Both the position numbers and the translations under genes were made by a program. A DNA stretch of 36,331 bases from a virus, in the IMG/VR virus record IMGVR_UViG_3300027791_000001, positions 1 through 36,331 of that record. One strand, given 5' to 3'. Shown one piece after another: positions 1 through 36,331 of the stretch. The notes below the pieces were generated by a model. The model searched no databases, was not told the origin of the DNA, and saw only the letters and a list, made by a program, of their open reading frames with translations. The first letter of the stretch is position 1. Each line of letters opens with the position of its first letter.

Positions 1-127
1 AAAGGACAGGCTGGAGATCAAGCCTCCTTTCTGGGAGGTAAAGATATTCGATTTGAGAGAGACGGAAAAGGTAATTTTCAACAGTTTGTTGGCGGTAGCA
101 AAGGCAAGGTTTTTACCGAAGACCAAA
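1..127. repeat. Terminal overlap: identical to 36205..36331 (circular closure or assembly overlap)
   Basis: Both ends compared base by base and found to be the same 127-mer. The tape-measure reading frame is continuous across the junction. Confidence 0.95.
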
Positions 128-225
128 TGCAGGCGGGTTTACAAAAGCAGATAGATAAAGACGGCTCCCAAAGTCTTCTCGAAAAAATTAACACAACCCT
201 AGAGGGTAAATTCGTATCTCAATAG
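1..225 (+). CDS. Tail tape measure protein, C-terminal end (wrap-around continuation of 34339..36331; stop TAG at 223-225)
   Basis: Position 1 equals 36205, which is a codon start of the ORF opened at 34339. Frame 1 stays open to TAG at 223-225 (..KGNFQQFVGGSKGKVFTEDQMQAGLQKQIDKDG..VSQ*). Confidence 0.85.
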   Translation, partial: KGQAGDQASFLGGKDIRFERDGKGNFQQFVGGSKGKVFTEDQMQAGLQKQIDKDGSQSLLEKINTTLEGKFVSQ

Positions 226-229
226 AATC

Positions 230-988
230 ATGGCTAGAACAGACGACACACCGCAGAGTTTAGATACTAGATTAACCCTAGACGAGACATCTAACTTCTT
301 CATTAAAGATTCCAAGATTCCAAAATCTTACGTAGTCGTAGAAAAATTTGCTCAAAACAAAGGAGTATACGAACCTGCGTTGAACGGGACTGCTCATCCG
401 AAAAAGACAGATTACTTCTTATACGAGGAAGGGGTGAAAGATATAGGAAACGGAATTTTCGAGATCGAAGCTAAGTATGCTGCTGTTCCTCCCGTATGGT
501 ATTCTTTCGAGACTTTAAATATTCCTTATTTAAAGTTCAAAGGATTAAGCGTCATAGGAGGTGGATCTATAACGATAAATACATCATATTTATTTAACTA
601 TCTAAATGTCCAATCTATTGGCGACGTAAATTTTTTTAATGAAGATGCCTATACGAGTTTTGAAGAAAAAAGCGGGACTATAAATGTAGCCTGCAGAGTT
701 AAGCATGAGTATGTAAATGTCCCAGACGAACAAGTTCTAAGTGGGGATATTCTCCAAATGAATTTTGATATCTCTTCCGATCTTAATTCCTACGGTGACG
801 GCGCATTTAATTGCGGTTACTTCCTAAGAGACGCCGATCCTCAAGTAAATGTATCTATAGACCAAGAAAGCACATTCCAATTTGAGACATCTACCCCATC
901 GCCTAAAGTTAGGATAGCGAGCGGTGTTTATGCGGGTAATATATACTACAAACACACCTATGAAATAATCGCTCCTGTAACAATATGA
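230..988 (+). CDS. Tail-tip structural protein (distal-tail-protein position); function inferred from position only
   Basis: 252-aa ORF starting 4 nt after the tape-measure stop. Its stop overlaps the next start (ATGA). No motif recognised. Confidence 0.4.
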   Translation: MARTDDTPQSLDTRLTLDETSNFFIKDSKIPKSYVVVEKFAQNKGVYEPALNGTAHPKKTDYFLYEEGVKDIGNGIFEIEAKYAAVPPVWYSFETLNIPYLKFKGLSVIGGGSITINTSYLFNYLNVQSIGDVNFFNEDAYTSFEEKSGTINVACRVKHEYVNVPDEQVLSGDILQMNFDISSDLNSYGDGAFNCGYFLRDADPQVNVSIDQESTFQFETSTPSPKVRIASGVYAGNIYYKHTYEIIAPVTI

Positions 989-1569
989 TCGAAAGATTGC
1001 AAAGAGGGGAAGCTCCGTCTTTATTAGATACAGATAAGGCTAATGAGATTATAGACACTATAAATGCTATCACAAATTCTAGAGGCGAAAACGGGATAGA
1101 GGTAGCATCGGATCAAGGCGGGGGGCTGATTTTATCTATAAGAGATGATGGCGATCCTGATCCTCGAGCTTACGCGCCTCTAGAAATAATGGAGGTCACG
1201 AGCGAAAAAGTTTTAGTAAATCCCGCTACAATAAATAACGAATTGATACTTCCGGTAGGAGGAGTAGACTATAACGCAAGCGAATCGAATCAATATTTGT
1301 GTGTAGACGTAAGAATAAACAACAATTCTGAGATCACTTCAGCAGAACTGAAAATTGAATCGTCTCCTCCAGACGCATTCGGACTAGAAAAAGATAAAGC
1401 TCCCGGCGACTTTAAAATTCTAATAGGCATTATAAACGATCTAAGTTTTTACCAATTAAGAACTGGAAATTTAACAGCTAGACCTAGCGCAATTTATGAA
1501 ACACCTAAAGAAACGGTAGACATAGGAGAATACGATCACGACATATACTATAGCTGGGTATTATCTTAA
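985..1569 (+). CDS. Hypothetical protein, tail-tip module
   Basis: 194-aa ORF, ATGA-coupled to the upstream gene, low-GC composition like its neighbours. Confidence 0.4.
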   Translation: MIERLQRGEAPSLLDTDKANEIIDTINAITNSRGENGIEVASDQGGGLILSIRDDGDPDPRAYAPLEIMEVTSEKVLVNPATINNELILPVGGVDYNASESNQYLCVDVRINNNSEITSAELKIESSPPDAFGLEKDKAPGDFKILIGIINDLSFYQLRTGNLTARPSAIYETPKETVDIGEYDHDIYYSWVLS

Positions 1570-1575
1570 CTTGAG

Positions 1576-4323
1576 ATGGACTACACGCCGCCGCCTTCCA
1601 GAAATCAAATTTCATACATTAGCTCTGTAGTTTATCTTGCAAGTGATGATAGCAGATTTAACGCGGGTAAGACTAAACTTGCTACAAACACTGAGTATAA
1701 CTATACTGGAACTGATCCCGATGGTTCCTATTCTAATCACACAATTGACATTGATCAGGAAGTAGAAAGCGGAGCATCTGACGGGCTATTGACATATGGA
1801 ACTACTTACAATTCGGATGCAGAAGGCGTAACTTACACGCAAAGGACTGGATCGACGGCAACAAATGCCGGCTACAGCTCTGGCGACACCGAACATTCGG
1901 GATCACAAACTAGAGATTACGGGCGTTTTCAAAGCACTAGGACTTTCAGTTCGACAAACAATACTTTTTCTAATAGCAATTCAAACAATAACTTCTCCTC
2001 TAGTCGTGCGGGTGTATTCGCATTCTCACAAACCTCTATCGGAGCTACTGACGATAGTTATTCTTACTCATACTCACGTAAAAATAGATCGGATGGTGGG
2101 ACTATAGAATCAAAAGCAGAAAGCCGTTCACCGATAGAGAAGGTATCAGGAGGGCTAACTGCAAGCAATGCTGCGGGGACTACAATATATGGTGACGAAA
2201 CAAGAACTAACTCCGGTTATACTCTCAATCAAACCTTCGTGGTGTTCCAAGATGCGGCAAAAACTACGGAAGAGACTCGGGACACGCTCATAGAGTATTC
2301 GTCGGACGAAGACGGACGGAGCGTGTTTTCGACTTTTTCTACGAATCGAATAATCAGAGGAGGAGCCGGCATATCACGAACTCAAACTGGGGCTACTAAC
2401 GACCAGCAAGGACTGACCTTAATAACTTACGATGACGATGGGAATGCTGGGCAATTCGTGACAGGAAGCACATCTACGGACGGAACTTCTACTAGTTATG
2501 AGACCACAGCTATCGAATCGACTCAGACTGGATCATCTACTCGTAGTGGTAACTTAGGCAGTATAGGCTCTTCTAGGTCATACTTCACTTCTACAGATTC
2601 AATCGTATTGGAGGTTAATTCTACGGCTTCTACATCTACAGAGATCTCAAGGGTTTATAACTTGCCATCTAGCTATACAGACACTATGAGAAGTTACATT
2701 TTAGAGTCTACTGAAATTTCCCAAACAAAAGAGGGGGTCTCATCCTCCTCAGTGGAATTAACCGAAGATATTGTTACATCTCCATACAATTACAGATATT
2801 ACGAGGTGTCTACAAGAGTATATGAAGGTGGATGGGGAGTTTATGGATTTACTGATATTACCTCTGTAGAAAATTCTTTAGATTTTACTACATTCGGAAC
2901 AGATCAAGTTTCTACGAGCGTAGAAATAAATACAAATAGACGAATAGTTACATACAGTCAGGAGAATGCCATAGCAAGTTCTGATACTGACACCACCAAC
3001 ACCACTACTGACGCTGAAGATTTTACTTTTACAATACCTGCGACGACCACCGAGGGTGATCTAGAATACATAAATAACTCTAGTGTCACAACTACTGTCA
3101 TCGAAATCGGCTCCGGCTCTCCGACGAATACATACTATAGAAACCATAATTTCGGAGGATCACCCGCTACATCCTACGATACGGTCGAAGGCAGTTCTGT
3201 GATATACCTTGGAACTACTAGCGCAGATACAGACAGAAAATCTACCTTAACCACCGAGCGCGTAATTTCAATTCAAAGTTCTCCATATGCTAACACATAT
3301 ACGATTGTCGGAACCTTCCACAATATGGATATAGTGATTACTGATACTTATTTCGACGGGACTAATGTGGAGGAACTAACTACAAATAGAATGCGCGGTT
3401 ATACGACTTTCACGAGCTACAAAAATAATTTTTTTGGAGTCGTTGGCGGGAGCATGAGTAAAACTTTTACTTCTATAGATATAGGAAGAAATATTATTTC
3501 GAGTGCTGTGCCTGCAGGGACTTTCATTACTTTTTCTAGCGCGAAATTAGGAATGAGGTATATATCGCAAAGCAATACAAATATAAGCGATCGAAACAAT
3601 TGCTTTCCTCCAGAAATAAAATACACGGAAAATATTCTGACGACTACTATTCAAACATACGAAGGCGCAGAAGCGGAAGCGACATTGCATACAATTACTA
3701 CAAGGGACGACCAAAGCTACGACATTCCTGTTGCTCAAAGATATTCTATTAACGGATTTAATTATCTGATTAGGGATGAAGAATTGACTGTTTACGATAA
3801 CTTGAAAAACAGCATAACCTATGACGATACGAGCGGCAGAAAAGAATCTAGAGCAACTTTTGCAGGAAGCTTCACAACCGTAAGCACTCTGTCCGACGGA
3901 GAAACTGCGACTGCTAAACAAACTTATGTCGGTCATAAAGTTTTTAACACTTTTTTCGATAATGTCGATGGTGCTGTCACCATGCAAGACTTTACAACAT
4001 ACGATGAGGGACGATTCTTTGGGGGCAATGGATTTTATGATACGTATGAATTTTATTTCGGAGGATGCCAGCACTATGGCTCTAACGGGACTCTAAGCTA
4101 CGCGCAGAGTTTGAAATTTACATTAGTAGATCGAAACGACTCTGGTATTACTACAGAAATATCTGGAGACTTATCCGATTCGGGATTCACTACCACAGAG
4201 CTTGACTTAGGCGGGGTATATTTTATATCTACAGCGAATGAGGCAATTGCAGGATCAGAAAATAGATACGGATCTCAGCTAGTTACTAAAACTTATGCAA
4301 GACAGAAAGATATATACTATTAA
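1576..4323 (+). CDS. Large Ser/Thr/Asn/Gly/Tyr-rich tail-tip or fibre protein (915 aa)
   Basis: Longest ORF in the genome, downstream of the tape measure. Long low-complexity runs (e.g. STRTFSSTNNTFSNSNSNNNFSSS, TSTDGTSTSYETTAIESTQTGSSTRSG). Internal track ORFs are shadows. Confidence 0.5.
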   Translation: MDYTPPPSRNQISYISSVVYLASDDSRFNAGKTKLATNTEYNYTGTDPDGSYSNHTIDIDQEVESGASDGLLTYGTTYNSDAEGVTYTQRTGSTATNAGYSSGDTEHSGSQTRDYGRFQSTRTFSSTNNTFSNSNSNNNFSSSRAGVFAFSQTSIGATDDSYSYSYSRKNRSDGGTIESKAESRSPIEKVSGGLTASNAAGTTIYGDETRTNSGYTLNQTFVVFQDAAKTTEETRDTLIEYSSDEDGRSVFSTFSTNRIIRGGAGISRTQTGATNDQQGLTLITYDDDGNAGQFVTGSTSTDGTSTSYETTAIESTQTGSSTRSGNLGSIGSSRSYFTSTDSIVLEVNSTASTSTEISRVYNLPSSYTDTMRSYILESTEISQTKEGVSSSSVELTEDIVTSPYNYRYYEVSTRVYEGGWGVYGFTDITSVENSLDFTTFGTDQVSTSVEINTNRRIVTYSQENAIASSDTDTTNTTTDAEDFTFTIPATTTEGDLEYINNSSVTTTVIEIGSGSPTNTYYRNHNFGGSPATSYDTVEGSSVIYLGTTSADTDRKSTLTTERVISIQSSPYANTYTIVGTFHNMDIVITDTYFDGTNVEELTTNRMRGYTTFTSYKNNFFGVVGGSMSKTFTSIDIGRNIISSAVPAGTFITFSSAKLGMRYISQSNTNISDRNNCFPPEIKYTENILTTTIQTYEGAEAEATLHTITTRDDQSYDIPVAQRYSINGFNYLIRDEELTVYDNLKNSITYDDTSGRKESRATFAGSFTTVSTLSDGETATAKQTYVGHKVFNTFFDNVDGAVTMQDFTTYDEGRFFGGNGFYDTYEFYFGGCQHYGSNGTLSYAQSLKFTLVDRNDSGITTEISGDLSDSGFTTTELDLGGVYFISTANEAIAGSENRYGSQLVTKTYARQKDIYY

Positions 4324-5335
4324 AATAGCGACAGTCATCGTAGCGACTAAATCATATCTCGATCCCTTGAGCGTTTGTCTTCGTCGAACTAGGACGGCGA
4401 TCGATCACGAGACCGAGGAGTTCGATCATCGGCTCATAGTAGTAACTGACAAGGCGAGCAAAAAGGCAGTCGATGTCTTGGCGGCAGACTTCGAGGATAG
4501 AGAGATCATAGCGATCGACATGGAGGAGAGCGGGGAGCATTACAAAAAAGATCGGCAGATCCTAATAGCCTCTTTGCAGTCTACAGGATTTGACGCAGCT
4601 CGAAGATGGGGATGCGACTTTCTCTGGAGCGTCGAAGCGGACGTTCTAGTTCCTCACAATGCTCTATCTGTCTCTCTAGATATGCTACGCTTCGATGGAG
4701 GCTACTACGACGTCTCTTTCGTCACTTATCCTTCGCAGGGAGGCGGGAGCTTCCTAGGAGGATATGGAAGCTATAGGCATCCGATTGCAGAGGACTTTCT
4801 GCCAGAGGAAAGAATCATTCCCAGCAAGTTGCAGCTACTCATAGACTCTTGTGAGGAGAGGCTGCAGAGCAAGGATATGAGCCGAGAATTATTTGACAAG
4901 GAGCATGAGAGAATGGGCAGAATACGGGAGCGAATAAAAAAATGCCCTCCTAGCGGCAATGTCTTCGAGCTTAATTCTAAGAAGTGGAGGCGCAGAGGAT
5001 GGCTAGACAACAGTCACGTCGGCACAGGTCGAGGCGCAGTCATCGAGACGGACTGGACTGGACTCGGATGCACTCTCATGAGCAAGCGGGCAGCATCCCT
5101 AGCTCACTTTGATGGATACGATGGAGGGGGGACACAGGATTTATACCTCAACTGGCACAAATGGCATCCGGAAGGACTGCGATTATGTTGCATCACTCAC
5201 ACGGTCTGCGATCACGTCGTAAGAGACGAAAAAGCAGAGGGAGGACTTACTACTCTCAAGTCTTATCACGAAACAGAGGGAGAGACCAGAGGGCATCTAC
5301 GGTATCGTCGAGTTCCGTTCCATAAATTTATATGA
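4295..5335 (+). CDS. Putative glycosyltransferase-like protein (GT-A-like N-terminus); weak call
   Basis: The N-terminus KIATVIVATKSYLDPLSVCL resembles the first beta-strand and loop of GT-A enzymes. An acidic WSVEADVLVP segment could be DxD-like. Overlaps the upstream ORF by 29 nt and is ATGA-coupled to the SDR gene. Confidence 0.3.
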   Translation: MQDRKIYTIKIATVIVATKSYLDPLSVCLRRTRTAIDHETEEFDHRLIVVTDKASKKAVDVLAADFEDREIIAIDMEESGEHYKKDRQILIASLQSTGFDAARRWGCDFLWSVEADVLVPHNALSVSLDMLRFDGGYYDVSFVTYPSQGGGSFLGGYGSYRHPIAEDFLPEERIIPSKLQLLIDSCEERLQSKDMSRELFDKEHERMGRIRERIKKCPPSGNVFELNSKKWRRRGWLDNSHVGTGRGAVIETDWTGLGCTLMSKRAASLAHFDGYDGGGTQDLYLNWHKWHPEGLRLCCITHTVCDHVVRDEKAEGGLTTLKSYHETEGETRGHLRYRRVPFHKFI

Positions 5336-6321
5336 AAAAAAGACTACTAATAACAGGGAGCGCAGGCTTCGTCGGATCTCATACGGCGAAGTGGGCATTA
5401 GAAAAAACAGACTGGGAAGTGGTCGGACTCGACTCTTTTCGTCATTTAGGCGACGCAGAGCGAGTCTCTGCAGATCTTCGATACTCGATGATCTGTCACG
5501 ATCTTAACGCTCCCATCTCGAAGCGAACAGCGTCTAGAATCGGACATATAGACTACATCATAAACTGCGCCTCGATCTCGCATGTAGACACGTCGATCGA
5601 AGATCCTATCTACGTCTGGGAATCAAACACTCGACTGATCGGCAACATTCTACACTACGCTCGCGAGCTTCCTAGCCTAGAGAAGTTTATCCACTGCTCG
5701 ACAGACGAAGTCTTCGGCTCTGCTTACGGAGACCACTGTCATCACGAGTGGGACGTCATCGCTCCGTCTAATCCCTACGCGGCATCTAAGGCGGCACAGG
5801 ACGCTCTATGCTTCGCCTACTGGAGAACATACGGAACTCCTATCGCGATCACGCATTGCATGAACATGATCGGCACGATGCAGGATCCGGAGAAGTATCT
5901 GCCGAAGATTGTCTCTCGCGTTCACAAGGGAGAATCGGTCACGGTTCACGGACAGCCGGACAAGGTAGGATCTAGAATGTATATCGACTGCAGGAACCTT
6001 GCCGACGCTTGGCTGTTCATGCTCCAAGAGGTAGACTTCGCCTGCTACGGCGAGCAACATTCTCGGATGACTAAGTTTAACATCGCAGGACTAGAGGAGA
6101 TCACGAACCTAGAACTCGCCCAGAAGATTGCTGATCGCATGGGAAAAGAACTCATCTACGAGTTTGTAGATTTCCACAAGACAAGAGCAGGACACGATCT
6201 TCGATACGCTCTAGACAGCAGTAAGATATACGAGGCAGGGTGGCGTCCTCCTATTGAGCTAGAGGAGACGTTCGATCAAGTGATCGACCATGTGAGGAAG
6301 CACGAAGCATGGCAGGAGTAA
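5332..6321 (+). CDS. NAD-dependent sugar-nucleotide epimerase/dehydratase (extended SDR, dTDP-glucose 4,6-dehydratase-like)
   Basis: N-terminal Rossmann motif ITGSAGFVGSH, STDEVFGS, catalytic YAASKAA (YxxxK), and NMIGTMQDPEKYLPK resembling the RmlB NNYGPYQFPEKLIP segment. Confidence 0.85.
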   Translation: MKKRLLITGSAGFVGSHTAKWALEKTDWEVVGLDSFRHLGDAERVSADLRYSMICHDLNAPISKRTASRIGHIDYIINCASISHVDTSIEDPIYVWESNTRLIGNILHYARELPSLEKFIHCSTDEVFGSAYGDHCHHEWDVIAPSNPYAASKAAQDALCFAYWRTYGTPIAITHCMNMIGTMQDPEKYLPKIVSRVHKGESVTVHGQPDKVGSRMYIDCRNLADAWLFMLQEVDFACYGEQHSRMTKFNIAGLEEITNLELAQKIADRMGKELIYEFVDFHKTRAGHDLRYALDSSKIYEAGWRPPIELEETFDQVIDHVRKHEAWQE

Positions 6322-6343
6322 ATTGACATAGAGGGTATTTTTA

Positions 6344-8182
6344 ATGGGACAGTCTGTATATATAAATTTTGACACTGAAAACCTCAGATCAGCTCGAGTT
6401 CGAGGCATCTCAGATCTAAGAAATCAAAAATTCACTCAGTTCGTCGTAGGCGATAGCATCGAACTCGATCTATACCTTACGGGATCAGGAGGAATCTTAA
6501 ATATACAGGACTACTCTGCGATTCGTCTCGGCATAGGTGGTCTCGACGATCGACCTGAGTCTGGAAGTTATGAAGTAGCAGGGTCTGATACTCTAGCTTA
6601 CGATCACTCAGCGTCCGACCTACAGACCGTAGTTGCTTCTGCTGCCTCCTCAAATGTCACGACTAAGCTAACTGACTTCGTGTTCAAAATTCAATTTGAC
6701 GCAGTCGGAGCGCAAACCATCCCATCCCTCGACATCACTTTGCTGCAGCCTCGAAGCACGGTAAGCGTCAGTAGATTAGTAACTGGAGACGCTACGACTA
6801 AAGAGGTCTGGCTCTGGAGGCTCTTCAGAGATCCTCTAGCGTTTACGAATACATTCACAAACATCGCCGGCAACGGAGTGAGAGGAACTCTCTCGCTAGC
6901 TACTGCAGGACTCTACGAGCTTATAGCGCAATCTAGTTCCGTAAATACGTTCTTCGAGGTCGAGCTTACTTCCAGCGAAGGAAACGTCCGCACAGTTTTA
7001 CAAGCTAAAGTATCTCTTAACGGAGAGGTCATCGGTCACAGCTTTTCTGGTTCAGTTCCGTCCGGTGGATCAATGCCTGCCGAGGCTACAGTGTTCCTTC
7101 AGTCCTTTCCTGATCCAGATATCGTAGGCGATCTCACAGTCGATGGCGATGTCGATTTGAATAGTGGACTTCAAGTATATGGCGACGTAACCTTTGAAGA
7201 AGGTGTAGACTTTGAAAAAGGAGCAGAGTTTAAAGGTGGAGTTGGTATCAGCACAGGAGCTGCTTCAGGATATGTCTTAACCTCAGACGCTACAGGAGGA
7301 GCATCTTGGCAGGCTAATGCTGTTAGTTATCCCTTCACAACTGACTTTCTGGGAAGCACAGAGCGAACACAGAATCTAACAAGTATTACAGGCACTAGTG
7401 GCTTCAAAAATCAAAGCACTTTGGATGATATTTATATTGGCAGTAATGTGACTTCGATTGGGTCTTATTCCTTCCAGTATAGCGGTAATTTTAACATCAC
7501 CATTGCTTCGGGTTTAACAACAATTGCTAATTACGGATTCGGTGGGTCTTATATAAGTGGGTCGCTTAAGCTTCCCAACAGCGTGACTACGATTGGGGAT
7601 TACGCATTTATATATTCTACTTTGACTAGCATTACTCTTCCAACTAATGCTAGTTTCACTACGATTTCGTCTGGTGCATTCGTTTACAATAGTTTAACCA
7701 GTCTTACGATCCCAGACAGCGTTACAACGATTGGCTCTTCTGCATTTTCATACGGTTCAATATCTAGTCTTACGATCCCAGACAGCGTGACCTCGATTGG
7801 AGGTAGTGCATTTGCATTCTCTAGTTTGACTAGTGTTACTCTTCCAACTAATGCTAGTTTCACTACGATCCCCAGTTCTGCATTTCAATATTGTGGACTA
7901 ACCAGTATTACGATTCCCAGTAACGTTACCTCGATTGGGGGTTATGCATTCGCAAGTGGTGGACTAACCAGTCTTACGATTCCAAGTAGCGTGACTACGA
8001 TTGGGTCAGGTGCATTTAGATACAATGCTTCATTAACAACAATAAACTGCTTGCGTATGACTCCTCCAACCGTAGTTTCAGGTGCATTCGGCTACGTTAA
8101 TACTACGGAAATTCACGTTCCAACATTAGCCACAGGATACGGGCTTACATTAGACGGCTTGACAGTTGTAAAAGACTTGTAA
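6344..8182 (+). CDS. Tail fibre / receptor-binding protein with C-terminal BspA-type leucine-rich repeats
   Basis: About 10 repeats of ~22-24 aa of the form LTS(I/L)T(I/L)P(D/S/T)SVT(S/T)IG..AF (LRR_5/BspA type). Preceded by the fibre-like ...GYVLTSDATGGASWQ segment. Sits in the tail module next to a fibre assembly chaperone. Confidence 0.7.
   Translation: MGQSVYINFDTENLRSARVRGISDLRNQKFTQFVVGDSIELDLYLTGSGGILNIQDYSAIRLGIGGLDDRPESGSYEVAGSDTLAYDHSASDLQTVVASAASSNVTTKLTDFVFKIQFDAVGAQTIPSLDITLLQPRSTVSVSRLVTGDATTKEVWLWRLFRDPLAFTNTFTNIAGNGVRGTLSLATAGLYELIAQSSSVNTFFEVELTSSEGNVRTVLQAKVSLNGEVIGHSFSGSVPSGGSMPAEATVFLQSFPDPDIVGDLTVDGDVDLNSGLQVYGDVTFEEGVDFEKGAEFKGGVGISTGAASGYVLTSDATGGASWQANAVSYPFTTDFLGSTERTQNLTSITGTSGFKNQSTLDDIYIGSNVTSIGSYSFQYSGNFNITIASGLTTIANYGFGGSYISGSLKLPNSVTTIGDYAFIYSTLTSITLPTNASFTTISSGAFVYNSLTSLTIPDSVTTIGSSAFSYGSISSLTIPDSVTSIGGSAFAFSSLTSVTLPTNASFTTIPSSAFQYCGLTSITIPSNVTSIGGYAFASGGLTSLTIPSSVTTIGSGAFRYNASLTTINCLRMTPPTVVSGAFGYVNTTEIHVPTLATGYGLTLDGLTVVKDL
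7621..7869. repeat. Higher-order DNA repeat inside the LRR region (45 bp with 2 mismatches at 7621-7665 and 7825-7869; 204-bp period)
   Basis: tactcttccaactaatgctagtttcactacgat is identical at 7633-7665 and 7837-7869. The additional agtcttacgatcccagacagcgt copies are 66 bp apart (about 7700 and 7766). Confidence 0.9.
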
Positions 8183-8197
8183 TAGTTGGATGCCTAT

Positions 8198-8998
8198 ATG
8201 AGTAAAAAATTACATTTCGTATCTGGTCTTCCAAGAGCTTGCTCAACGCTACTCTGCAATCTACTAGCACAGAATCCAAAGGTTCACGCTACTCCTACTA
8301 GTGCCTTGCACGAAATAGGCTACATCGCTCGGCAAGTTTTTCAAACTGAAGAAGCAAAAGCAGTAGATATGAAGAATGTCCTTGAGCCTATGTATCTGGA
8401 CTACGTCAAAGCTGGTTGCGAGAATGCTTTCAATAACATCACGGACAGACCTGTAATCGTGGACAAGTGCCGATCTTGGGTTGGTCATCTTGACCAGCTA
8501 TTTAAGGTTTGGGAGGACGCTAAGGTTCTTGTTCCTGTTCGTGACATTAGAGGCGTTCTGTCCAGTATGGAGAAAAAACGCAGACAGCATCCAGAGGTAT
8601 TCAATGGCATTGAGAAAGAGAATCCCCAAAACTGGACAACAATTGATAAACGGGTAAATGGATGGCTACAGAGTCCTCCTATCGGAATTGCTATTGAGAG
8701 ATTGCACGAAGCTAAGGAACGATTCGGAGATAAACTTATGTTTGTTCACGCTGAGGACTTAACTGAAAAACCTCAGCAAGTAATGAACCGAATTTGGGAG
8801 TATCTAGGCGAAGAGCAGTTTATTCACGATACTTCTAATGTAGAGCAATACACTCAAGAATACGATGTTGGTTTTCCCTACGGAGATCACGTTATTCGAC
8901 AAGAAATAAAACCTTTAAAAAAAGACTGGCACGAGATTCTTGGTCGTTCGCTTTCAGAACAACTTAACCAAAAATTTAACTGGATAAATAATTTATGA
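8198..8998 (+). CDS. Sulfotransferase family protein
   Basis: PAPS 5'-phosphosulfate-binding-like loop GLPRACSTLL near the N-terminus and a 3'-phosphate-binding-like VPVRDIRGVLSS. First in-frame ATG is at 8198; the track ORF opens at TTG 8186. Confidence 0.7.
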   Translation: MSKKLHFVSGLPRACSTLLCNLLAQNPKVHATPTSALHEIGYIARQVFQTEEAKAVDMKNVLEPMYLDYVKAGCENAFNNITDRPVIVDKCRSWVGHLDQLFKVWEDAKVLVPVRDIRGVLSSMEKKRRQHPEVFNGIEKENPQNWTTIDKRVNGWLQSPPIGIAIERLHEAKERFGDKLMFVHAEDLTEKPQQVMNRIWEYLGEEQFIHDTSNVEQYTQEYDVGFPYGDHVIRQEIKPLKKDWHEILGRSLSEQLNQKFNWINNL

Positions 8999-9381
8999 AA
9001 TATGCAGTAATTAACTCAAGGGGCAGAGTCCTTCGTTCGTCAAAAGATGAGTTCAAGTTCATCGCTGAAGGCAACAAAATGGTATCTATATCAAACGAAA
9101 AAGCTAAGCAGGTCGAAGCTTCAAGCGAACCGTTGTTCCTAGTTGAAGGAAACTTAATTACTTTAAAGGAGAAGTTATTTAATGATAACCCTGAAGCAAT
9201 AAAGGAGTCCTTACGTCCAGAACGCAATCGACTACTCGCTGAGTCCGATTGGACGCAGTTAAATAACTCACCGCTTGCCGAAGCCGAGGTATTCTCTTGG
9301 GCTGAATACCGTCAGAAGCTTCGCGACCTTACTGACAACATTGACAACAACGTCAAAGTAGAGTTTCCTTTAGCTCCATAG
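8995..9381 (+). CDS. Tail fibre assembly chaperone (Tfa-like)
   Basis: The C-terminal half RNRLLAESDWTQLNNSPLAEAEVFSWAEYRQKLRDL matches the hallmark motif of caudoviral tail fibre assembly proteins. ATGA-coupled. Confidence 0.6.
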   Translation: MKYAVINSRGRVLRSSKDEFKFIAEGNKMVSISNEKAKQVEASSEPLFLVEGNLITLKEKLFNDNPEAIKESLRPERNRLLAESDWTQLNNSPLAEAEVFSWAEYRQKLRDLTDNIDNNVKVEFPLAP

Positions 9382-9384
9382 AAA

Positions 9385-16941: not shown

Positions 16942-17154
16942 ATGAATAGATCAGAACTAATCGAAGAACTAAAAAAACTAAACGACAAACTACTATGGAA
17001 GAAAGACAAAGCACGACAGACTATTATGGAACTCGACGGATCAGCATCGTTAAGCAAGCGAGAGCTACAGAGACAGCAGACTTTGATCTCGAAAAGATCA
17101 TCGAATGGATCAGAGACGGAAGCGGACGATTCGCAAAGAACGTCACAGCAGTAA
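16942..17154 (+). CDS. Upstream ORF overlapping the primase-helicase start; possible zero-frame part of a -1 frameshift product
   Basis: Carries the only canonical SD in the genome (AAGGAGG at 16931-16937, 4 nt before the ATG). Coiled-coil-like N-terminus MNRSELIEELKKLNDKLL. Overlaps 16995..18992 by 160 nt. Confidence 0.35.
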   Translation: MNRSELIEELKKLNDKLLWKKDKARQTIMELDGSASLSKRELQRQQTLISKRSSNGSETEADDSQRTSQQ

Positions 17155-18992
17155 GAGAGGCGACAGAAGCCGGAGATCTAGATCGAGCCTCCGAGCTAAA
17201 GAGAGATCTGCCTGCAGTCATGTTCTGCGGTCAATTCTCTCGCAGATCGAGCAAGGATATCACTAGCCATTCTGGGATGATCTGCATGGATGTCGATAAG
17301 ATCGAGTCTCCGGCGAAGAAGGTAGACGAGATGAGGTTCGATCCTCACGTGATCGCAGCGTTCGTCTCTCCTTCCGGCAACGGACTCAAAGCTATCTTCG
17401 CTATTCCTAACAGCATCGAGAAGCATCGCGACGCCTTCGAGTCTGCCAGACGCTATCTCTCGACATACGGACTCGAAGCGGACGAGAGCGGCAAGGATCT
17501 GTCTCGGCTATGCTTCCTGTCGCACGATCCAGAGATTCACTACGCTCCAGACGCCGTAGAGCTTCCTGTCTATATCGAGGAGGATCAGTTCGTCGCCAAG
17601 ACAGAGCCTAAAGCTCCCACAGGCGATCGTATCGGCGATCGCTACGCCTCGTCTCCTAATGTTCGAGAGCGATCTGTAGCTATCCTACAGCGTCTAGGAT
17701 GGCAACTACAGCGAGGAGACAGCACTCGGACATATTGCACTCGTCCAGAGAAGCGAGGAGGCATATCCGGAGAGCTACGTTTCGACGGATCTTTCTTCTG
17801 CTACACAGACAGCGCATCTCCTCTAGATCCTATGCAGAACTACTCAGCTTTTGCTCTATACGCTACGGCAGAACATGGAGGAGATTTCAAGGAGGCGGCT
17901 ATATCTCTAGCAGAAGAGTTCGGAGACAACGAGCCTGCGGTAGACGGTCGCGACTTCTACAACAAGACTCAAGCGGTCGAGACACAGCAGATCGAAGTAG
18001 ACGAGAAGAAGGCGCAGGCGATCGGCAATATGCCGACGTGGACTCCTTTAGATGAGATCCCACACGATCTTAACAAGATAATCATGCAGAGATATCCCGT
18101 TCTTATCGAGGGTCTACTGCACAGAGGCACGAAGATGGTTCTGGGAGGAGGCTCGAAGTCTTACAAGACTTGGACGCTGCTGAACCTAGCCTTATCCGTA
18201 GCGAGCGGCAAAGACTGGTTCGGACATAAGGTCGTGAATACCGGACTCGACGTGATCTTTCTTAACTTCGAGGTTCCGCATGAGTTCTTTCTCGATCGCG
18301 CTCGGAGCGTCTGTAAGGCGATGAATGTAGATCCTCCTGCGAATCTAAAGGTCTGGAGTCTGCGAGGAATCTGCAACGACTTGAAGCTCATTCTAGAGAC
18401 TCTGCAGGAGCGTCTGACTAACGGATGCGCTCTGCTCTGTATCGATCCAATCTACAAGGCTATCGGAGATCGAGACGAGAACAGCGCAGGCGATATCGGC
18501 ATGCTCATGAATGAGGTCGAGGCTATCGTCGAGAAGACCGGAGCGGCTGTGGCTTTCGGAGCGCACTACTCGAAAGGAAACCAATCGGAGAAGGATCCTC
18601 TCGATCGAATAAGCGGCTCTGGCGTCTTCGCTCGCGATCCAGACACGATCATGGGACTCACAGCGCACGAGGAGAAGGACTGTTATACGGTTCACTCTGC
18701 GCTACGGAACTTTGCCGGCAAGGAGCCTTTTGTGGTCGAGTGGGACTTTCCTCTCTTTAGTCTTCGCGAAGATCTGGACGCTAAAAAGCTCAAGAGAGCA
18801 GGGCAAAAGATTAGCGCAGGAGAGATCCTCGCAGAGATCACTAGCGTGGGAGTCGATCCCAGAGATTTCGTTCCGAGCATGTCGGCGAAGCACGACGTCA
18901 GCGATCGAACCGTCTACCGGCTTCTGAAGAATCTCAGCGATAAGAGAAAGATCCACAAGACAGCAGGCAACTACTTCCCTACAGTTAAATGA
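16995..18992 (+). CDS. Primase-helicase (VirE_N/BT4734-like primase domain + RecA-fold AAA_25/RepA-like domain)
   Basis: LPAVMFCGQFSRRSSKDITSHSGMICMDVDK...FVSPSGNGLKAIF...LCFLSHDP (Prim-Pol-like VirE_N pattern). Then a P-loop LGGGSKSYKTWTLLNLALSVASG and Walker B-like LLCIDPIYK. Confidence 0.7.
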   Translation: MEERQSTTDYYGTRRISIVKQARATETADFDLEKIIEWIRDGSGRFAKNVTAVREATEAGDLDRASELKRDLPAVMFCGQFSRRSSKDITSHSGMICMDVDKIESPAKKVDEMRFDPHVIAAFVSPSGNGLKAIFAIPNSIEKHRDAFESARRYLSTYGLEADESGKDLSRLCFLSHDPEIHYAPDAVELPVYIEEDQFVAKTEPKAPTGDRIGDRYASSPNVRERSVAILQRLGWQLQRGDSTRTYCTRPEKRGGISGELRFDGSFFCYTDSASPLDPMQNYSAFALYATAEHGGDFKEAAISLAEEFGDNEPAVDGRDFYNKTQAVETQQIEVDEKKAQAIGNMPTWTPLDEIPHDLNKIIMQRYPVLIEGLLHRGTKMVLGGGSKSYKTWTLLNLALSVASGKDWFGHKVVNTGLDVIFLNFEVPHEFFLDRARSVCKAMNVDPPANLKVWSLRGICNDLKLILETLQERLTNGCALLCIDPIYKAIGDRDENSAGDIGMLMNEVEAIVEKTGAAVAFGAHYSKGNQSEKDPLDRISGSGVFARDPDTIMGLTAHEEKDCYTVHSALRNFAGKEPFVVEWDFPLFSLREDLDAKKLKRAGQKISAGEILAEITSVGVDPRDFVPSMSAKHDVSDRTVYRLLKNLSDKRKIHKTAGNYFPTVK

Positions 18993-19243
18993 AAATGAAA
19001 GAAGCAATCAAGATACAGCAGTTCCTAGAATCATGCGATCCGAAGGCTATACGATTCGACAACCTAGACGACGCCATCATCGGAGTCTCTCATTCTGGCT
19101 GTCTATGCTACAGCTATCCTAAGCTCGTAGGCATATTCAAGGAGAGAGATAAGATGACTGACGAGGAGGCTGTAGACTGGATCGACTACAACGTGATCGG
19201 CACGATGGGAGGCGAGGGCTTCATCATAGTCTTCGAGAACTAG
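18989..19243 (+). CDS. Hypothetical protein (84 aa)
   Basis: ATGA-coupled to the primase-helicase stop. Confidence 0.55.
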   Translation: MKMKEAIKIQQFLESCDPKAIRFDNLDDAIIGVSHSGCLCYSYPKLVGIFKERDKMTDEEAVDWIDYNVIGTMGGEGFIIVFEN

Positions 19244-19255
19244 CCAGAATCTAAT

Positions 19256-19264
19256 CCCCCCCCC
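19256..19264. repeat. Poly-C tract (C9) in an intergenic region
   Basis: aatctaatCCCCCCCCCtatgtag. Flanks resemble those of the C8 tract at 21924-21931. Confidence 0.9.
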
Positions 19265-19270
19265 TATGTA

Positions 19271-19297
19271 GCCTCTCGCGAAATCGAGGGGCTTTTT
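19271..19297 (+). terminator. Rho-independent terminator
   Basis: GCCTCTCG-cgaaat-CGAGGGGC (8-bp stem, one G.U) followed by TTTTT. Confidence 0.7.
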
Positions 19298-19311
19298 AGT
19301 ATCTAAAAGAA

Positions 19312-19415
19312 AGTGAATAAAATGTGAATATGCTATTGACATGCCTCTAATCGGTCTTTTGTATCTGTCATATCGAAGCGGTTCTCGCCTAGAGCAAACA
19401 CGAAAAAAACACGAC
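19312..19415 (+). promoter_or_regulatory. Conserved promoter + 5' leader cassette, copy 2
   Basis: GTGAA x2 spaced 11 bp apart, TTGACA at 19336-19341, 17 nt, TTGTAT, then CTGTCATATCGAAGCGGTTCTCGCCTAGAG...ACACGACATG. Confidence 0.55.
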
Positions 19416-19514
19416 ATGACAAACATCCTCGAAAAACTCACACGCTCCTACGCTCTACTATTCGCAGTTGCTATCGCCATCCCTTCTATCCTTCGCATCG
19501 TCGAAGCAGTCTAA
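19416..19514 (+). CDS. Very small hydrophobic peptide (32 aa), cassette cargo
   Basis: ATG sits at the position where all other cassettes start their cargo. MTNILEKLTRSYALLFAVAIAIPSILRIVEAV has one TM-like segment. Read by hand. Confidence 0.35.
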   Translation: MTNILEKLTRSYALLFAVAIAIPSILRIVEAV

Positions 19515-19533
19515 CCCAAAAACACTACACACT

Positions 19534-19755
19534 ATGCCTAATCTAACAGAACTAGAGAAGCTCGTAATCTCCACTATAAAACTTCATGGAGATGACTGGT
19601 ATGCTATTCCTCACATGCACTTTAATGATATATCAGAAATTTCTGATATCGATCCTAAAAAACTTCGAGGAGTAATAAGCTCACTTGAGCAAAAAGATAT
19701 AATCCAAGAAAGCGAGCTTCCGCACTGCATGGCATGGATGGTAGTTTCTCTCTAA
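19534..19755 (+). CDS. Hypothetical protein (73 aa), low-GC insert
   Basis: ATG follows the recurrent taacccaaaaacac..ATG leader. The track start at 19468 would overlap the preceding peptide. Confidence 0.5.
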   Translation: MPNLTELEKLVISTIKLHGDDWYAIPHMHFNDISEISDIDPKKLRGVISSLEQKDIIQESELPHCMAWMVVSL

Positions 19756-19770
19756 ATCTAACCACACAAA

Positions 19771-19797
19771 GTCTCGCTCGCACGACGCGGGCGAGAC
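19771..19797 (+). other. Intercistronic stem-loop without a U-tract (11-bp stem, 5-nt loop)
   Basis: GTCTCGCTCGC-acgac-GCGGGCGAGAC with one G.U pair, followed by gctaacccaaaaaaa. Confidence 0.45.
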
Positions 19798-19818
19798 GCT
19801 AACCCAAAAAAACGCACT

Positions 19819-20064
19819 ATGAAATTCATTAACGCAAAAAACATAAAGGAAACTGCTAAGGCATACGGCAAGCAGATTCACGACAAGGATCTACAGGTCT
19901 CTTCAGACTTCGTAGCTCAGATAAACGATCTCGTTCACGCGATCGTCATGACAAACGTAGCGAAGCAAGACAAGCTCGCCGGAACGCTACGCGCTACAGA
20001 CTGGGCGCATGATCGCCTAGAAGACGCCAACGAATTACTAGAAGGCGAGGTTCTAGGATCATGA
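19819..20064 (+). CDS. Hypothetical protein, possibly histone-fold/DUF1931-like
   Basis: LQVSSDFVAQINDLVHAIVMTNVAKQDKLAGTLRATDW resembles the RVS.D....(long helix)...A...GRKT..A.D pattern of archaeal histones and DUF1931. By eye only. Confidence 0.3.
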   Translation: MKFINAKNIKETAKAYGKQIHDKDLQVSSDFVAQINDLVHAIVMTNVAKQDKLAGTLRATDWAHDRLEDANELLEGEVLGS

Positions 20065-20264
20065 GCTTAACTTACAAAGCACAAGGAGAGTGTCTGCTAT
20101 TTAGCAATGGCAACTCATACGCAAAAGTCGCTACGGCTACCGGCTGGAAGTATAGCTTCCGAAGGGACTCAGATACGGCGCAGGAGTCTCGCGACATCGA
20201 GGAGGACACGTTGCATGCGGTAGCTGTAGCCTCCAAGCCTTCGAGCAACTGGCTAACCTTCTAA
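20061..20264 (+). CDS. Hypothetical protein (67 aa)
   Basis: ATGA-coupled ORF. Confidence 0.5.
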   Translation: MSLTYKAQGECLLFSNGNSYAKVATATGWKYSFRRDSDTAQESRDIEEDTLHAVAVASKPSSNWLTF

Positions 20265-20277
20265 CCCTAAGCAAACC

Positions 20278-20406
20278 ATGAAAATCAAAAAGCAACCCAA
20301 GCTCGTCAAGACAGAGAAACAACAGGAGAGCGCGTTCATCGTTTTCCTCTGCATCGCCACAGCATCGATACTACTGATCGCATCCATCATCGCGGAGAAC
20401 CTATAA
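20278..20406 (+). CDS. Small membrane protein (42 aa)
   Basis: Read by hand: MKIKKQPKLVKTEKQQESAFIVFLCIATASILLIASIIAENL, a basic N-terminus plus one TM. Fills the gap exactly. Confidence 0.4.
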   Translation: MKIKKQPKLVKTEKQQESAFIVFLCIATASILLIASIIAENL

Positions 20407-20408
20407 AT

Positions 20409-20555
20409 ATGAAAGAACAATACAAACTGAAAATGGTCTTAGGCGGGAACATCCGAGTCTATCTCGGATCGAAATATATCGGAACTTACTTCAGCTATGG
20501 CGACATGGAGAACGACATAAGCGATCTCGAAACTAGAGGGAGCTACTGGGGATGA
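20409..20555 (+). CDS. Small hypothetical protein (48 aa)
   Basis: Read by hand. Its stop overlaps the next start (ATGA at 20552-20555). Confidence 0.45.
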   Translation: MKEQYKLKMVLGGNIRVYLGSKYIGTYFSYGDMENDISDLETRGSYWG

Positions 20556-20773
20556 GGGAATATACTCGCATACTAGAGATCGACAACAGCGACGCCGTCG
20601 CCTGTCATGTCGTGGTCAAGTTCATGATCGACGGGGAAGCCTTCGCCGGCTTTAACTCGATCTGGTCGTCGGAGCCTATAATGGATGACGACCTAGCTCA
20701 TCTGCAGGAATGGATCATGCTCGACAAGAGCAAATGGCAAGAGCGGACATTAGAAGGCTCTGACAGCGTCTAG
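20552..20773 (+). CDS. Hypothetical protein (73 aa)
   Basis: ATGA-coupled. Last gene before the large non-coding region. Confidence 0.55.
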   Translation: MREYTRILEIDNSDAVACHVVVKFMIDGEAFAGFNSIWSSEPIMDDDLAHLQEWIMLDKSKWQERTLEGSDSV

Positions 20774-20848
20774 GAGTTCCTTTAGATATCTACGAGACAC
20801 GAGACGCCTCTAGAGGTATGCAGGCTCTCCTGTAGGCTCTCAGAGCTT

Positions 20849-21137
20849 TTGACACTATTGACACGACTATTGACGCTGTCAAAAGTGGTCTGTCGGCAGG
20901 AGACCTTTTGACACGCTCTGTCATTTTTAATTCTCGGATCCTCAGCGACTTAGGATTTATTGACACGGCTATTGACAGGCGTTGTCATTTTTGCCGCCAC
21001 CTATATAGTAATAGCAATACTATTATAGTTGTAGTAGCTCGCATTCGTGACATCGCCATCGCAGAAGCGAGGCGGCTGTCACTTCGCGAGCAGCTCTGGA
21101 TGTTTGAATGTTTGTCACTATCAGCAATTTGACATTC
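20849..21137. promoter_or_regulatory. Iteron / inverted-repeat cluster with an AT-rich core: putative replication origin or regulatory hub
   Basis: TTGACAC at 20849, 20858, 20908, 20960; TTGACGC at 20870 (palindrome TTGACgctGTCAA); TTGACAG at 20972. The TATTGACACG(A/G)CTATTGAC pair recurs 102 bp apart. GTGACA/TGTCAC dyad at 21047/21076 and TGTCAC..TTGACA at 21112/21128. The first 30 nt of 21001-21040 contain 6 G+C. Confidence 0.5.
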
Positions 21138-21163
21138 AGAGGAATCGAATCGATACTCTTGTC

Positions 21164-21433
21164 ATGGATGAAAATAACGAACTCAAGGCTCTCCGATTTA
21201 TTCGAGAGATTAACATTGCGATACGCGAGCTAGAAAACCAATCGTCGGCGACGAGCAAGCGATATAAGAAAGGCGTCAAGATGCTTCAGAGAGAGATATG
21301 CTCTATCGAGGCTCTGCTTGACGATGGAGCTATCATCGAAGGCACAGAGCCTTGGGTCATTCTGAGCCAGCAGCTTAGGTCTCTGATCTTCAACCCTACT
21401 CTCTCGAACATCGAAGAAGATAACTCTATCTAG
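21164..21433 (+). CDS. Hypothetical coiled-coil protein (89 aa)
   Basis: First ATG after the repeat cluster; the track start at 21047 lies inside the repeats. Contains MDENNELKALRFIREINIAIRELENQ. Confidence 0.45.
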   Translation: MDENNELKALRFIREINIAIRELENQSSATSKRYKKGVKMLQREICSIEALLDDGAIIEGTEPWVILSQQLRSLIFNPTLSNIEEDNSI

Positions 21434-21434
21434 C

Positions 21435-21878
21435 ATGAAGACATGTCGGATCATAGAGGGCTTAGACTATCCCCAGTCTAAGGCAGAAGATCCTGCCCCC
21501 CATCATGCTATCACATGCGAGATCATAGCTAGGGTTCAACAATTAGACTCACTACTAGCGGGGGAGGGGTGCGCCTCCGGAGGTGTTCGCCTCCTCCACC
21601 GATTATCTACAATCGCGAGAAGATCACCACGCGCCTACCGCCTACTACTGGACATGCTCTCCTCTCAGAGAAGCCTATCCGAATCCTTCGAGGCTTTAGC
21701 ATCGAAGCGCGAGCATTCACGACAATCATGGCTACAGAACGCGCAGGCAGACGTAGAGATCGTGACTGAAGTATGGGAAGAAGTAGGACTGGTAATGTCT
21801 GAACTAATAAAGCGTAGGTCGATCGAGGAATTGAACCGCAAGACTGACGAACCGCTAGAACTAGGTAGAACTAGATAG
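21435..21878 (+). CDS. Hypothetical protein (147 aa); position compatible with a late-gene regulator
   Basis: ORF starts 2 nt after the upstream stop, directly upstream of the packaging module. No motif recognised. Confidence 0.5.
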   Translation: MKTCRIIEGLDYPQSKAEDPAPHHAITCEIIARVQQLDSLLAGEGCASGGVRLLHRLSTIARRSPRAYRLLLDMLSSQRSLSESFEALASKREHSRQSWLQNAQADVEIVTEVWEEVGLVMSELIKRRSIEELNRKTDEPLELGRTR

Positions 21879-21895
21879 AACTAGATAGAACTGGG
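21856..21895. repeat. 4 x 10-bp tandem repeat TAGAACTAG(G/A) (last unit TAGAACTGGG)
   Basis: tagaactagg tagaactaga tagaactaga tagaactggg, a one-helical-turn period. Overlaps the stop codon of 21435..21878 and lies 130 bp upstream of terS. Confidence 0.9.
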
Positions 21896-21923
21896 ACTCT
21901 GTCGCAGCTTAAAAATTTAATTG

Positions 21924-21931
21924 CCCCCCCC
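21924..21931. repeat. Poly-C tract (C8) upstream of terS
   Basis: aatttaattgCCCCCCCCttatttag. Confidence 0.9.
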
Positions 21932-22025
21932 TTATTTAGTTACTCCTAGCCAAAAAACCTTTTGCAAGTCGCGCTCGAACCTCTGCGTTTTTACGAGTTT
22001 TTGAATCGATAGCCAATTGAAGAAG

Positions 22026-22532
22026 ATGAAGACTCTAAAAATTAAAACGTGGAAGCAGATCGCCGAGGCTCTGGGAGTCACTCAGCCGACGCTCTCGAAG
22101 TGGAGGCGCGAGTCTGACAACTGTCCGCAAACTAAGGATCTCGAAGCATGGAAACTCTGGTCTGCTAATCGTGCAATGTCTCAAGAGAAGGGCGCAGGAC
22201 GCATCGCGGTCTCCGGTCGAGAATACACGGCGGCAGACATCGCAGATCTAAAGGCAAAGCTCATCGCCGCGCAGGAGCGTCGAGAGAATGCTATGGGACA
22301 GATCAGAGAGCTAGAGCTAGCTCAGAAGCGCGACAACTTAATCCCAGAGTCGGAGGCGACCGAGGCTCTCATCAAACTTTTGACTCCCCTAAGACGCTTA
22401 CTAGACGCTCTGCCTCGACAAGTCGCGGCGCAAGCTAATCCTGCTAACCCCAATATCGCAGAGCTTGCAGTTCGCAACGGACTTGACGAAAGAGTCTTTA
22501 GTGAGATAGAAAAATTGTTTCTCGGCAGGTAG
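22026..22532 (+). CDS. terS: Terminase small subunit (Nu1-like: N-terminal HTH + coiled coil)
   Basis: WKQIAEALGVTQPTLSKWRRE HTH, then DLKAKLIAAQERRENAMGQIRELELAQKRDNLIPESEA, typical of Nu1-type small terminases. Lies upstream of the GpA-type terL. First ATG at 22026 (TTG at 22017). Confidence 0.55.
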   Translation: MKTLKIKTWKQIAEALGVTQPTLSKWRRESDNCPQTKDLEAWKLWSANRAMSQEKGAGRIAVSGREYTAADIADLKAKLIAAQERRENAMGQIRELELAQKRDNLIPESEATEALIKLLTPLRRLLDALPRQVAAQANPANPNIAELAVRNGLDERVFSEIEKLFLGR

Positions 22533-22607
22533 ACTGAGCTATTAAGACGCCAGTCGGTTTAGTCGTGTTTACCGTATTATTCGCCTGTCGAGAAACTCTA
22601 CTTATAT

Positions 22608-23372
22608 ATGAACAAGATGTCACTCAACTCCAAAGGCTTCGACAGCATGCTGCGAACCTTGAAGAAGAGGACAGGGGCTAGCTTCGAGGACGTGCTAAAA
22701 GCTACTACCGGATCTATCCTAGAGGGAGCCGCTCGAAAGACGGGGAAGTCTAAGCCTGCCATCATCACGGCGGCAGTAAAGAAGTCGCTCTCCACTCGCT
22801 TCGTCTCTTCTGCCGGAGACAAGATACGGAAAGCTAGAGACGGGTCTTTGATCTTTAAGCCAAGAGGGACAGGCGCAGGCAGATGGATTAGGATCCGAAG
22901 CGACTACGCTCTCAACGCAATCAGCGCGAAGAATCCTTCCGGTCGGACTTTAGCGGCTAAGTTCAAGGGCAGAGTCAATAAGGCTCTGGGCGAGCTTAGA
23001 AGACTGCAGGCTAAGATCATTAAGGATAAGAAGACAAGGATCGCGGCATCACAGAAGAGCTTTCTAGAGATCATGAAGAAGCTAAAGATCCCCATCAAGT
23101 CTACTCGCGGACTAGGAGCTGCAATGAAAGCGAAGATCGGCGGTAATCACGCGCAAGCCGTGTCTGGAAGGATCTACAAAAACAAGGATGACGCCGCAAT
23201 CCTCATAAAGAGTCGATCTCAGTCTGCACTTAATCATAGAGCGGGAGGCATTCGAGCCTTCGCCGCCGCCTTTAACGGTCAAACTAAAGCCTTTGCGACT
23301 GCGGCGGCTAAGGATCTAGAGGCTTATGCAAAAAAATTCGCGACAAAAAATGGCTTCGCTGTTAAAAAATGA
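22608..23372 (+). CDS. Highly basic Lys/Ala-rich protein (254 aa) between terS and terL
   Basis: Long ORF, very K/R/A-rich. No motif recognised. Confidence 0.55.
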   Translation: MNKMSLNSKGFDSMLRTLKKRTGASFEDVLKATTGSILEGAARKTGKSKPAIITAAVKKSLSTRFVSSAGDKIRKARDGSLIFKPRGTGAGRWIRIRSDYALNAISAKNPSGRTLAAKFKGRVNKALGELRRLQAKIIKDKKTRIAASQKSFLEIMKKLKIPIKSTRGLGAAMKAKIGGNHAQAVSGRIYKNKDDAAILIKSRSQSALNHRAGGIRAFAAAFNGQTKAFATAAAKDLEAYAKKFATKNGFAVKK

Positions 23373-25173
23373 GGTAGGGAAACTCTTCTCTCCTCGGCGT
23401 CTGAAGTCTCCTGTAGACTGGGCGTTCGATAACTGCGTTCTGAGAGACAATGTCTCCGAGCTTCCCGGATCTCTGAAGGTCTTTCCCTACGCTCAACAGC
23501 CTCTCAACGATCTGATCGATCCTACGATCAGCAAGATCACTCTCTGCTGGGGATCGCAGTCGAGCAAGACTACGACAATGTATGCAGGCATCGGATATCT
23601 CCTCAGCGAGTTTCCGAAGGACACGCTCTGGATCATGCCGAGCGCAGAGAACGCTCGTAACTTCTCGAAGGGTCGATGGCTTCCGTTCATCGACGACTGT
23701 AAGCCTCTCAAGGATCAATGTCCTTTGAGCGCAGCCACAGGCAGAGTCGATAGCGACAAGATCACGAACATGCGGCAGGAGTTCCTGTCATGCACTCTAA
23801 CCTTCGCCGGAGCAGGCTCCGAGAATAACGTGAAGTCGGCTCCGGTCGCCTATCTAGTTCTGGACGAGATCGACGAGATCGATCCGGACATTCGCCTAGC
23901 TGCGCTCGAACGTATTAAGGGTCGGCGAGAATATAAGATCATCCAGACAAGCACTCCCAAAGAAGAGACGGGAGGGATCTGGGAAGAGTATCTCTACGGC
24001 GATCAGCGCAGATACTACATGCCTTGTCCGCACTGCGAAGAGTTCATACAGTTCGAGTGGAGGCAGAAAGACAAGGAAGGAGCCTCTCGATACTCGATCA
24101 CGTTCGACGACGAAGCGAAGCTCGAAGACGGGAGCTACGACTTCGATCTCGTAGCATCGACAGCAGCTTATGTCTGTCCTTGCTGTAGCGGCAAGATCCT
24201 CGACGCTCATAAGCCTACGATGATTAAAAGCGGAGAGTGGAGATCTCAGAATCCTAACGCTCCCGCGAATCATCGAAGCTATCATCTTAACTCTCTCTAC
24301 GCTCCGGCGATGACTTTCTCCGCGCTCATCATTAACTGGCTACAGGTAAGCTCATCGATGCACGGTCTTCGCAAGTTCGTGCAAGGTAACTTGGCAGAGC
24401 CGTGGAAAGATGACTGGGCGAACCAAGAGCAGGCAGATGCAAACGAACTCGAACTCGACTACGAGCGCGGCGACCTTCGAGGCGAGTATCGAGTCATGGG
24501 AGTCGATACGCAGACAGACTCTTTCTGGTTCGTCGTTCGCGGCTTCGACCGAGATGGGACGAGCTATCTAATCGACTGCGGTCAAGTCGCCTCTTTCTCC
24601 GAGTTAGATCTTATCTACGATCAGCACAAAGCTCACGCAGCTATCATCGACTGCGCGGGCGATAGAACTTCTGAGATCTACGAGGATGTCTTTCGCCGTC
24701 GCTCTAAATGGTTCGGCTCTCGCGGCTGGAAGAACCTTCAAGGCGATCAGCCATATCGACTGCAGATGAAAGATCCTTTTACCGGAGACACGAAGGGTCG
24801 AGGCGGACGATCTAAGATCCGATACCTTCACGTCAATAAGAGCATATACGAGGAGGAGCTTTCTCGTCTTCGATCTCGACAGCTCTCCGGCTTCCACACT
24901 TTCACAGACACTCCGTCGGTCTACTACGATCAGCTCTTCTCGACTTACTGGACAAAGGAGACAGACCGAAGCGGTCACATTAAAGTCGTGAAGAAACTGA
25001 AGCGCAGCAAGGGAGATCACTTATGGGACTGCGAGATCCTCGCTCGCGCTCTGTCCAAGTTTATCGGCATAGCTCGAATCGATCGAGGAGATATGCCGAC
25101 AATGTTTGACGAGCGTCCTCCCAGAAAGCGCGACGCATCGACGCGAAGCCGCAGTTCTACGGGCTTTTGGTAG
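23326..25173 (+). CDS. terL: Terminase large subunit, lambda GpA family
   Basis: FPYAQQPLNDL..ITLCWGSQSSKTT (P-loop)..LWIMPSAENARNFSKGRWLPFIDD, Walker B YLVLDEIDE, and a Cys4 finger CPHCEEF...CPCCSG, all typical of GpA-type terminases. The start may be ATG 23350. Confidence 0.85.
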   Translation: MQKNSRQKMASLLKNEVGKLFSPRRLKSPVDWAFDNCVLRDNVSELPGSLKVFPYAQQPLNDLIDPTISKITLCWGSQSSKTTTMYAGIGYLLSEFPKDTLWIMPSAENARNFSKGRWLPFIDDCKPLKDQCPLSAATGRVDSDKITNMRQEFLSCTLTFAGAGSENNVKSAPVAYLVLDEIDEIDPDIRLAALERIKGRREYKIIQTSTPKEETGGIWEEYLYGDQRRYYMPCPHCEEFIQFEWRQKDKEGASRYSITFDDEAKLEDGSYDFDLVASTAAYVCPCCSGKILDAHKPTMIKSGEWRSQNPNAPANHRSYHLNSLYAPAMTFSALIINWLQVSSSMHGLRKFVQGNLAEPWKDDWANQEQADANELELDYERGDLRGEYRVMGVDTQTDSFWFVVRGFDRDGTSYLIDCGQVASFSELDLIYDQHKAHAAIIDCAGDRTSEIYEDVFRRRSKWFGSRGWKNLQGDQPYRLQMKDPFTGDTKGRGGRSKIRYLHVNKSIYEEELSRLRSRQLSGFHTFTDTPSVYYDQLFSTYWTKETDRSGHIKVVKKLKRSKGDHLWDCEILARALSKFIGIARIDRGDMPTMFDERPPRKRDASTRSRSSTGFW

Positions 25174-25184
25174 GTATAAAAAAA

Positions 25185-25291
25185 AGTGAAAAAATAGTGA
25201 AATAAGGTATTGACGTCCTCAAACCTGTCGTTCTTTATGTGTTCTATCGAAGCGATTAACGCCTAGAAAAAACCTAATAAAAAACACGACT
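25185..25291 (+). promoter_or_regulatory. Conserved promoter + 5' leader cassette, copy 3
   Basis: GTGAA x2 (11 bp apart), TTGACG at 25210-25215, 17 nt, CTTTAT, ..TCTATCGAAGCGATTAACGCCTAGAAAAAACCTAATAAAAAACACGACTATG. Confidence 0.55.
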
Positions 25292-25528
25292 ATGAAAAAC
25301 ACTACTTACGCTACCGTTTCTATTCACTACTCAGATCATGTCTACGTCGCGACTGTCAGACGCATCGAGGACATCGTCCGCTATCTCAAAAGCGAGACTC
25401 GCCGCTTCGCAGTATCGAGCGACTTCAAGGTCTTCAACGCGAAGAGCAAGTCATTCGAGAACAAGCTCGAAGATGCGCTGTTCTGCGATAACTCTTTCGA
25501 CAATCTCGTCGGCATCTTTGAACTCTAA
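25292..25528 (+). CDS. Hypothetical protein (78 aa), cassette cargo
   Basis: ATG directly after the leader. No motif recognised. Confidence 0.6.
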   Translation: MKNTTYATVSIHYSDHVYVATVRRIEDIVRYLKSETRRFAVSSDFKVFNAKSKSFENKLEDALFCDNSFDNLVGIFEL

Positions 25529-25567
25529 AAAATTTTGTGTCATAACGTGTAACAAATAATAGGTTAA

Positions 25568-25602
25568 GCCTCGCTCGGAGTCGTGTCTGAGCGGGGCTTT
25601 TT
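25568..25602 (+). terminator. Rho-independent terminator
   Basis: GCCTCGCTC-(12-nt loop)-GAGCGGGGC followed by TTTTT. Confidence 0.65.
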
Positions 25603-25616
25603 CGTGCCTAAAAATA

Positions 25617-25719
25617 AGTGAAAGAAAAGTGAATAAGGTATTGACTCGACGATCTTATTAGTTTTCTATCTTTCATATCGAAGCGATTAACGCCTAGAAA
25701 AAACCTAAAAACACGACTC
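25617..25719 (+). promoter_or_regulatory. Conserved promoter + 5' leader cassette, copy 4
   Basis: GTGAA x2 (11 bp apart), TTGACT at 25641-25646, 17 nt, TTCTAT, CTTTCATATCGAAGCGATTAACGCCTAGAAAAAACCTAAAAACACGACTCATG. Confidence 0.55.
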
Positions 25720-26442
25720 ATGAATCACGACACTATCAAAAAAAGCGACGCCTACAAAAACGACGACAACGCCTGCACAGTAGTAACTCTCGCCGTTATC
25801 GCAGGCATCAAGTTCGAGGACGCTCAAGCTGTTATGGCAGACGCCGGTCGCAAACTGAATCAAGGATGCCAGAGAAGAATCTACGATTCGGTCTACAGCA
25901 AGTTTTTCAAGTTCAACAAGAGCGGTCTAGATTCTTACAATGGCAAAACAGTTTGCCAGTTCATGAAGGGCGCACGGAAGTTCCTCAAAAATAACACGGT
26001 CGCGGTTCTTACAAGCGATCACATCTTCGCCGTAAAGAACGGCAAGATCGAAGACTGGATGAGCGCGAATCGCAGACATCGCATCGAGAGCATCTACGTA
26101 GTCGAGGAGACACTCCAAGACGTAGACTGTGCAGACGCTCTCGTAAGAGGTCGCAAGATCGTAGCGGACAGCCTAGCGAAGAGCCAAGCGAAGCTCGAAA
26201 AGAAGAAGGCTAGCTTCACTACTCGCGTCTACAACAAACACGAGAAGAGCTTCTGCGATTTCAAGTATACCTTCAAGATGGTCGCGAAGACCGGCGACGT
26301 GAAGGTCAAGTTCGTCCGCTACGCAGATAATGCCGATTGGCTCGACGCTTTCCTCAACAAGTATGCCGAGCATTACACGATCGATGCCGACGTTCAGAGA
26401 AACAGTCACAAACTTCCGGAGGTAAGCGTCTCTAAAGTATAG
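25720..26442 (+). CDS. Hypothetical protein (240 aa), cassette cargo; possible papain-like Cys/His/Asp fold at the N-terminus
   Basis: NDDNACTVVTLAV (Cys19) ... TSDHIFAVKNGKIEDW (His, then Asp/Glu) has the spacing typical of C39-like/papain-fold domains. By eye only. Confidence 0.3.
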   Translation: MNHDTIKKSDAYKNDDNACTVVTLAVIAGIKFEDAQAVMADAGRKLNQGCQRRIYDSVYSKFFKFNKSGLDSYNGKTVCQFMKGARKFLKNNTVAVLTSDHIFAVKNGKIEDWMSANRRHRIESIYVVEETLQDVDCADALVRGRKIVADSLAKSQAKLEKKKASFTTRVYNKHEKSFCDFKYTFKMVAKTGDVKVKFVRYADNADWLDAFLNKYAEHYTIDADVQRNSHKLPEVSVSKV

Positions 26443-26546
26443 TGAAAAAAAAGTGAATAAGGCATTGACTCGATCAAATTCATCCTACTTTATCTTTCAT
26501 ATCGGAGCGATTCACGCCTCGAATAACCTAAAAAAAACACACGACT
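26441..26546 (+). promoter_or_regulatory. Conserved promoter + 5' leader cassette, copy 5
   Basis: Begins inside the stop codon of the upstream gene. GTGAA x2 (11 bp apart), TTGACT at 26465-26470, 17 nt, CTTTAT, CTTTCATATCGGAGCGATTCACGCCTCGAATAACCTAAAAAAAACACACGACTATG. Confidence 0.55.
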
Positions 26547-26873
26547 ATGAAACTCAAAAACTACTCAACACTTAAATCAAACTGGTCTGGCGAGAGCGTA
26601 GACTTCAAAGCTAACGACACTCGTCTCGCATGCAAAGAGTATGACAAGGACATGACTATCGTTCATTCGTTCGACGCTAATAACGACGGAAGCAAGTATG
26701 ACGTCGAGATCCTAAATTACACAGACAAGGACGGCGGCTCCTTCAAGGCTACTAAATTCGTAAGCGAAGAAAAGTGGACTGTCCTAGACGACGACTACAA
26801 TAATTACTCATTCTGCTTCGAGTCAGATTGTCCTCACGAAGCAGTCATCAAGATGATCGCTAACGTATGCTAG
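26547..26873 (+). CDS. Hypothetical protein (108 aa), cassette cargo
   Basis: ATG directly after the leader. Acidic. No motif recognised. Confidence 0.6.
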   Translation: MKLKNYSTLKSNWSGESVDFKANDTRLACKEYDKDMTIVHSFDANNDGSKYDVEILNYTDKDGGSFKATKFVSEEKWTVLDDDYNNYSFCFESDCPHEAVIKMIANVC

Positions 26874-26897
26874 AGCTTTAGCACTCCACACTCCAAA

Positions 26898-26926
26898 GCC
26901 TCTCCGCGAAAGCAGGGAGGCTTTTT
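26898..26926 (+). terminator. Rho-independent terminator with GAAA tetraloop
   Basis: GCCTCTCCGC-GAAA-GCAGGGAGGC (one internal mismatch) followed by TTTTT. Confidence 0.75.
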
Positions 26927-26953
26927 CGTATATTGACATAGGAGCCTTTGACG

Positions 26954-27196
26954 ATGGCGTCTACTACTACTACAGCTCAACTGATCGCGATACGAGACAA
27001 GCTCTTGACTGCGATCTTAAAACTCGCAGAGGAAGGAGTCACCTCCTACAGCATCGGAGATCAGACTTTCTCCCTAGCAGACGTCGGAAGTCTGATCACA
27101 CAGGTCGAGAAGCTAGACCGGCTCATCGCTCTGAAGGATAAGACTCTCGGAGGTCGAGGTCGCAATCGAATCACGCTTCAGAATTTTAATGGATAA
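26954..27196 (+). CDS. gpW-like head-tail joining protein
   Basis: ~80 aa, immediately upstream of a lambda-type portal. AQLIAIRDKLLTAILKLAEEGVTSYSIGDQTFSLADVGSLITQVEKLDRLIA resembles the gpW helix-hairpin-helix pattern. SD-like TAGGAG 9 nt upstream of ATG 26954. Confidence 0.5.
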   Translation: MASTTTTAQLIAIRDKLLTAILKLAEEGVTSYSIGDQTFSLADVGSLITQVEKLDRLIALKDKTLGGRGRNRITLQNFNG

Positions 27197-28655
27197 AAAA
27201 ACGAAAAAACCGAGCAGAGTCTCATTCGCCTTCAAGCAATTTGTCAGAGCCTTTCAAGGCTACGACGCAGTTCGCAATACTCGATACAGAGCAAAGCGAG
27301 GCAACCTTCCGGTGAGATCCGAAGAGGTCGAGCTTAACGAATACGACAGAGATCGCATGATCTCGACATGCTTAGAGTTCCGCAGGAACAATCCTGTAGT
27401 CGCCTCGCTGTCTAGACTTCGCAAGGCAGACATCGTAGGCAGGGGAATCATCCCGCAACCATCGACAGGAAACGACGACACAGACGCTCATATTCTCGAA
27501 TGCTGGAACAAGTTCGCAGAGTCTCCAGAAGCCACAGGCATGATGGACATGCGCGAGATGCAGCAGCAGATGATCGACTCGCTCCTATTCTACGGCGACT
27601 GCGGTCTGATCGTAGGCAAGGATCAAGTTCAATTCGTGGACGGATCTCGTATCGGAAATCCTAGCGGAGCGTTTACATCGAACGAACAATCAGAATTTCA
27701 GAACGGGGTAGAGATCGACAAGATCGGTAAGCCTGTCGCCTACGTCGTCGGTAATCGCGTCGCAGGTAGTCTAAAAGACACGCAGGTCATACCGGCTAGG
27801 GACTTTATCCCTTTCCTACGTCGCGTCCGTCCTAACCAATACAGAGGCGTTCCAGAGCTATCGTCAGTAATTAACACTTTACAGGACTGCGACGAGTATG
27901 ATCGCGTCGAGATGATGGCGGCTAAAGTCAGCGCATCTCTGGCGGTCGCAGTTAAGCGCGAGAACTCCTACGAGTTCGAGCTACAGAATCGACTAGACGG
28001 AAGCGAGCAGGACGCTCTGGGCAATCTAGAAGAGTTCCAGCCCGGACGCTTTCACTACTTAGAGCCGGGCGAAGACATCAGCGTCATCGGCGCGAACGGA
28101 CGTCCGAACGTAGACGGGATCCAGTGGGTCTCCTATCTGCTACGCAAGGTCGGAAGCGCGGTCGGCATTCCTCTAGAGTTCTTACTTATGGAGATCGGCG
28201 GCAGCTCCTTCTCTGCATCTCAAGGCGTCGTCCTCCAGTATCAGCAAACAGTCGAGAGCTATCAGACGGATCTTATCCGTATCATGAGTCGGCTCTACCG
28301 CCGCTGGCTCTCCCAGAAGATCGCTAGCGAGAAGATCGACGTATCCTTAGCGGCTAACCCTTTCGCGGTTCGCTGGCAGCGTCCGGCGTTCCGATGGATC
28401 AATCGCGCGGCGCAGGTTAAGGCAGACATGGAATACTTCAGAGCTGGAGCTATGTCGCTCGACGACATCACGGCTCCCTTCGGCTATACTGCCGAGGAGG
28501 TTCTTATGAGAAAGGCGCAGAACATTAAGAAGGCTCAAGAGATCGCCGAAGGCGCAGGTCTCGAATGGCGAGAGCTAATCAATCCATTCCCCACATCGAT
28601 GAGCGGCAACTACTCAGAGGTCGTGTCGAGCGGAGACGCAGAGCCGGAAGTCTAG
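27189..28655 (+). CDS. Portal protein (lambda gpB / Phage_portal_2 type)
   Basis: 488 aa. The N-terminal QGYDAVRNTRYRAKRG...DRDRMISTCLEFRRNNPVVASL pattern is typical of lambda-family portals. Position fits between gpW and the protease. Confidence 0.8.
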   Translation: MDKKTKKPSRVSFAFKQFVRAFQGYDAVRNTRYRAKRGNLPVRSEEVELNEYDRDRMISTCLEFRRNNPVVASLSRLRKADIVGRGIIPQPSTGNDDTDAHILECWNKFAESPEATGMMDMREMQQQMIDSLLFYGDCGLIVGKDQVQFVDGSRIGNPSGAFTSNEQSEFQNGVEIDKIGKPVAYVVGNRVAGSLKDTQVIPARDFIPFLRRVRPNQYRGVPELSSVINTLQDCDEYDRVEMMAAKVSASLAVAVKRENSYEFELQNRLDGSEQDALGNLEEFQPGRFHYLEPGEDISVIGANGRPNVDGIQWVSYLLRKVGSAVGIPLEFLLMEIGGSSFSASQGVVLQYQQTVESYQTDLIRIMSRLYRRWLSQKIASEKIDVSLAANPFAVRWQRPAFRWINRAAQVKADMEYFRAGAMSLDDITAPFGYTAEEVLMRKAQNIKKAQEIAEGAGLEWRELINPFPTSMSGNYSEVVSSGDAEPEV

Positions 28656-28658
28656 ATC

Positions 28659-30212
28659 ATGGCAGAGACTTACAACGACTATCCTCAAGGAGCTACGAAT
28701 AATGCGAAGCGAGCCTTAAAGTATAAGGACGAGAATGCAGACAACAAATGCGGAACTCCTGTAGGATGGGCGCGAGCTAATCAATTAGCCAAGCGCGAGA
28801 AGATCAGTCGAGAGACTATCGCTCGCATGGCATCCTTCAAACGACATCAGAAGAGCAAGGACGTTCCCTACTCCGAAGGATGCGGAGGTCTTATGTGGGA
28901 CGCTTGGGGAGGCTCCTCTGGAGTGAACTGGGCGATCTCTAAACTAAAGAAAATTGACAAAGCGGCTCAAAGTATGTCGAGACAATTTGCATTCGGAGTA
29001 GAGTCAAACAGAGAGACTCAAGTCAATAACGAGGACGGGACTATGCTCTCGGTCGCTCTCATATCAGTGGGGTCGGCTTTAGGTCACGGACTCTACGTGG
29101 ATGCTAAGTCTCTAGAGACGATCATCGATGAGCTAGAAGACACTAAACTTCCTGCCTATATAACGCACAGGGGCGCACTCTTCGAGGATCGCCTAACTCG
29201 CGAGATAGGCATGTTCGACAATTTTCGTATCGAAGGAGATCGTCTGCTCGGAGACTTCCAAGCGTTCGACTCGTTTCGAGAGGACGACAGTCGCAAATAC
29301 AATCGACTGTTCGAGATGGCTGAGAAGATGCCAGAGCGATTCGGACTCAGTATCGTGTTTGAAGCAGACATCACATGGGCGACTCCGGACGGAGACGTTC
29401 CTATGGGACGCCTTCCCAATAATGACAGCGATCGTCTATACGACGAAAACAATCCTCCAGAGGATGCGCTGTTTGAATATCCATCTATTCGCGTCGAGGA
29501 AGTTTCTAGCGCGGACTTCGTAGACTCTCCTGCCGCTAATCAGCGAGGGCTATTTTCTATAATTGACACTAAACCTAATTACAAGATGACAAAAGCAGAA
29601 CTAACTGAACTTAACGAAAAGCTGAAACAGGAGAATGAAACTCTCGCGCTCAGTGTAACCGACTCCGAGGCTCGCGTAGAAGAGCTAGAATTTAAACTTA
29701 AAGACAGCTCTGCTGCTCTCGTAGAAGACGGCGAAGAAGTCGTCGAGGACGAAGAGGCTGAAGTCGAAGAAGTCGTCGAAGACGAAGAGGCTAAAGTCGA
29801 AGAAGAGCTAGTCGAAGAAGACGAGGTCGTCGAAGAAGATGCCGAAGTCGAAGAAGAGGTCGTCGTCGAAGACGAAGAAAGCTCACTCGAAGAACTCAAA
29901 AAGGAGATTGCTTCAAAGCTCGAAGAGATCGCCGGACTAAATTCCAAGCTCGAAGAGATGGAAAAAGAGATGAGCGAAGATCAAGAGAAGATGGAGGCAA
30001 AAGCCTCGAAGCTATCCTCGAAGGTCGCTACTCTAGAAAAACTTATCGAAGGCTCTGATCTCATACAGACATCTGTAGGAGATGAGGTCTACGAACCAAG
30101 CAAAGCCAATCGCTCAAAAGTGATCTCGGAATTTGCTAAAGAAAACAACATCTCAGAGTTCGCAGCGACTCTTCGCCTCGGCAAAGATCGTCCAGAACTC
30201 TTTCAAATCTAA
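28659..30212 (+). CDS. Prohead protease (HK97/S78-like) fused to a C-terminal acidic coiled-coil scaffold-like domain, with an extra N-terminal domain
   Basis: LPAYITHRG...EIGMFDNFRIEGDRLLGDF...RFGLSIVFE resembles the His and Ser regions of S78 proteases. The C-terminal ~190 aa are coiled coil with (E/D/V)-rich repeats. N-terminal AKRALKYKDE...GTPVGWARANQLAKREKIS..TIARMASFKRH...WGGSSGVNWA is a recurrent phage head-module domain. Confidence 0.55.
   Translation: MAETYNDYPQGATNNAKRALKYKDENADNKCGTPVGWARANQLAKREKISRETIARMASFKRHQKSKDVPYSEGCGGLMWDAWGGSSGVNWAISKLKKIDKAAQSMSRQFAFGVESNRETQVNNEDGTMLSVALISVGSALGHGLYVDAKSLETIIDELEDTKLPAYITHRGALFEDRLTREIGMFDNFRIEGDRLLGDFQAFDSFREDDSRKYNRLFEMAEKMPERFGLSIVFEADITWATPDGDVPMGRLPNNDSDRLYDENNPPEDALFEYPSIRVEEVSSADFVDSPAANQRGLFSIIDTKPNYKMTKAELTELNEKLKQENETLALSVTDSEARVEELEFKLKDSSAALVEDGEEVVEDEEAEVEEVVEDEEAKVEEELVEEDEVVEEDAEVEEEVVVEDEESSLEELKKEIASKLEEIAGLNSKLEEMEKEMSEDQEKMEAKASKLSSKVATLEKLIEGSDLIQTSVGDEVYEPSKANRSKVISEFAKENNISEFAATLRLGKDRPELFQI
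29716..29880. repeat. Degenerate GAA/GAC/GTC-rich tandem repeats encoding an acidic E/D/V tract
   Basis: gaagaagtcgtcga(g/a)gacgaagaggct(g/a)aagtc appears twice in tandem, followed by further related units. Confidence 0.8.
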
Positions 30213-30233
30213 CCCAACAAAATAACTAACATT

Positions 30234-30599
30234 ATGTCAGCAACAACTGTATCAAACAATGCTCGCACTTTCGTAGCAGGAGAGGCTCTATCGCCTTATC
30301 TTCTCGTCAAAGTCGAATCCGATGGCGACGTAGTTAAGTGTGGCGCGGCTGCGGATCAACCCGTCGTCGGTCTCACTACTGCTCCCGCCGCTAATACCGA
30401 AGCAACTTCCGTCTCTCTAGTGAACGGAGGAGGCACAGCTTTCGCAACTGCTAACGAAGCAATCGCCGCAGGCGATCTCGTCTTCACTGCAGCAGGTGGA
30501 AAAGTCACATCTAGCGTCGCTCTTCACACTAAAGTAGGAGTAGCTATCACAGCATCTTCTGCGGATGACGATATCATCGAGATATCCTTCTTCCAGTAA
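30234..30599 (+). CDS. Head decoration / capsid cement protein (DUF2190-like)
   Basis: 121 aa, Ala/Gly/Val-rich, between protease and capsid. FVAGEALSPYLLVK...VVGLT...EAIAAGDLVFTAAGGKVT fits the DUF2190 pattern. Confidence 0.55.
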   Translation: MSATTVSNNARTFVAGEALSPYLLVKVESDGDVVKCGAAADQPVVGLTTAPAANTEATSVSLVNGGGTAFATANEAIAAGDLVFTAAGGKVTSSVALHTKVGVAITASSADDDIIEISFFQ

Positions 30600-30621
30600 T
30601 CCTTAACTTACTACATCAAAA

Positions 30622-31539
30622 ATGAGCTTATACACATCAGCCACATTCAATCCAGTTCTCTCCGAGGCTCTTAACAAGATCGGCGAAAACCAATTCGTAG
30701 GAACTAAGATCCTTCCTGTTCGCGATGTCGCGACCAAGAGCGGTCAGTATCCTGTTTTCGGCGACGATCAGTTCGATCTCAACGCTTCCAAAGTTCGCGC
30801 TGCAGGCTCTGCCTTCGCACGTCGCGATTTCGCATACGGTCAGCAAGACTACTCTTGCAAGCAATACGCTCTCGAAGGTCTACTTCCTGACGAAGACGTA
30901 ACGCAAGCAAGCGACGACGGCATCTCTGATTCCGCAGCAGCTATCGCTAAGAAGCTACAGCGCGACATCATGGTAGGTCACGAGCTTCGTGTAGCTTCCC
31001 TAATGGCAGCAGCAGGCTTCAACAGCACAAACGCTACACAAACTATGGCTACTAGCGCGACAGCTAAACCTATCGCGGATATCCAGAACGCTGTAGAGCG
31101 TCTTAACGGTAACGGCTTCTACGATGGCATCGCGCTCATCATGGAGACTTCTCTGTTCAACGCTATGCTCAACACAGACGACGTCCGTGGAATCTTCAAC
31201 GGCAACGGTCAATACAGCAATCGTCAAGTCATCCTCGACGCTCTAGGTGTTAATGAAATCATCATCACTCCTACTCGCTACAACAGCGCAGCCAAGGGAG
31301 CCACAGCATCTCGCTCCAAGATCTGGTCTACAAATTCCTACTTCGTAGGTCAAGTAGCAGGAGGCGACTTCGCTAACGGAGGCTTCGGTCGCACACTATC
31401 CTACAGCGCAGACGGCGGCGTCTTCTCTGCAGAGCAGTATCGCGATGAGCCAATCAAGAGCGATGTCCTTCGCGTCTTCAACAGCGTAGACGAGTCGATC
31501 ATCAATACTAACGCCTGCGAAAAGATCGCAAGCGCGTAG
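30622..31539 (+). CDS. Major capsid protein
   Basis: 305 aa, follows the decoration gene and precedes the strongest terminator. G-poor, A-rich leader. The lambda-like order W-B-C-D-E supports the call; the specific family is not verified. Confidence 0.7.
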   Translation: MSLYTSATFNPVLSEALNKIGENQFVGTKILPVRDVATKSGQYPVFGDDQFDLNASKVRAAGSAFARRDFAYGQQDYSCKQYALEGLLPDEDVTQASDDGISDSAAAIAKKLQRDIMVGHELRVASLMAAAGFNSTNATQTMATSATAKPIADIQNAVERLNGNGFYDGIALIMETSLFNAMLNTDDVRGIFNGNGQYSNRQVILDALGVNEIIITPTRYNSAAKGATASRSKIWSTNSYFVGQVAGGDFANGGFGRTLSYSADGGVFSAEQYRDEPIKSDVLRVFNSVDESIINTNACEKIASA

Positions 31540-31561
31540 TCGATATAGCTATCACTTATCA

Positions 31562-31592
31562 GCCTCTCCCGCTAGACGGGAGGGGCTTTTTT
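31562..31592 (+). terminator. Rho-independent terminator
   Basis: GCCTCTCCCG-ctaga-CGGGAGGGGC (10-bp stem) followed by TTTTTT. Confidence 0.85.
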
Positions 31593-31605
31593 GTGCCTAA
31601 AATAA

Positions 31606-31709
31606 AGTGAAAAAAAGGTGAAATATGCTATTGACGGGGGTCATTTTATACTACTTTATCTGTCATATCGAAGCGAGAAACGCCGAGAATAACCTAAAAA
31701 AACACGACA
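31606..31709 (+). promoter_or_regulatory. Conserved promoter + 5' leader cassette, copy 6
   Basis: GTGAA x2 (11 bp apart), TTGACG at 31631-31636, 17 nt, CTTTAT, CTGTCATATCGAAGCGAGAAACGCCGAGAATAACCTAAAAAAACACGACAATG. Confidence 0.55.
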
Positions 31710-32096
31710 ATGAAAATCACAGCACAACAAGTCTCAACTCAATCCTCACACGAAGTTCTATACTCCGATCCAGAATGTGCGGATATGGATAATCCTCGCG
31801 GAGATATCGTTCGCCCAGTAGCTCGCGTTTTAATCGAGCTAGATGACGGATCTCGCTATGTTCATGATCGCGGCTTTTCTAATCCTGTAGACGGAGACGA
31901 TAAGGAGGTAGAAGCTAAGGTCGAAGCTCTCGCGGATCGAGTTTCTAAAGCAGGCGAGATAAATCCAGAGCATTGGGTCGAGACTTATGCGAGATACGGA
32001 TCAGCCGCTTGGCGCGGCGAAGAATGTCAGCGTCGTCAGAACTTTGAAATCGCTCGTCTTAGTGGAGACGAAGAAGAGATGGATCGCTACTGCTAA
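31710..32096 (+). CDS. Hypothetical protein (128 aa), cassette cargo inside the structural module
   Basis: ATG directly after the leader, bracketed by two terminators. No motif recognised. Confidence 0.6.
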   Translation: MKITAQQVSTQSSHEVLYSDPECADMDNPRGDIVRPVARVLIELDDGSRYVHDRGFSNPVDGDDKEVEAKVEALADRVSKAGEINPEHWVETYARYGSAAWRGEECQRRQNFEIARLSGDEEEMDRYC

Positions 32097-32118
32097 TCTC
32101 TCAAAAATATAAACAAGA

Positions 32119-32145
32119 GCCTCCCGCGAAAGCCGGAGGCTTTTT
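32119..32145 (+). terminator. Rho-independent terminator with GAAA tetraloop
   Basis: GCCTCCCGC-GAAA-GCCGGAGGC followed by TTTTT. Same architecture as 26898-26926. Confidence 0.75.
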
Positions 32146-32171
32146 CGTGTTTACATTCGAGGCATTAGTAA

Positions 32172-32492
32172 ATGAGCCTCACTTCTTTAATTTCGGACAA
32201 TCTCAAGTTCGCGATCTCGCAGATCAATGTCTCTCTGACTTCGTCGCCTTCAAACGGAGAGACATACTCAGCCAACAAACAGGACGCAGAGTCGAGCTTC
32301 GACATCTACGAGGACGGTCGCGAGGAGATGATCGACACAAAGTTCTACATCGCTCGCGCAGACTACTCGATCCTTCCTTCCAAGGGGATGATCTTAACGG
32401 ACGGCACGACGAACTACAAGGTCGTCAGCGTTCACGACGACTCGGTAGGAGTCACTCGCAGGCTCGACTGCGCTTCTGAATACCAGAGATAA
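32172..32492 (+). CDS. Head-tail connector/adaptor protein (by position)
   Basis: 106 aa, first gene after the capsid region. The overlapping Arg-rich ORF 32147..32479 was rejected. Confidence 0.4.
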   Translation: MSLTSLISDNLKFAISQINVSLTSSPSNGETYSANKQDAESSFDIYEDGREEMIDTKFYIARADYSILPSKGMILTDGTTNYKVVSVHDDSVGVTRRLDCASEYQR

Positions 32493-32494
32493 AT

Positions 32495-32971
32495 ATGGGA
32501 TATCTAGACCTAGAAACTAACTTCGAGGATGCGGCTAAGACCTTCCTAGAGACCGCCACAGGGCTTCCAGCGTCGAGCTTCTACGCCTCACTCGACCAAG
32601 ACACGTTCGTCTCTCCTCGGCTATCTATACGCGCAGAGATAGGCTCCGCAGAAGATCCTCCCACTATAGTAAACGGAGACGTCCTAGAGTATACTCAATA
32701 CAATATGAATCTCTCGATCTCGATCGTCAGCGACGCCGCAGTAAGCGGGACGCAGACGAATCACAGATCCTACAGGGAGAAGGTTCGCGAAGCTATGCTT
32801 CTGAACGCAGCGAACTGGACTTCTACAGACGACAACGGGGATCCCATCCTACCTTTCTACGAGGTCAAATACATGAAACCTTCGGGAAGCGACTTCGAGG
32901 TAGACGGAGATCTCGCGATATCGACGCTTACTTTCGAGATTAAGTTCACTATCAATCCTTCTCAGTTCTAA
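32495..32971 (+). CDS. Neck / tail terminator-type protein (by position and size)
   Basis: 158 aa between the connector and the tube-like genes. Confidence 0.35.
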   Translation: MGYLDLETNFEDAAKTFLETATGLPASSFYASLDQDTFVSPRLSIRAEIGSAEDPPTIVNGDVLEYTQYNMNLSISIVSDAAVSGTQTNHRSYREKVREAMLLNAANWTSTDDNGDPILPFYEVKYMKPSGSDFEVDGDLAISTLTFEIKFTINPSQF

Positions 32972-33029
32972 AATTGACAGCAGATCTATAATTGAACCTT
33001 TCAACCTAAAAAACTAACTTTAATATATT

Positions 33030-33368
33030 ATGGCAGTAATACCAGATGGTGCGCAACTATTCGCAATCGAAACTCCTCTTTTCAGTGCAATGGTCGTCGA
33101 GAGCTTCTCGCTCACGACTCCGGCTAATCGCGTAGACCTAGACAACGGAGACGGCGAGCCACTAGGCTCTACGCTCGTTCCTCAGCGTCAAGAGGCATCG
33201 CTTACAGTTCAGATGGGGGATACTGAATCTCCTCCTGCTATCGGAACGAAAGTCTCGTATGGCTCCTACGAAATATACGTCACAAGCGTAGATCTCACAG
33301 AGGCTCAGGCGGACTATCGTCGATATTCCATCACAGGATTCGTAGAGATCGAAGCACCCACAACTTAA
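33030..33368 (+). CDS. Tube-like major tail protein candidate, paralog A (112 aa)
   Basis: Position upstream of chaperone + tape measure. A/T-rich SD-less leader like the capsid gene. Paralogous to 33389..33733. Confidence 0.35.
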   Translation: MAVIPDGAQLFAIETPLFSAMVVESFSLTTPANRVDLDNGDGEPLGSTLVPQRQEASLTVQMGDTESPPAIGTKVSYGSYEIYVTSVDLTEAQADYRRYSITGFVEIEAPTT

Positions 33369-33388
33369 AAATTTAAATTATATATATT

Positions 33389-33733
33389 ATGGCAGTAATA
33401 CAAGACGGTGAACAACTATTTGGAATAGAGACAAAGGAAATCACCCTTGCTGGCGGCGGTCAATACGTCGTCGAGAGCTTCTCTCTAACGTCTCCCTCTA
33501 ATCGCGTAGACCTAGACAACGGAGACGGAGAGGCTCTAGGCTCTACGATAGTTCCTCAGCGTCAAGAGGCATCGATCACAATTCAAGTAGGTGACCAAAC
33601 AACCTCTCCCGTGATCGGAGACACGGCAAGCTATGCGGGGAAAACTATTGTTATCTCCGGCATAGATCGCACGGAGAATCAAGCAGACTATCGCCGCTTT
33701 ACTCTCTCAGGATACGTCAAGATAAACGTTTAA
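33389..33733 (+). CDS. Tube-like major tail protein candidate, paralog B (114 aa)
   Basis: Shares MAVI.DG.QLF.IET, VVESFSLT.P.NRVDLDNGDGE.LGST.VPQRQEAS.T.Q.GD and E.QADYRR with paralog A. The central ~115 nt are nearly identical at DNA level. Confidence 0.35.
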   Translation: MAVIQDGEQLFGIETKEITLAGGGQYVVESFSLTSPSNRVDLDNGDGEALGSTIVPQRQEASITIQVGDQTTSPVIGDTASYAGKTIVISGIDRTENQADYRRFTLSGYVKINV

Positions 33734-33740
33734 AAATTAT

Positions 33741-34346
33741 ATGCAGCTACGGGCGGTCAGTTTTAATGATGCCGCTAAAAAGCGCATTCTAGACGCCGCA
33801 GCTTTTGAGAAGAAGCTGCGGATGGAAGCTGTAGTCGGTGTCGATCAAGAGATCGCCGGTTTAAAACTAAGGCAGATATCAGTCAGAGATCTATTGCACT
33901 TAGAGTTTACAGAGAACAGGCTAACTATGGGCGAGGAGCCTTGGCTGGAAGACCTAATGGCTTTTGTTTTAATGCTTTCTAACGATAAGCCATTTTTTAA
34001 GTCTCGATATGCTAAAAAAGTGGGAAGCATCATTCGAGAGAATGAAGATGTAAGATTAGATTTAATCTGCTACTTTAACGCAGCTTTTACTGACATGCCT
34101 TCGAGCGTAAATCCTTCCGGCGTATCCGAAAAGTTCGATAGCACGGTCTCCGTCGTGACTCTGGTAGACGGCATAGCGTTTAACTATGGGTGGACTCTTG
34201 ACGACATACTAGACACGCCCGTATCGACCGCCCTTCAGCTATTGCAGCGCATCCTTCAACGTAGCTCAGAAGGATACTCTCCGCGCAACGCAATAACTCA
34301 ACAGGCTAAAGCAAAAGAACTAAATAGACTAAAAGAAAATGGCTAA
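33741..34346 (+). CDS. Tail assembly chaperone (gpG/GT position)
   Basis: 201 aa, directly upstream of and overlapping (8 nt) the tape-measure start. No convincing frameshift site found. Confidence 0.45.
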   Translation: MQLRAVSFNDAAKKRILDAAAFEKKLRMEAVVGVDQEIAGLKLRQISVRDLLHLEFTENRLTMGEEPWLEDLMAFVLMLSNDKPFFKSRYAKKVGSIIRENEDVRLDLICYFNAAFTDMPSSVNPSGVSEKFDSTVSVVTLVDGIAFNYGWTLDDILDTPVSTALQLLQRILQRSSEGYSPRNAITQQAKAKELNRLKENG

Positions 34347-36331
34347 TTTTTCACTACTAGCAAAGATAGGACTAGACTCCAAAGGCTTTCAAAAGGGTCT
34401 AGACAAAGCTAAAACTGGAGTCAGTAAGTTTGGCAGGGGCGTTTTAAACGCGAGCAACAAGCTCGCTAAAATGGGGTTCGGAGCCGCCGCCGCAGGTTTT
34501 GCGCTGCTCTCTAAGAACGCCATCGCTCTCGGCTCCGAGCTTTCAGACATAGCAAACAACACGGGATTCGCCACAGAAAAGTTTCAAGTCTTTAGGGGCG
34601 CACTTATCGACGCCGGAGGTGCTGCCAAGAGTATGGAGAAGGCTATCGTCATCATGCAGAAGGCGGTCGTTCAAGGCTCTGAGGGTCTGACTACTTATCA
34701 GCGAGCCTTCGAGCGTATAGGTCTGAACGTAGACGATCTCAGAAAGATGCGTCCGGAGGATCAGTTCGAGACGATAGGAAAAGCCATCGCAGGAGCGACA
34801 GATCAGCAGGGAGCTTTAACTGCAGCGATCGAGATCTTCGGACAGAAGAACGCAGGCAGACTCATAGAGGTTTTCAAGCGACTCGACAAAGATGGCTACG
34901 GAAAGATGGCTAAAGATATCGAGAAAGCCTACGGAATCATGGACGCGGAGACTCAAAAAGCTCTCGACAAGGCGGCAGATACGATAGAGCGATTTAAGAA
35001 TAAAGCTACGATTCGAGTAGGAGAGTTGATAGCGGGAGAAGCGGACGGAGCCGCGCTAAAAATTCTAGGACTTTCGATTGCCAAAGCGGGCGCACAGCTA
35101 GGCGTAGGAATGATAAACGGAATAGCGGATAGTGTCCGTGCCGCTCGCGAAGCTTTCGGAGCTTTCGCTGACTTCACATCAAATGCCTTCCTTACAAGTT
35201 TACGACTAATGTGGAAGACTTTCCAGATAGATTGGTTCGAGGGACTAAACAAGATGATCGCTGGGTTAAATAAGATCCCCGGAGTAGAGATGGAGCCTAT
35301 AAATACAGACAAACTTTACGACGATTTAGATAAGGGCATAAAGGATCAGGGCAAATCTTATAACGAATTTTTTCAGGCTAGAATGGATCAAGGTTCGGAG
35401 TTCGATATGGAGAATCGTCTCGACTACAGTCCGAGCGAGTTTTACGATAAAGAGATAGAGAACCAGAAAGCGATACTCGCAGCATCTAGAAAAAAGCAGG
35501 AGGAACTCGAAAATTTAGGAGGCGAAGGCGGCACAGGAGGATCCGGAGGATCCGAAGGAGGCGCAGGAGGATCCGGAGGCGAAGGCGGCACAGGATCCGG
35601 AGGAGGCGATCCCGAGGCAGACGAAGAAAAGAGGAAGGAAAAAATAAAAGCTCTAGAAAAGGAGATTAACGACATGCAGCTCGAAGCTATTCGAGCGCAA
35701 GCCAAAGGAGACGAGGATGCACAATCCTCTCTGGAGAAAAGAGCAGAGCTGTCTAAGAAAATCTTAGATATCATGAGAAAATATAACGTCTCGATGGAGG
35801 AGGCTTCAAGTCTCGCCGAGCAGACTGCAGAAAAGCCAGAGGAGCCAACAGCAGACGATAAGAGATCGAAGAAGATCGAGGGTCTGGAGAAGCAGATAGA
35901 AGATATGGAGCTACAGGCTATACGCGCTCAAGCTAATGGCGACGAGAAGGGTCAGGCTGCTATGGAGAGAAGGGTAGATCTAGCAAACAGCATCGTAGAC
36001 ATCATGAACGATCACAATGTCTCGCAGGAAGAAGCCACTCGCATAGCCAATAAAATGAGAGATGCAGGAGAAGCGAAAGATGCTCCTAGGAACGAACTAA
36101 CGGGAAGAGATCTTCAAGATGCAGCCAATCTAGCAGGCAAAGGACAGGCTGGAGATCCAGCCTCCTTTATGGGAGGTAAAGATATTCGATTTGAGAGAGA
36201 CGGAAAAGGACAGGCTGGAGATCAAGCCTCCTTTCTGGGAGGTAAAGATATTCGATTTGAGAGAGACGGAAAAGGTAATTTTCAACAGTTTGTTGGCGGT
36301 AGCAAAGGCAAGGTTTTTACCGAAGACCAAA
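34339..36331 (+). CDS. Tail tape measure protein (runs off the window end and continues at 1..225; 696 aa in total)
   Basis: Frame translated by hand from ATG 34339 with no stop to 36331; absent from the track because no stop lies in the linear window. TP901-type N-terminal core (AKMGFGAAAAGFALLSKNAIALGSELSDIANNTGF...), Gly-rich linker, internal 76-aa and 22-aa repeats. Confidence 0.85.
   Translation, partial: MANFSLLAKIGLDSKGFQKGLDKAKTGVSKFGRGVLNASNKLAKMGFGAAAAGFALLSKNAIALGSELSDIANNTGFATEKFQVFRGALIDAGGAAKSMEKAIVIMQKAVVQGSEGLTTYQRAFERIGLNVDDLRKMRPEDQFETIGKAIAGATDQQGALTAAIEIFGQKNAGRLIEVFKRLDKDGYGKMAKDIEKAYGIMDAETQKALDKAADTIERFKNKATIRVGELIAGEADGAALKILGLSIAKAGAQLGVGMINGIADSVRAAREAFGAFADFTSNAFLTSLRLMWKTFQIDWFEGLNKMIAGLNKIPGVEMEPINTDKLYDDLDKGIKDQGKSYNEFFQARMDQGSEFDMENRLDYSPSEFYDKEIENQKAILAASRKKQEELENLGGEGGTGGSGGSEGGAGGSGGEGGTGSGGGDPEADEEKRKEKIKALEKEINDMQLEAIRAQAKGDEDAQSSLEKRAELSKKILDIMRKYNVSMEEASSLAEQTAEKPEEPTADDKRSKKIEGLEKQIEDMELQAIRAQANGDEKGQAAMERRVDLANSIVDIMNDHNVSQEEATRIANKMRDAGEAKDAPRNELTGRDLQDAANLAGKGQAGDPASFMGGKDIRFERDGKGQAGDQASFLGGKDIRFERDGKGNFQQFVGGSKGKVFTEDQ
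36139..36270. repeat. 2 x 66-bp tandem repeat (22 aa: KGQAGD(P/Q)ASF(M/L)GGKDIRFERDG) at the contig junction
   Basis: Units at 36139-36204 and 36205-36270 differ at 2 positions. The second unit starts exactly where the terminal overlap (window position 1) starts. Confidence 0.9.
36205..36331. repeat. Terminal overlap: identical to 1..127
   Basis: See the feature at 1..127. Confidence 0.95.

Follow-up and report, generated by a model that had tools for sequence, protein, structure and literature searches.

The region at 1576-9381 of an uncultured marine phage (window of 36,331 nt, i.e., the whole stretch of DNA analysed) contains two independent, widely conserved enzyme-plus-fibre modules side by side, rather than the single trio of carbohydrate-active enzymes that the initial annotation described. 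Module 1 includes the conserved tail gene g985, a Ser/Thr-rich tail-tip protein, a glycosyltransferase (GT) and, often, a deoxysugar enzyme (SDR or RmlC-like cupin); module 2 includes an LRR_5 fibre tip, a sulfotransferase (SULT) and a Tfa chaperone, and represents a swappable cassette found on many phage backbones. As judged from sequence comparisons, both modules combine a conserved enzyme with a diverging adjacent fibre. That each enzyme travels with one kind of tail protein across numerous further phages suggests that these phages decorate their own host-recognition apparatus, and modification of the phage's own tail proteins is the reading that we tentatively prefer, with slightly less than even confidence.

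Phage genome and tail operon

The genome is complete (approximately 36.2 kb) and belongs to a long-tailed phage; bases 1-127 of the window are identical to bases 36205-36331, a 127-nt terminal direct repeat that represents a circular assembly overlap. The product of the tape-measure gene matches phrog_9483 ("tail length tape measure protein") at 3e-20, and because this gene is located directly upstream of the region, the tail-locus setting proposed initially is real. A 66-nt tandem repeat is found at 36139-36275, within the 5' part of this gene. All six ORFs that had been called in the region are present on the + strand (Table 1), as are the three start/stop overlaps (start at 4295 versus stop at 4323, 5332 versus 5335, and 8995 versus 8998). 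The Ser/Thr-rich gene follows the tape-measure gene, g230 and g985, and g230 is kept upstream of g985 in relatives, with 38-60% identity. Downstream, the gene encoding a putative holin (19-residue hydropathy maximum of 2.92) opens the following conserved block and is outside both modules. Consistent with the earlier statement that a lysogeny module is lacking, no integrase, repressor or other lysogeny gene was found in any ORF scanned; these ORFs also included no GtrA/GtrB/GtrC-like genes and no hydroxymethylase or thymidylate-synthase-like gene, while a dNMP kinase and a DNA methyltransferase are encoded. No transmembrane (TM) segments were found in the GT, the SDR or the SULT.

Table 1. Features of the tail region and adjoining genes (window coordinates)
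Feature	Position	Strand	Basis
Tape-measure protein gene, 5' part	34342..36331	+	663-aa open frame running off window end
Tape-measure gene, 3' end	1..225	+	Frame crosses circular junction; stop at 223-225
g230, distal-tail gene, 252 aa	230..988	+	ORF; weak DUF7663 match only
g985, conserved tail-module gene, 194 aa, start of module 1	985..1569	+	Iterated HMM family
Ser/Thr-rich hypervariable tail-tip/fibre protein, 915 aa, candidate GT acceptor	1576..4323	+	Composition, position
Predicted GT-A fold glycosyltransferase, small unannotated phage-restricted family	4295..5335	+	AlphaFold2 model, Foldseek, alignment
NDP-hexose 4,6-dehydratase, RmlB-like extended SDR, translationally coupled to GT	5332..6321	+	Pfam, PDB, motifs
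Fibre N-terminal (anchor) part, belongs to conserved GT-SDR block	6344..7164	+	87.6% nucleotide identity
Exchangeable C-terminal LRR_5 (BspA-type) fibre tip, start of module 2	7165..8182	+	LRR_5 1.7e-50
Soluble PAPS-type sulfotransferase (SULT), TPST-like	8198..8998	+	PF13469, profile, AF2 model
Tail-fibre assembly chaperone (Tfa), end of module 2	8995..9381	+	PF16778, phrog_4912
Membrane protein, 131 aa, holin candidate	9551..9946	+	phrog_38283, 1.4e-53

Enzymes and fibre proteins

On its own, the GT sequence had no match in Pfam, PHROG, NCBIfam or PDB. Its AlphaFold2 model (pLDDT 85.6, pTM 0.82) yielded 392 PDB matches at E<=1e-3 in Foldseek, the best 50 of which all have a nucleotide-diphospho-sugar-transferase (GT-A type) fold and are nearly all glycosyltransferases; COLGALT1, mimivirus collagen glucosyltransferase R699 and ppGalNAc-T1/T2 were at the top, and comparison with BFVD (Foldseek) also supported this fold. 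PF00535 was reached by 3 of 38 family members (best 1.9e-6), and D52 and E114-x-D116 are invariant in the family alignment. By predicted fold, this protein is thus a GT-A glycosyltransferase, and the GT-A-like call made initially, for which Foldseek had been suggested as a check, is borne out. The family forms 132 representative clusters among 1.84e9 proteins. None of 50,697 cultured phage records contains a match to it; among 185,579 species genomes, 9 encode a member, with a tail-module context in all of those where this could be judged.

The assignment of the next gene as an extended-SDR dehydratase was confirmed by matches to PF16363 (1e-42) and PF01370 (5.7e-42), by best PDB matches that are all dTDP-glucose 4,6-dehydratases (2hun, 1.2e-44) and by aligned GxxGxxG, STDEV, PYxxSK and RxGHDLRY motifs; the score against TIGR01181 (208 bits) is below the equivalog cutoff of 365. 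Homologues were found in 253 phage records.

With regard to the Ser/Thr-rich protein, the Ser+Thr content is indeed high (29.3%); however, the description "mucin-like" does not hold, given the low Pro content (1.6%), a longest S/T/G/N-type run of 14 residues and a beta-rich composition (6.6% Tyr, 4.7% Phe). The protein had no match in Pfam, PHROG, NCBIfam or PDB and only six detectable homologues among the 80 GT loci described below, and nucleotide comparison of its gene with the closest relative showed no similarity.

The fibre gene (6344-8182) encodes 612 aa, with the LRR_5 repeats that justify the earlier BspA-LRR call in the C-terminal half; relatives match this protein only over the N-terminal 40-68%. 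The SULT matches Sulfotransfer_3 (PF13469) at 2.6e-15 (57.7 bits versus a cutoff of 27), and members of the family retain the 5'-PSB and 3'-PB motifs, in agreement with the PAPS-binding loops noted previously; R13, K90, R115 and S123 are invariant and align with what we take to be the PAPS-binding residues of TPST. Profile searches of the PDB identified TPST1 (1.5e-11) and TPST2 (1.5e-8), and the top 11 Foldseek matches of the AF2 model (pLDDT 88.8) are all TPST1/2 (TM 0.56-0.68; 17-20% sequence identity). Where TPSTs have their catalytic Glu, the aligned residue is not acidic, and SULT-linked LRR tips showed no evident acidic-Tyr motif; the N-terminal region also matches the Nod-factor sulfotransferase NoeE, and carbohydrate sulfotransferases are also among the structural matches. 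That phage sulfotransferases are uncommon is true of cultured phages (relatives in 10 of 50,697 records) but not of viromes (at least 554 IMG/VR stretches). Finally, the Tfa call was supported by a match to Phage_tail_APC (PF16778, 1.7e-14) and by phrog_4912.

Conservation of the two modules

Module 1 was found in approximately 80 IMG/VR loci as well as in Verrucomicrobiota/Kiritimatiellota assemblies. With GT identities spanning 42-95%, 70 of the 80 IMG/VR loci have a GT that directly adjoins a protein of 400 aa or more with an S+T fraction of 0.20 or above; most exceptions are truncated contigs. The Ser/Thr-rich proteins represent more than 40 sequence clusters without relationship to one another, and the large proteins adjoining the GT have a median S+T of 0.28 versus 0.139 for other large proteins of the same loci (p=2e-30); in a convergent group, which reflects an inversion, the 3' ends of the GT and Ser/Thr-rich genes still abut. 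The same gene order was found in 7/7 informative Verrucomicrobiota/Kiritimatiellota loci (locus GC 0.34-0.64). With an iterated HMM, g985 family members were identified in 62 of the 80 GT loci, in each case immediately before the Ser/Thr-rich protein gene and in the same orientation, and in 6 of 9 genome/MAG loci, i.e., all six that retain a gene at this position. The GT was present in 20/20 informative loci recovered by a g985-seeded search, and no GT-less comparators with module 1 tail genes were found in any search, including this one. In 24 loci the GT is paired with an SDR and in 15 with an RmlC/FdtA-like cupin, two enzyme types that are both part of 6-deoxyhexose pathways. Close relatives share 72-95% identity in the GT and 71-99% in the SDR, which adjoins the GT in 25/25 of them (L001-L025).

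At the nucleotide level, 4322-7164 is 87.6% identical to the close relative L013, with the fibre N-terminal part showing this identity to both L013 and L002 up to 7164. No nucleotide similarity to L013 was found at 528-4321 or at 7165-9540, the fibre tip having none to close relatives from 7165 onward, and similarity to L013 resumes at 9541. With regard to module 2, the gene immediately before the SULT encodes an LRR_5 protein in 37 other loci, and the one immediately after it encodes a Tfa or DUF4376 protein in 20; this order recurs on unrelated backbones that range in length from 2 kb to 217 kb, T4-like contigs among them, where the SULT is 70-85% identical while the flanking LRR (37-40%) and Tfa (34-43%) proteins are far less so. 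The two modules rarely meet: the SULT cassette is absent from 79 of 80 related GT loci and a GT is found within 6 kb in 0 of 75 SULT loci, which contradicts the proposal that the three enzymes form one system and makes sulfation of a GT-made glycan unlikely as a general role of the SULT.

Functional interpretation

According to the reading that we prefer, the enzymes would be soluble and made together with late structural proteins, and tail proteins would be modified in the cytoplasm ahead of assembly. The dehydratase would convert host NDP-glucose to NDP-4-keto-6-deoxyglucose, which host enzymes, or in other phages the encoded RmlC/FdtA-like cupin, would finish to a 6-deoxyhexose donor; the GT would move this sugar onto Ser/Thr residues of the neighbouring tail-tip protein. 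Independently, the SULT may sulfate its LRR fibre tip with PAPS assumed to be supplied by the host, and the TPST-like fold makes a protein side chain such as Tyr the probable target. If true, such decorations would serve to adjust how the receptor-binding apparatus adsorbs, how stable it is or how well it is shielded.

Own-tail modification, the second of two options raised by the initial annotation, is favoured by the comparative genomics, albeit not in the form of one combined GT-SULT system. The enzyme identities, both module linkages and the conserved enzyme beside a diverging fibre favour it, as do the resemblance of the GT and the SULT to protein-modifying enzymes, the absence of TM segments from the enzymes, and starts that overlap the stops of neighbouring genes. 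Several points count against it. Ser/Thr richness, which had been offered as evidence, is real but not specific, since LRR fibres without an adjoining GT have a similar S+T (0.22-0.32); the composition argument thus reduces to the GT adjoining a fibre-like protein. Module 1 phages also share a homologous tail module, so part of the adjacency could be inherited gene order. A lone 4,6-dehydratase gives no finished donor sugar, and fold similarity does not fix acceptor specificity; the low identity to TPSTs, the apparently unmatched catalytic Glu and the lack of an acidic-Tyr motif in the sequences compared also weigh against this reading, as does the location of distant SULT homologues of cyanomyophage S-SCSM1 among non-fibre genes.

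A less likely but serious alternative is that host envelope glycan precursors are altered during infection by the GT acting together with its SDR or cupin and, in a separate process, by the SULT, such that infected cells and debris no longer bind phages dependent on that receptor; the linkage of these genes to those of receptor-binding proteins would then follow from the need for the mask to fit the receptor. T5 llp, which adjoins its receptor-binding protein gene, is a precedent for such masking, and tight linkage to receptor-binding protein genes is expected of such a cassette. Phages commonly encode soluble GT-A enzymes and SDR+GT2 pairs that target host glycans (among the matches listed, an SDR homologue adjoins a GT2 gene in ACG-2014f records), the NoeE and carbohydrate sulfotransferase matches fit a glycan substrate, and the host lead points to PVC bacteria, which have complex, often sulfated glycans. 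However, the enzymes are conserved while adjoining receptor-binding proteins are replaced by unrelated sequences, although a mask should co-vary with receptor specificity; TM segments and Gtr-type partners are lacking, the genes overlap within a late tail operon, the GT belongs to the core of the tail module and is not a patchily distributed extra, and both families appear essentially phage-restricted. The seroconversion-type change of host glycans considered initially found no specific support, for the same reasons of swapped receptor-binding proteins and absent TM segments, Gtr-like genes and lysogeny genes.

It appears improbable that these are passenger genes with an auxiliary or "moron" role unrelated to fibres, which would accumulate here because the tail-fibre region, as a hot spot of recombination, can absorb insertions. 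Mosaicism of the region is clear, the SULT is absent from nearly all close relatives, distant cyanomyophage homologues occur in non-fibre contexts and many GT neighbours in distant loci are unannotated small genes; by contrast, each enzyme keeps the same partner on different backbones (GT with g985 and a Ser/Thr-rich protein in at least 70 loci, SULT with LRR_5 in 37), the GT-SDR block is the conserved rather than the variable part of the region, and adjacency survives inversion. Even less probable is that the GT-like and/or SULT-like proteins are virion components that bind glycans or nucleotide sugars; enzyme folds are sometimes recruited as receptor-binding domains and these genes are located between structural genes, the SULT between a fibre gene and its chaperone, but catalytic-type residues are invariant (GT D52, E114, D116; SULT R13, K90, R115, S123), both are compact single-domain enzymes without a fibre-attachment domain, and PAPS and NDP-sugars are absent outside the cell. 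Glycosylation of modified bases of phage DNA with a deoxysugar donor is highly implausible: virus-encoded GTs do glycosylate DNA (Pyle 2024, as cited in PMC12619734) and the dNMP kinase and DNA methyltransferase would fit, but the hydroxymethylase or thymidylate-synthase-like gene is missing from the scanned ORFs and the GT is locked to the tail module, not to replication genes, in every lineage examined.

Comparison with known systems

In mycobacteriophages, O-glycosylation of virion structural proteins, namely capsid and tail-tube subunits, by phage-encoded GTs within the infected cell has been proposed or shown (Freeman et al. 2023, Cell Host Microbe, as summarised in PMC12619734), which resembles our proposal. 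In the account given there, the glycans are on the C-termini of these subunits, whereas the candidate acceptor here is a hypervariable tail-tip protein; the GT studied here further differs from those described there in belonging to a separate unannotated family that is absent from the 50,697 cultured phage records and in being paired with a deoxysugar enzyme.

Mimivirus R699, a collagen glucosyltransferase (PMC9546862, PMC12279948), is also a viral GT-A enzyme that acts on a viral structural protein, as proposed here. R699, like COLGALT1, ranks among the top structural matches of the GT, yet with 7-11% identity and a TM of approximately 0.45; the R699 acceptor is hydroxylysine-linked galactose on collagen, while the phage has no collagen-like protein or hydroxylase. 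In mimivirus, a virus-encoded 4,6-dehydratase feeds virion glycans.

TPST1/2 and bacterial RaxST (PMC4892823) belong to the same Pfam family (PF13469) as the SULT. TPSTs are its best profile and structural matches, and their PAPS-binding Arg, Lys, Arg and Ser align with the four invariant residues; they differ in the sequence features noted above and in being Golgi membrane proteins, whereas the SULT is soluble. In seroconverting phages (gtrABC; O-antigen acetylases) and with prophage TarP, a WTA glycosyltransferase, glycan-active enzymes are tied to adsorption; these systems are lysogeny-associated, are membrane-bound or act on lipid-linked acceptors, and are located near att/int or as morons. 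By contrast, the phage described here has no lysogeny module, GtrA, GtrC or TM segment, and its genes are within a tail operon. Finally, the SDR is 42-44% identical to those of cyanophage "nucleotide-sugar epimerase + GT2" pairs (phrog_540; Synechococcus phage ACG-2014f), and, among the matches listed, the ACG-2014f SDR also adjoins a glycosyltransferase; those pairs are found in large myophage genomes with a Pfam-recognisable GT2, whereas the GT described here represents a distinct, tail-locked family.

Genome organization and phage lineage

The window carries an exact terminal direct repeat of 127 nt (positions 1-127 are identical to 36205-36331) and represents a complete circular assembly of approximately 36.2 kb, which encodes TerS, TerL, a portal protein, a scaffold protein and the major capsid protein in addition to the features listed in the table. 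All six open reading frames named in the initial annotation were found in place; all genes of the region lie on the plus strand, and the stop/start overlaps with neighbouring genes that had been described as translational coupling are real. Because TerL is so distant from cultured phages and megablast of positions 1-12000 returned no nucleotide match in 50,697 phage records, the phage backbone appears to represent a deep, uncultured lineage. In the same 12 kb (1-12000), no promoters or terminators exceeding shuffled expectation were found. A 66-nt tandem repeat (36139-36275; 2.1 copies, 97% matches) overlaps the assembly junction and encodes, close to the C-terminal end of the tape-measure protein, the 22-aa unit KGQAGD[PQ]ASF[ML]GGKDIRFERDG.

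Features of the two tail modules and of the remaining genome, with the matches by which they were assigned
Feature	Coordinates	Strand	Assignment
g985, upstream gene of module 1	985-1569	+
915-aa Ser/Thr-rich tail-tip protein	1576-4323	+
Glycosyltransferase (GT)	4295-5335	+	GT-A fold (AlphaFold2 model and Foldseek)
Extended SDR, RmlB-like	5332-6321	+	PF16363, 1e-42
612-aa BspA-type LRR fibre	6344-8182	+	LRR_5 repeats in C-terminal half, 1.7e-50
PAPS-type sulfotransferase (SULT)	8198-8998	+	PF13469 Sulfotransfer_3, 57.7 bits (cutoff 27)
Tfa-like chaperone	8995-9381	+	PF16778, 53.9 bits (cutoff 26.6); phrog_4912, phrog_8716; downstream of fibre gene
Holin candidate, 131-aa membrane protein (likely lysis gene)	9551-9946		phrog_38283; hydropathy maximum 2.92
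dNMP kinase	11077-11610		phrog_139, 6e-40
Destabilase/SLT-type lysozyme, 120 aa (likely lysis gene)	12876-13238
DNA methyltransferase	16036-16671		phrog_67
Approximately ten small ORFs, 42-95 aa	18989-21050	+	between primase/helicase gene and terminase genes
TerL	23326-25173		lambda/GpA-like; best cultured match Paenibacillus phage Pd_22F, only ~26% identity
Tape-measure gene	34342-36331 and 1-225, across circular junction	+	phrog_9483, 3e-20

Two enzyme-fibre modules in the tail region

The tail region holds two widespread and previously undescribed enzyme-fibre modules, and the pattern is that of a conserved enzyme beside a fast-evolving fibre. The first module comprises g985, the Ser/Thr-rich tail-tip protein, GT and SDR; the second comprises the exchangeable LRR_5 tip of the fibre (7165-8182), SULT and the Tfa-like chaperone. 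The initial annotation had regarded the glycosyltransferase, dehydratase and sulfotransferase as one three-enzyme system, which is contradicted by their lack of co-occurrence. SULT is absent from all 80 loci that encode GT relatives, as fetched; neither GT nor SDR lies within 6 kb of SULT in any of the 75 loci (of 80 collected) in which the SULT gene could be called; and no g985 module was found in the 80 SULT loci. Compared at the nucleotide level with locus L013, its closest relative, the window is 87.6% identical over positions 4322-7164 (i.e., GT, SDR and the fibre gene up to codon 274) and 87.5% identical over positions 9541-11200; for positions 528-4321, which end with the Ser/Thr-rich gene, and 7165-9540 (i.e., LRR tip, SULT and Tfa), no nucleotide similarity to L013 was found. 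The juxtaposition of the modules is repeated in one distant circular phage, represented by two loci with a 56-nt overlap (L026 and L132), in the order g985, 720-aa Ser/Thr-rich protein, GT (50% identity), 670-aa LRR fibre, SULT (59% identity) and Tfa; an SDR is missing there. The modules meet simply since both belong to the distal tail region.

Glycosyltransferase and deoxysugar enzymes of the first module

Searches of Pfam, PHROGs, NCBIfam and PDB sequences gave no match for GT itself, and PDB searches with the single sequence or with a profile gave nothing meaningful; its fold was taken from an AlphaFold2 model (pLDDT 85.6, pTM 0.82). Foldseek comparison of this model with the PDB gave 392 matches at E ≤ 1e-3, headed by COLGALT1 (1.5e-10); each of the 50 listed among these 392 adopts a nucleotide-diphospho-sugar-transferase (GT-A type) fold, and glycosyltransferases account for nearly all of the 50, as they do, by annotation, for nearly all of the top BFVD matches that bear a name. 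The glycosyltransferase fold suspected initially, whose absence would have counted against the initial annotation, was thus found, as a single Rossmann-like GT-A domain in the model. Two acidic sites do not vary in 38 family sequences: D52 ('VTD'), where strand 43-52 ends, and E114-x-D116 ('SVEADV'; ExD, not DxD), where strand 109-114 ends. D52 is the candidate for the nucleotide-binding residue that follows beta2, and E114-x-D116 for the metal-binding motif that follows beta4; both were placed by secondary-structure order and not by residue-level superposition. A cluster of His and Cys residues in the C-terminal beta region (H302, C305, H307, H325 and H334) is likewise invariant in the family; it may bind a metal in a structural or catalytic role, a feature atypical for GT2 enzymes.

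A word-indexed protein search identified 603 GT homologues (E ≤ 0.001). The family is isolated (132 representative clusters in 1.84e9, full HMMER scan), with no tail into generic GT2 enzymes; only 3 of 38 members are recognised by PF00535 (at best 1.9e-6), and the GT of the window misses both the PF00535 and the PF13641 models. No match in cultured phages was found by tblastn, and among 185,579 species genomes the family is present in nine assemblies, i.e., Chthoniobacter (347-kb contig), further Verrucomicrobiota, a scaffold from a Kiritimatiellota isolate and one small contig binned as Rickettsiales. The family seems, on its sequence distribution, essentially phage-restricted. Occurrences in cellular genomes come almost entirely from assemblies of Verrucomicrobiota and Kiritimatiellota, which makes the PVC superphylum a host lead for this phage group and, by inference, a candidate one for the marine phage itself.

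When the proteins of the window were mapped onto the 80 IMG/VR loci that encode GT relatives, GT abutted a protein of at least 400 aa with an S+T fraction of at least 0.20 in 70 loci, with the exceptions mostly on truncated contigs; the median S+T of the large protein that abuts GT was 0.28, compared to 0.139 for the remaining large proteins of those loci (Mann-Whitney p=2e-30). These Ser/Thr-rich proteins fall into more than 40 clusters without detectable mutual similarity. An iterated HMM joins only 7 of 79, ten diverse members had no Pfam match, a profile had no PDB match, and the 915-aa protein itself was found full-length in only two of the 80 loci. Its composition (Ser+Thr 29.3%, Pro 1.6%, Tyr 6.6%, Phe 4.7%, beta-formers 38%, with 14 residues as the longest S/T/G/N-type run) contradicts its description as mucin-like. 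A member of the g985 family is located directly upstream of the Ser/Thr-rich protein in 62 of the 80 loci (iterated HMM), and by synteny these unrelated proteins are one tail component. In a subgroup with GT on the opposite strand, the 3' ends of GT and the Ser/Thr-rich gene still abut and g985 is kept. In a search seeded with g985, all 20 informative loci had GT at a distance of 2.3-3.3 kb on the downstream side, and a tighter g985 search for modules that lack GT gave only GT-positive or truncated loci. Genomes and MAGs showed the order Ser/Thr-rich gene then GT in all seven informative loci, with a locus GC of 0.34-0.64 and g985 in six of them. On a Kiritimatiellota B1221 scaffold (L171, locus GC 0.34), the gene right after GT (9089-10477) codes for 462 aa with 55% Ser+Thr, a content that no other protein in this analysis approached.

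With regard to the SDR, the RmlB-like assignment was borne out; GxxGxxG, YxxxK and dehydratase motifs are kept, and the best PDB matches are all dTDP-glucose 4,6-dehydratases (2hun, 1.2e-44). GSAGFVGSH, STDEV and PYAASK align with the same motifs of 2hun, 6bi4, 8du1 and 1r66 over residues 4-329; STDEV, which contains the catalytic Thr-Asp-Glu, is dehydratase-specific, and RxGHDLRY is kept as well. Since its TIGR01181 score (208.4 bits) is below the equivalog cutoff (365.1), above which dTDP-glucose specificity would have been supported, the protein is best described in broader terms as a putative NDP-hexose 4,6-dehydratase. All 25 close relatives (L001-L025) have SDR next to GT (GT 63-95% and SDR 71-99% identity). 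The enzymes that recur as partners of GT are SDR (24 loci) and a ~142-aa cupin (15 loci: L029 7573-8001, L043 9005-9442 and 13 further); the cupin scores best against PF14667 'Polysacc_synt_C' and also matches RmlC (PF00908) and FdtA (PF05523), and we treat it as a putative sugar-nucleotide epimerase/isomerase-like protein despite the name of the best-scoring family. Both SDR and cupin would act around NDP-4-keto-6-deoxyhexose, which makes a 6-deoxyhexose-type sugar a coherent candidate for the GT donor.

Sulfotransferase and exchangeable fibre tip of the second module

The PAPS-type assignment of SULT is supported by 5'-PSB and 3'-PB motifs that are conserved across the family (GLPR[SA][CG]ST and VRD..R....S) and by invariant R13, K90, R115, D116 and S123. 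In profile searches of the PDB, TPST1 (1.5e-11) and TPST2 (1.5e-8) ranked ahead of every other sulfotransferase, PKS and heparan-sulfate enzymes included, and the AlphaFold2 model (pLDDT 88.8) matched only TPST1/2 at Foldseek ranks 1-11 (TM 0.56-0.68); by profile and by model alike, TPSTs are the closest relatives. The PAPS-binding and catalytic Arg, Lys, Arg and Ser of TPSTs have their aligned counterparts in R13, K90, R115 and S123. Glu99 of TPST2 is the catalytic base; in the HMM alignment, 'GEE' of TPST1 faces non-acidic SULT positions, and an invariant H38-E39 lies 4-5 residues further on. LRR C-termini linked to SULT share a conserved cap (…GATGYG.TYGGLTVV.DL), and no acidic-Tyr sulfation context was found in them. 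Like GT and SDR, SULT lacks a TM segment and counts as soluble. Some phages carry two SULT paralogues, either adjacent (L121, ~4283-5900) or with one gene between them (L145).

The initial view that a phage sulfotransferase is uncommon holds only for cultured phages (10 of 50,697 records, the carriers being cyanomyophages S-SCSM1, S-SRM01 and S-SKS1 as well as single-cell 'Marine virus AG-345' contigs) but not for IMG/VR, in which at least 554 stretches encode a relative. Exact-protein look-ups located close SULT homologues between an LRR_5 protein and Phage_tail_APC or DUF4376 on contigs of 2 kb-141 kb, and SULT contigs of the 200-kb class also carry phage genes (e.g., Phage_tail_C and T4-type prohead protease S77). 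An LRR_5-like protein is directly upstream of SULT in 37 of the 69 IMG/VR loci that have an upstream gene, a pairing that covers nearly all loci with SULT identity ≥52%, and a Tfa or DUF4376 gene is directly downstream in 20 loci. The genes that flank SULT diverge more than SULT itself, with LRR at 37-40% and Tfa at 34-43% identity where SULT keeps 70-85%; among GT-locus relatives, conservation of the LRR fibre is confined to its N-terminal 40-68%.

Candidate roles of the two enzymes

We tentatively favour, with slightly less than even confidence, the interpretation that the enzymes modify the phage's own tail proteins; each enzyme would modify the tail protein encoded alongside it, in the cytoplasm and before assembly. 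The initial annotation, which had set self-modification and modification of host glycans side by side as two readings, is sustained in its enzyme calls and in part in its interpretation, and gives way on the single system and the mucin-like acceptor. Masking of the receptor, or remodelling of host glycans, is the main alternative and one that we consider possible but doubtful. A masking enzyme should change with the receptor-binding protein that is swapped, whereas here the enzymes are constant while the receptor-binding proteins are exchanged. GT is also a core gene of the tail module across very divergent phages and survives inversion, which suits a morphogenetic role and fits an accessory masking role less well. 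Finally, GT and SULT most closely resemble protein-modifying enzymes, those related to GT by structure being COLGALT1, the mimiviral collagen glucosyltransferase R699 (PMC9546862) and ppGalNAc-T1/T2; at the same time, fold similarity does not fix the acceptor of either enzyme. Host-glycan modification of the seroconversion type, as initially considered, lacks its defining gtrABC features, which are a membrane-anchored GtrB, a GtrA flippase, a serotype-specific GtrC and a temperate phage: GT has no TM segment (hydropathy maximum 1.36), and no integrase, repressor or Gtr-type gene was found in any ORF scanned.

Composition adds little to the case for self-modification since fibres without GT are equally rich in Ser and Thr (S+T 0.22-0.32), and some of the synteny may reflect common descent of the tail module. 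That the enzyme genes are mere passengers is improbable in our view, and we give still less credence to a structural or non-catalytic use of GT and SULT. Glycosylation of DNA, the least credible explanation, was rejected since base-modification genes are absent, with no base-hydroxymethylase found among the scanned ORFs and so no sign of glycosylated DNA, and since the synteny is tail-locked.

A broader and distinctly speculative proposal, which we think improbable as a whole, is that environmental phages routinely decorate their receptor-binding apparatus by two independent post-translational chemistries (i.e., GT-A glycans and TPST-like sulfation), possibly in mimicry of host food glycans. 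The phage-only GT-A family would then place 6-deoxyhexose-type glycans on hypervariable tail-tip proteins and the TPST-like enzyme would sulfate LRR tips; a fibre both glycosylated and sulfated could mimic food glycans of the host and be captured by its glycan-binding or uptake machinery. Mimicry is suggested because relatives that bear GT map to Verrucomicrobiota and Kiritimatiellota, two groups specialised in sulfated polysaccharides.

Phage host range is usually attributed to the amino-acid sequence of the fibre. If the enzymes do modify tail proteins, a chemical layer so far unrecognised would act on adsorption, stability and escape from hosts or grazers in very abundant aquatic phages, and a sulfated LRR fibre would be the first sulfated phage virion protein; to our knowledge, very few other examples of sulfated proteins in bacteria are known. 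Apart from function, the analysis provides a compact new GT-A family, unannotated in Pfam, PHROGs and NCBIfam, whose obvious candidate substrate is the product of the neighbouring gene, an LRR-tip/sulfotransferase/chaperone cassette that is widespread (the enzyme is encoded in at least 554 IMG/VR loci), and a host lead in the PVC superphylum for an uncultured phage lineage. It also provides a rule for annotation, by which GT and SULT mark tail-tip and fibre-tip genes without detectable homology.

Comparison with known systems

In the literature, we found no link between a phage sulfotransferase and tail fibre genes, no sulfated phage protein, and no O-glycosylation of tail fibres by a GT of this kind. 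The characterised enzymes nearest to SULT are TPSTs and bacterial RaxST (PMC4892823). Modification of virions or fibres by phage-encoded enzymes is already known, and virion sulfation would be a new component if the TPST-like reading is right. Giant viruses that glycosylate their own structural proteins are close to the system proposed here, and the closest functional precedent is virion glycosylation in mycobacteriophages, for which glycans are reported on capsid and tail-tube C-termini (Freeman 2023, as summarised in PMC12619734). Common to both is a phage-encoded GT beside structural genes; as expected of virion glycosylation of the mycobacteriophage type, the GT gene adjoins a structural (tail-tip) gene in at least 70 loci. 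By contrast with mycobacteriophages, the candidate acceptor here is a hypervariable tail-tip protein, and the GT family is new, unannotated, absent from cultured phages by tblastn and coupled to deoxysugar enzymes.

Follow-up and report, generated by a model that had tools for sequence, protein, structure and literature searches.

An iteron-rich intergenic region in an uncultured marine phage family is a candidate replication origin whose repeats vary with a predicted winged helix of the primase-helicase

Setting and anatomy of the hub

The stretch of DNA analysed here, which we call the window, comprises all 36,331 nucleotides of the IMG/VR virus record IMGVR_UViG_3300027791_000001. Its first 127 nt are identical to its last 127 nt, which identifies the window as a phage genome of 36.2 kb assembled to a complete circle. 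Nearly all of its genes lie on the + strand. A replication block, which includes a nuclease, two helix-turn-helix (HTH) proteins, and a primase-helicase, is followed by a run of small open reading frames (ORFs), the last of which ends at 20773. The region under study, which we refer to as the hub, comes next and is followed by ORF89 and ORF147, a 138-nt gap, and then the terminase genes (Table 1).

Features of the window that bear on the hub, with their positions, are listed below (Table 1). HTH, helix-turn-helix; TerS and TerL, small and large terminase.

Feature	Position	Strand	Remarks
PD-(D/E)XK nuclease			Replication block upstream of hub; Pfam/PHROG
DnaA_C-like HTH protein	14777-15073		Replication block upstream of hub; Pfam/PHROG
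Second HTH protein (P96)	15070-15360		Replication block upstream of hub; Pfam/PHROG
Primase-helicase gene	16995-18992	+	BT4734-like_N and AAA_25; Pfam and PHROG matches; candidate initiator
C-terminal winged-helix domain (predicted)	18816-18980	+	Residues 608-662; proposed iteron reader
Recognition helix DRTVYRLLKNLSD	18903-18941	+	Residues 637-649
Hub	20774-21163		Non-coding; 390 nt
Left border block CTGCAGGCTCTCCTG	20817-20841		Two 11-mers, TGCAGGCTCTC and TGTAGGCTCTC, 12 nt apart (repeat family D3); invariant columns in the five-phage alignment
Iteron cluster 1	20849-20882		TTGACAC-ta-TTGACAC-gacta-TTGAC-gc-TGTCAA; three direct copies, the last one in a dyad
Iteron dyad 2	20908-20928		TTGACAC-gctc-TGTCA, then TTTTT; near-invariant in the five-phage alignment
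Iteron cluster 3	20960-20992		TTGACAC-ggcta-TTGACA-ggcgt-TGTCA, then TTTTT; best-conserved block of the five-phage alignment
Invariant box CACCTATATAGTAAT and AT-rich stretch	20998-21037		CCTATATAG at 21000-21008; candidate DNA-unwinding element
Three-tier imperfect palindrome	21037-21091		GCTCGC/GCGAGC, then GTGACA/TGTCAC (iteron-core arms), then an inner GC stem-loop
ORF89-ORF147 operon promoter	21129-21163	+	-35 TTGACA at 21129-21134, -10-like GATACT at 21152-21157; promoter scan
ORF89	21164-21433	+	Directly downstream of the hub, in all hubs
ORF147	21435-21878	+	After ORF89
cos cohesive end AGTCGCGCTCGAAC	21967-21980		14 nt; 37 nt before TerS
TerS	22017-22532		phrog_57
TerL	23326-25173		lambda GpA-like

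The phage belongs to an uncultured marine family with a cos-type genome. At least five independent contigs start exactly at AGTCGC and at least four others stop exactly 14 nt further on; in one sample, a left-end contig and a right-end contig overlap across this 14-nt segment. Contig ends arranged in this manner are those of filled-in cohesive ends and place cos at the position given in Table 1. Measured from the right end, the hub is thus 800-1200 bp inward, separated from cos by two genes. A megablast search of GenBank phages with positions 16000-26000 of the window gave no match, and a tblastn search with TerL returned only distant matches, at <27% identity, to lambda GpA-like terminases. 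Helicase-only homologues carry names from Verrucomicrobiota MAGs. Scanning genome contigs with an ORF147 profile yielded no prophage relatives, ARAGORN predicted no tRNA in the window or in the relative L056, and GC skew along the window gave no origin signal.

A first-pass annotation, made from the letters of the DNA alone, had described the hub as the largest gene-free stretch of the genome, packed with TTGACAC repeats and dyads around an AT-rich core. This description largely held when each element was located again. The hub is the largest intergenic gap (390 nt, versus 224 nt for the runner-up), and the annotated repeats are all in place: TTGACAC at 20849, 20858, 20908, and 20960, TTGACGC at 20870, TTGACAG at 20972, and two longer recurrences spaced 102 bp and 64 bp apart (repeat families D1 and D2). 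Two of three annotated dyads, TTGAC-gct-GTCAA (20870-20882) and GTGACA/TGTCAC (21047/21076), are as described; the third is present but was placed one base off, its TGTCAC starting at 21113 rather than 21112 and its TTGACA at 21129 rather than 21128. The AT-rich patch at 21001-21030 has 6 G+C in 30 nt, as annotated. A 36-nt segment at this patch has a GC content of 22%, within the lowest 0.7% of the genome, with 35 other places equally AT-rich. Finally, a TATTGAC core had been assigned to the -35 box of six cassettes; five carry it and the sixth has CATTGAC instead. Across the genome TATTGAC occurs 17 times, versus 3.7 expected.

The repeats are concentrated in the hub. TGACA/TGTCA occurs 13 times in its 390 nt, whereas the rest of the genome would predict 0.51 (Poisson P ~2e-14), and TTGACA occurs 6 times, versus 0.14 expected on the same basis. 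Outside the hub TTGACAC is found only at 6369 and 29563, and the genome holds no second iteron cluster. As judged by a map of half-sites, the box and AT-rich stretch (21000-21037) sit between the left iteron clusters and the GTGACA/TGTCAC arms of the palindrome.

Two other readings of parts of the hub were dropped. ORFs at 20908-21132 and a GTG extension from 21047, which would make the hub coding, are interrupted in the five-phage alignment by indels whose lengths are not divisible by three. A role for CCTATATAG as a repeated late promoter was discarded on its single occurrence in the genome.

Layout and repeat classes across the family

We collected related contigs with TerL, ORF147, and the primase-helicase as queries. 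Every contig that extends far enough has a counterpart of the hub immediately before its ORF89 homologue, giving approximately 45 unique versions of the hub. Their layout is constant. The left edge is marked in many relatives by an intrinsic terminator or by the primase-helicase stop codon. A 6-bp half-site then recurs in two or three clusters, with both direct and inverted copies. Next comes a YTATAWRG box, usually between two convergent half-sites, with convergent iterons flanking it in L045, L115, L116, L117, L118, and L119. A short CG-rich spacer then leads to a three-tiered palindrome of 50-60 nt, and the last element is TTGAC(A/T). Of the 43 unique hubs, 42 carry this element, across all iteron classes, at a distance of 34-38 nt (mode 35) from the downstream ORF89 start codon. 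The invariant form of the box in the family is CCTATAWAG / AT-rich; the box is not clear in the compact GCGACA/ACGACA hubs of L071 and L072 and is present in all other iteron classes. Several relatives have only a short AT-rich stretch.

In at least 12 lineages, the hub makes up the entire gap of 200-480 nt between the stop codon of the primase-helicase gene and ORF89. The lineage of the window has 1.2-3.6 kb of small accessory ORFs inserted between that gene and the hub, and in the window itself small ORFs occupy 1781 nt from the stop codon (18992) to the hub, a distance of ~1.8 kb. In L116, a second repeat-rich region lies directly 3' of the primase gene.

With this spacing between TTGAC(A/T) and the start codon, transcription would begin at about the A of the ATG (+1). 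As judged by this spacing across relatives, the mRNA of ORF89 and ORF147 is thus probably leaderless and the TTGACA at 21129 is a true -35 element. The half-site of the clusters, by contrast, is not constant. At equivalent positions of the hub, at least nine half-site classes are found across lineages (Table 2). In the five-phage alignment, dyad 2 appears in relatives as the perfect dyad TTGACAG-gct-CTGTCAA, and homologues of cluster 1 are present in L032, L008, L005, L003, and L024. In L045, L056, L103, and L115, other half-sites occupy the place of cluster 1.

Half-site classes of the hub and the recognition-helix sequences found with them are given by lineage (Table 2).

Half-site	Lineages	Recognition helix
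TTGACA	Window and many others	(S/T)(D/E/N/S)R(T/S)(V/I)(Y/H/S)R
ATGACA	L092	
ACGACA	L056, L072, L104, L120	RT(I/V)QR, in two distant lineages (L056 and L072/L104/L120)
GCGACA	L071, L105, L106	RTVER
TTCCCG	L045, L095, L098, L102, L107	SEKTIRNR
ATCCYGG	L096	SEKTIRNK
TCGTCCA	L100, L103	GRSRAY
TTCCAA	L115	GKSTVYSQ
TTCTCA	L116	ANATAYRH

Because the half-site varies by lineage while the -35 element of ORF89 stays constant, the repeats appear to be read by a phage protein that itself varies, rather than to serve as promoter boxes. On the evidence of these sequences, a host sigma factor cannot account for a hexamer that differs from phage to phage. The occurrence of other hexamers in relatives also implies that the identity of iteron and -35 hexamer is particular to the lineage of the window. 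We therefore rejected the possibility that the repeats form an array of sigma-70 promoters or -35 elements: the hexamers are replaced in relatives, and only the copy at 21129 is both constant and correctly spaced to a -10 element and an ATG. The same comparison gives no support to an alternative offered in the first-pass annotation, a multi-operator switch built on the TATTGAC -35 core, since the repeats of relatives are ACGACA, GCGACA, TTCCCG, TCGTCCA, TTCCAA, or TTCTCA while the true -35 is unchanged.

The C-terminal domain of the primase-helicase

A candidate for the protein that reads the repeats is the primase-helicase, which PHROGs label as a DNA primase or DnaB-like helicase and for which a phmmer search of PDB sequences found no relative. 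Its last 58 residues are predicted to fold as helix-helix-helix-beta-beta (AF2 with a 37-sequence alignment; pLDDT ~90 in this part). The best Foldseek neighbours of this segment are winged helices, namely MepR, Fur, BlaI, CggR, IclR, and the MCM C-terminus, with weak E-values, probabilities of 0.95-1.0, and an rmsd of 2-3 Å over ~57 columns. Pfam winged-HTH families also match the C-terminal segment, and for the domain of L072, HTH_11 scores above the cut-off.

The predicted recognition helix of this domain changes with the iteron class (Table 2), an association that is confounded with phylogeny except in the pair L056/L117 and in the recurrence of Q with ACGACA. Three predictions of the iteron class, derived from the helix before the DNA was read, proved correct (P0019, P0011, and P0026). 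There is no simple one-residue code, as Y, H, and S at the central position of the helix all occur with TTGACA. Mean pairwise identity across the family is 31% in the C-terminal domain, versus 57% in the primase domain and 65% in the helicase core.

The comparison of L056 with L117 is the strongest single result and, at the level of sequence, may be regarded as a natural experiment. The DNA flanking the repeats is 91-95% identical between these two phages and the palindrome is 87% identical, but the iteron halves, ACGACA in L056 and TTGACA in L117, cannot be aligned. Of the 668 residues of the primase-helicase, 61 are not shared by the two phages; the final 118 residues contain 34 of these differences and the final 68 contain 26, whereas the primase and helicase cores have at most one difference per 50 residues. 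ORF89 differs between the two at 2 of its 89 residues.

The first-pass annotation had not singled out the C-terminus of the primase-helicase. It had instead listed other HTH proteins as possible readers of the repeats, among them the proteins starting at 14777 and 15070 and the products of ORF89 (21164) and ORF147 (21435). P96, encoded from 15070, has the same recognition helix in the TTGACA and ACGACA classes. The DnaA_C-like protein, encoded from 14777, is not universal in the family: L115 and L116, both of which have typical hubs, lack it in the 4.5 kb that precede the primase gene. ORF89 and ORF147 do not co-vary with the repeats; the SRQSWLQNAQ motif of ORF147 is invariant across all iteron classes, and, from these comparisons, the two proteins would not be the specificity determinants. 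Neither has a family in Pfam or PHROG or a fold match; the best structural match to the ORF147 model (pLDDT 75) has E = 3, and a possible resemblance to sigma-70 region 4 reaches a probability of just 0.12. We also rejected the HTH of TerS as reader, as phages with TTGACA and with TTCCCG repeats share its sequence, GVTxxTLSKW(R/K)R.

Interpretation, alternatives, and precedents

We consider it likely, though by no means assured, that the hub is the replication origin of the phage, its iterons being read by the winged helix of the phage's own primase-helicase. The first-pass annotation had proposed an origin on the grounds that iterons flank an AT-rich element. The family comparison favours that proposal: the half-site tracks the winged helix of the primase-helicase, the hub lies directly after the gene for this protein in many relatives, and the iterons converge on an invariant AT-rich box. 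Weighing against it are the ~1.8 kb of small ORFs between the primase-helicase gene and the hub in the window, the tighter linkage of the hub to ORF89 across the family, the largely phylogeny-confounded association of helix and iteron without a one-residue code, an AT-rich stretch that is neither unique in the genome nor long in several relatives, the second repeat-rich region of L116, and the lack of a GC-skew signal. In the mechanism we envisage, the 6-bp repeats, TTGACA in the lineage of the window, would be the iterons, with three direct and inverted clusters to the left of the AT-rich box and iteron-core arms within the 55-nt palindrome to its right. The C-terminal domain of the primase-helicase would bind iterons on both sides of the box, hexameric helicase rings would assemble there, and the AT-rich box would then melt or the palindrome extrude, after which the fused primase could start synthesis. 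The TTGACA at 21129 would not be an iteron in this mechanism, but the -35 of the leaderless ORF89-ORF147 operon that abuts the origin. Transcription is known to help initiation at other phage origins, and we conjecture that transcription from the adjacent promoters may aid it here.

The location of the hub also suits a transcription switch without any role in replication, in which a phage regulator bound to the repeats would control the ORF89-ORF147 promoter and read-through over cos into the packaging and structural genes. The hub stands between the early small-gene block and the packaging genes, with an intrinsic terminator just upstream of it in relatives and a conserved promoter at its right edge, and across the family its linkage is tighter to ORF89 than to the primase gene. 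However, ORF89 and ORF147, the obvious autoregulators, show none of the co-variation with the repeats that such a regulator would need, the sole repeat-tracking DNA-binding domain that we found belongs to the primase-helicase rather than to a regulator, and no repressor or integrase module was seen. Promoter-like hexamers are indeed overlapped by dyad-symmetric sites, but the half-sites of these dyads are separated by anything between 0 and 5 nt, and those of the palindrome by ~24 nt, a poor fit to a rigid dimeric repressor. We therefore judge a pure switch to be unlikely.

Somewhat less likely again is a hub that combines origin and switch, with helicase loading and RNA polymerase competing or cooperating on the same hexamers. 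This possibility arises because, in the lineage of the window, the iteron is also the host -35 hexamer and the putative origin abuts a leaderless operon near the right cos end. If true, the start of replication would be coupled both to ORF89 and ORF147 expression and to transcription that reads through the closed cos into the packaging genes.

The palindrome raises a different possibility, that the hub specifies a structured non-coding RNA or leader, transcribed from a TATA-box promoter and acting, for example, as a put-like antitermination or processing element. As RNA, the 55-nt palindrome has a folding energy of -34.1 kcal/mol (z -5.3); the corresponding value for DNA is -19.7 kcal/mol (z -4.6). 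In homologues, which we extracted by anchoring on a conserved motif, the three-tier hairpin is kept in 17 of 17 cases of very different sequence. Pairing in the two outer tiers of an 11-sequence alignment reaches 96.9% of cells, versus 85% in shuffles (0 of 500 attain the observed value) and 36-65% with slid partners; only these tiers were counted because MAFFT misaligns the inner stem. Compensatory changes are seen in 4 of 12 pairs of the palindrome. This strong structural conservation of the hairpin, at z ~ -5, speaks for an RNA, and two further features point the same way: a promoter-like TTGTCA-16-TATAGT lies upstream of the palindrome, and a tmRNA-like element is inserted just downstream in L056 and L085, which suggests that the region is transcribed.

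The structure is nevertheless not that of one strand. The complementary strand of the window's palindrome folds equally well, as do both strands in all 17 homologues, with the minus strand more stable in 12 of the 17 and no strand-specific excess of G-U pairs. Moreover, the middle tier of the stem is the iteron core of each class as an inverted pair, which points to recognition at the level of DNA: GTGACA/TGTCAC in the window, exact iterons in L071, L072, L103, and L116, and TTCC/GGAA in L045 and L115. Both the iteron-like arms and the absence of a strand preference favour a DNA element, whether a cruciform or a protein-bound palindrome, over an RNA. In addition, no U-tract follows the hairpin, the -35 and -10 elements for such a transcript are not conserved across classes, and searches of Rfam 15 found nothing at gathering score in the whole window and nothing at E up to 1 in positions 20700-22100. 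An RNA explanation of the hub is accordingly improbable. Least credible of all is a packaging recognition region, cosB- or pac-like and bound by the small terminase. In its favour, the hub is upstream of the TerS and TerL genes and close to the right end of virion DNA, but the cohesive end is 800-1200 bp and two genes away, and the TerS HTH is identical in TTGACA- and TTCCCG-repeat phages.

The origin reading, to which we return, has several precedents. The lambda origin has dyad-symmetric iterons, an AT-rich stretch, and a palindrome in the same order as the hub. It lies within the O gene and is read by the O protein, which recruits host DnaB through P. In contrast, the hub is intergenic, the helicase itself is the candidate reader, and the window proteins scanned with Pfam and PHROG included none resembling O or P. 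The P4 alpha protein reads short direct and inverted repeats at ori and at crr. P4 requires crr as a second cis site, whereas this genome has no second iteron cluster, and P4 alpha has a DnaG-type primase and an SF3 helicase. [quoted passage not shown]

In staphylococcal pathogenicity islands (SaPIs), the C-terminal winged helix of Rep or PriRep5 reads 5-6-nt iterons that lie just after rep, in opposite orientations around an AT-rich centre (PMC9371898). SaPI origins contain 6-12 iterons, Rep is fused to a primase in SaPI5 and loads itself without a loader, and specificity differs between elements (PMC9371898). Iterons of similar number and size, an AT-rich centre with opposed iterons, and a predicted C-terminal winged helix that changes with the iteron are all found in this phage or its relatives. 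As for placement, the hub directly follows the primase-helicase gene in at least 12 related lineages and lies 1.8 kb from it in the window. Here, however, the helicase core is AAA_25 (RecA/DnaB/RepA-like) rather than of the SaPI Rep type and is joined to a BT4734-like_N primase domain, the element is a cos phage rather than a satellite, and the conserved 55-nt palindrome and invariant CCTATAWAG box are extra features.

In the Sulfolobus plasmid pRN1, the origin is a stem-loop of conserved structure downstream of the gene for ORF904, a prim/pol-SF3 helicase-winged helix protein, and similar stem-loops have been noted after related phage replication genes (PMC4234260). Its likeness to the phages studied here consists of a terminator and then a large stem-loop downstream of the replication gene, conservation of structure rather than sequence, and a protein with primase, helicase, and winged helix (PMC4234260, PMC2777425). 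The pRN1 origin, however, has no recognisable iterons and a stem-loop of ~100 nt, whereas here iterons dominate and the palindrome is 55 nt, and the helicase superfamily is not the same. With Pfam assigning AAA_25 and BT4734-like_N to it, rather than an SF3 or D5_N core, the primase-helicase does not belong to the families of SaPI Rep, P4 alpha, or pRN1 ORF904 despite the similar mode proposed for it. By analogy, then, the best reading is that it would act in the manner seen at the SaPI, P4, and pRN1 origins.

The hub is most likely an element of an ordinary and well-known kind, an iteron origin with its cognate initiator domain; the novelty lies in the uncultured phage family that carries it, and no new principle of replication is revealed. 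The resemblance of the repeats to -35 elements, being lineage-specific, warns against annotating such clusters as promoter arrays. For these uncultured marine cos phages, which form a widespread family, the hub and the C-terminal domain provide a candidate origin and a candidate initiator domain. The family's at least nine natural pairs of iteron and predicted winged helix, one of which represents a recent switch, would offer a data set for studying how initiator specificity evolves and may be a source of orthogonal replicons.

Surroundings of the hub and start of ORF89

In 42 of 43 homologous regions, the ATG of ORF89, the first gene downstream of the putative origin region, or hub, is preceded at a distance of 34-38 nt (mode 35) by TTGAC(A/T), with no Shine-Dalgarno sequence. 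In the window (21129-21166), the ORF89 mRNA appears to be leaderless. On the other side of the hub, a clear intrinsic terminator lies directly upstream in several related contigs (see table); the window and its closest relatives have none at this position.

Two relatives, L056 and L085, carry a 66-nt insert that matches the Rfam tmRNA family RF00023 at 56 bits (E 2e-21), exceeding the gathering score. The insert lacks an mRNA part and consists of the tRNA-like domain only, in which a short hairpin connects the 5' end to the 3' end. ARAGORN made no call on it, and the window does not contain it. Another related contig, L116, has a second repeat-rich non-coding region, with TACTCCCCC repeats, CCCTAGGGGGATT, CTTATATATAC and CGCGC, besides a typical hub with TTCTCA iterons upstream of ORF89.

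Features located in the window and in related contigs (L-handles)
Feature	Location	Setting	Basis
Glycosyltransferase-like ORF, 346 aa	window 4295-5335	among tail-fibre genes	translation read by eye
NAD-dependent sugar epimerase-like ORF	window 5332-6321	among tail-fibre genes	translation read by eye
Sulfotransferase-like ORF	window 8186-8998	among tail-fibre genes	translation read by eye
Six near-identical cassettes	window 11935-12048, 19304-19467, 25178-25291, 25609-25719, 26435-26546, 31599-31709	each precedes a small ORF	
Four tandem 10-mers, GAACTAG(G/A)TA	window 21866-21905	3' end of ORF147, shortly before cos	
Probable cos, 14 nt	window 21967-21980		
tmRNA-like insert, 66 nt	L056:6559-6624; L085 ~3600-3665	between palindrome and ORF89 promoter	Rfam match
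Intrinsic terminators	L032:1-50; L024:3410-3440; L044:3370-3395; L045:3030-3070; L115:8980-9008	directly 5' of hub	
Second repeat-rich non-coding region	L116:6500-6800	directly 3' of primase-helicase gene	

ORF147, the probable cohesive end and the contig ends

The 14-nt segment AGTCGCGCTCGAAC, with the small terminase gene 37 nt downstream, forms the start of at least five independent related contigs and the end of at least four others, and is probably the cohesive end (cos). Positions 1-127 of the window are identical to 36205-36331, a 127-nt overlap left by the assembly of a circular contig. A tape-measure-like ORF that begins at 34339 spans the end-to-start junction.

ORF147 (21435-21878) always lies immediately before cos and the small terminase gene, a place at which some phages encode a late activator. 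The motif SRQSWLQNAQ is invariant in its all-helical product, which matched neither a fold nor a family. The tandem 10-mers at the 3' end of ORF147 show no conservation in L037, a close relative.

Cassettes, tail-fibre neighbours and host

In each of the six cassettes, two GTGAA boxes ~11 nt apart are followed by (T/C)ATTGAC, 21 nt and TATCTK; counted after TTGACN, the spacer is 20 nt and exceeds standard sigma-70 promoter spacing. A conserved hairpin (ATCGAAGCG...CGCC) and an A-rich leader with ACACGAC at its end complete the order. The cassettes are moron-like in appearance.

Judged from their translations, the three enzyme-like ORFs among the tail-fibre genes are auxiliary genes whose products may act on surface glycans. 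A search of 185,579 genomes with an ORF147 profile found no prophage relatives. Three helicase-only homologues of the primase-helicase (P0081, P0092 and P0097) have source names that refer to Verrucomicrobiota MAGs, a weak hint that the host of this phage belongs to that phylum.

Follow-up and report, generated by a model that had tools for sequence, protein, structure and literature searches.

What occupies the DNA between the large terminase gene and the gpW-like gene of this phage, and how did it come to lie inside the packaging and head module? In lambda-like modules, Nu1, A, W and B are usually contiguous. In the window, i.e. the whole analysed stretch of 36,331 nt, the terL stop at 25173 and the gpW-like start at 26954 were separated by 1.78 kb. 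A preliminary description of the DNA had assigned three ORFs of 78, 240 and 108 aa to this gap, each with a cassette of its own. The coordinates were verified, and each ORF started exactly at the 3′ end of a repeat of approximately 115 nt. The ORFs are referred to as o78, o240 and o108, and their cassettes as P1, P2 and P3 (Table 1).

The genome is that of an uncultured marine phage; it is complete, with 36 kb and a lambda-like head module. Membership in the lambda-type block was indicated by a GpA-type TerL and a lambda-family portal, which were both present (PF05876, PF20454, PF05136). The gpW-like protein comprised 80 aa and was 81–100% identical across all relatives. Its gene was located directly 5′ of the portal gene, which it overlapped, and held an AGGAG 8 nt 5′ of the ATG. 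The Pfam search assigned it to no family, whereas it matched the head-tail adaptor family phrog_118 (E 5e-6). Island genes showed a G+C content of 45–47%, compared with 51–52% in the flanks. Scans for Rfam families and tRNAs were empty, and no relative was detected when 185,579 genomes were searched for prophages and hosts. Elsewhere in the window, a 915-aa ORF at 1576–4323 had no match at all, and two HTH proteins were encoded, a DnaA-C-like one at 14777–15073 and another at 15070–15360.

Table 1. Location and supporting evidence of the island genes, their borders, the cassettes and the terminator-like hairpins (window positions).
Feature	Position	Strand	Evidence
Cassette copy heading ORF112, ORF122, lysozyme-like ORF120, then replication genes	11934..12048	+	nhmmer E 6e-22
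Cassette copy after terminator 19270–19293, heading small-ORF block upstream of terS	19303..19415	+	repeat alignment, nhmmer
terL, GpA-type large terminase, left border of island	23326..25173	+	PF05876 E 4.9e-41; PF20454 E 1.7e-23; phrog_15 E 8e-95
Cassette P1	25177..25291	+	repeat family D1/D4; alignment A1; nhmmer E 1e-24
o78, 78 aa, clade-restricted ORFan	25292..25528	+	ORF list; homologues
Terminator-like hairpin with U-run after o78	25568..25602	+	fold 25560–25612: −28.2 kcal/mol, z −5.0, 0/200 shuffles as stable
Cassette P2	25608..25719	+	nhmmer E 2e-22
o240, 240 aa, two domains	25720..26442	+	ORF list; profile search; AF2 model
Cassette P3	26432..26546	+	nhmmer E 5e-25
o108, 108 aa	26547..26873	+	ORF list; homologues
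Terminator-like hairpin with U-run between o108 and gpW	26897..26926	+	fold 26890–26935: −18.4 kcal/mol, z −4.1
gpW-like head-tail adaptor, right border of island	26954..27196	+	phrog_118 E 5e-6
Portal, lambda family	27189..28655	+	PF05136 E 6.2e-55
Cassette copy P6 after capsid-gene terminator 31561–31587, heading ORF128 and tail genes	31597..31709	+	repeat alignment, nhmmer

The repeated cassette and its predicted role as a promoter

The cassette was present with six copies in the window. The nhmmer E values of the three gap cassettes were about 1e-22 to 1e-25, and the 23-nt core had five matches in the window against 0 expected from 100 shuffles. From 5′ to 3′, the cassette comprised an A-rich tract, in which two direct repeats GnGAA were spaced 11 bp apart, and an invariant TTGAC, which a spacer of 17 nt separated from a YTYTAT box. 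An imperfect 8-5-8 palindrome was located about 8 nt past this box, followed by an A-rich leader that lacked a Shine-Dalgarno sequence and ended in AAAAAYACGAC-N-ATG. The conserved leader measured approximately 45 nt including the palindrome. In P1, the direct repeats GTGAA were found at 25186–25190 and 25197–25201, and the −35 element TTGACG at 25210–25215 was separated by the 17-nt spacer from the −10-like CTTTAT at 25233–25238. The imperfect palindrome TCGAAGCG-ATTAA-CGCCTAGA occupied 25247–25267, and the A-rich leader, again lacking a Shine-Dalgarno sequence, ended in AAAAACACGACT before the ATG. The corresponding elements of P2 were TTGACT at 25641–25646, TTCTAT at 25664–25669 and the palindrome at 25678–25698, and those of P3 were TTGACT at 26465–26470, CTTTAT at 26488–26493 and the palindrome at 26502–26522. 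A reading of the GTGAA repeats as DnaA boxes was rejected, as only TTCAC was fixed and its spacing to TTAT varied. Shine-Dalgarno use was weak and start regions were A-rich, which only hints at a host that initiates translation without Shine-Dalgarno sequences.

The 8-5-8 geometry of the palindrome was fixed, and its outer and inner base pairs were invariant, in every full cassette. Its predicted fold was weak in P1 and P2 (−2.9 kcal/mol), and the leader hairpin of P3 reached −6.6 kcal/mol. Covariation was modest, with three pairs showing compensatory changes and observed values that were reached by 1/500 and 14/500 shuffles. Instead of forming an RNA hairpin, the palindrome may serve as a protein operator.

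In relatives, 45 distinct copies were detected, in which TTGAC was invariant and the spacer was free to vary. Every copy was intergenic and ended at an ATG. A cassette was found at the position of P1, just past the terL stop, in 24 of 30 loci. The core pattern was present in only 37 stretches of IMG/VR; among 32 newly found stretches, 27 also matched the full cassette profile and five the core only. The cassette is specific to this clade. It is not specific to the gap genes, because it also heads the lysis/replication, pre-terminase and tail blocks, and it is the general repeated promoter-like/leader element of the phage, not a moron-specific promoter. No cassette of their own was found for the genes from gpW through the major capsid gene, and none was located between P3 and gpW. 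Four of the six window copies were preceded by a hairpin, which was terminator-like with a U-run at 19303, 25608 and 31597 and lacked the U-run at 11934. Of the terminators that had been proposed for the gap, both were confirmed as strong hairpins with U-runs; the second unit had none, and the stop codon of o240 lay inside P3, which overlapped the final 11 nt of this gene.

Promoter activity and expression timing were predicted from the DNA. The cassette would comprise a promoter for the host RNA polymerase and a 5′ leader and would drive strong expression of the first downstream gene. The hairpins after o78 and o108 would attenuate transcription, and read-through from P3 would supply the operon from gpW to the capsid gene, so that P3 is probably also the promoter of this block. 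As P3 probably feeds the head operon, autonomy of the units is not clear. The idea that the cassette is a promoter for an RNA polymerase of the phage itself was set aside, since no polymerase gene was among the scanned ORFs, although the 915-aa ORF was without any match.

The cassettes could instead be post-transcriptional or regulatory leaders, for example sites at which RNA is processed or stabilised, operators of translation or targets of a phage regulator. They would then lie within one long transcript that begins upstream of terS/terL and extends across the head genes, and expression of the three ORFs would depend entirely on this operon. This was considered unlikely. It would be in line with the atypical −10-like box, CTTTAT or TTCTAT, which lacked the key A at position 2 and did not reach the conservation of the blocks TTGAC and ATCG..GCG, and with a sigma-70 consensus scan of the window that called none of the cassettes. 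The best-conserved blocks were the palindrome, with some covariation, and the leader end, not the −10 region, and the leader end preceded many island genes without a full cassette. P1 and P3 were not preceded by terminators; three of the six window cassettes, however, directly followed strong U-run hairpins, which would leave the downstream genes promoterless. The invariant TTGAC kept a constant 17-nt distance to the TAT-containing box while the spacer varied, and an A-rich UP-like tract was present, both arguing for a promoter. In the relatives L064, L072 and L073, outward-facing cassette pairs, back to back in the latter two, each led into an ORF, and such pairs cannot all share one transcript.

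Gene content and breakpoints of the island in relatives

The comparison set consisted of 30 loci having both terL and gpW, with terL 77–100% identical; the clade includes contigs of 35–37 kb. A gap of 1086–2904 bp was present in all 30 loci, and the two genes were never adjacent. The preliminary description had regarded the split of the terL-gpW-portal block as unusual, which did not hold, as even the smallest gap measured 1086 bp. It had also proposed to check terL/gpW synteny in relatives and had named, as an outcome that would speak against it, relatives universally carrying the three genes without cassettes. The comparison showed the opposite: the genes were not universal and cassettes were present. 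The split is the rule in this clade and of ancestral origin, not a recent insertion.

Across the 30 loci, about 25 interchangeable ORF families were found on the plus strand of the gaps, combined into about 20 arrangements; F1 was a common family in relatives. The three genes of the window were confined to the six closest loci, and other ORFs were in their place elsewhere. Relatives with 91% identical TerL had none of the three, and gene content differed even where TerL was 99% and the portal 100% identical. Ten island families from relatives had no Pfam match. These comparisons support the reading of the site as hypervariable and of the three genes as its accessory, dispensable cargo.

Several breakpoints were mapped. 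A 465-bp indel between the window and L034 was bounded by window positions 25278–25295, comprising the leader end and the ATG. A 362-bp indel relative to L001 was located at 26556, just past the ATG of o108, and a 249-bp indel coincided with the o108 stop. The unit of cassette and ORF128 (31597–32115) was absent from L039. The leader end is a signature of the mobile genes: of 62 distinct ORFs in the islands of relatives, 52 were preceded by it, compared with only 7 of 48 window genes. Breakpoints located within a conserved motif would likewise be expected if each inserted gene simply required this motif for its translation.

Products of the three island genes

The preliminary description had called all three genes orphans. 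This was true for o78 and o108, which were clade-restricted, and not for o240, whose N-terminal domain belonged to a large phage family. The sole homologues of o78 in a database of 5.8 billion proteins were 87–91% identical, and a 59% identical homologue was located after a cassette in the relative L073. No match was obtained in Pfam, PHROG, PADLOC or NCBIfam. A codon-position test gave 8/6/11 variable sites, and the coding status of o78, like that of o240, was derived from the homologues. The family of o108 (F2) was the most persistent of the island, with occurrence in 11 of 30 loci, usually as the last gene before gpW. Homologues were 61–99% identical and found only in this clade, and 97-aa proteins at the equivalent position in other relatives showed 25% identity (pairwise E 2e-6). 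No usable match to o108 was present in Pfam, PHROG, NCBIfam or PADLOC; the Pfam matches were sub-threshold only (DUF4367, E 0.0026). Activities of o78 and o108 are not predictable.

The protein o240 comprised an N-domain of approximately residues 1–135 and a C-domain of approximately residues 135–240, which was clade-specific and also occurred as a stand-alone protein (P0007). Six close clusters were found for the protein, and the profile search retrieved 772 cluster representatives, nearly all of which matched residues 1–135 only. An arrangement of Cys19, His and Asp had been noted before, and it was borne out by the family: Cys19, His101 and Asp112 occurred in this order and were, together with Gly43 and Arg44, invariant in 40 diverse members with 23–48% identity. 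In the AF2 model of the N-domain (pLDDT 94.7), Cys19 was placed at the N-terminus of helix 19–28, and a strand (102–106) began at His101. No Pfam, NCBIfam or PADLOC match was obtained, the profile search found no PDB sequence, and the only weak match was phrog_3754 of unknown function (E 1e-4). Fold matches in BFVD were all uncharacterised phage proteins. Foldseek against the PDB returned nothing for the full-length model and no significant match for the N-domain (best E 0.11, probability 0.25–0.38, TM 0.27–0.38). The weak top matches of the N-domain were nearly all papain-fold peptidases (9f5t, 8adc, 5xda, 2j7q, 7cmd, 6hv6, 4qbb, 6ii0). A homologue in Acidovorax phage ACP17 was located amid small hypothetical genes.

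With clan CA papain-fold peptidases such as the Josephin-like BpJOS (9f5t), viral-tegument-like DUBs (8adc) and UfSP (5xda), o240 shared the order Cys, His, Asp as well as the modelled positions of Cys at a helix N-terminus and His at the start of a β-strand. Deubiquitinase and Ubl-protease families of this clan gave the best, albeit weak, fold matches. In contrast to these peptidases, the domain was far smaller with about 130 aa, similarity was absent at the sequence and profile level, E values were at least 0.11 and TM scores at most 0.38, and the invariant Gly-Arg motif had no obvious counterpart. A claim of membership in the Josephin family was dropped, as hhalign with the ataxin-3 Josephin domain revealed no similarity. 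Most likely, o240 is a hydrolase of the cysteine-dependent type, with Cys19, His101 and Asp112 as its triad and an invariant Arg44, and its clade-specific C-domain may bind the target. A more specific reading is unlikely. According to it, the N-domain would represent a family of papain-fold hydrolases that occurs phage-wide and has not been described before, with a minimal size of ~130 aa and Cys-His-Asp as catalytic residues. Its members could be peptidases or deubiquitinase-type deconjugating enzymes that counter host immunity such as ubiquitin-like conjugation systems, and the terL–gpW island would be a counter-defence arsenal rearranged via cassettes. The PADLOC defence library had no match for any of the three proteins, and the literature search found nothing specific on an o240-like family or on a phage deubiquitinase countering defence.

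Origin of the island and comparison with known systems

The gap is probably a hyperplastic island of accessory genes that is found across the clade at a fixed site between terL and gpW, with genes that are carried on cassettes, shuffled and kept as non-essential, adaptive cargo. The cassette, above all its leader end, would serve as portable homology, a role suggested by the pattern of breakpoints. Recombination at the cassette or leader would insert, delete and swap gene units and leave terL and gpW intact. The cargo would be non-essential and adaptive, and roles in host take-over or counter-defence are plausible.

That the three proteins are instead conserved, required parts of packaging or head assembly, such as an extra connector, decoration or assembly factors, and that the position between terL and gpW reflects this function, was judged very unlikely. 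Such a function would be in line with the presence of the island at this site throughout the clade, with the location of the genes within the structural module and with the persistence of the o108 family, usually directly before gpW. Relatives with 84–92% identical TerL and 79–86% identical portal, however, lacked all three genes and held unrelated ORFs instead. Even 99%-identical relatives differed in gene number, with an o108 allele of only 66% identity, and none of the three proteins had a structural PHROG match. Site-specific, integron-like gene cassettes, in which the palindrome is the site of a dedicated recombinase and general homologous recombination plays no part, were regarded as highly improbable. 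The palindrome with its invariant outer and inner pairs in every full cassette is what such a site would look like, and units occurred in both orientations in relatives. The mapped junctions, however, were located 25–45 nt 3′ of the palindrome, at the leader and ATG, or at a stop codon. As none fell in the palindrome, this explanation was set aside. Many island genes carried the leader end only and no palindrome, and the scanned window proteins included no integrase or recombinase.

The closest analogue of the accessory island is found in T4-type phages, where promoter-terminator cassettes bring about the shuffling of ORFans. These PeSL (promoter-early stem-loop) elements are mobile regulatory cassettes of hyperplastic regions and comprise a stem-loop terminator, an AT-rich tract 5′ of the −35 element, a sigma-70-like promoter and a translation start, and gene shuffling mediated by PeSL has been described (Arbiol et al. 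2010, PMC2839356; Comeau et al. 2014, PMC4122927). The mode of shuffling would be the same in the present island. Both are short composite repeats with many copies per genome that flank ORFans in regions varying between close relatives, and in both, junctions of indels or replacements lie inside the repeated element (here 25278–25295 and ~26556, with the P6 unit lost in L039). All six copies in the window had the A-rich tract and a perfect −35 element; three followed a U-run hairpin and one a hairpin without U-run, and the −10 was non-canonical. In contrast to PeSL phages, the genome measures 36 kb with a lambda-like head module and is not that of a 170-kb T4-like myovirus, and the island lies inside the packaging and head block. 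The cassette is longer than PeSL, with the conserved leader of ~45 nt, the palindrome and the A-rich start region without Shine-Dalgarno sequence. It has an atypical −10, only some copies include the terminator part, and core operons are headed by it as well.

Morons of lambdoid phages are reportedly the subject of work by Juhala et al. from 2000 and Cumby et al. from 2012. Classically, a moron is inserted between two genes that adjoin each other in relatives. The preliminary description had recognised the classic moron architecture in the gap, and this was supported for the accessory and variably present cargo. Like morons, as summarised in bioRxiv 10.1101/2024.10.15.618418, the units are extra genes with promoter-like and terminator-like signals between structural genes and a slightly lower G+C content. 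A promoter-like cassette was present 5′ of each ORF, with the atypical −10 and no call by the consensus scan, and U-run hairpins followed o78 and o108, but not o240. Unlike the flanks of morons, terL adjoined gpW in none of the 30 loci. The promoter element is the general cassette of the phage itself and was not brought in with the gene, the second unit is without a terminator, and no lysogeny genes were seen in this phage.

In the literature searched, promoter and leader cassettes that reshuffle ORFans are documented only for large T4-type phages. The island suggests a like strategy in a small, abundant and uncultured lineage of marine phages, within the packaging and head module. Mobile accessory genes of this lineage are recognisable by the cassette and by its leader end, AAAAAYACGAC-N-ATG, which allows this pool of genes to be retrieved from metagenomes. 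The island further exposes a large, uncharacterised family of phage proteins with invariant Cys, His and Asp, plus Arg, as a candidate for biochemistry and anti-defence screens.

The island between terL and gpW

The window is a complete phage genome, either assembled as a circle or with terminal redundancy: its first 127 bases (1-127) recur exactly as a direct repeat at its other end (36205-36331). All credible genes were carried on the + strand, and the gene order was drawn from PHROG and Pfam scans. Replication genes of the 11934 block encoded an exonuclease, a RuvC-like resolvase, a methyltransferase and a primase/helicase. No close cultured phage was found, the best TerL identity among GenBank phages being below 30%, and there were no prophage relatives among 185,579 genomes. 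IMG/VR held 36 related contigs with 77-99% identical TerL, and marine assemblies (Tara, ENA, JGI) held the same proteins on 35-37 kb contigs.

Features of the window and outward-facing cassette pairs in three related contigs
Feature	Coordinates	Strand	Remarks
Tail and fibre genes	230-9381	+	PHROG/Pfam
Nucleotide metabolism genes	between tail/fibre genes and 11934 cassette block	+	PHROG/Pfam
Cassette-headed block	11934 onward	+	two ORFans, lysozyme-like gene, then replication genes
Second cassette	19303	+	heads small ORFs
terS	22017	+	then 254-aa ORF, then terL
terL	23326-25173	+	left of island
Island	25174-26953	+	o78, o240 and o108 behind cassettes P1 (25177-25291), P2 (25608-25719) and P3 (26432-26546)
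Right of island		+	in order: gpW-like gene, portal, 517-aa protein, scaffold/decoration-like gene, major capsid gene
Major capsid gene	30622-31539	+	then terminator, 31597 cassette, tail genes
Cassette pair, L072	77-282		back to back
Cassette pair, L073	1365-1564		back to back
Cassette pair, L064	4181-4663		about 280 bp apart

The preliminary description saw three morons here, splitting a normally contiguous lambda-type terL-gpW-portal block. Its positions, the sizes of the ORFs, the cassettes and the two terminators all proved correct, and the feature is real and well delimited. The terminators were hairpins with U-runs at 25568-25602 (-28.2 kcal/mol) and 26897-26926 (-18.4 kcal/mol), far stabler than shuffled controls. 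The idea of a split block was not upheld: terL and gpW lay 1086-2904 bp apart in all 30 loci with both genes and were adjacent in none. The feature is instead a standing hyperplastic island, in every known relative.

A cassette directly 3' of the terL stop was detectable in 24 of these loci. About 25 ORF families, all on the plus strand, made up the island mosaics, which took about 20 distinct arrangements. Families F5 (o78) and F7 (o240) were limited to the six closest loci. The o108 family, F2, was the most persistent: 11 loci carried it, mostly as the final gene ahead of gpW, and identity fell to as low as 25%. F1, the commonest family (19 loci, 274-314 aa; carriers include L003, L006, L009, L012, L014, L016, L020, L021, L028 and L032), was absent from the window. 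F1 proteins showed zinc-ribbon-like motifs (CxxCGGxG/CxxCxGxG) and were strongly conserved towards the C-terminus (...DGRxCWGSVPSKL...FAFFKRP). Even contigs L034 and L035, whose TerL and portal are 99% and 100% identical to those of the window, differed in island content: two additional ORFs separated P1 from o78, a 59-aa ORF lay 3' of o108, and the o108 allele was only 66% identical.

Anatomy and putative function of the cassette

The cassette core gave five matches in the window against none expected, and a profile search found exactly six copies (E 1e-22 to 1e-25). Anatomy was read from 45 distinct copies in the window and relatives. Read 5' to 3', the elements are TAAAA, an A-rich tract with two GnGAA direct repeats, 11 bp start to start, an invariant (A/C)TTGAC, a freely varying 17-nt spacer, a YTYTAT box (in the island, CTTTAT or TTCTAT) and 7 nt. 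An invariant ATCG then opens an imperfect 8-5-8 palindrome, TCGnnGCG-N5-CGCnnCGA. An A-rich stretch closing in AAAAAYACGAC follows, then 0-2 nt and the ATG. This leader has no Shine-Dalgarno sequence and carries A at positions -3 and -6. Most gene starts in the window, those of capsid and portal included, likewise had no Shine-Dalgarno sequence and were A/T-rich before ATG; GGAG or GAGG preceded a minority. Together, these starts hint that translation in the host begins largely without Shine-Dalgarno pairing.

Several features argue for a putative promoter plus leader. All copies were intergenic and ended at a start codon. Outward-facing pairs occurred in three contigs (table), each cassette leading into an ORF; the ORFs led by the L073 and L072 pairs include an o78 homologue (59% identical) and the 170-aa family F4. 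A hairpin preceded four of the six window cassettes, terminator-like with U-runs at 19303, 25608 and 31597 and without a U-run at 11934. Caution comes from the -10-like box, which has no usual A at position 2. A simple sigma-70 scan of the window called none of the six cassettes as a promoter, and the -10 region was less conserved across copies than the TTGAC and palindrome blocks.

In the palindrome, standard pairs filled 88% of cells, with compensatory changes in three of eight pairs; these values were reached by only 1 and 14 of 500 shuffles, and pairing fell to 26-39% in all slid registers. In P1 and P2, however, the palindrome folded at only -2.9 kcal/mol. Its position, near the expected transcription start, would suit either a hairpin that stabilises the 5' end or an operator bound by a dimeric regulator. 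A 98-aa protein at 14777-15073 matched the DnaA C-terminal helix-turn-helix domain (PF08299, E 2.4e-8) and adjoins a weak helix-turn-helix protein at 15070-15360. Both are candidates for binding the cassettes' GTGAA repeats or their palindrome.

The gpW-to-capsid block had no cassette of its own, and the sole nearby TTGACA lay 15 nt 5' of the gpW ATG, too close for a gpW promoter. Transcription of the block would therefore have to start at P3 or further upstream and read through the terminator at 26897-26926. The putative promoter cassettes would thus be the ordinary operon promoters of the phage, and the island would be the portion of the head transcription unit nearest the promoter.

Breakpoints at cassettes and leaders

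Indel junctions were placed by pairwise alignments of the window and relatives. A 465-bp indel against L034 was bounded by 25278-25295, the leader end plus ATG; a 362-bp indel against L001 fell at 26556, just 3' of the o108 ATG, and a 249-bp indel at the o108 stop codon. The leader end was kept in island genes without a full cassette. Among 62 distinct island ORFs of relatives, 52 followed this motif; of 48 window genes only 7 did, namely the six cassette-headed genes and ORF 12460. Linkers between cassette-less island genes were of a few short reused types, such as ACGGGGCAGAGCATCCTACACTCTAA... or a GCCTCTTCGGAGGC hairpin.

Cassette sites beyond the island are also indel hot spots. The cassette-plus-ORF128 unit at 31597-32115, 3' of the capsid-gene terminator, was absent in L039, and 538-847 extra bases followed it in L045 and L037. 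The stretch 11934-13240, comprising a cassette, ORF112, ORF122 and the lysozyme/transglycosylase-like ORF120 (weak EmtA/AggPromo matches), resembles another hyperplastic region. Exact copies of a 45-nt repeat, CTAATCCTCAACCCAGTTTTCGGATCTGCTCAAAACCGAACTTTT, lay 3' of both ORF112 (12384) and ORF122 (12825), and ORF 12460 in this stretch carried the leader end without a full cassette.

Other repeats and insertions were also observed. Portal and 517-aa genes were only 4 bp apart in the window (28546-28665 region) and separated by 365-944 bp insertions in the more distant L047, L052 and L054. The 517-aa protein had no significant protease or scaffold match and contained Glu/Asp-rich acidic repeats of 9-18-nt period at 29717-29887 (repeat family D2). 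A tandem duplication at 33002-33733 comprised ORF 33030-33368 (112 aa) and ORF 33389-33733 (114 aa), each with its upstream region; DNA identity between the two copies was 81-87% (repeat families D10 and D12), and PHROG gave no match. The tail region held a nucleotide-sugar epimerase gene in the 5332-8182 stretch (phrog_540, E 5e-75); 3' of it, a 612-aa protein with internal 66- and 204-nt repeats (7442-8006) is possibly a repeat-containing receptor-binding protein. A long + strand ORF with Gly-rich repeats, from about 34350 to the window end, apparently crosses the end junction and is therefore absent from the ORF list.

The promoter-early stem-loop cassettes (PeSL) of T4-type phages flank ORFans. 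They join a strong, sigma-70-like promoter to an AT-rich tract upstream of it and a terminator stem-loop, and when copies recombine, the ORFans are lost, gained or exchanged (PMC2839356, PMC4122927). The breakpoints observed at cassettes and leaders in the window and relatives follow the same pattern. Its inferred cause is homologous recombination within cassettes or leaders.

Proteins of the island and their meaning

Homologues of o78 were confined to this clade, with a further one, 59% identical, in L073, and o78 is probably a real gene. A 73-aa ORF at 25338-25559 overlaps it in another frame and is open in close relatives; no leader motif goes with this ORF, which is probably incidental to the o78 sequence. 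Homologues of o108 were also clade-restricted. Pfam had no match for o78, o240, o108 or ten scanned island families of relatives, F1 included.

The o240 protein has two domains, and only six close clusters matched its whole length. When 1.84 billion cluster representatives were searched with a profile, 772 proteins reached an E-value of 0.001 or better; almost all were 125-220 aa long and aligned to residues 1-135 only. The Cys/His/Asp arrangement guessed in the preliminary description was borne out, as Cys19, His101 and Asp112, the predicted catalytic residues, were invariant in 40 members (23-48% identical to o240), together with Gly43 and Arg44; Trp113, Gly108 and Thr77 were nearly invariant. 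The N-domain family had no Pfam model and no PDB relative by sequence. Its BFVD structural neighbours were all uncharacterised phage proteins, from Acidovorax ACP17, Pseudomonas ITTPL, PhiJL001 (gp45), Cellulophaga phiST and Nodularia phages; the ACP17 homologue lay in a run of small hypothetical genes.

In the confident N-domain model (pLDDT 94.7, pTM 0.88), Cys19 is predicted to begin helix 19-28 and His101 strand 102-106, the usual placement in papain-type peptidases. Foldseek found no significant PDB match (best E 0.11). The better-ranked hits, all non-significant, were mostly papain-fold cysteine peptidases (BpJOS ubiquitin clippase, viral-tegument-like DUBs, UfSP, M48 DUB, PLpro, PaTox, FMDV Lpro, MCF). 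The Pfam, PDB sequence and Foldseek searches did not establish membership of a known peptidase family. On the basis of the invariant residues, the papain-like model and these hits, we favour, with moderate confidence, a Cys-His-Asp hydrolase of a new, minimal type. The C-terminal ~105 residues were clade-specific and also occurred as a separate protein, P0007, which fits a targeting or regulatory domain.

Defence models (PADLOC) did not match the island proteins; an anti-defence or host take-over role would be a plausible conjecture. Altogether, the island would be a case of PeSL-like modular shuffling, with accessory genes resembling morons, in an uncultured lineage of marine phages. Its gene units would share the phage's own promoter/leader cassette and be exchanged at that cassette, and with o240 the island also yields a candidate new enzyme family.
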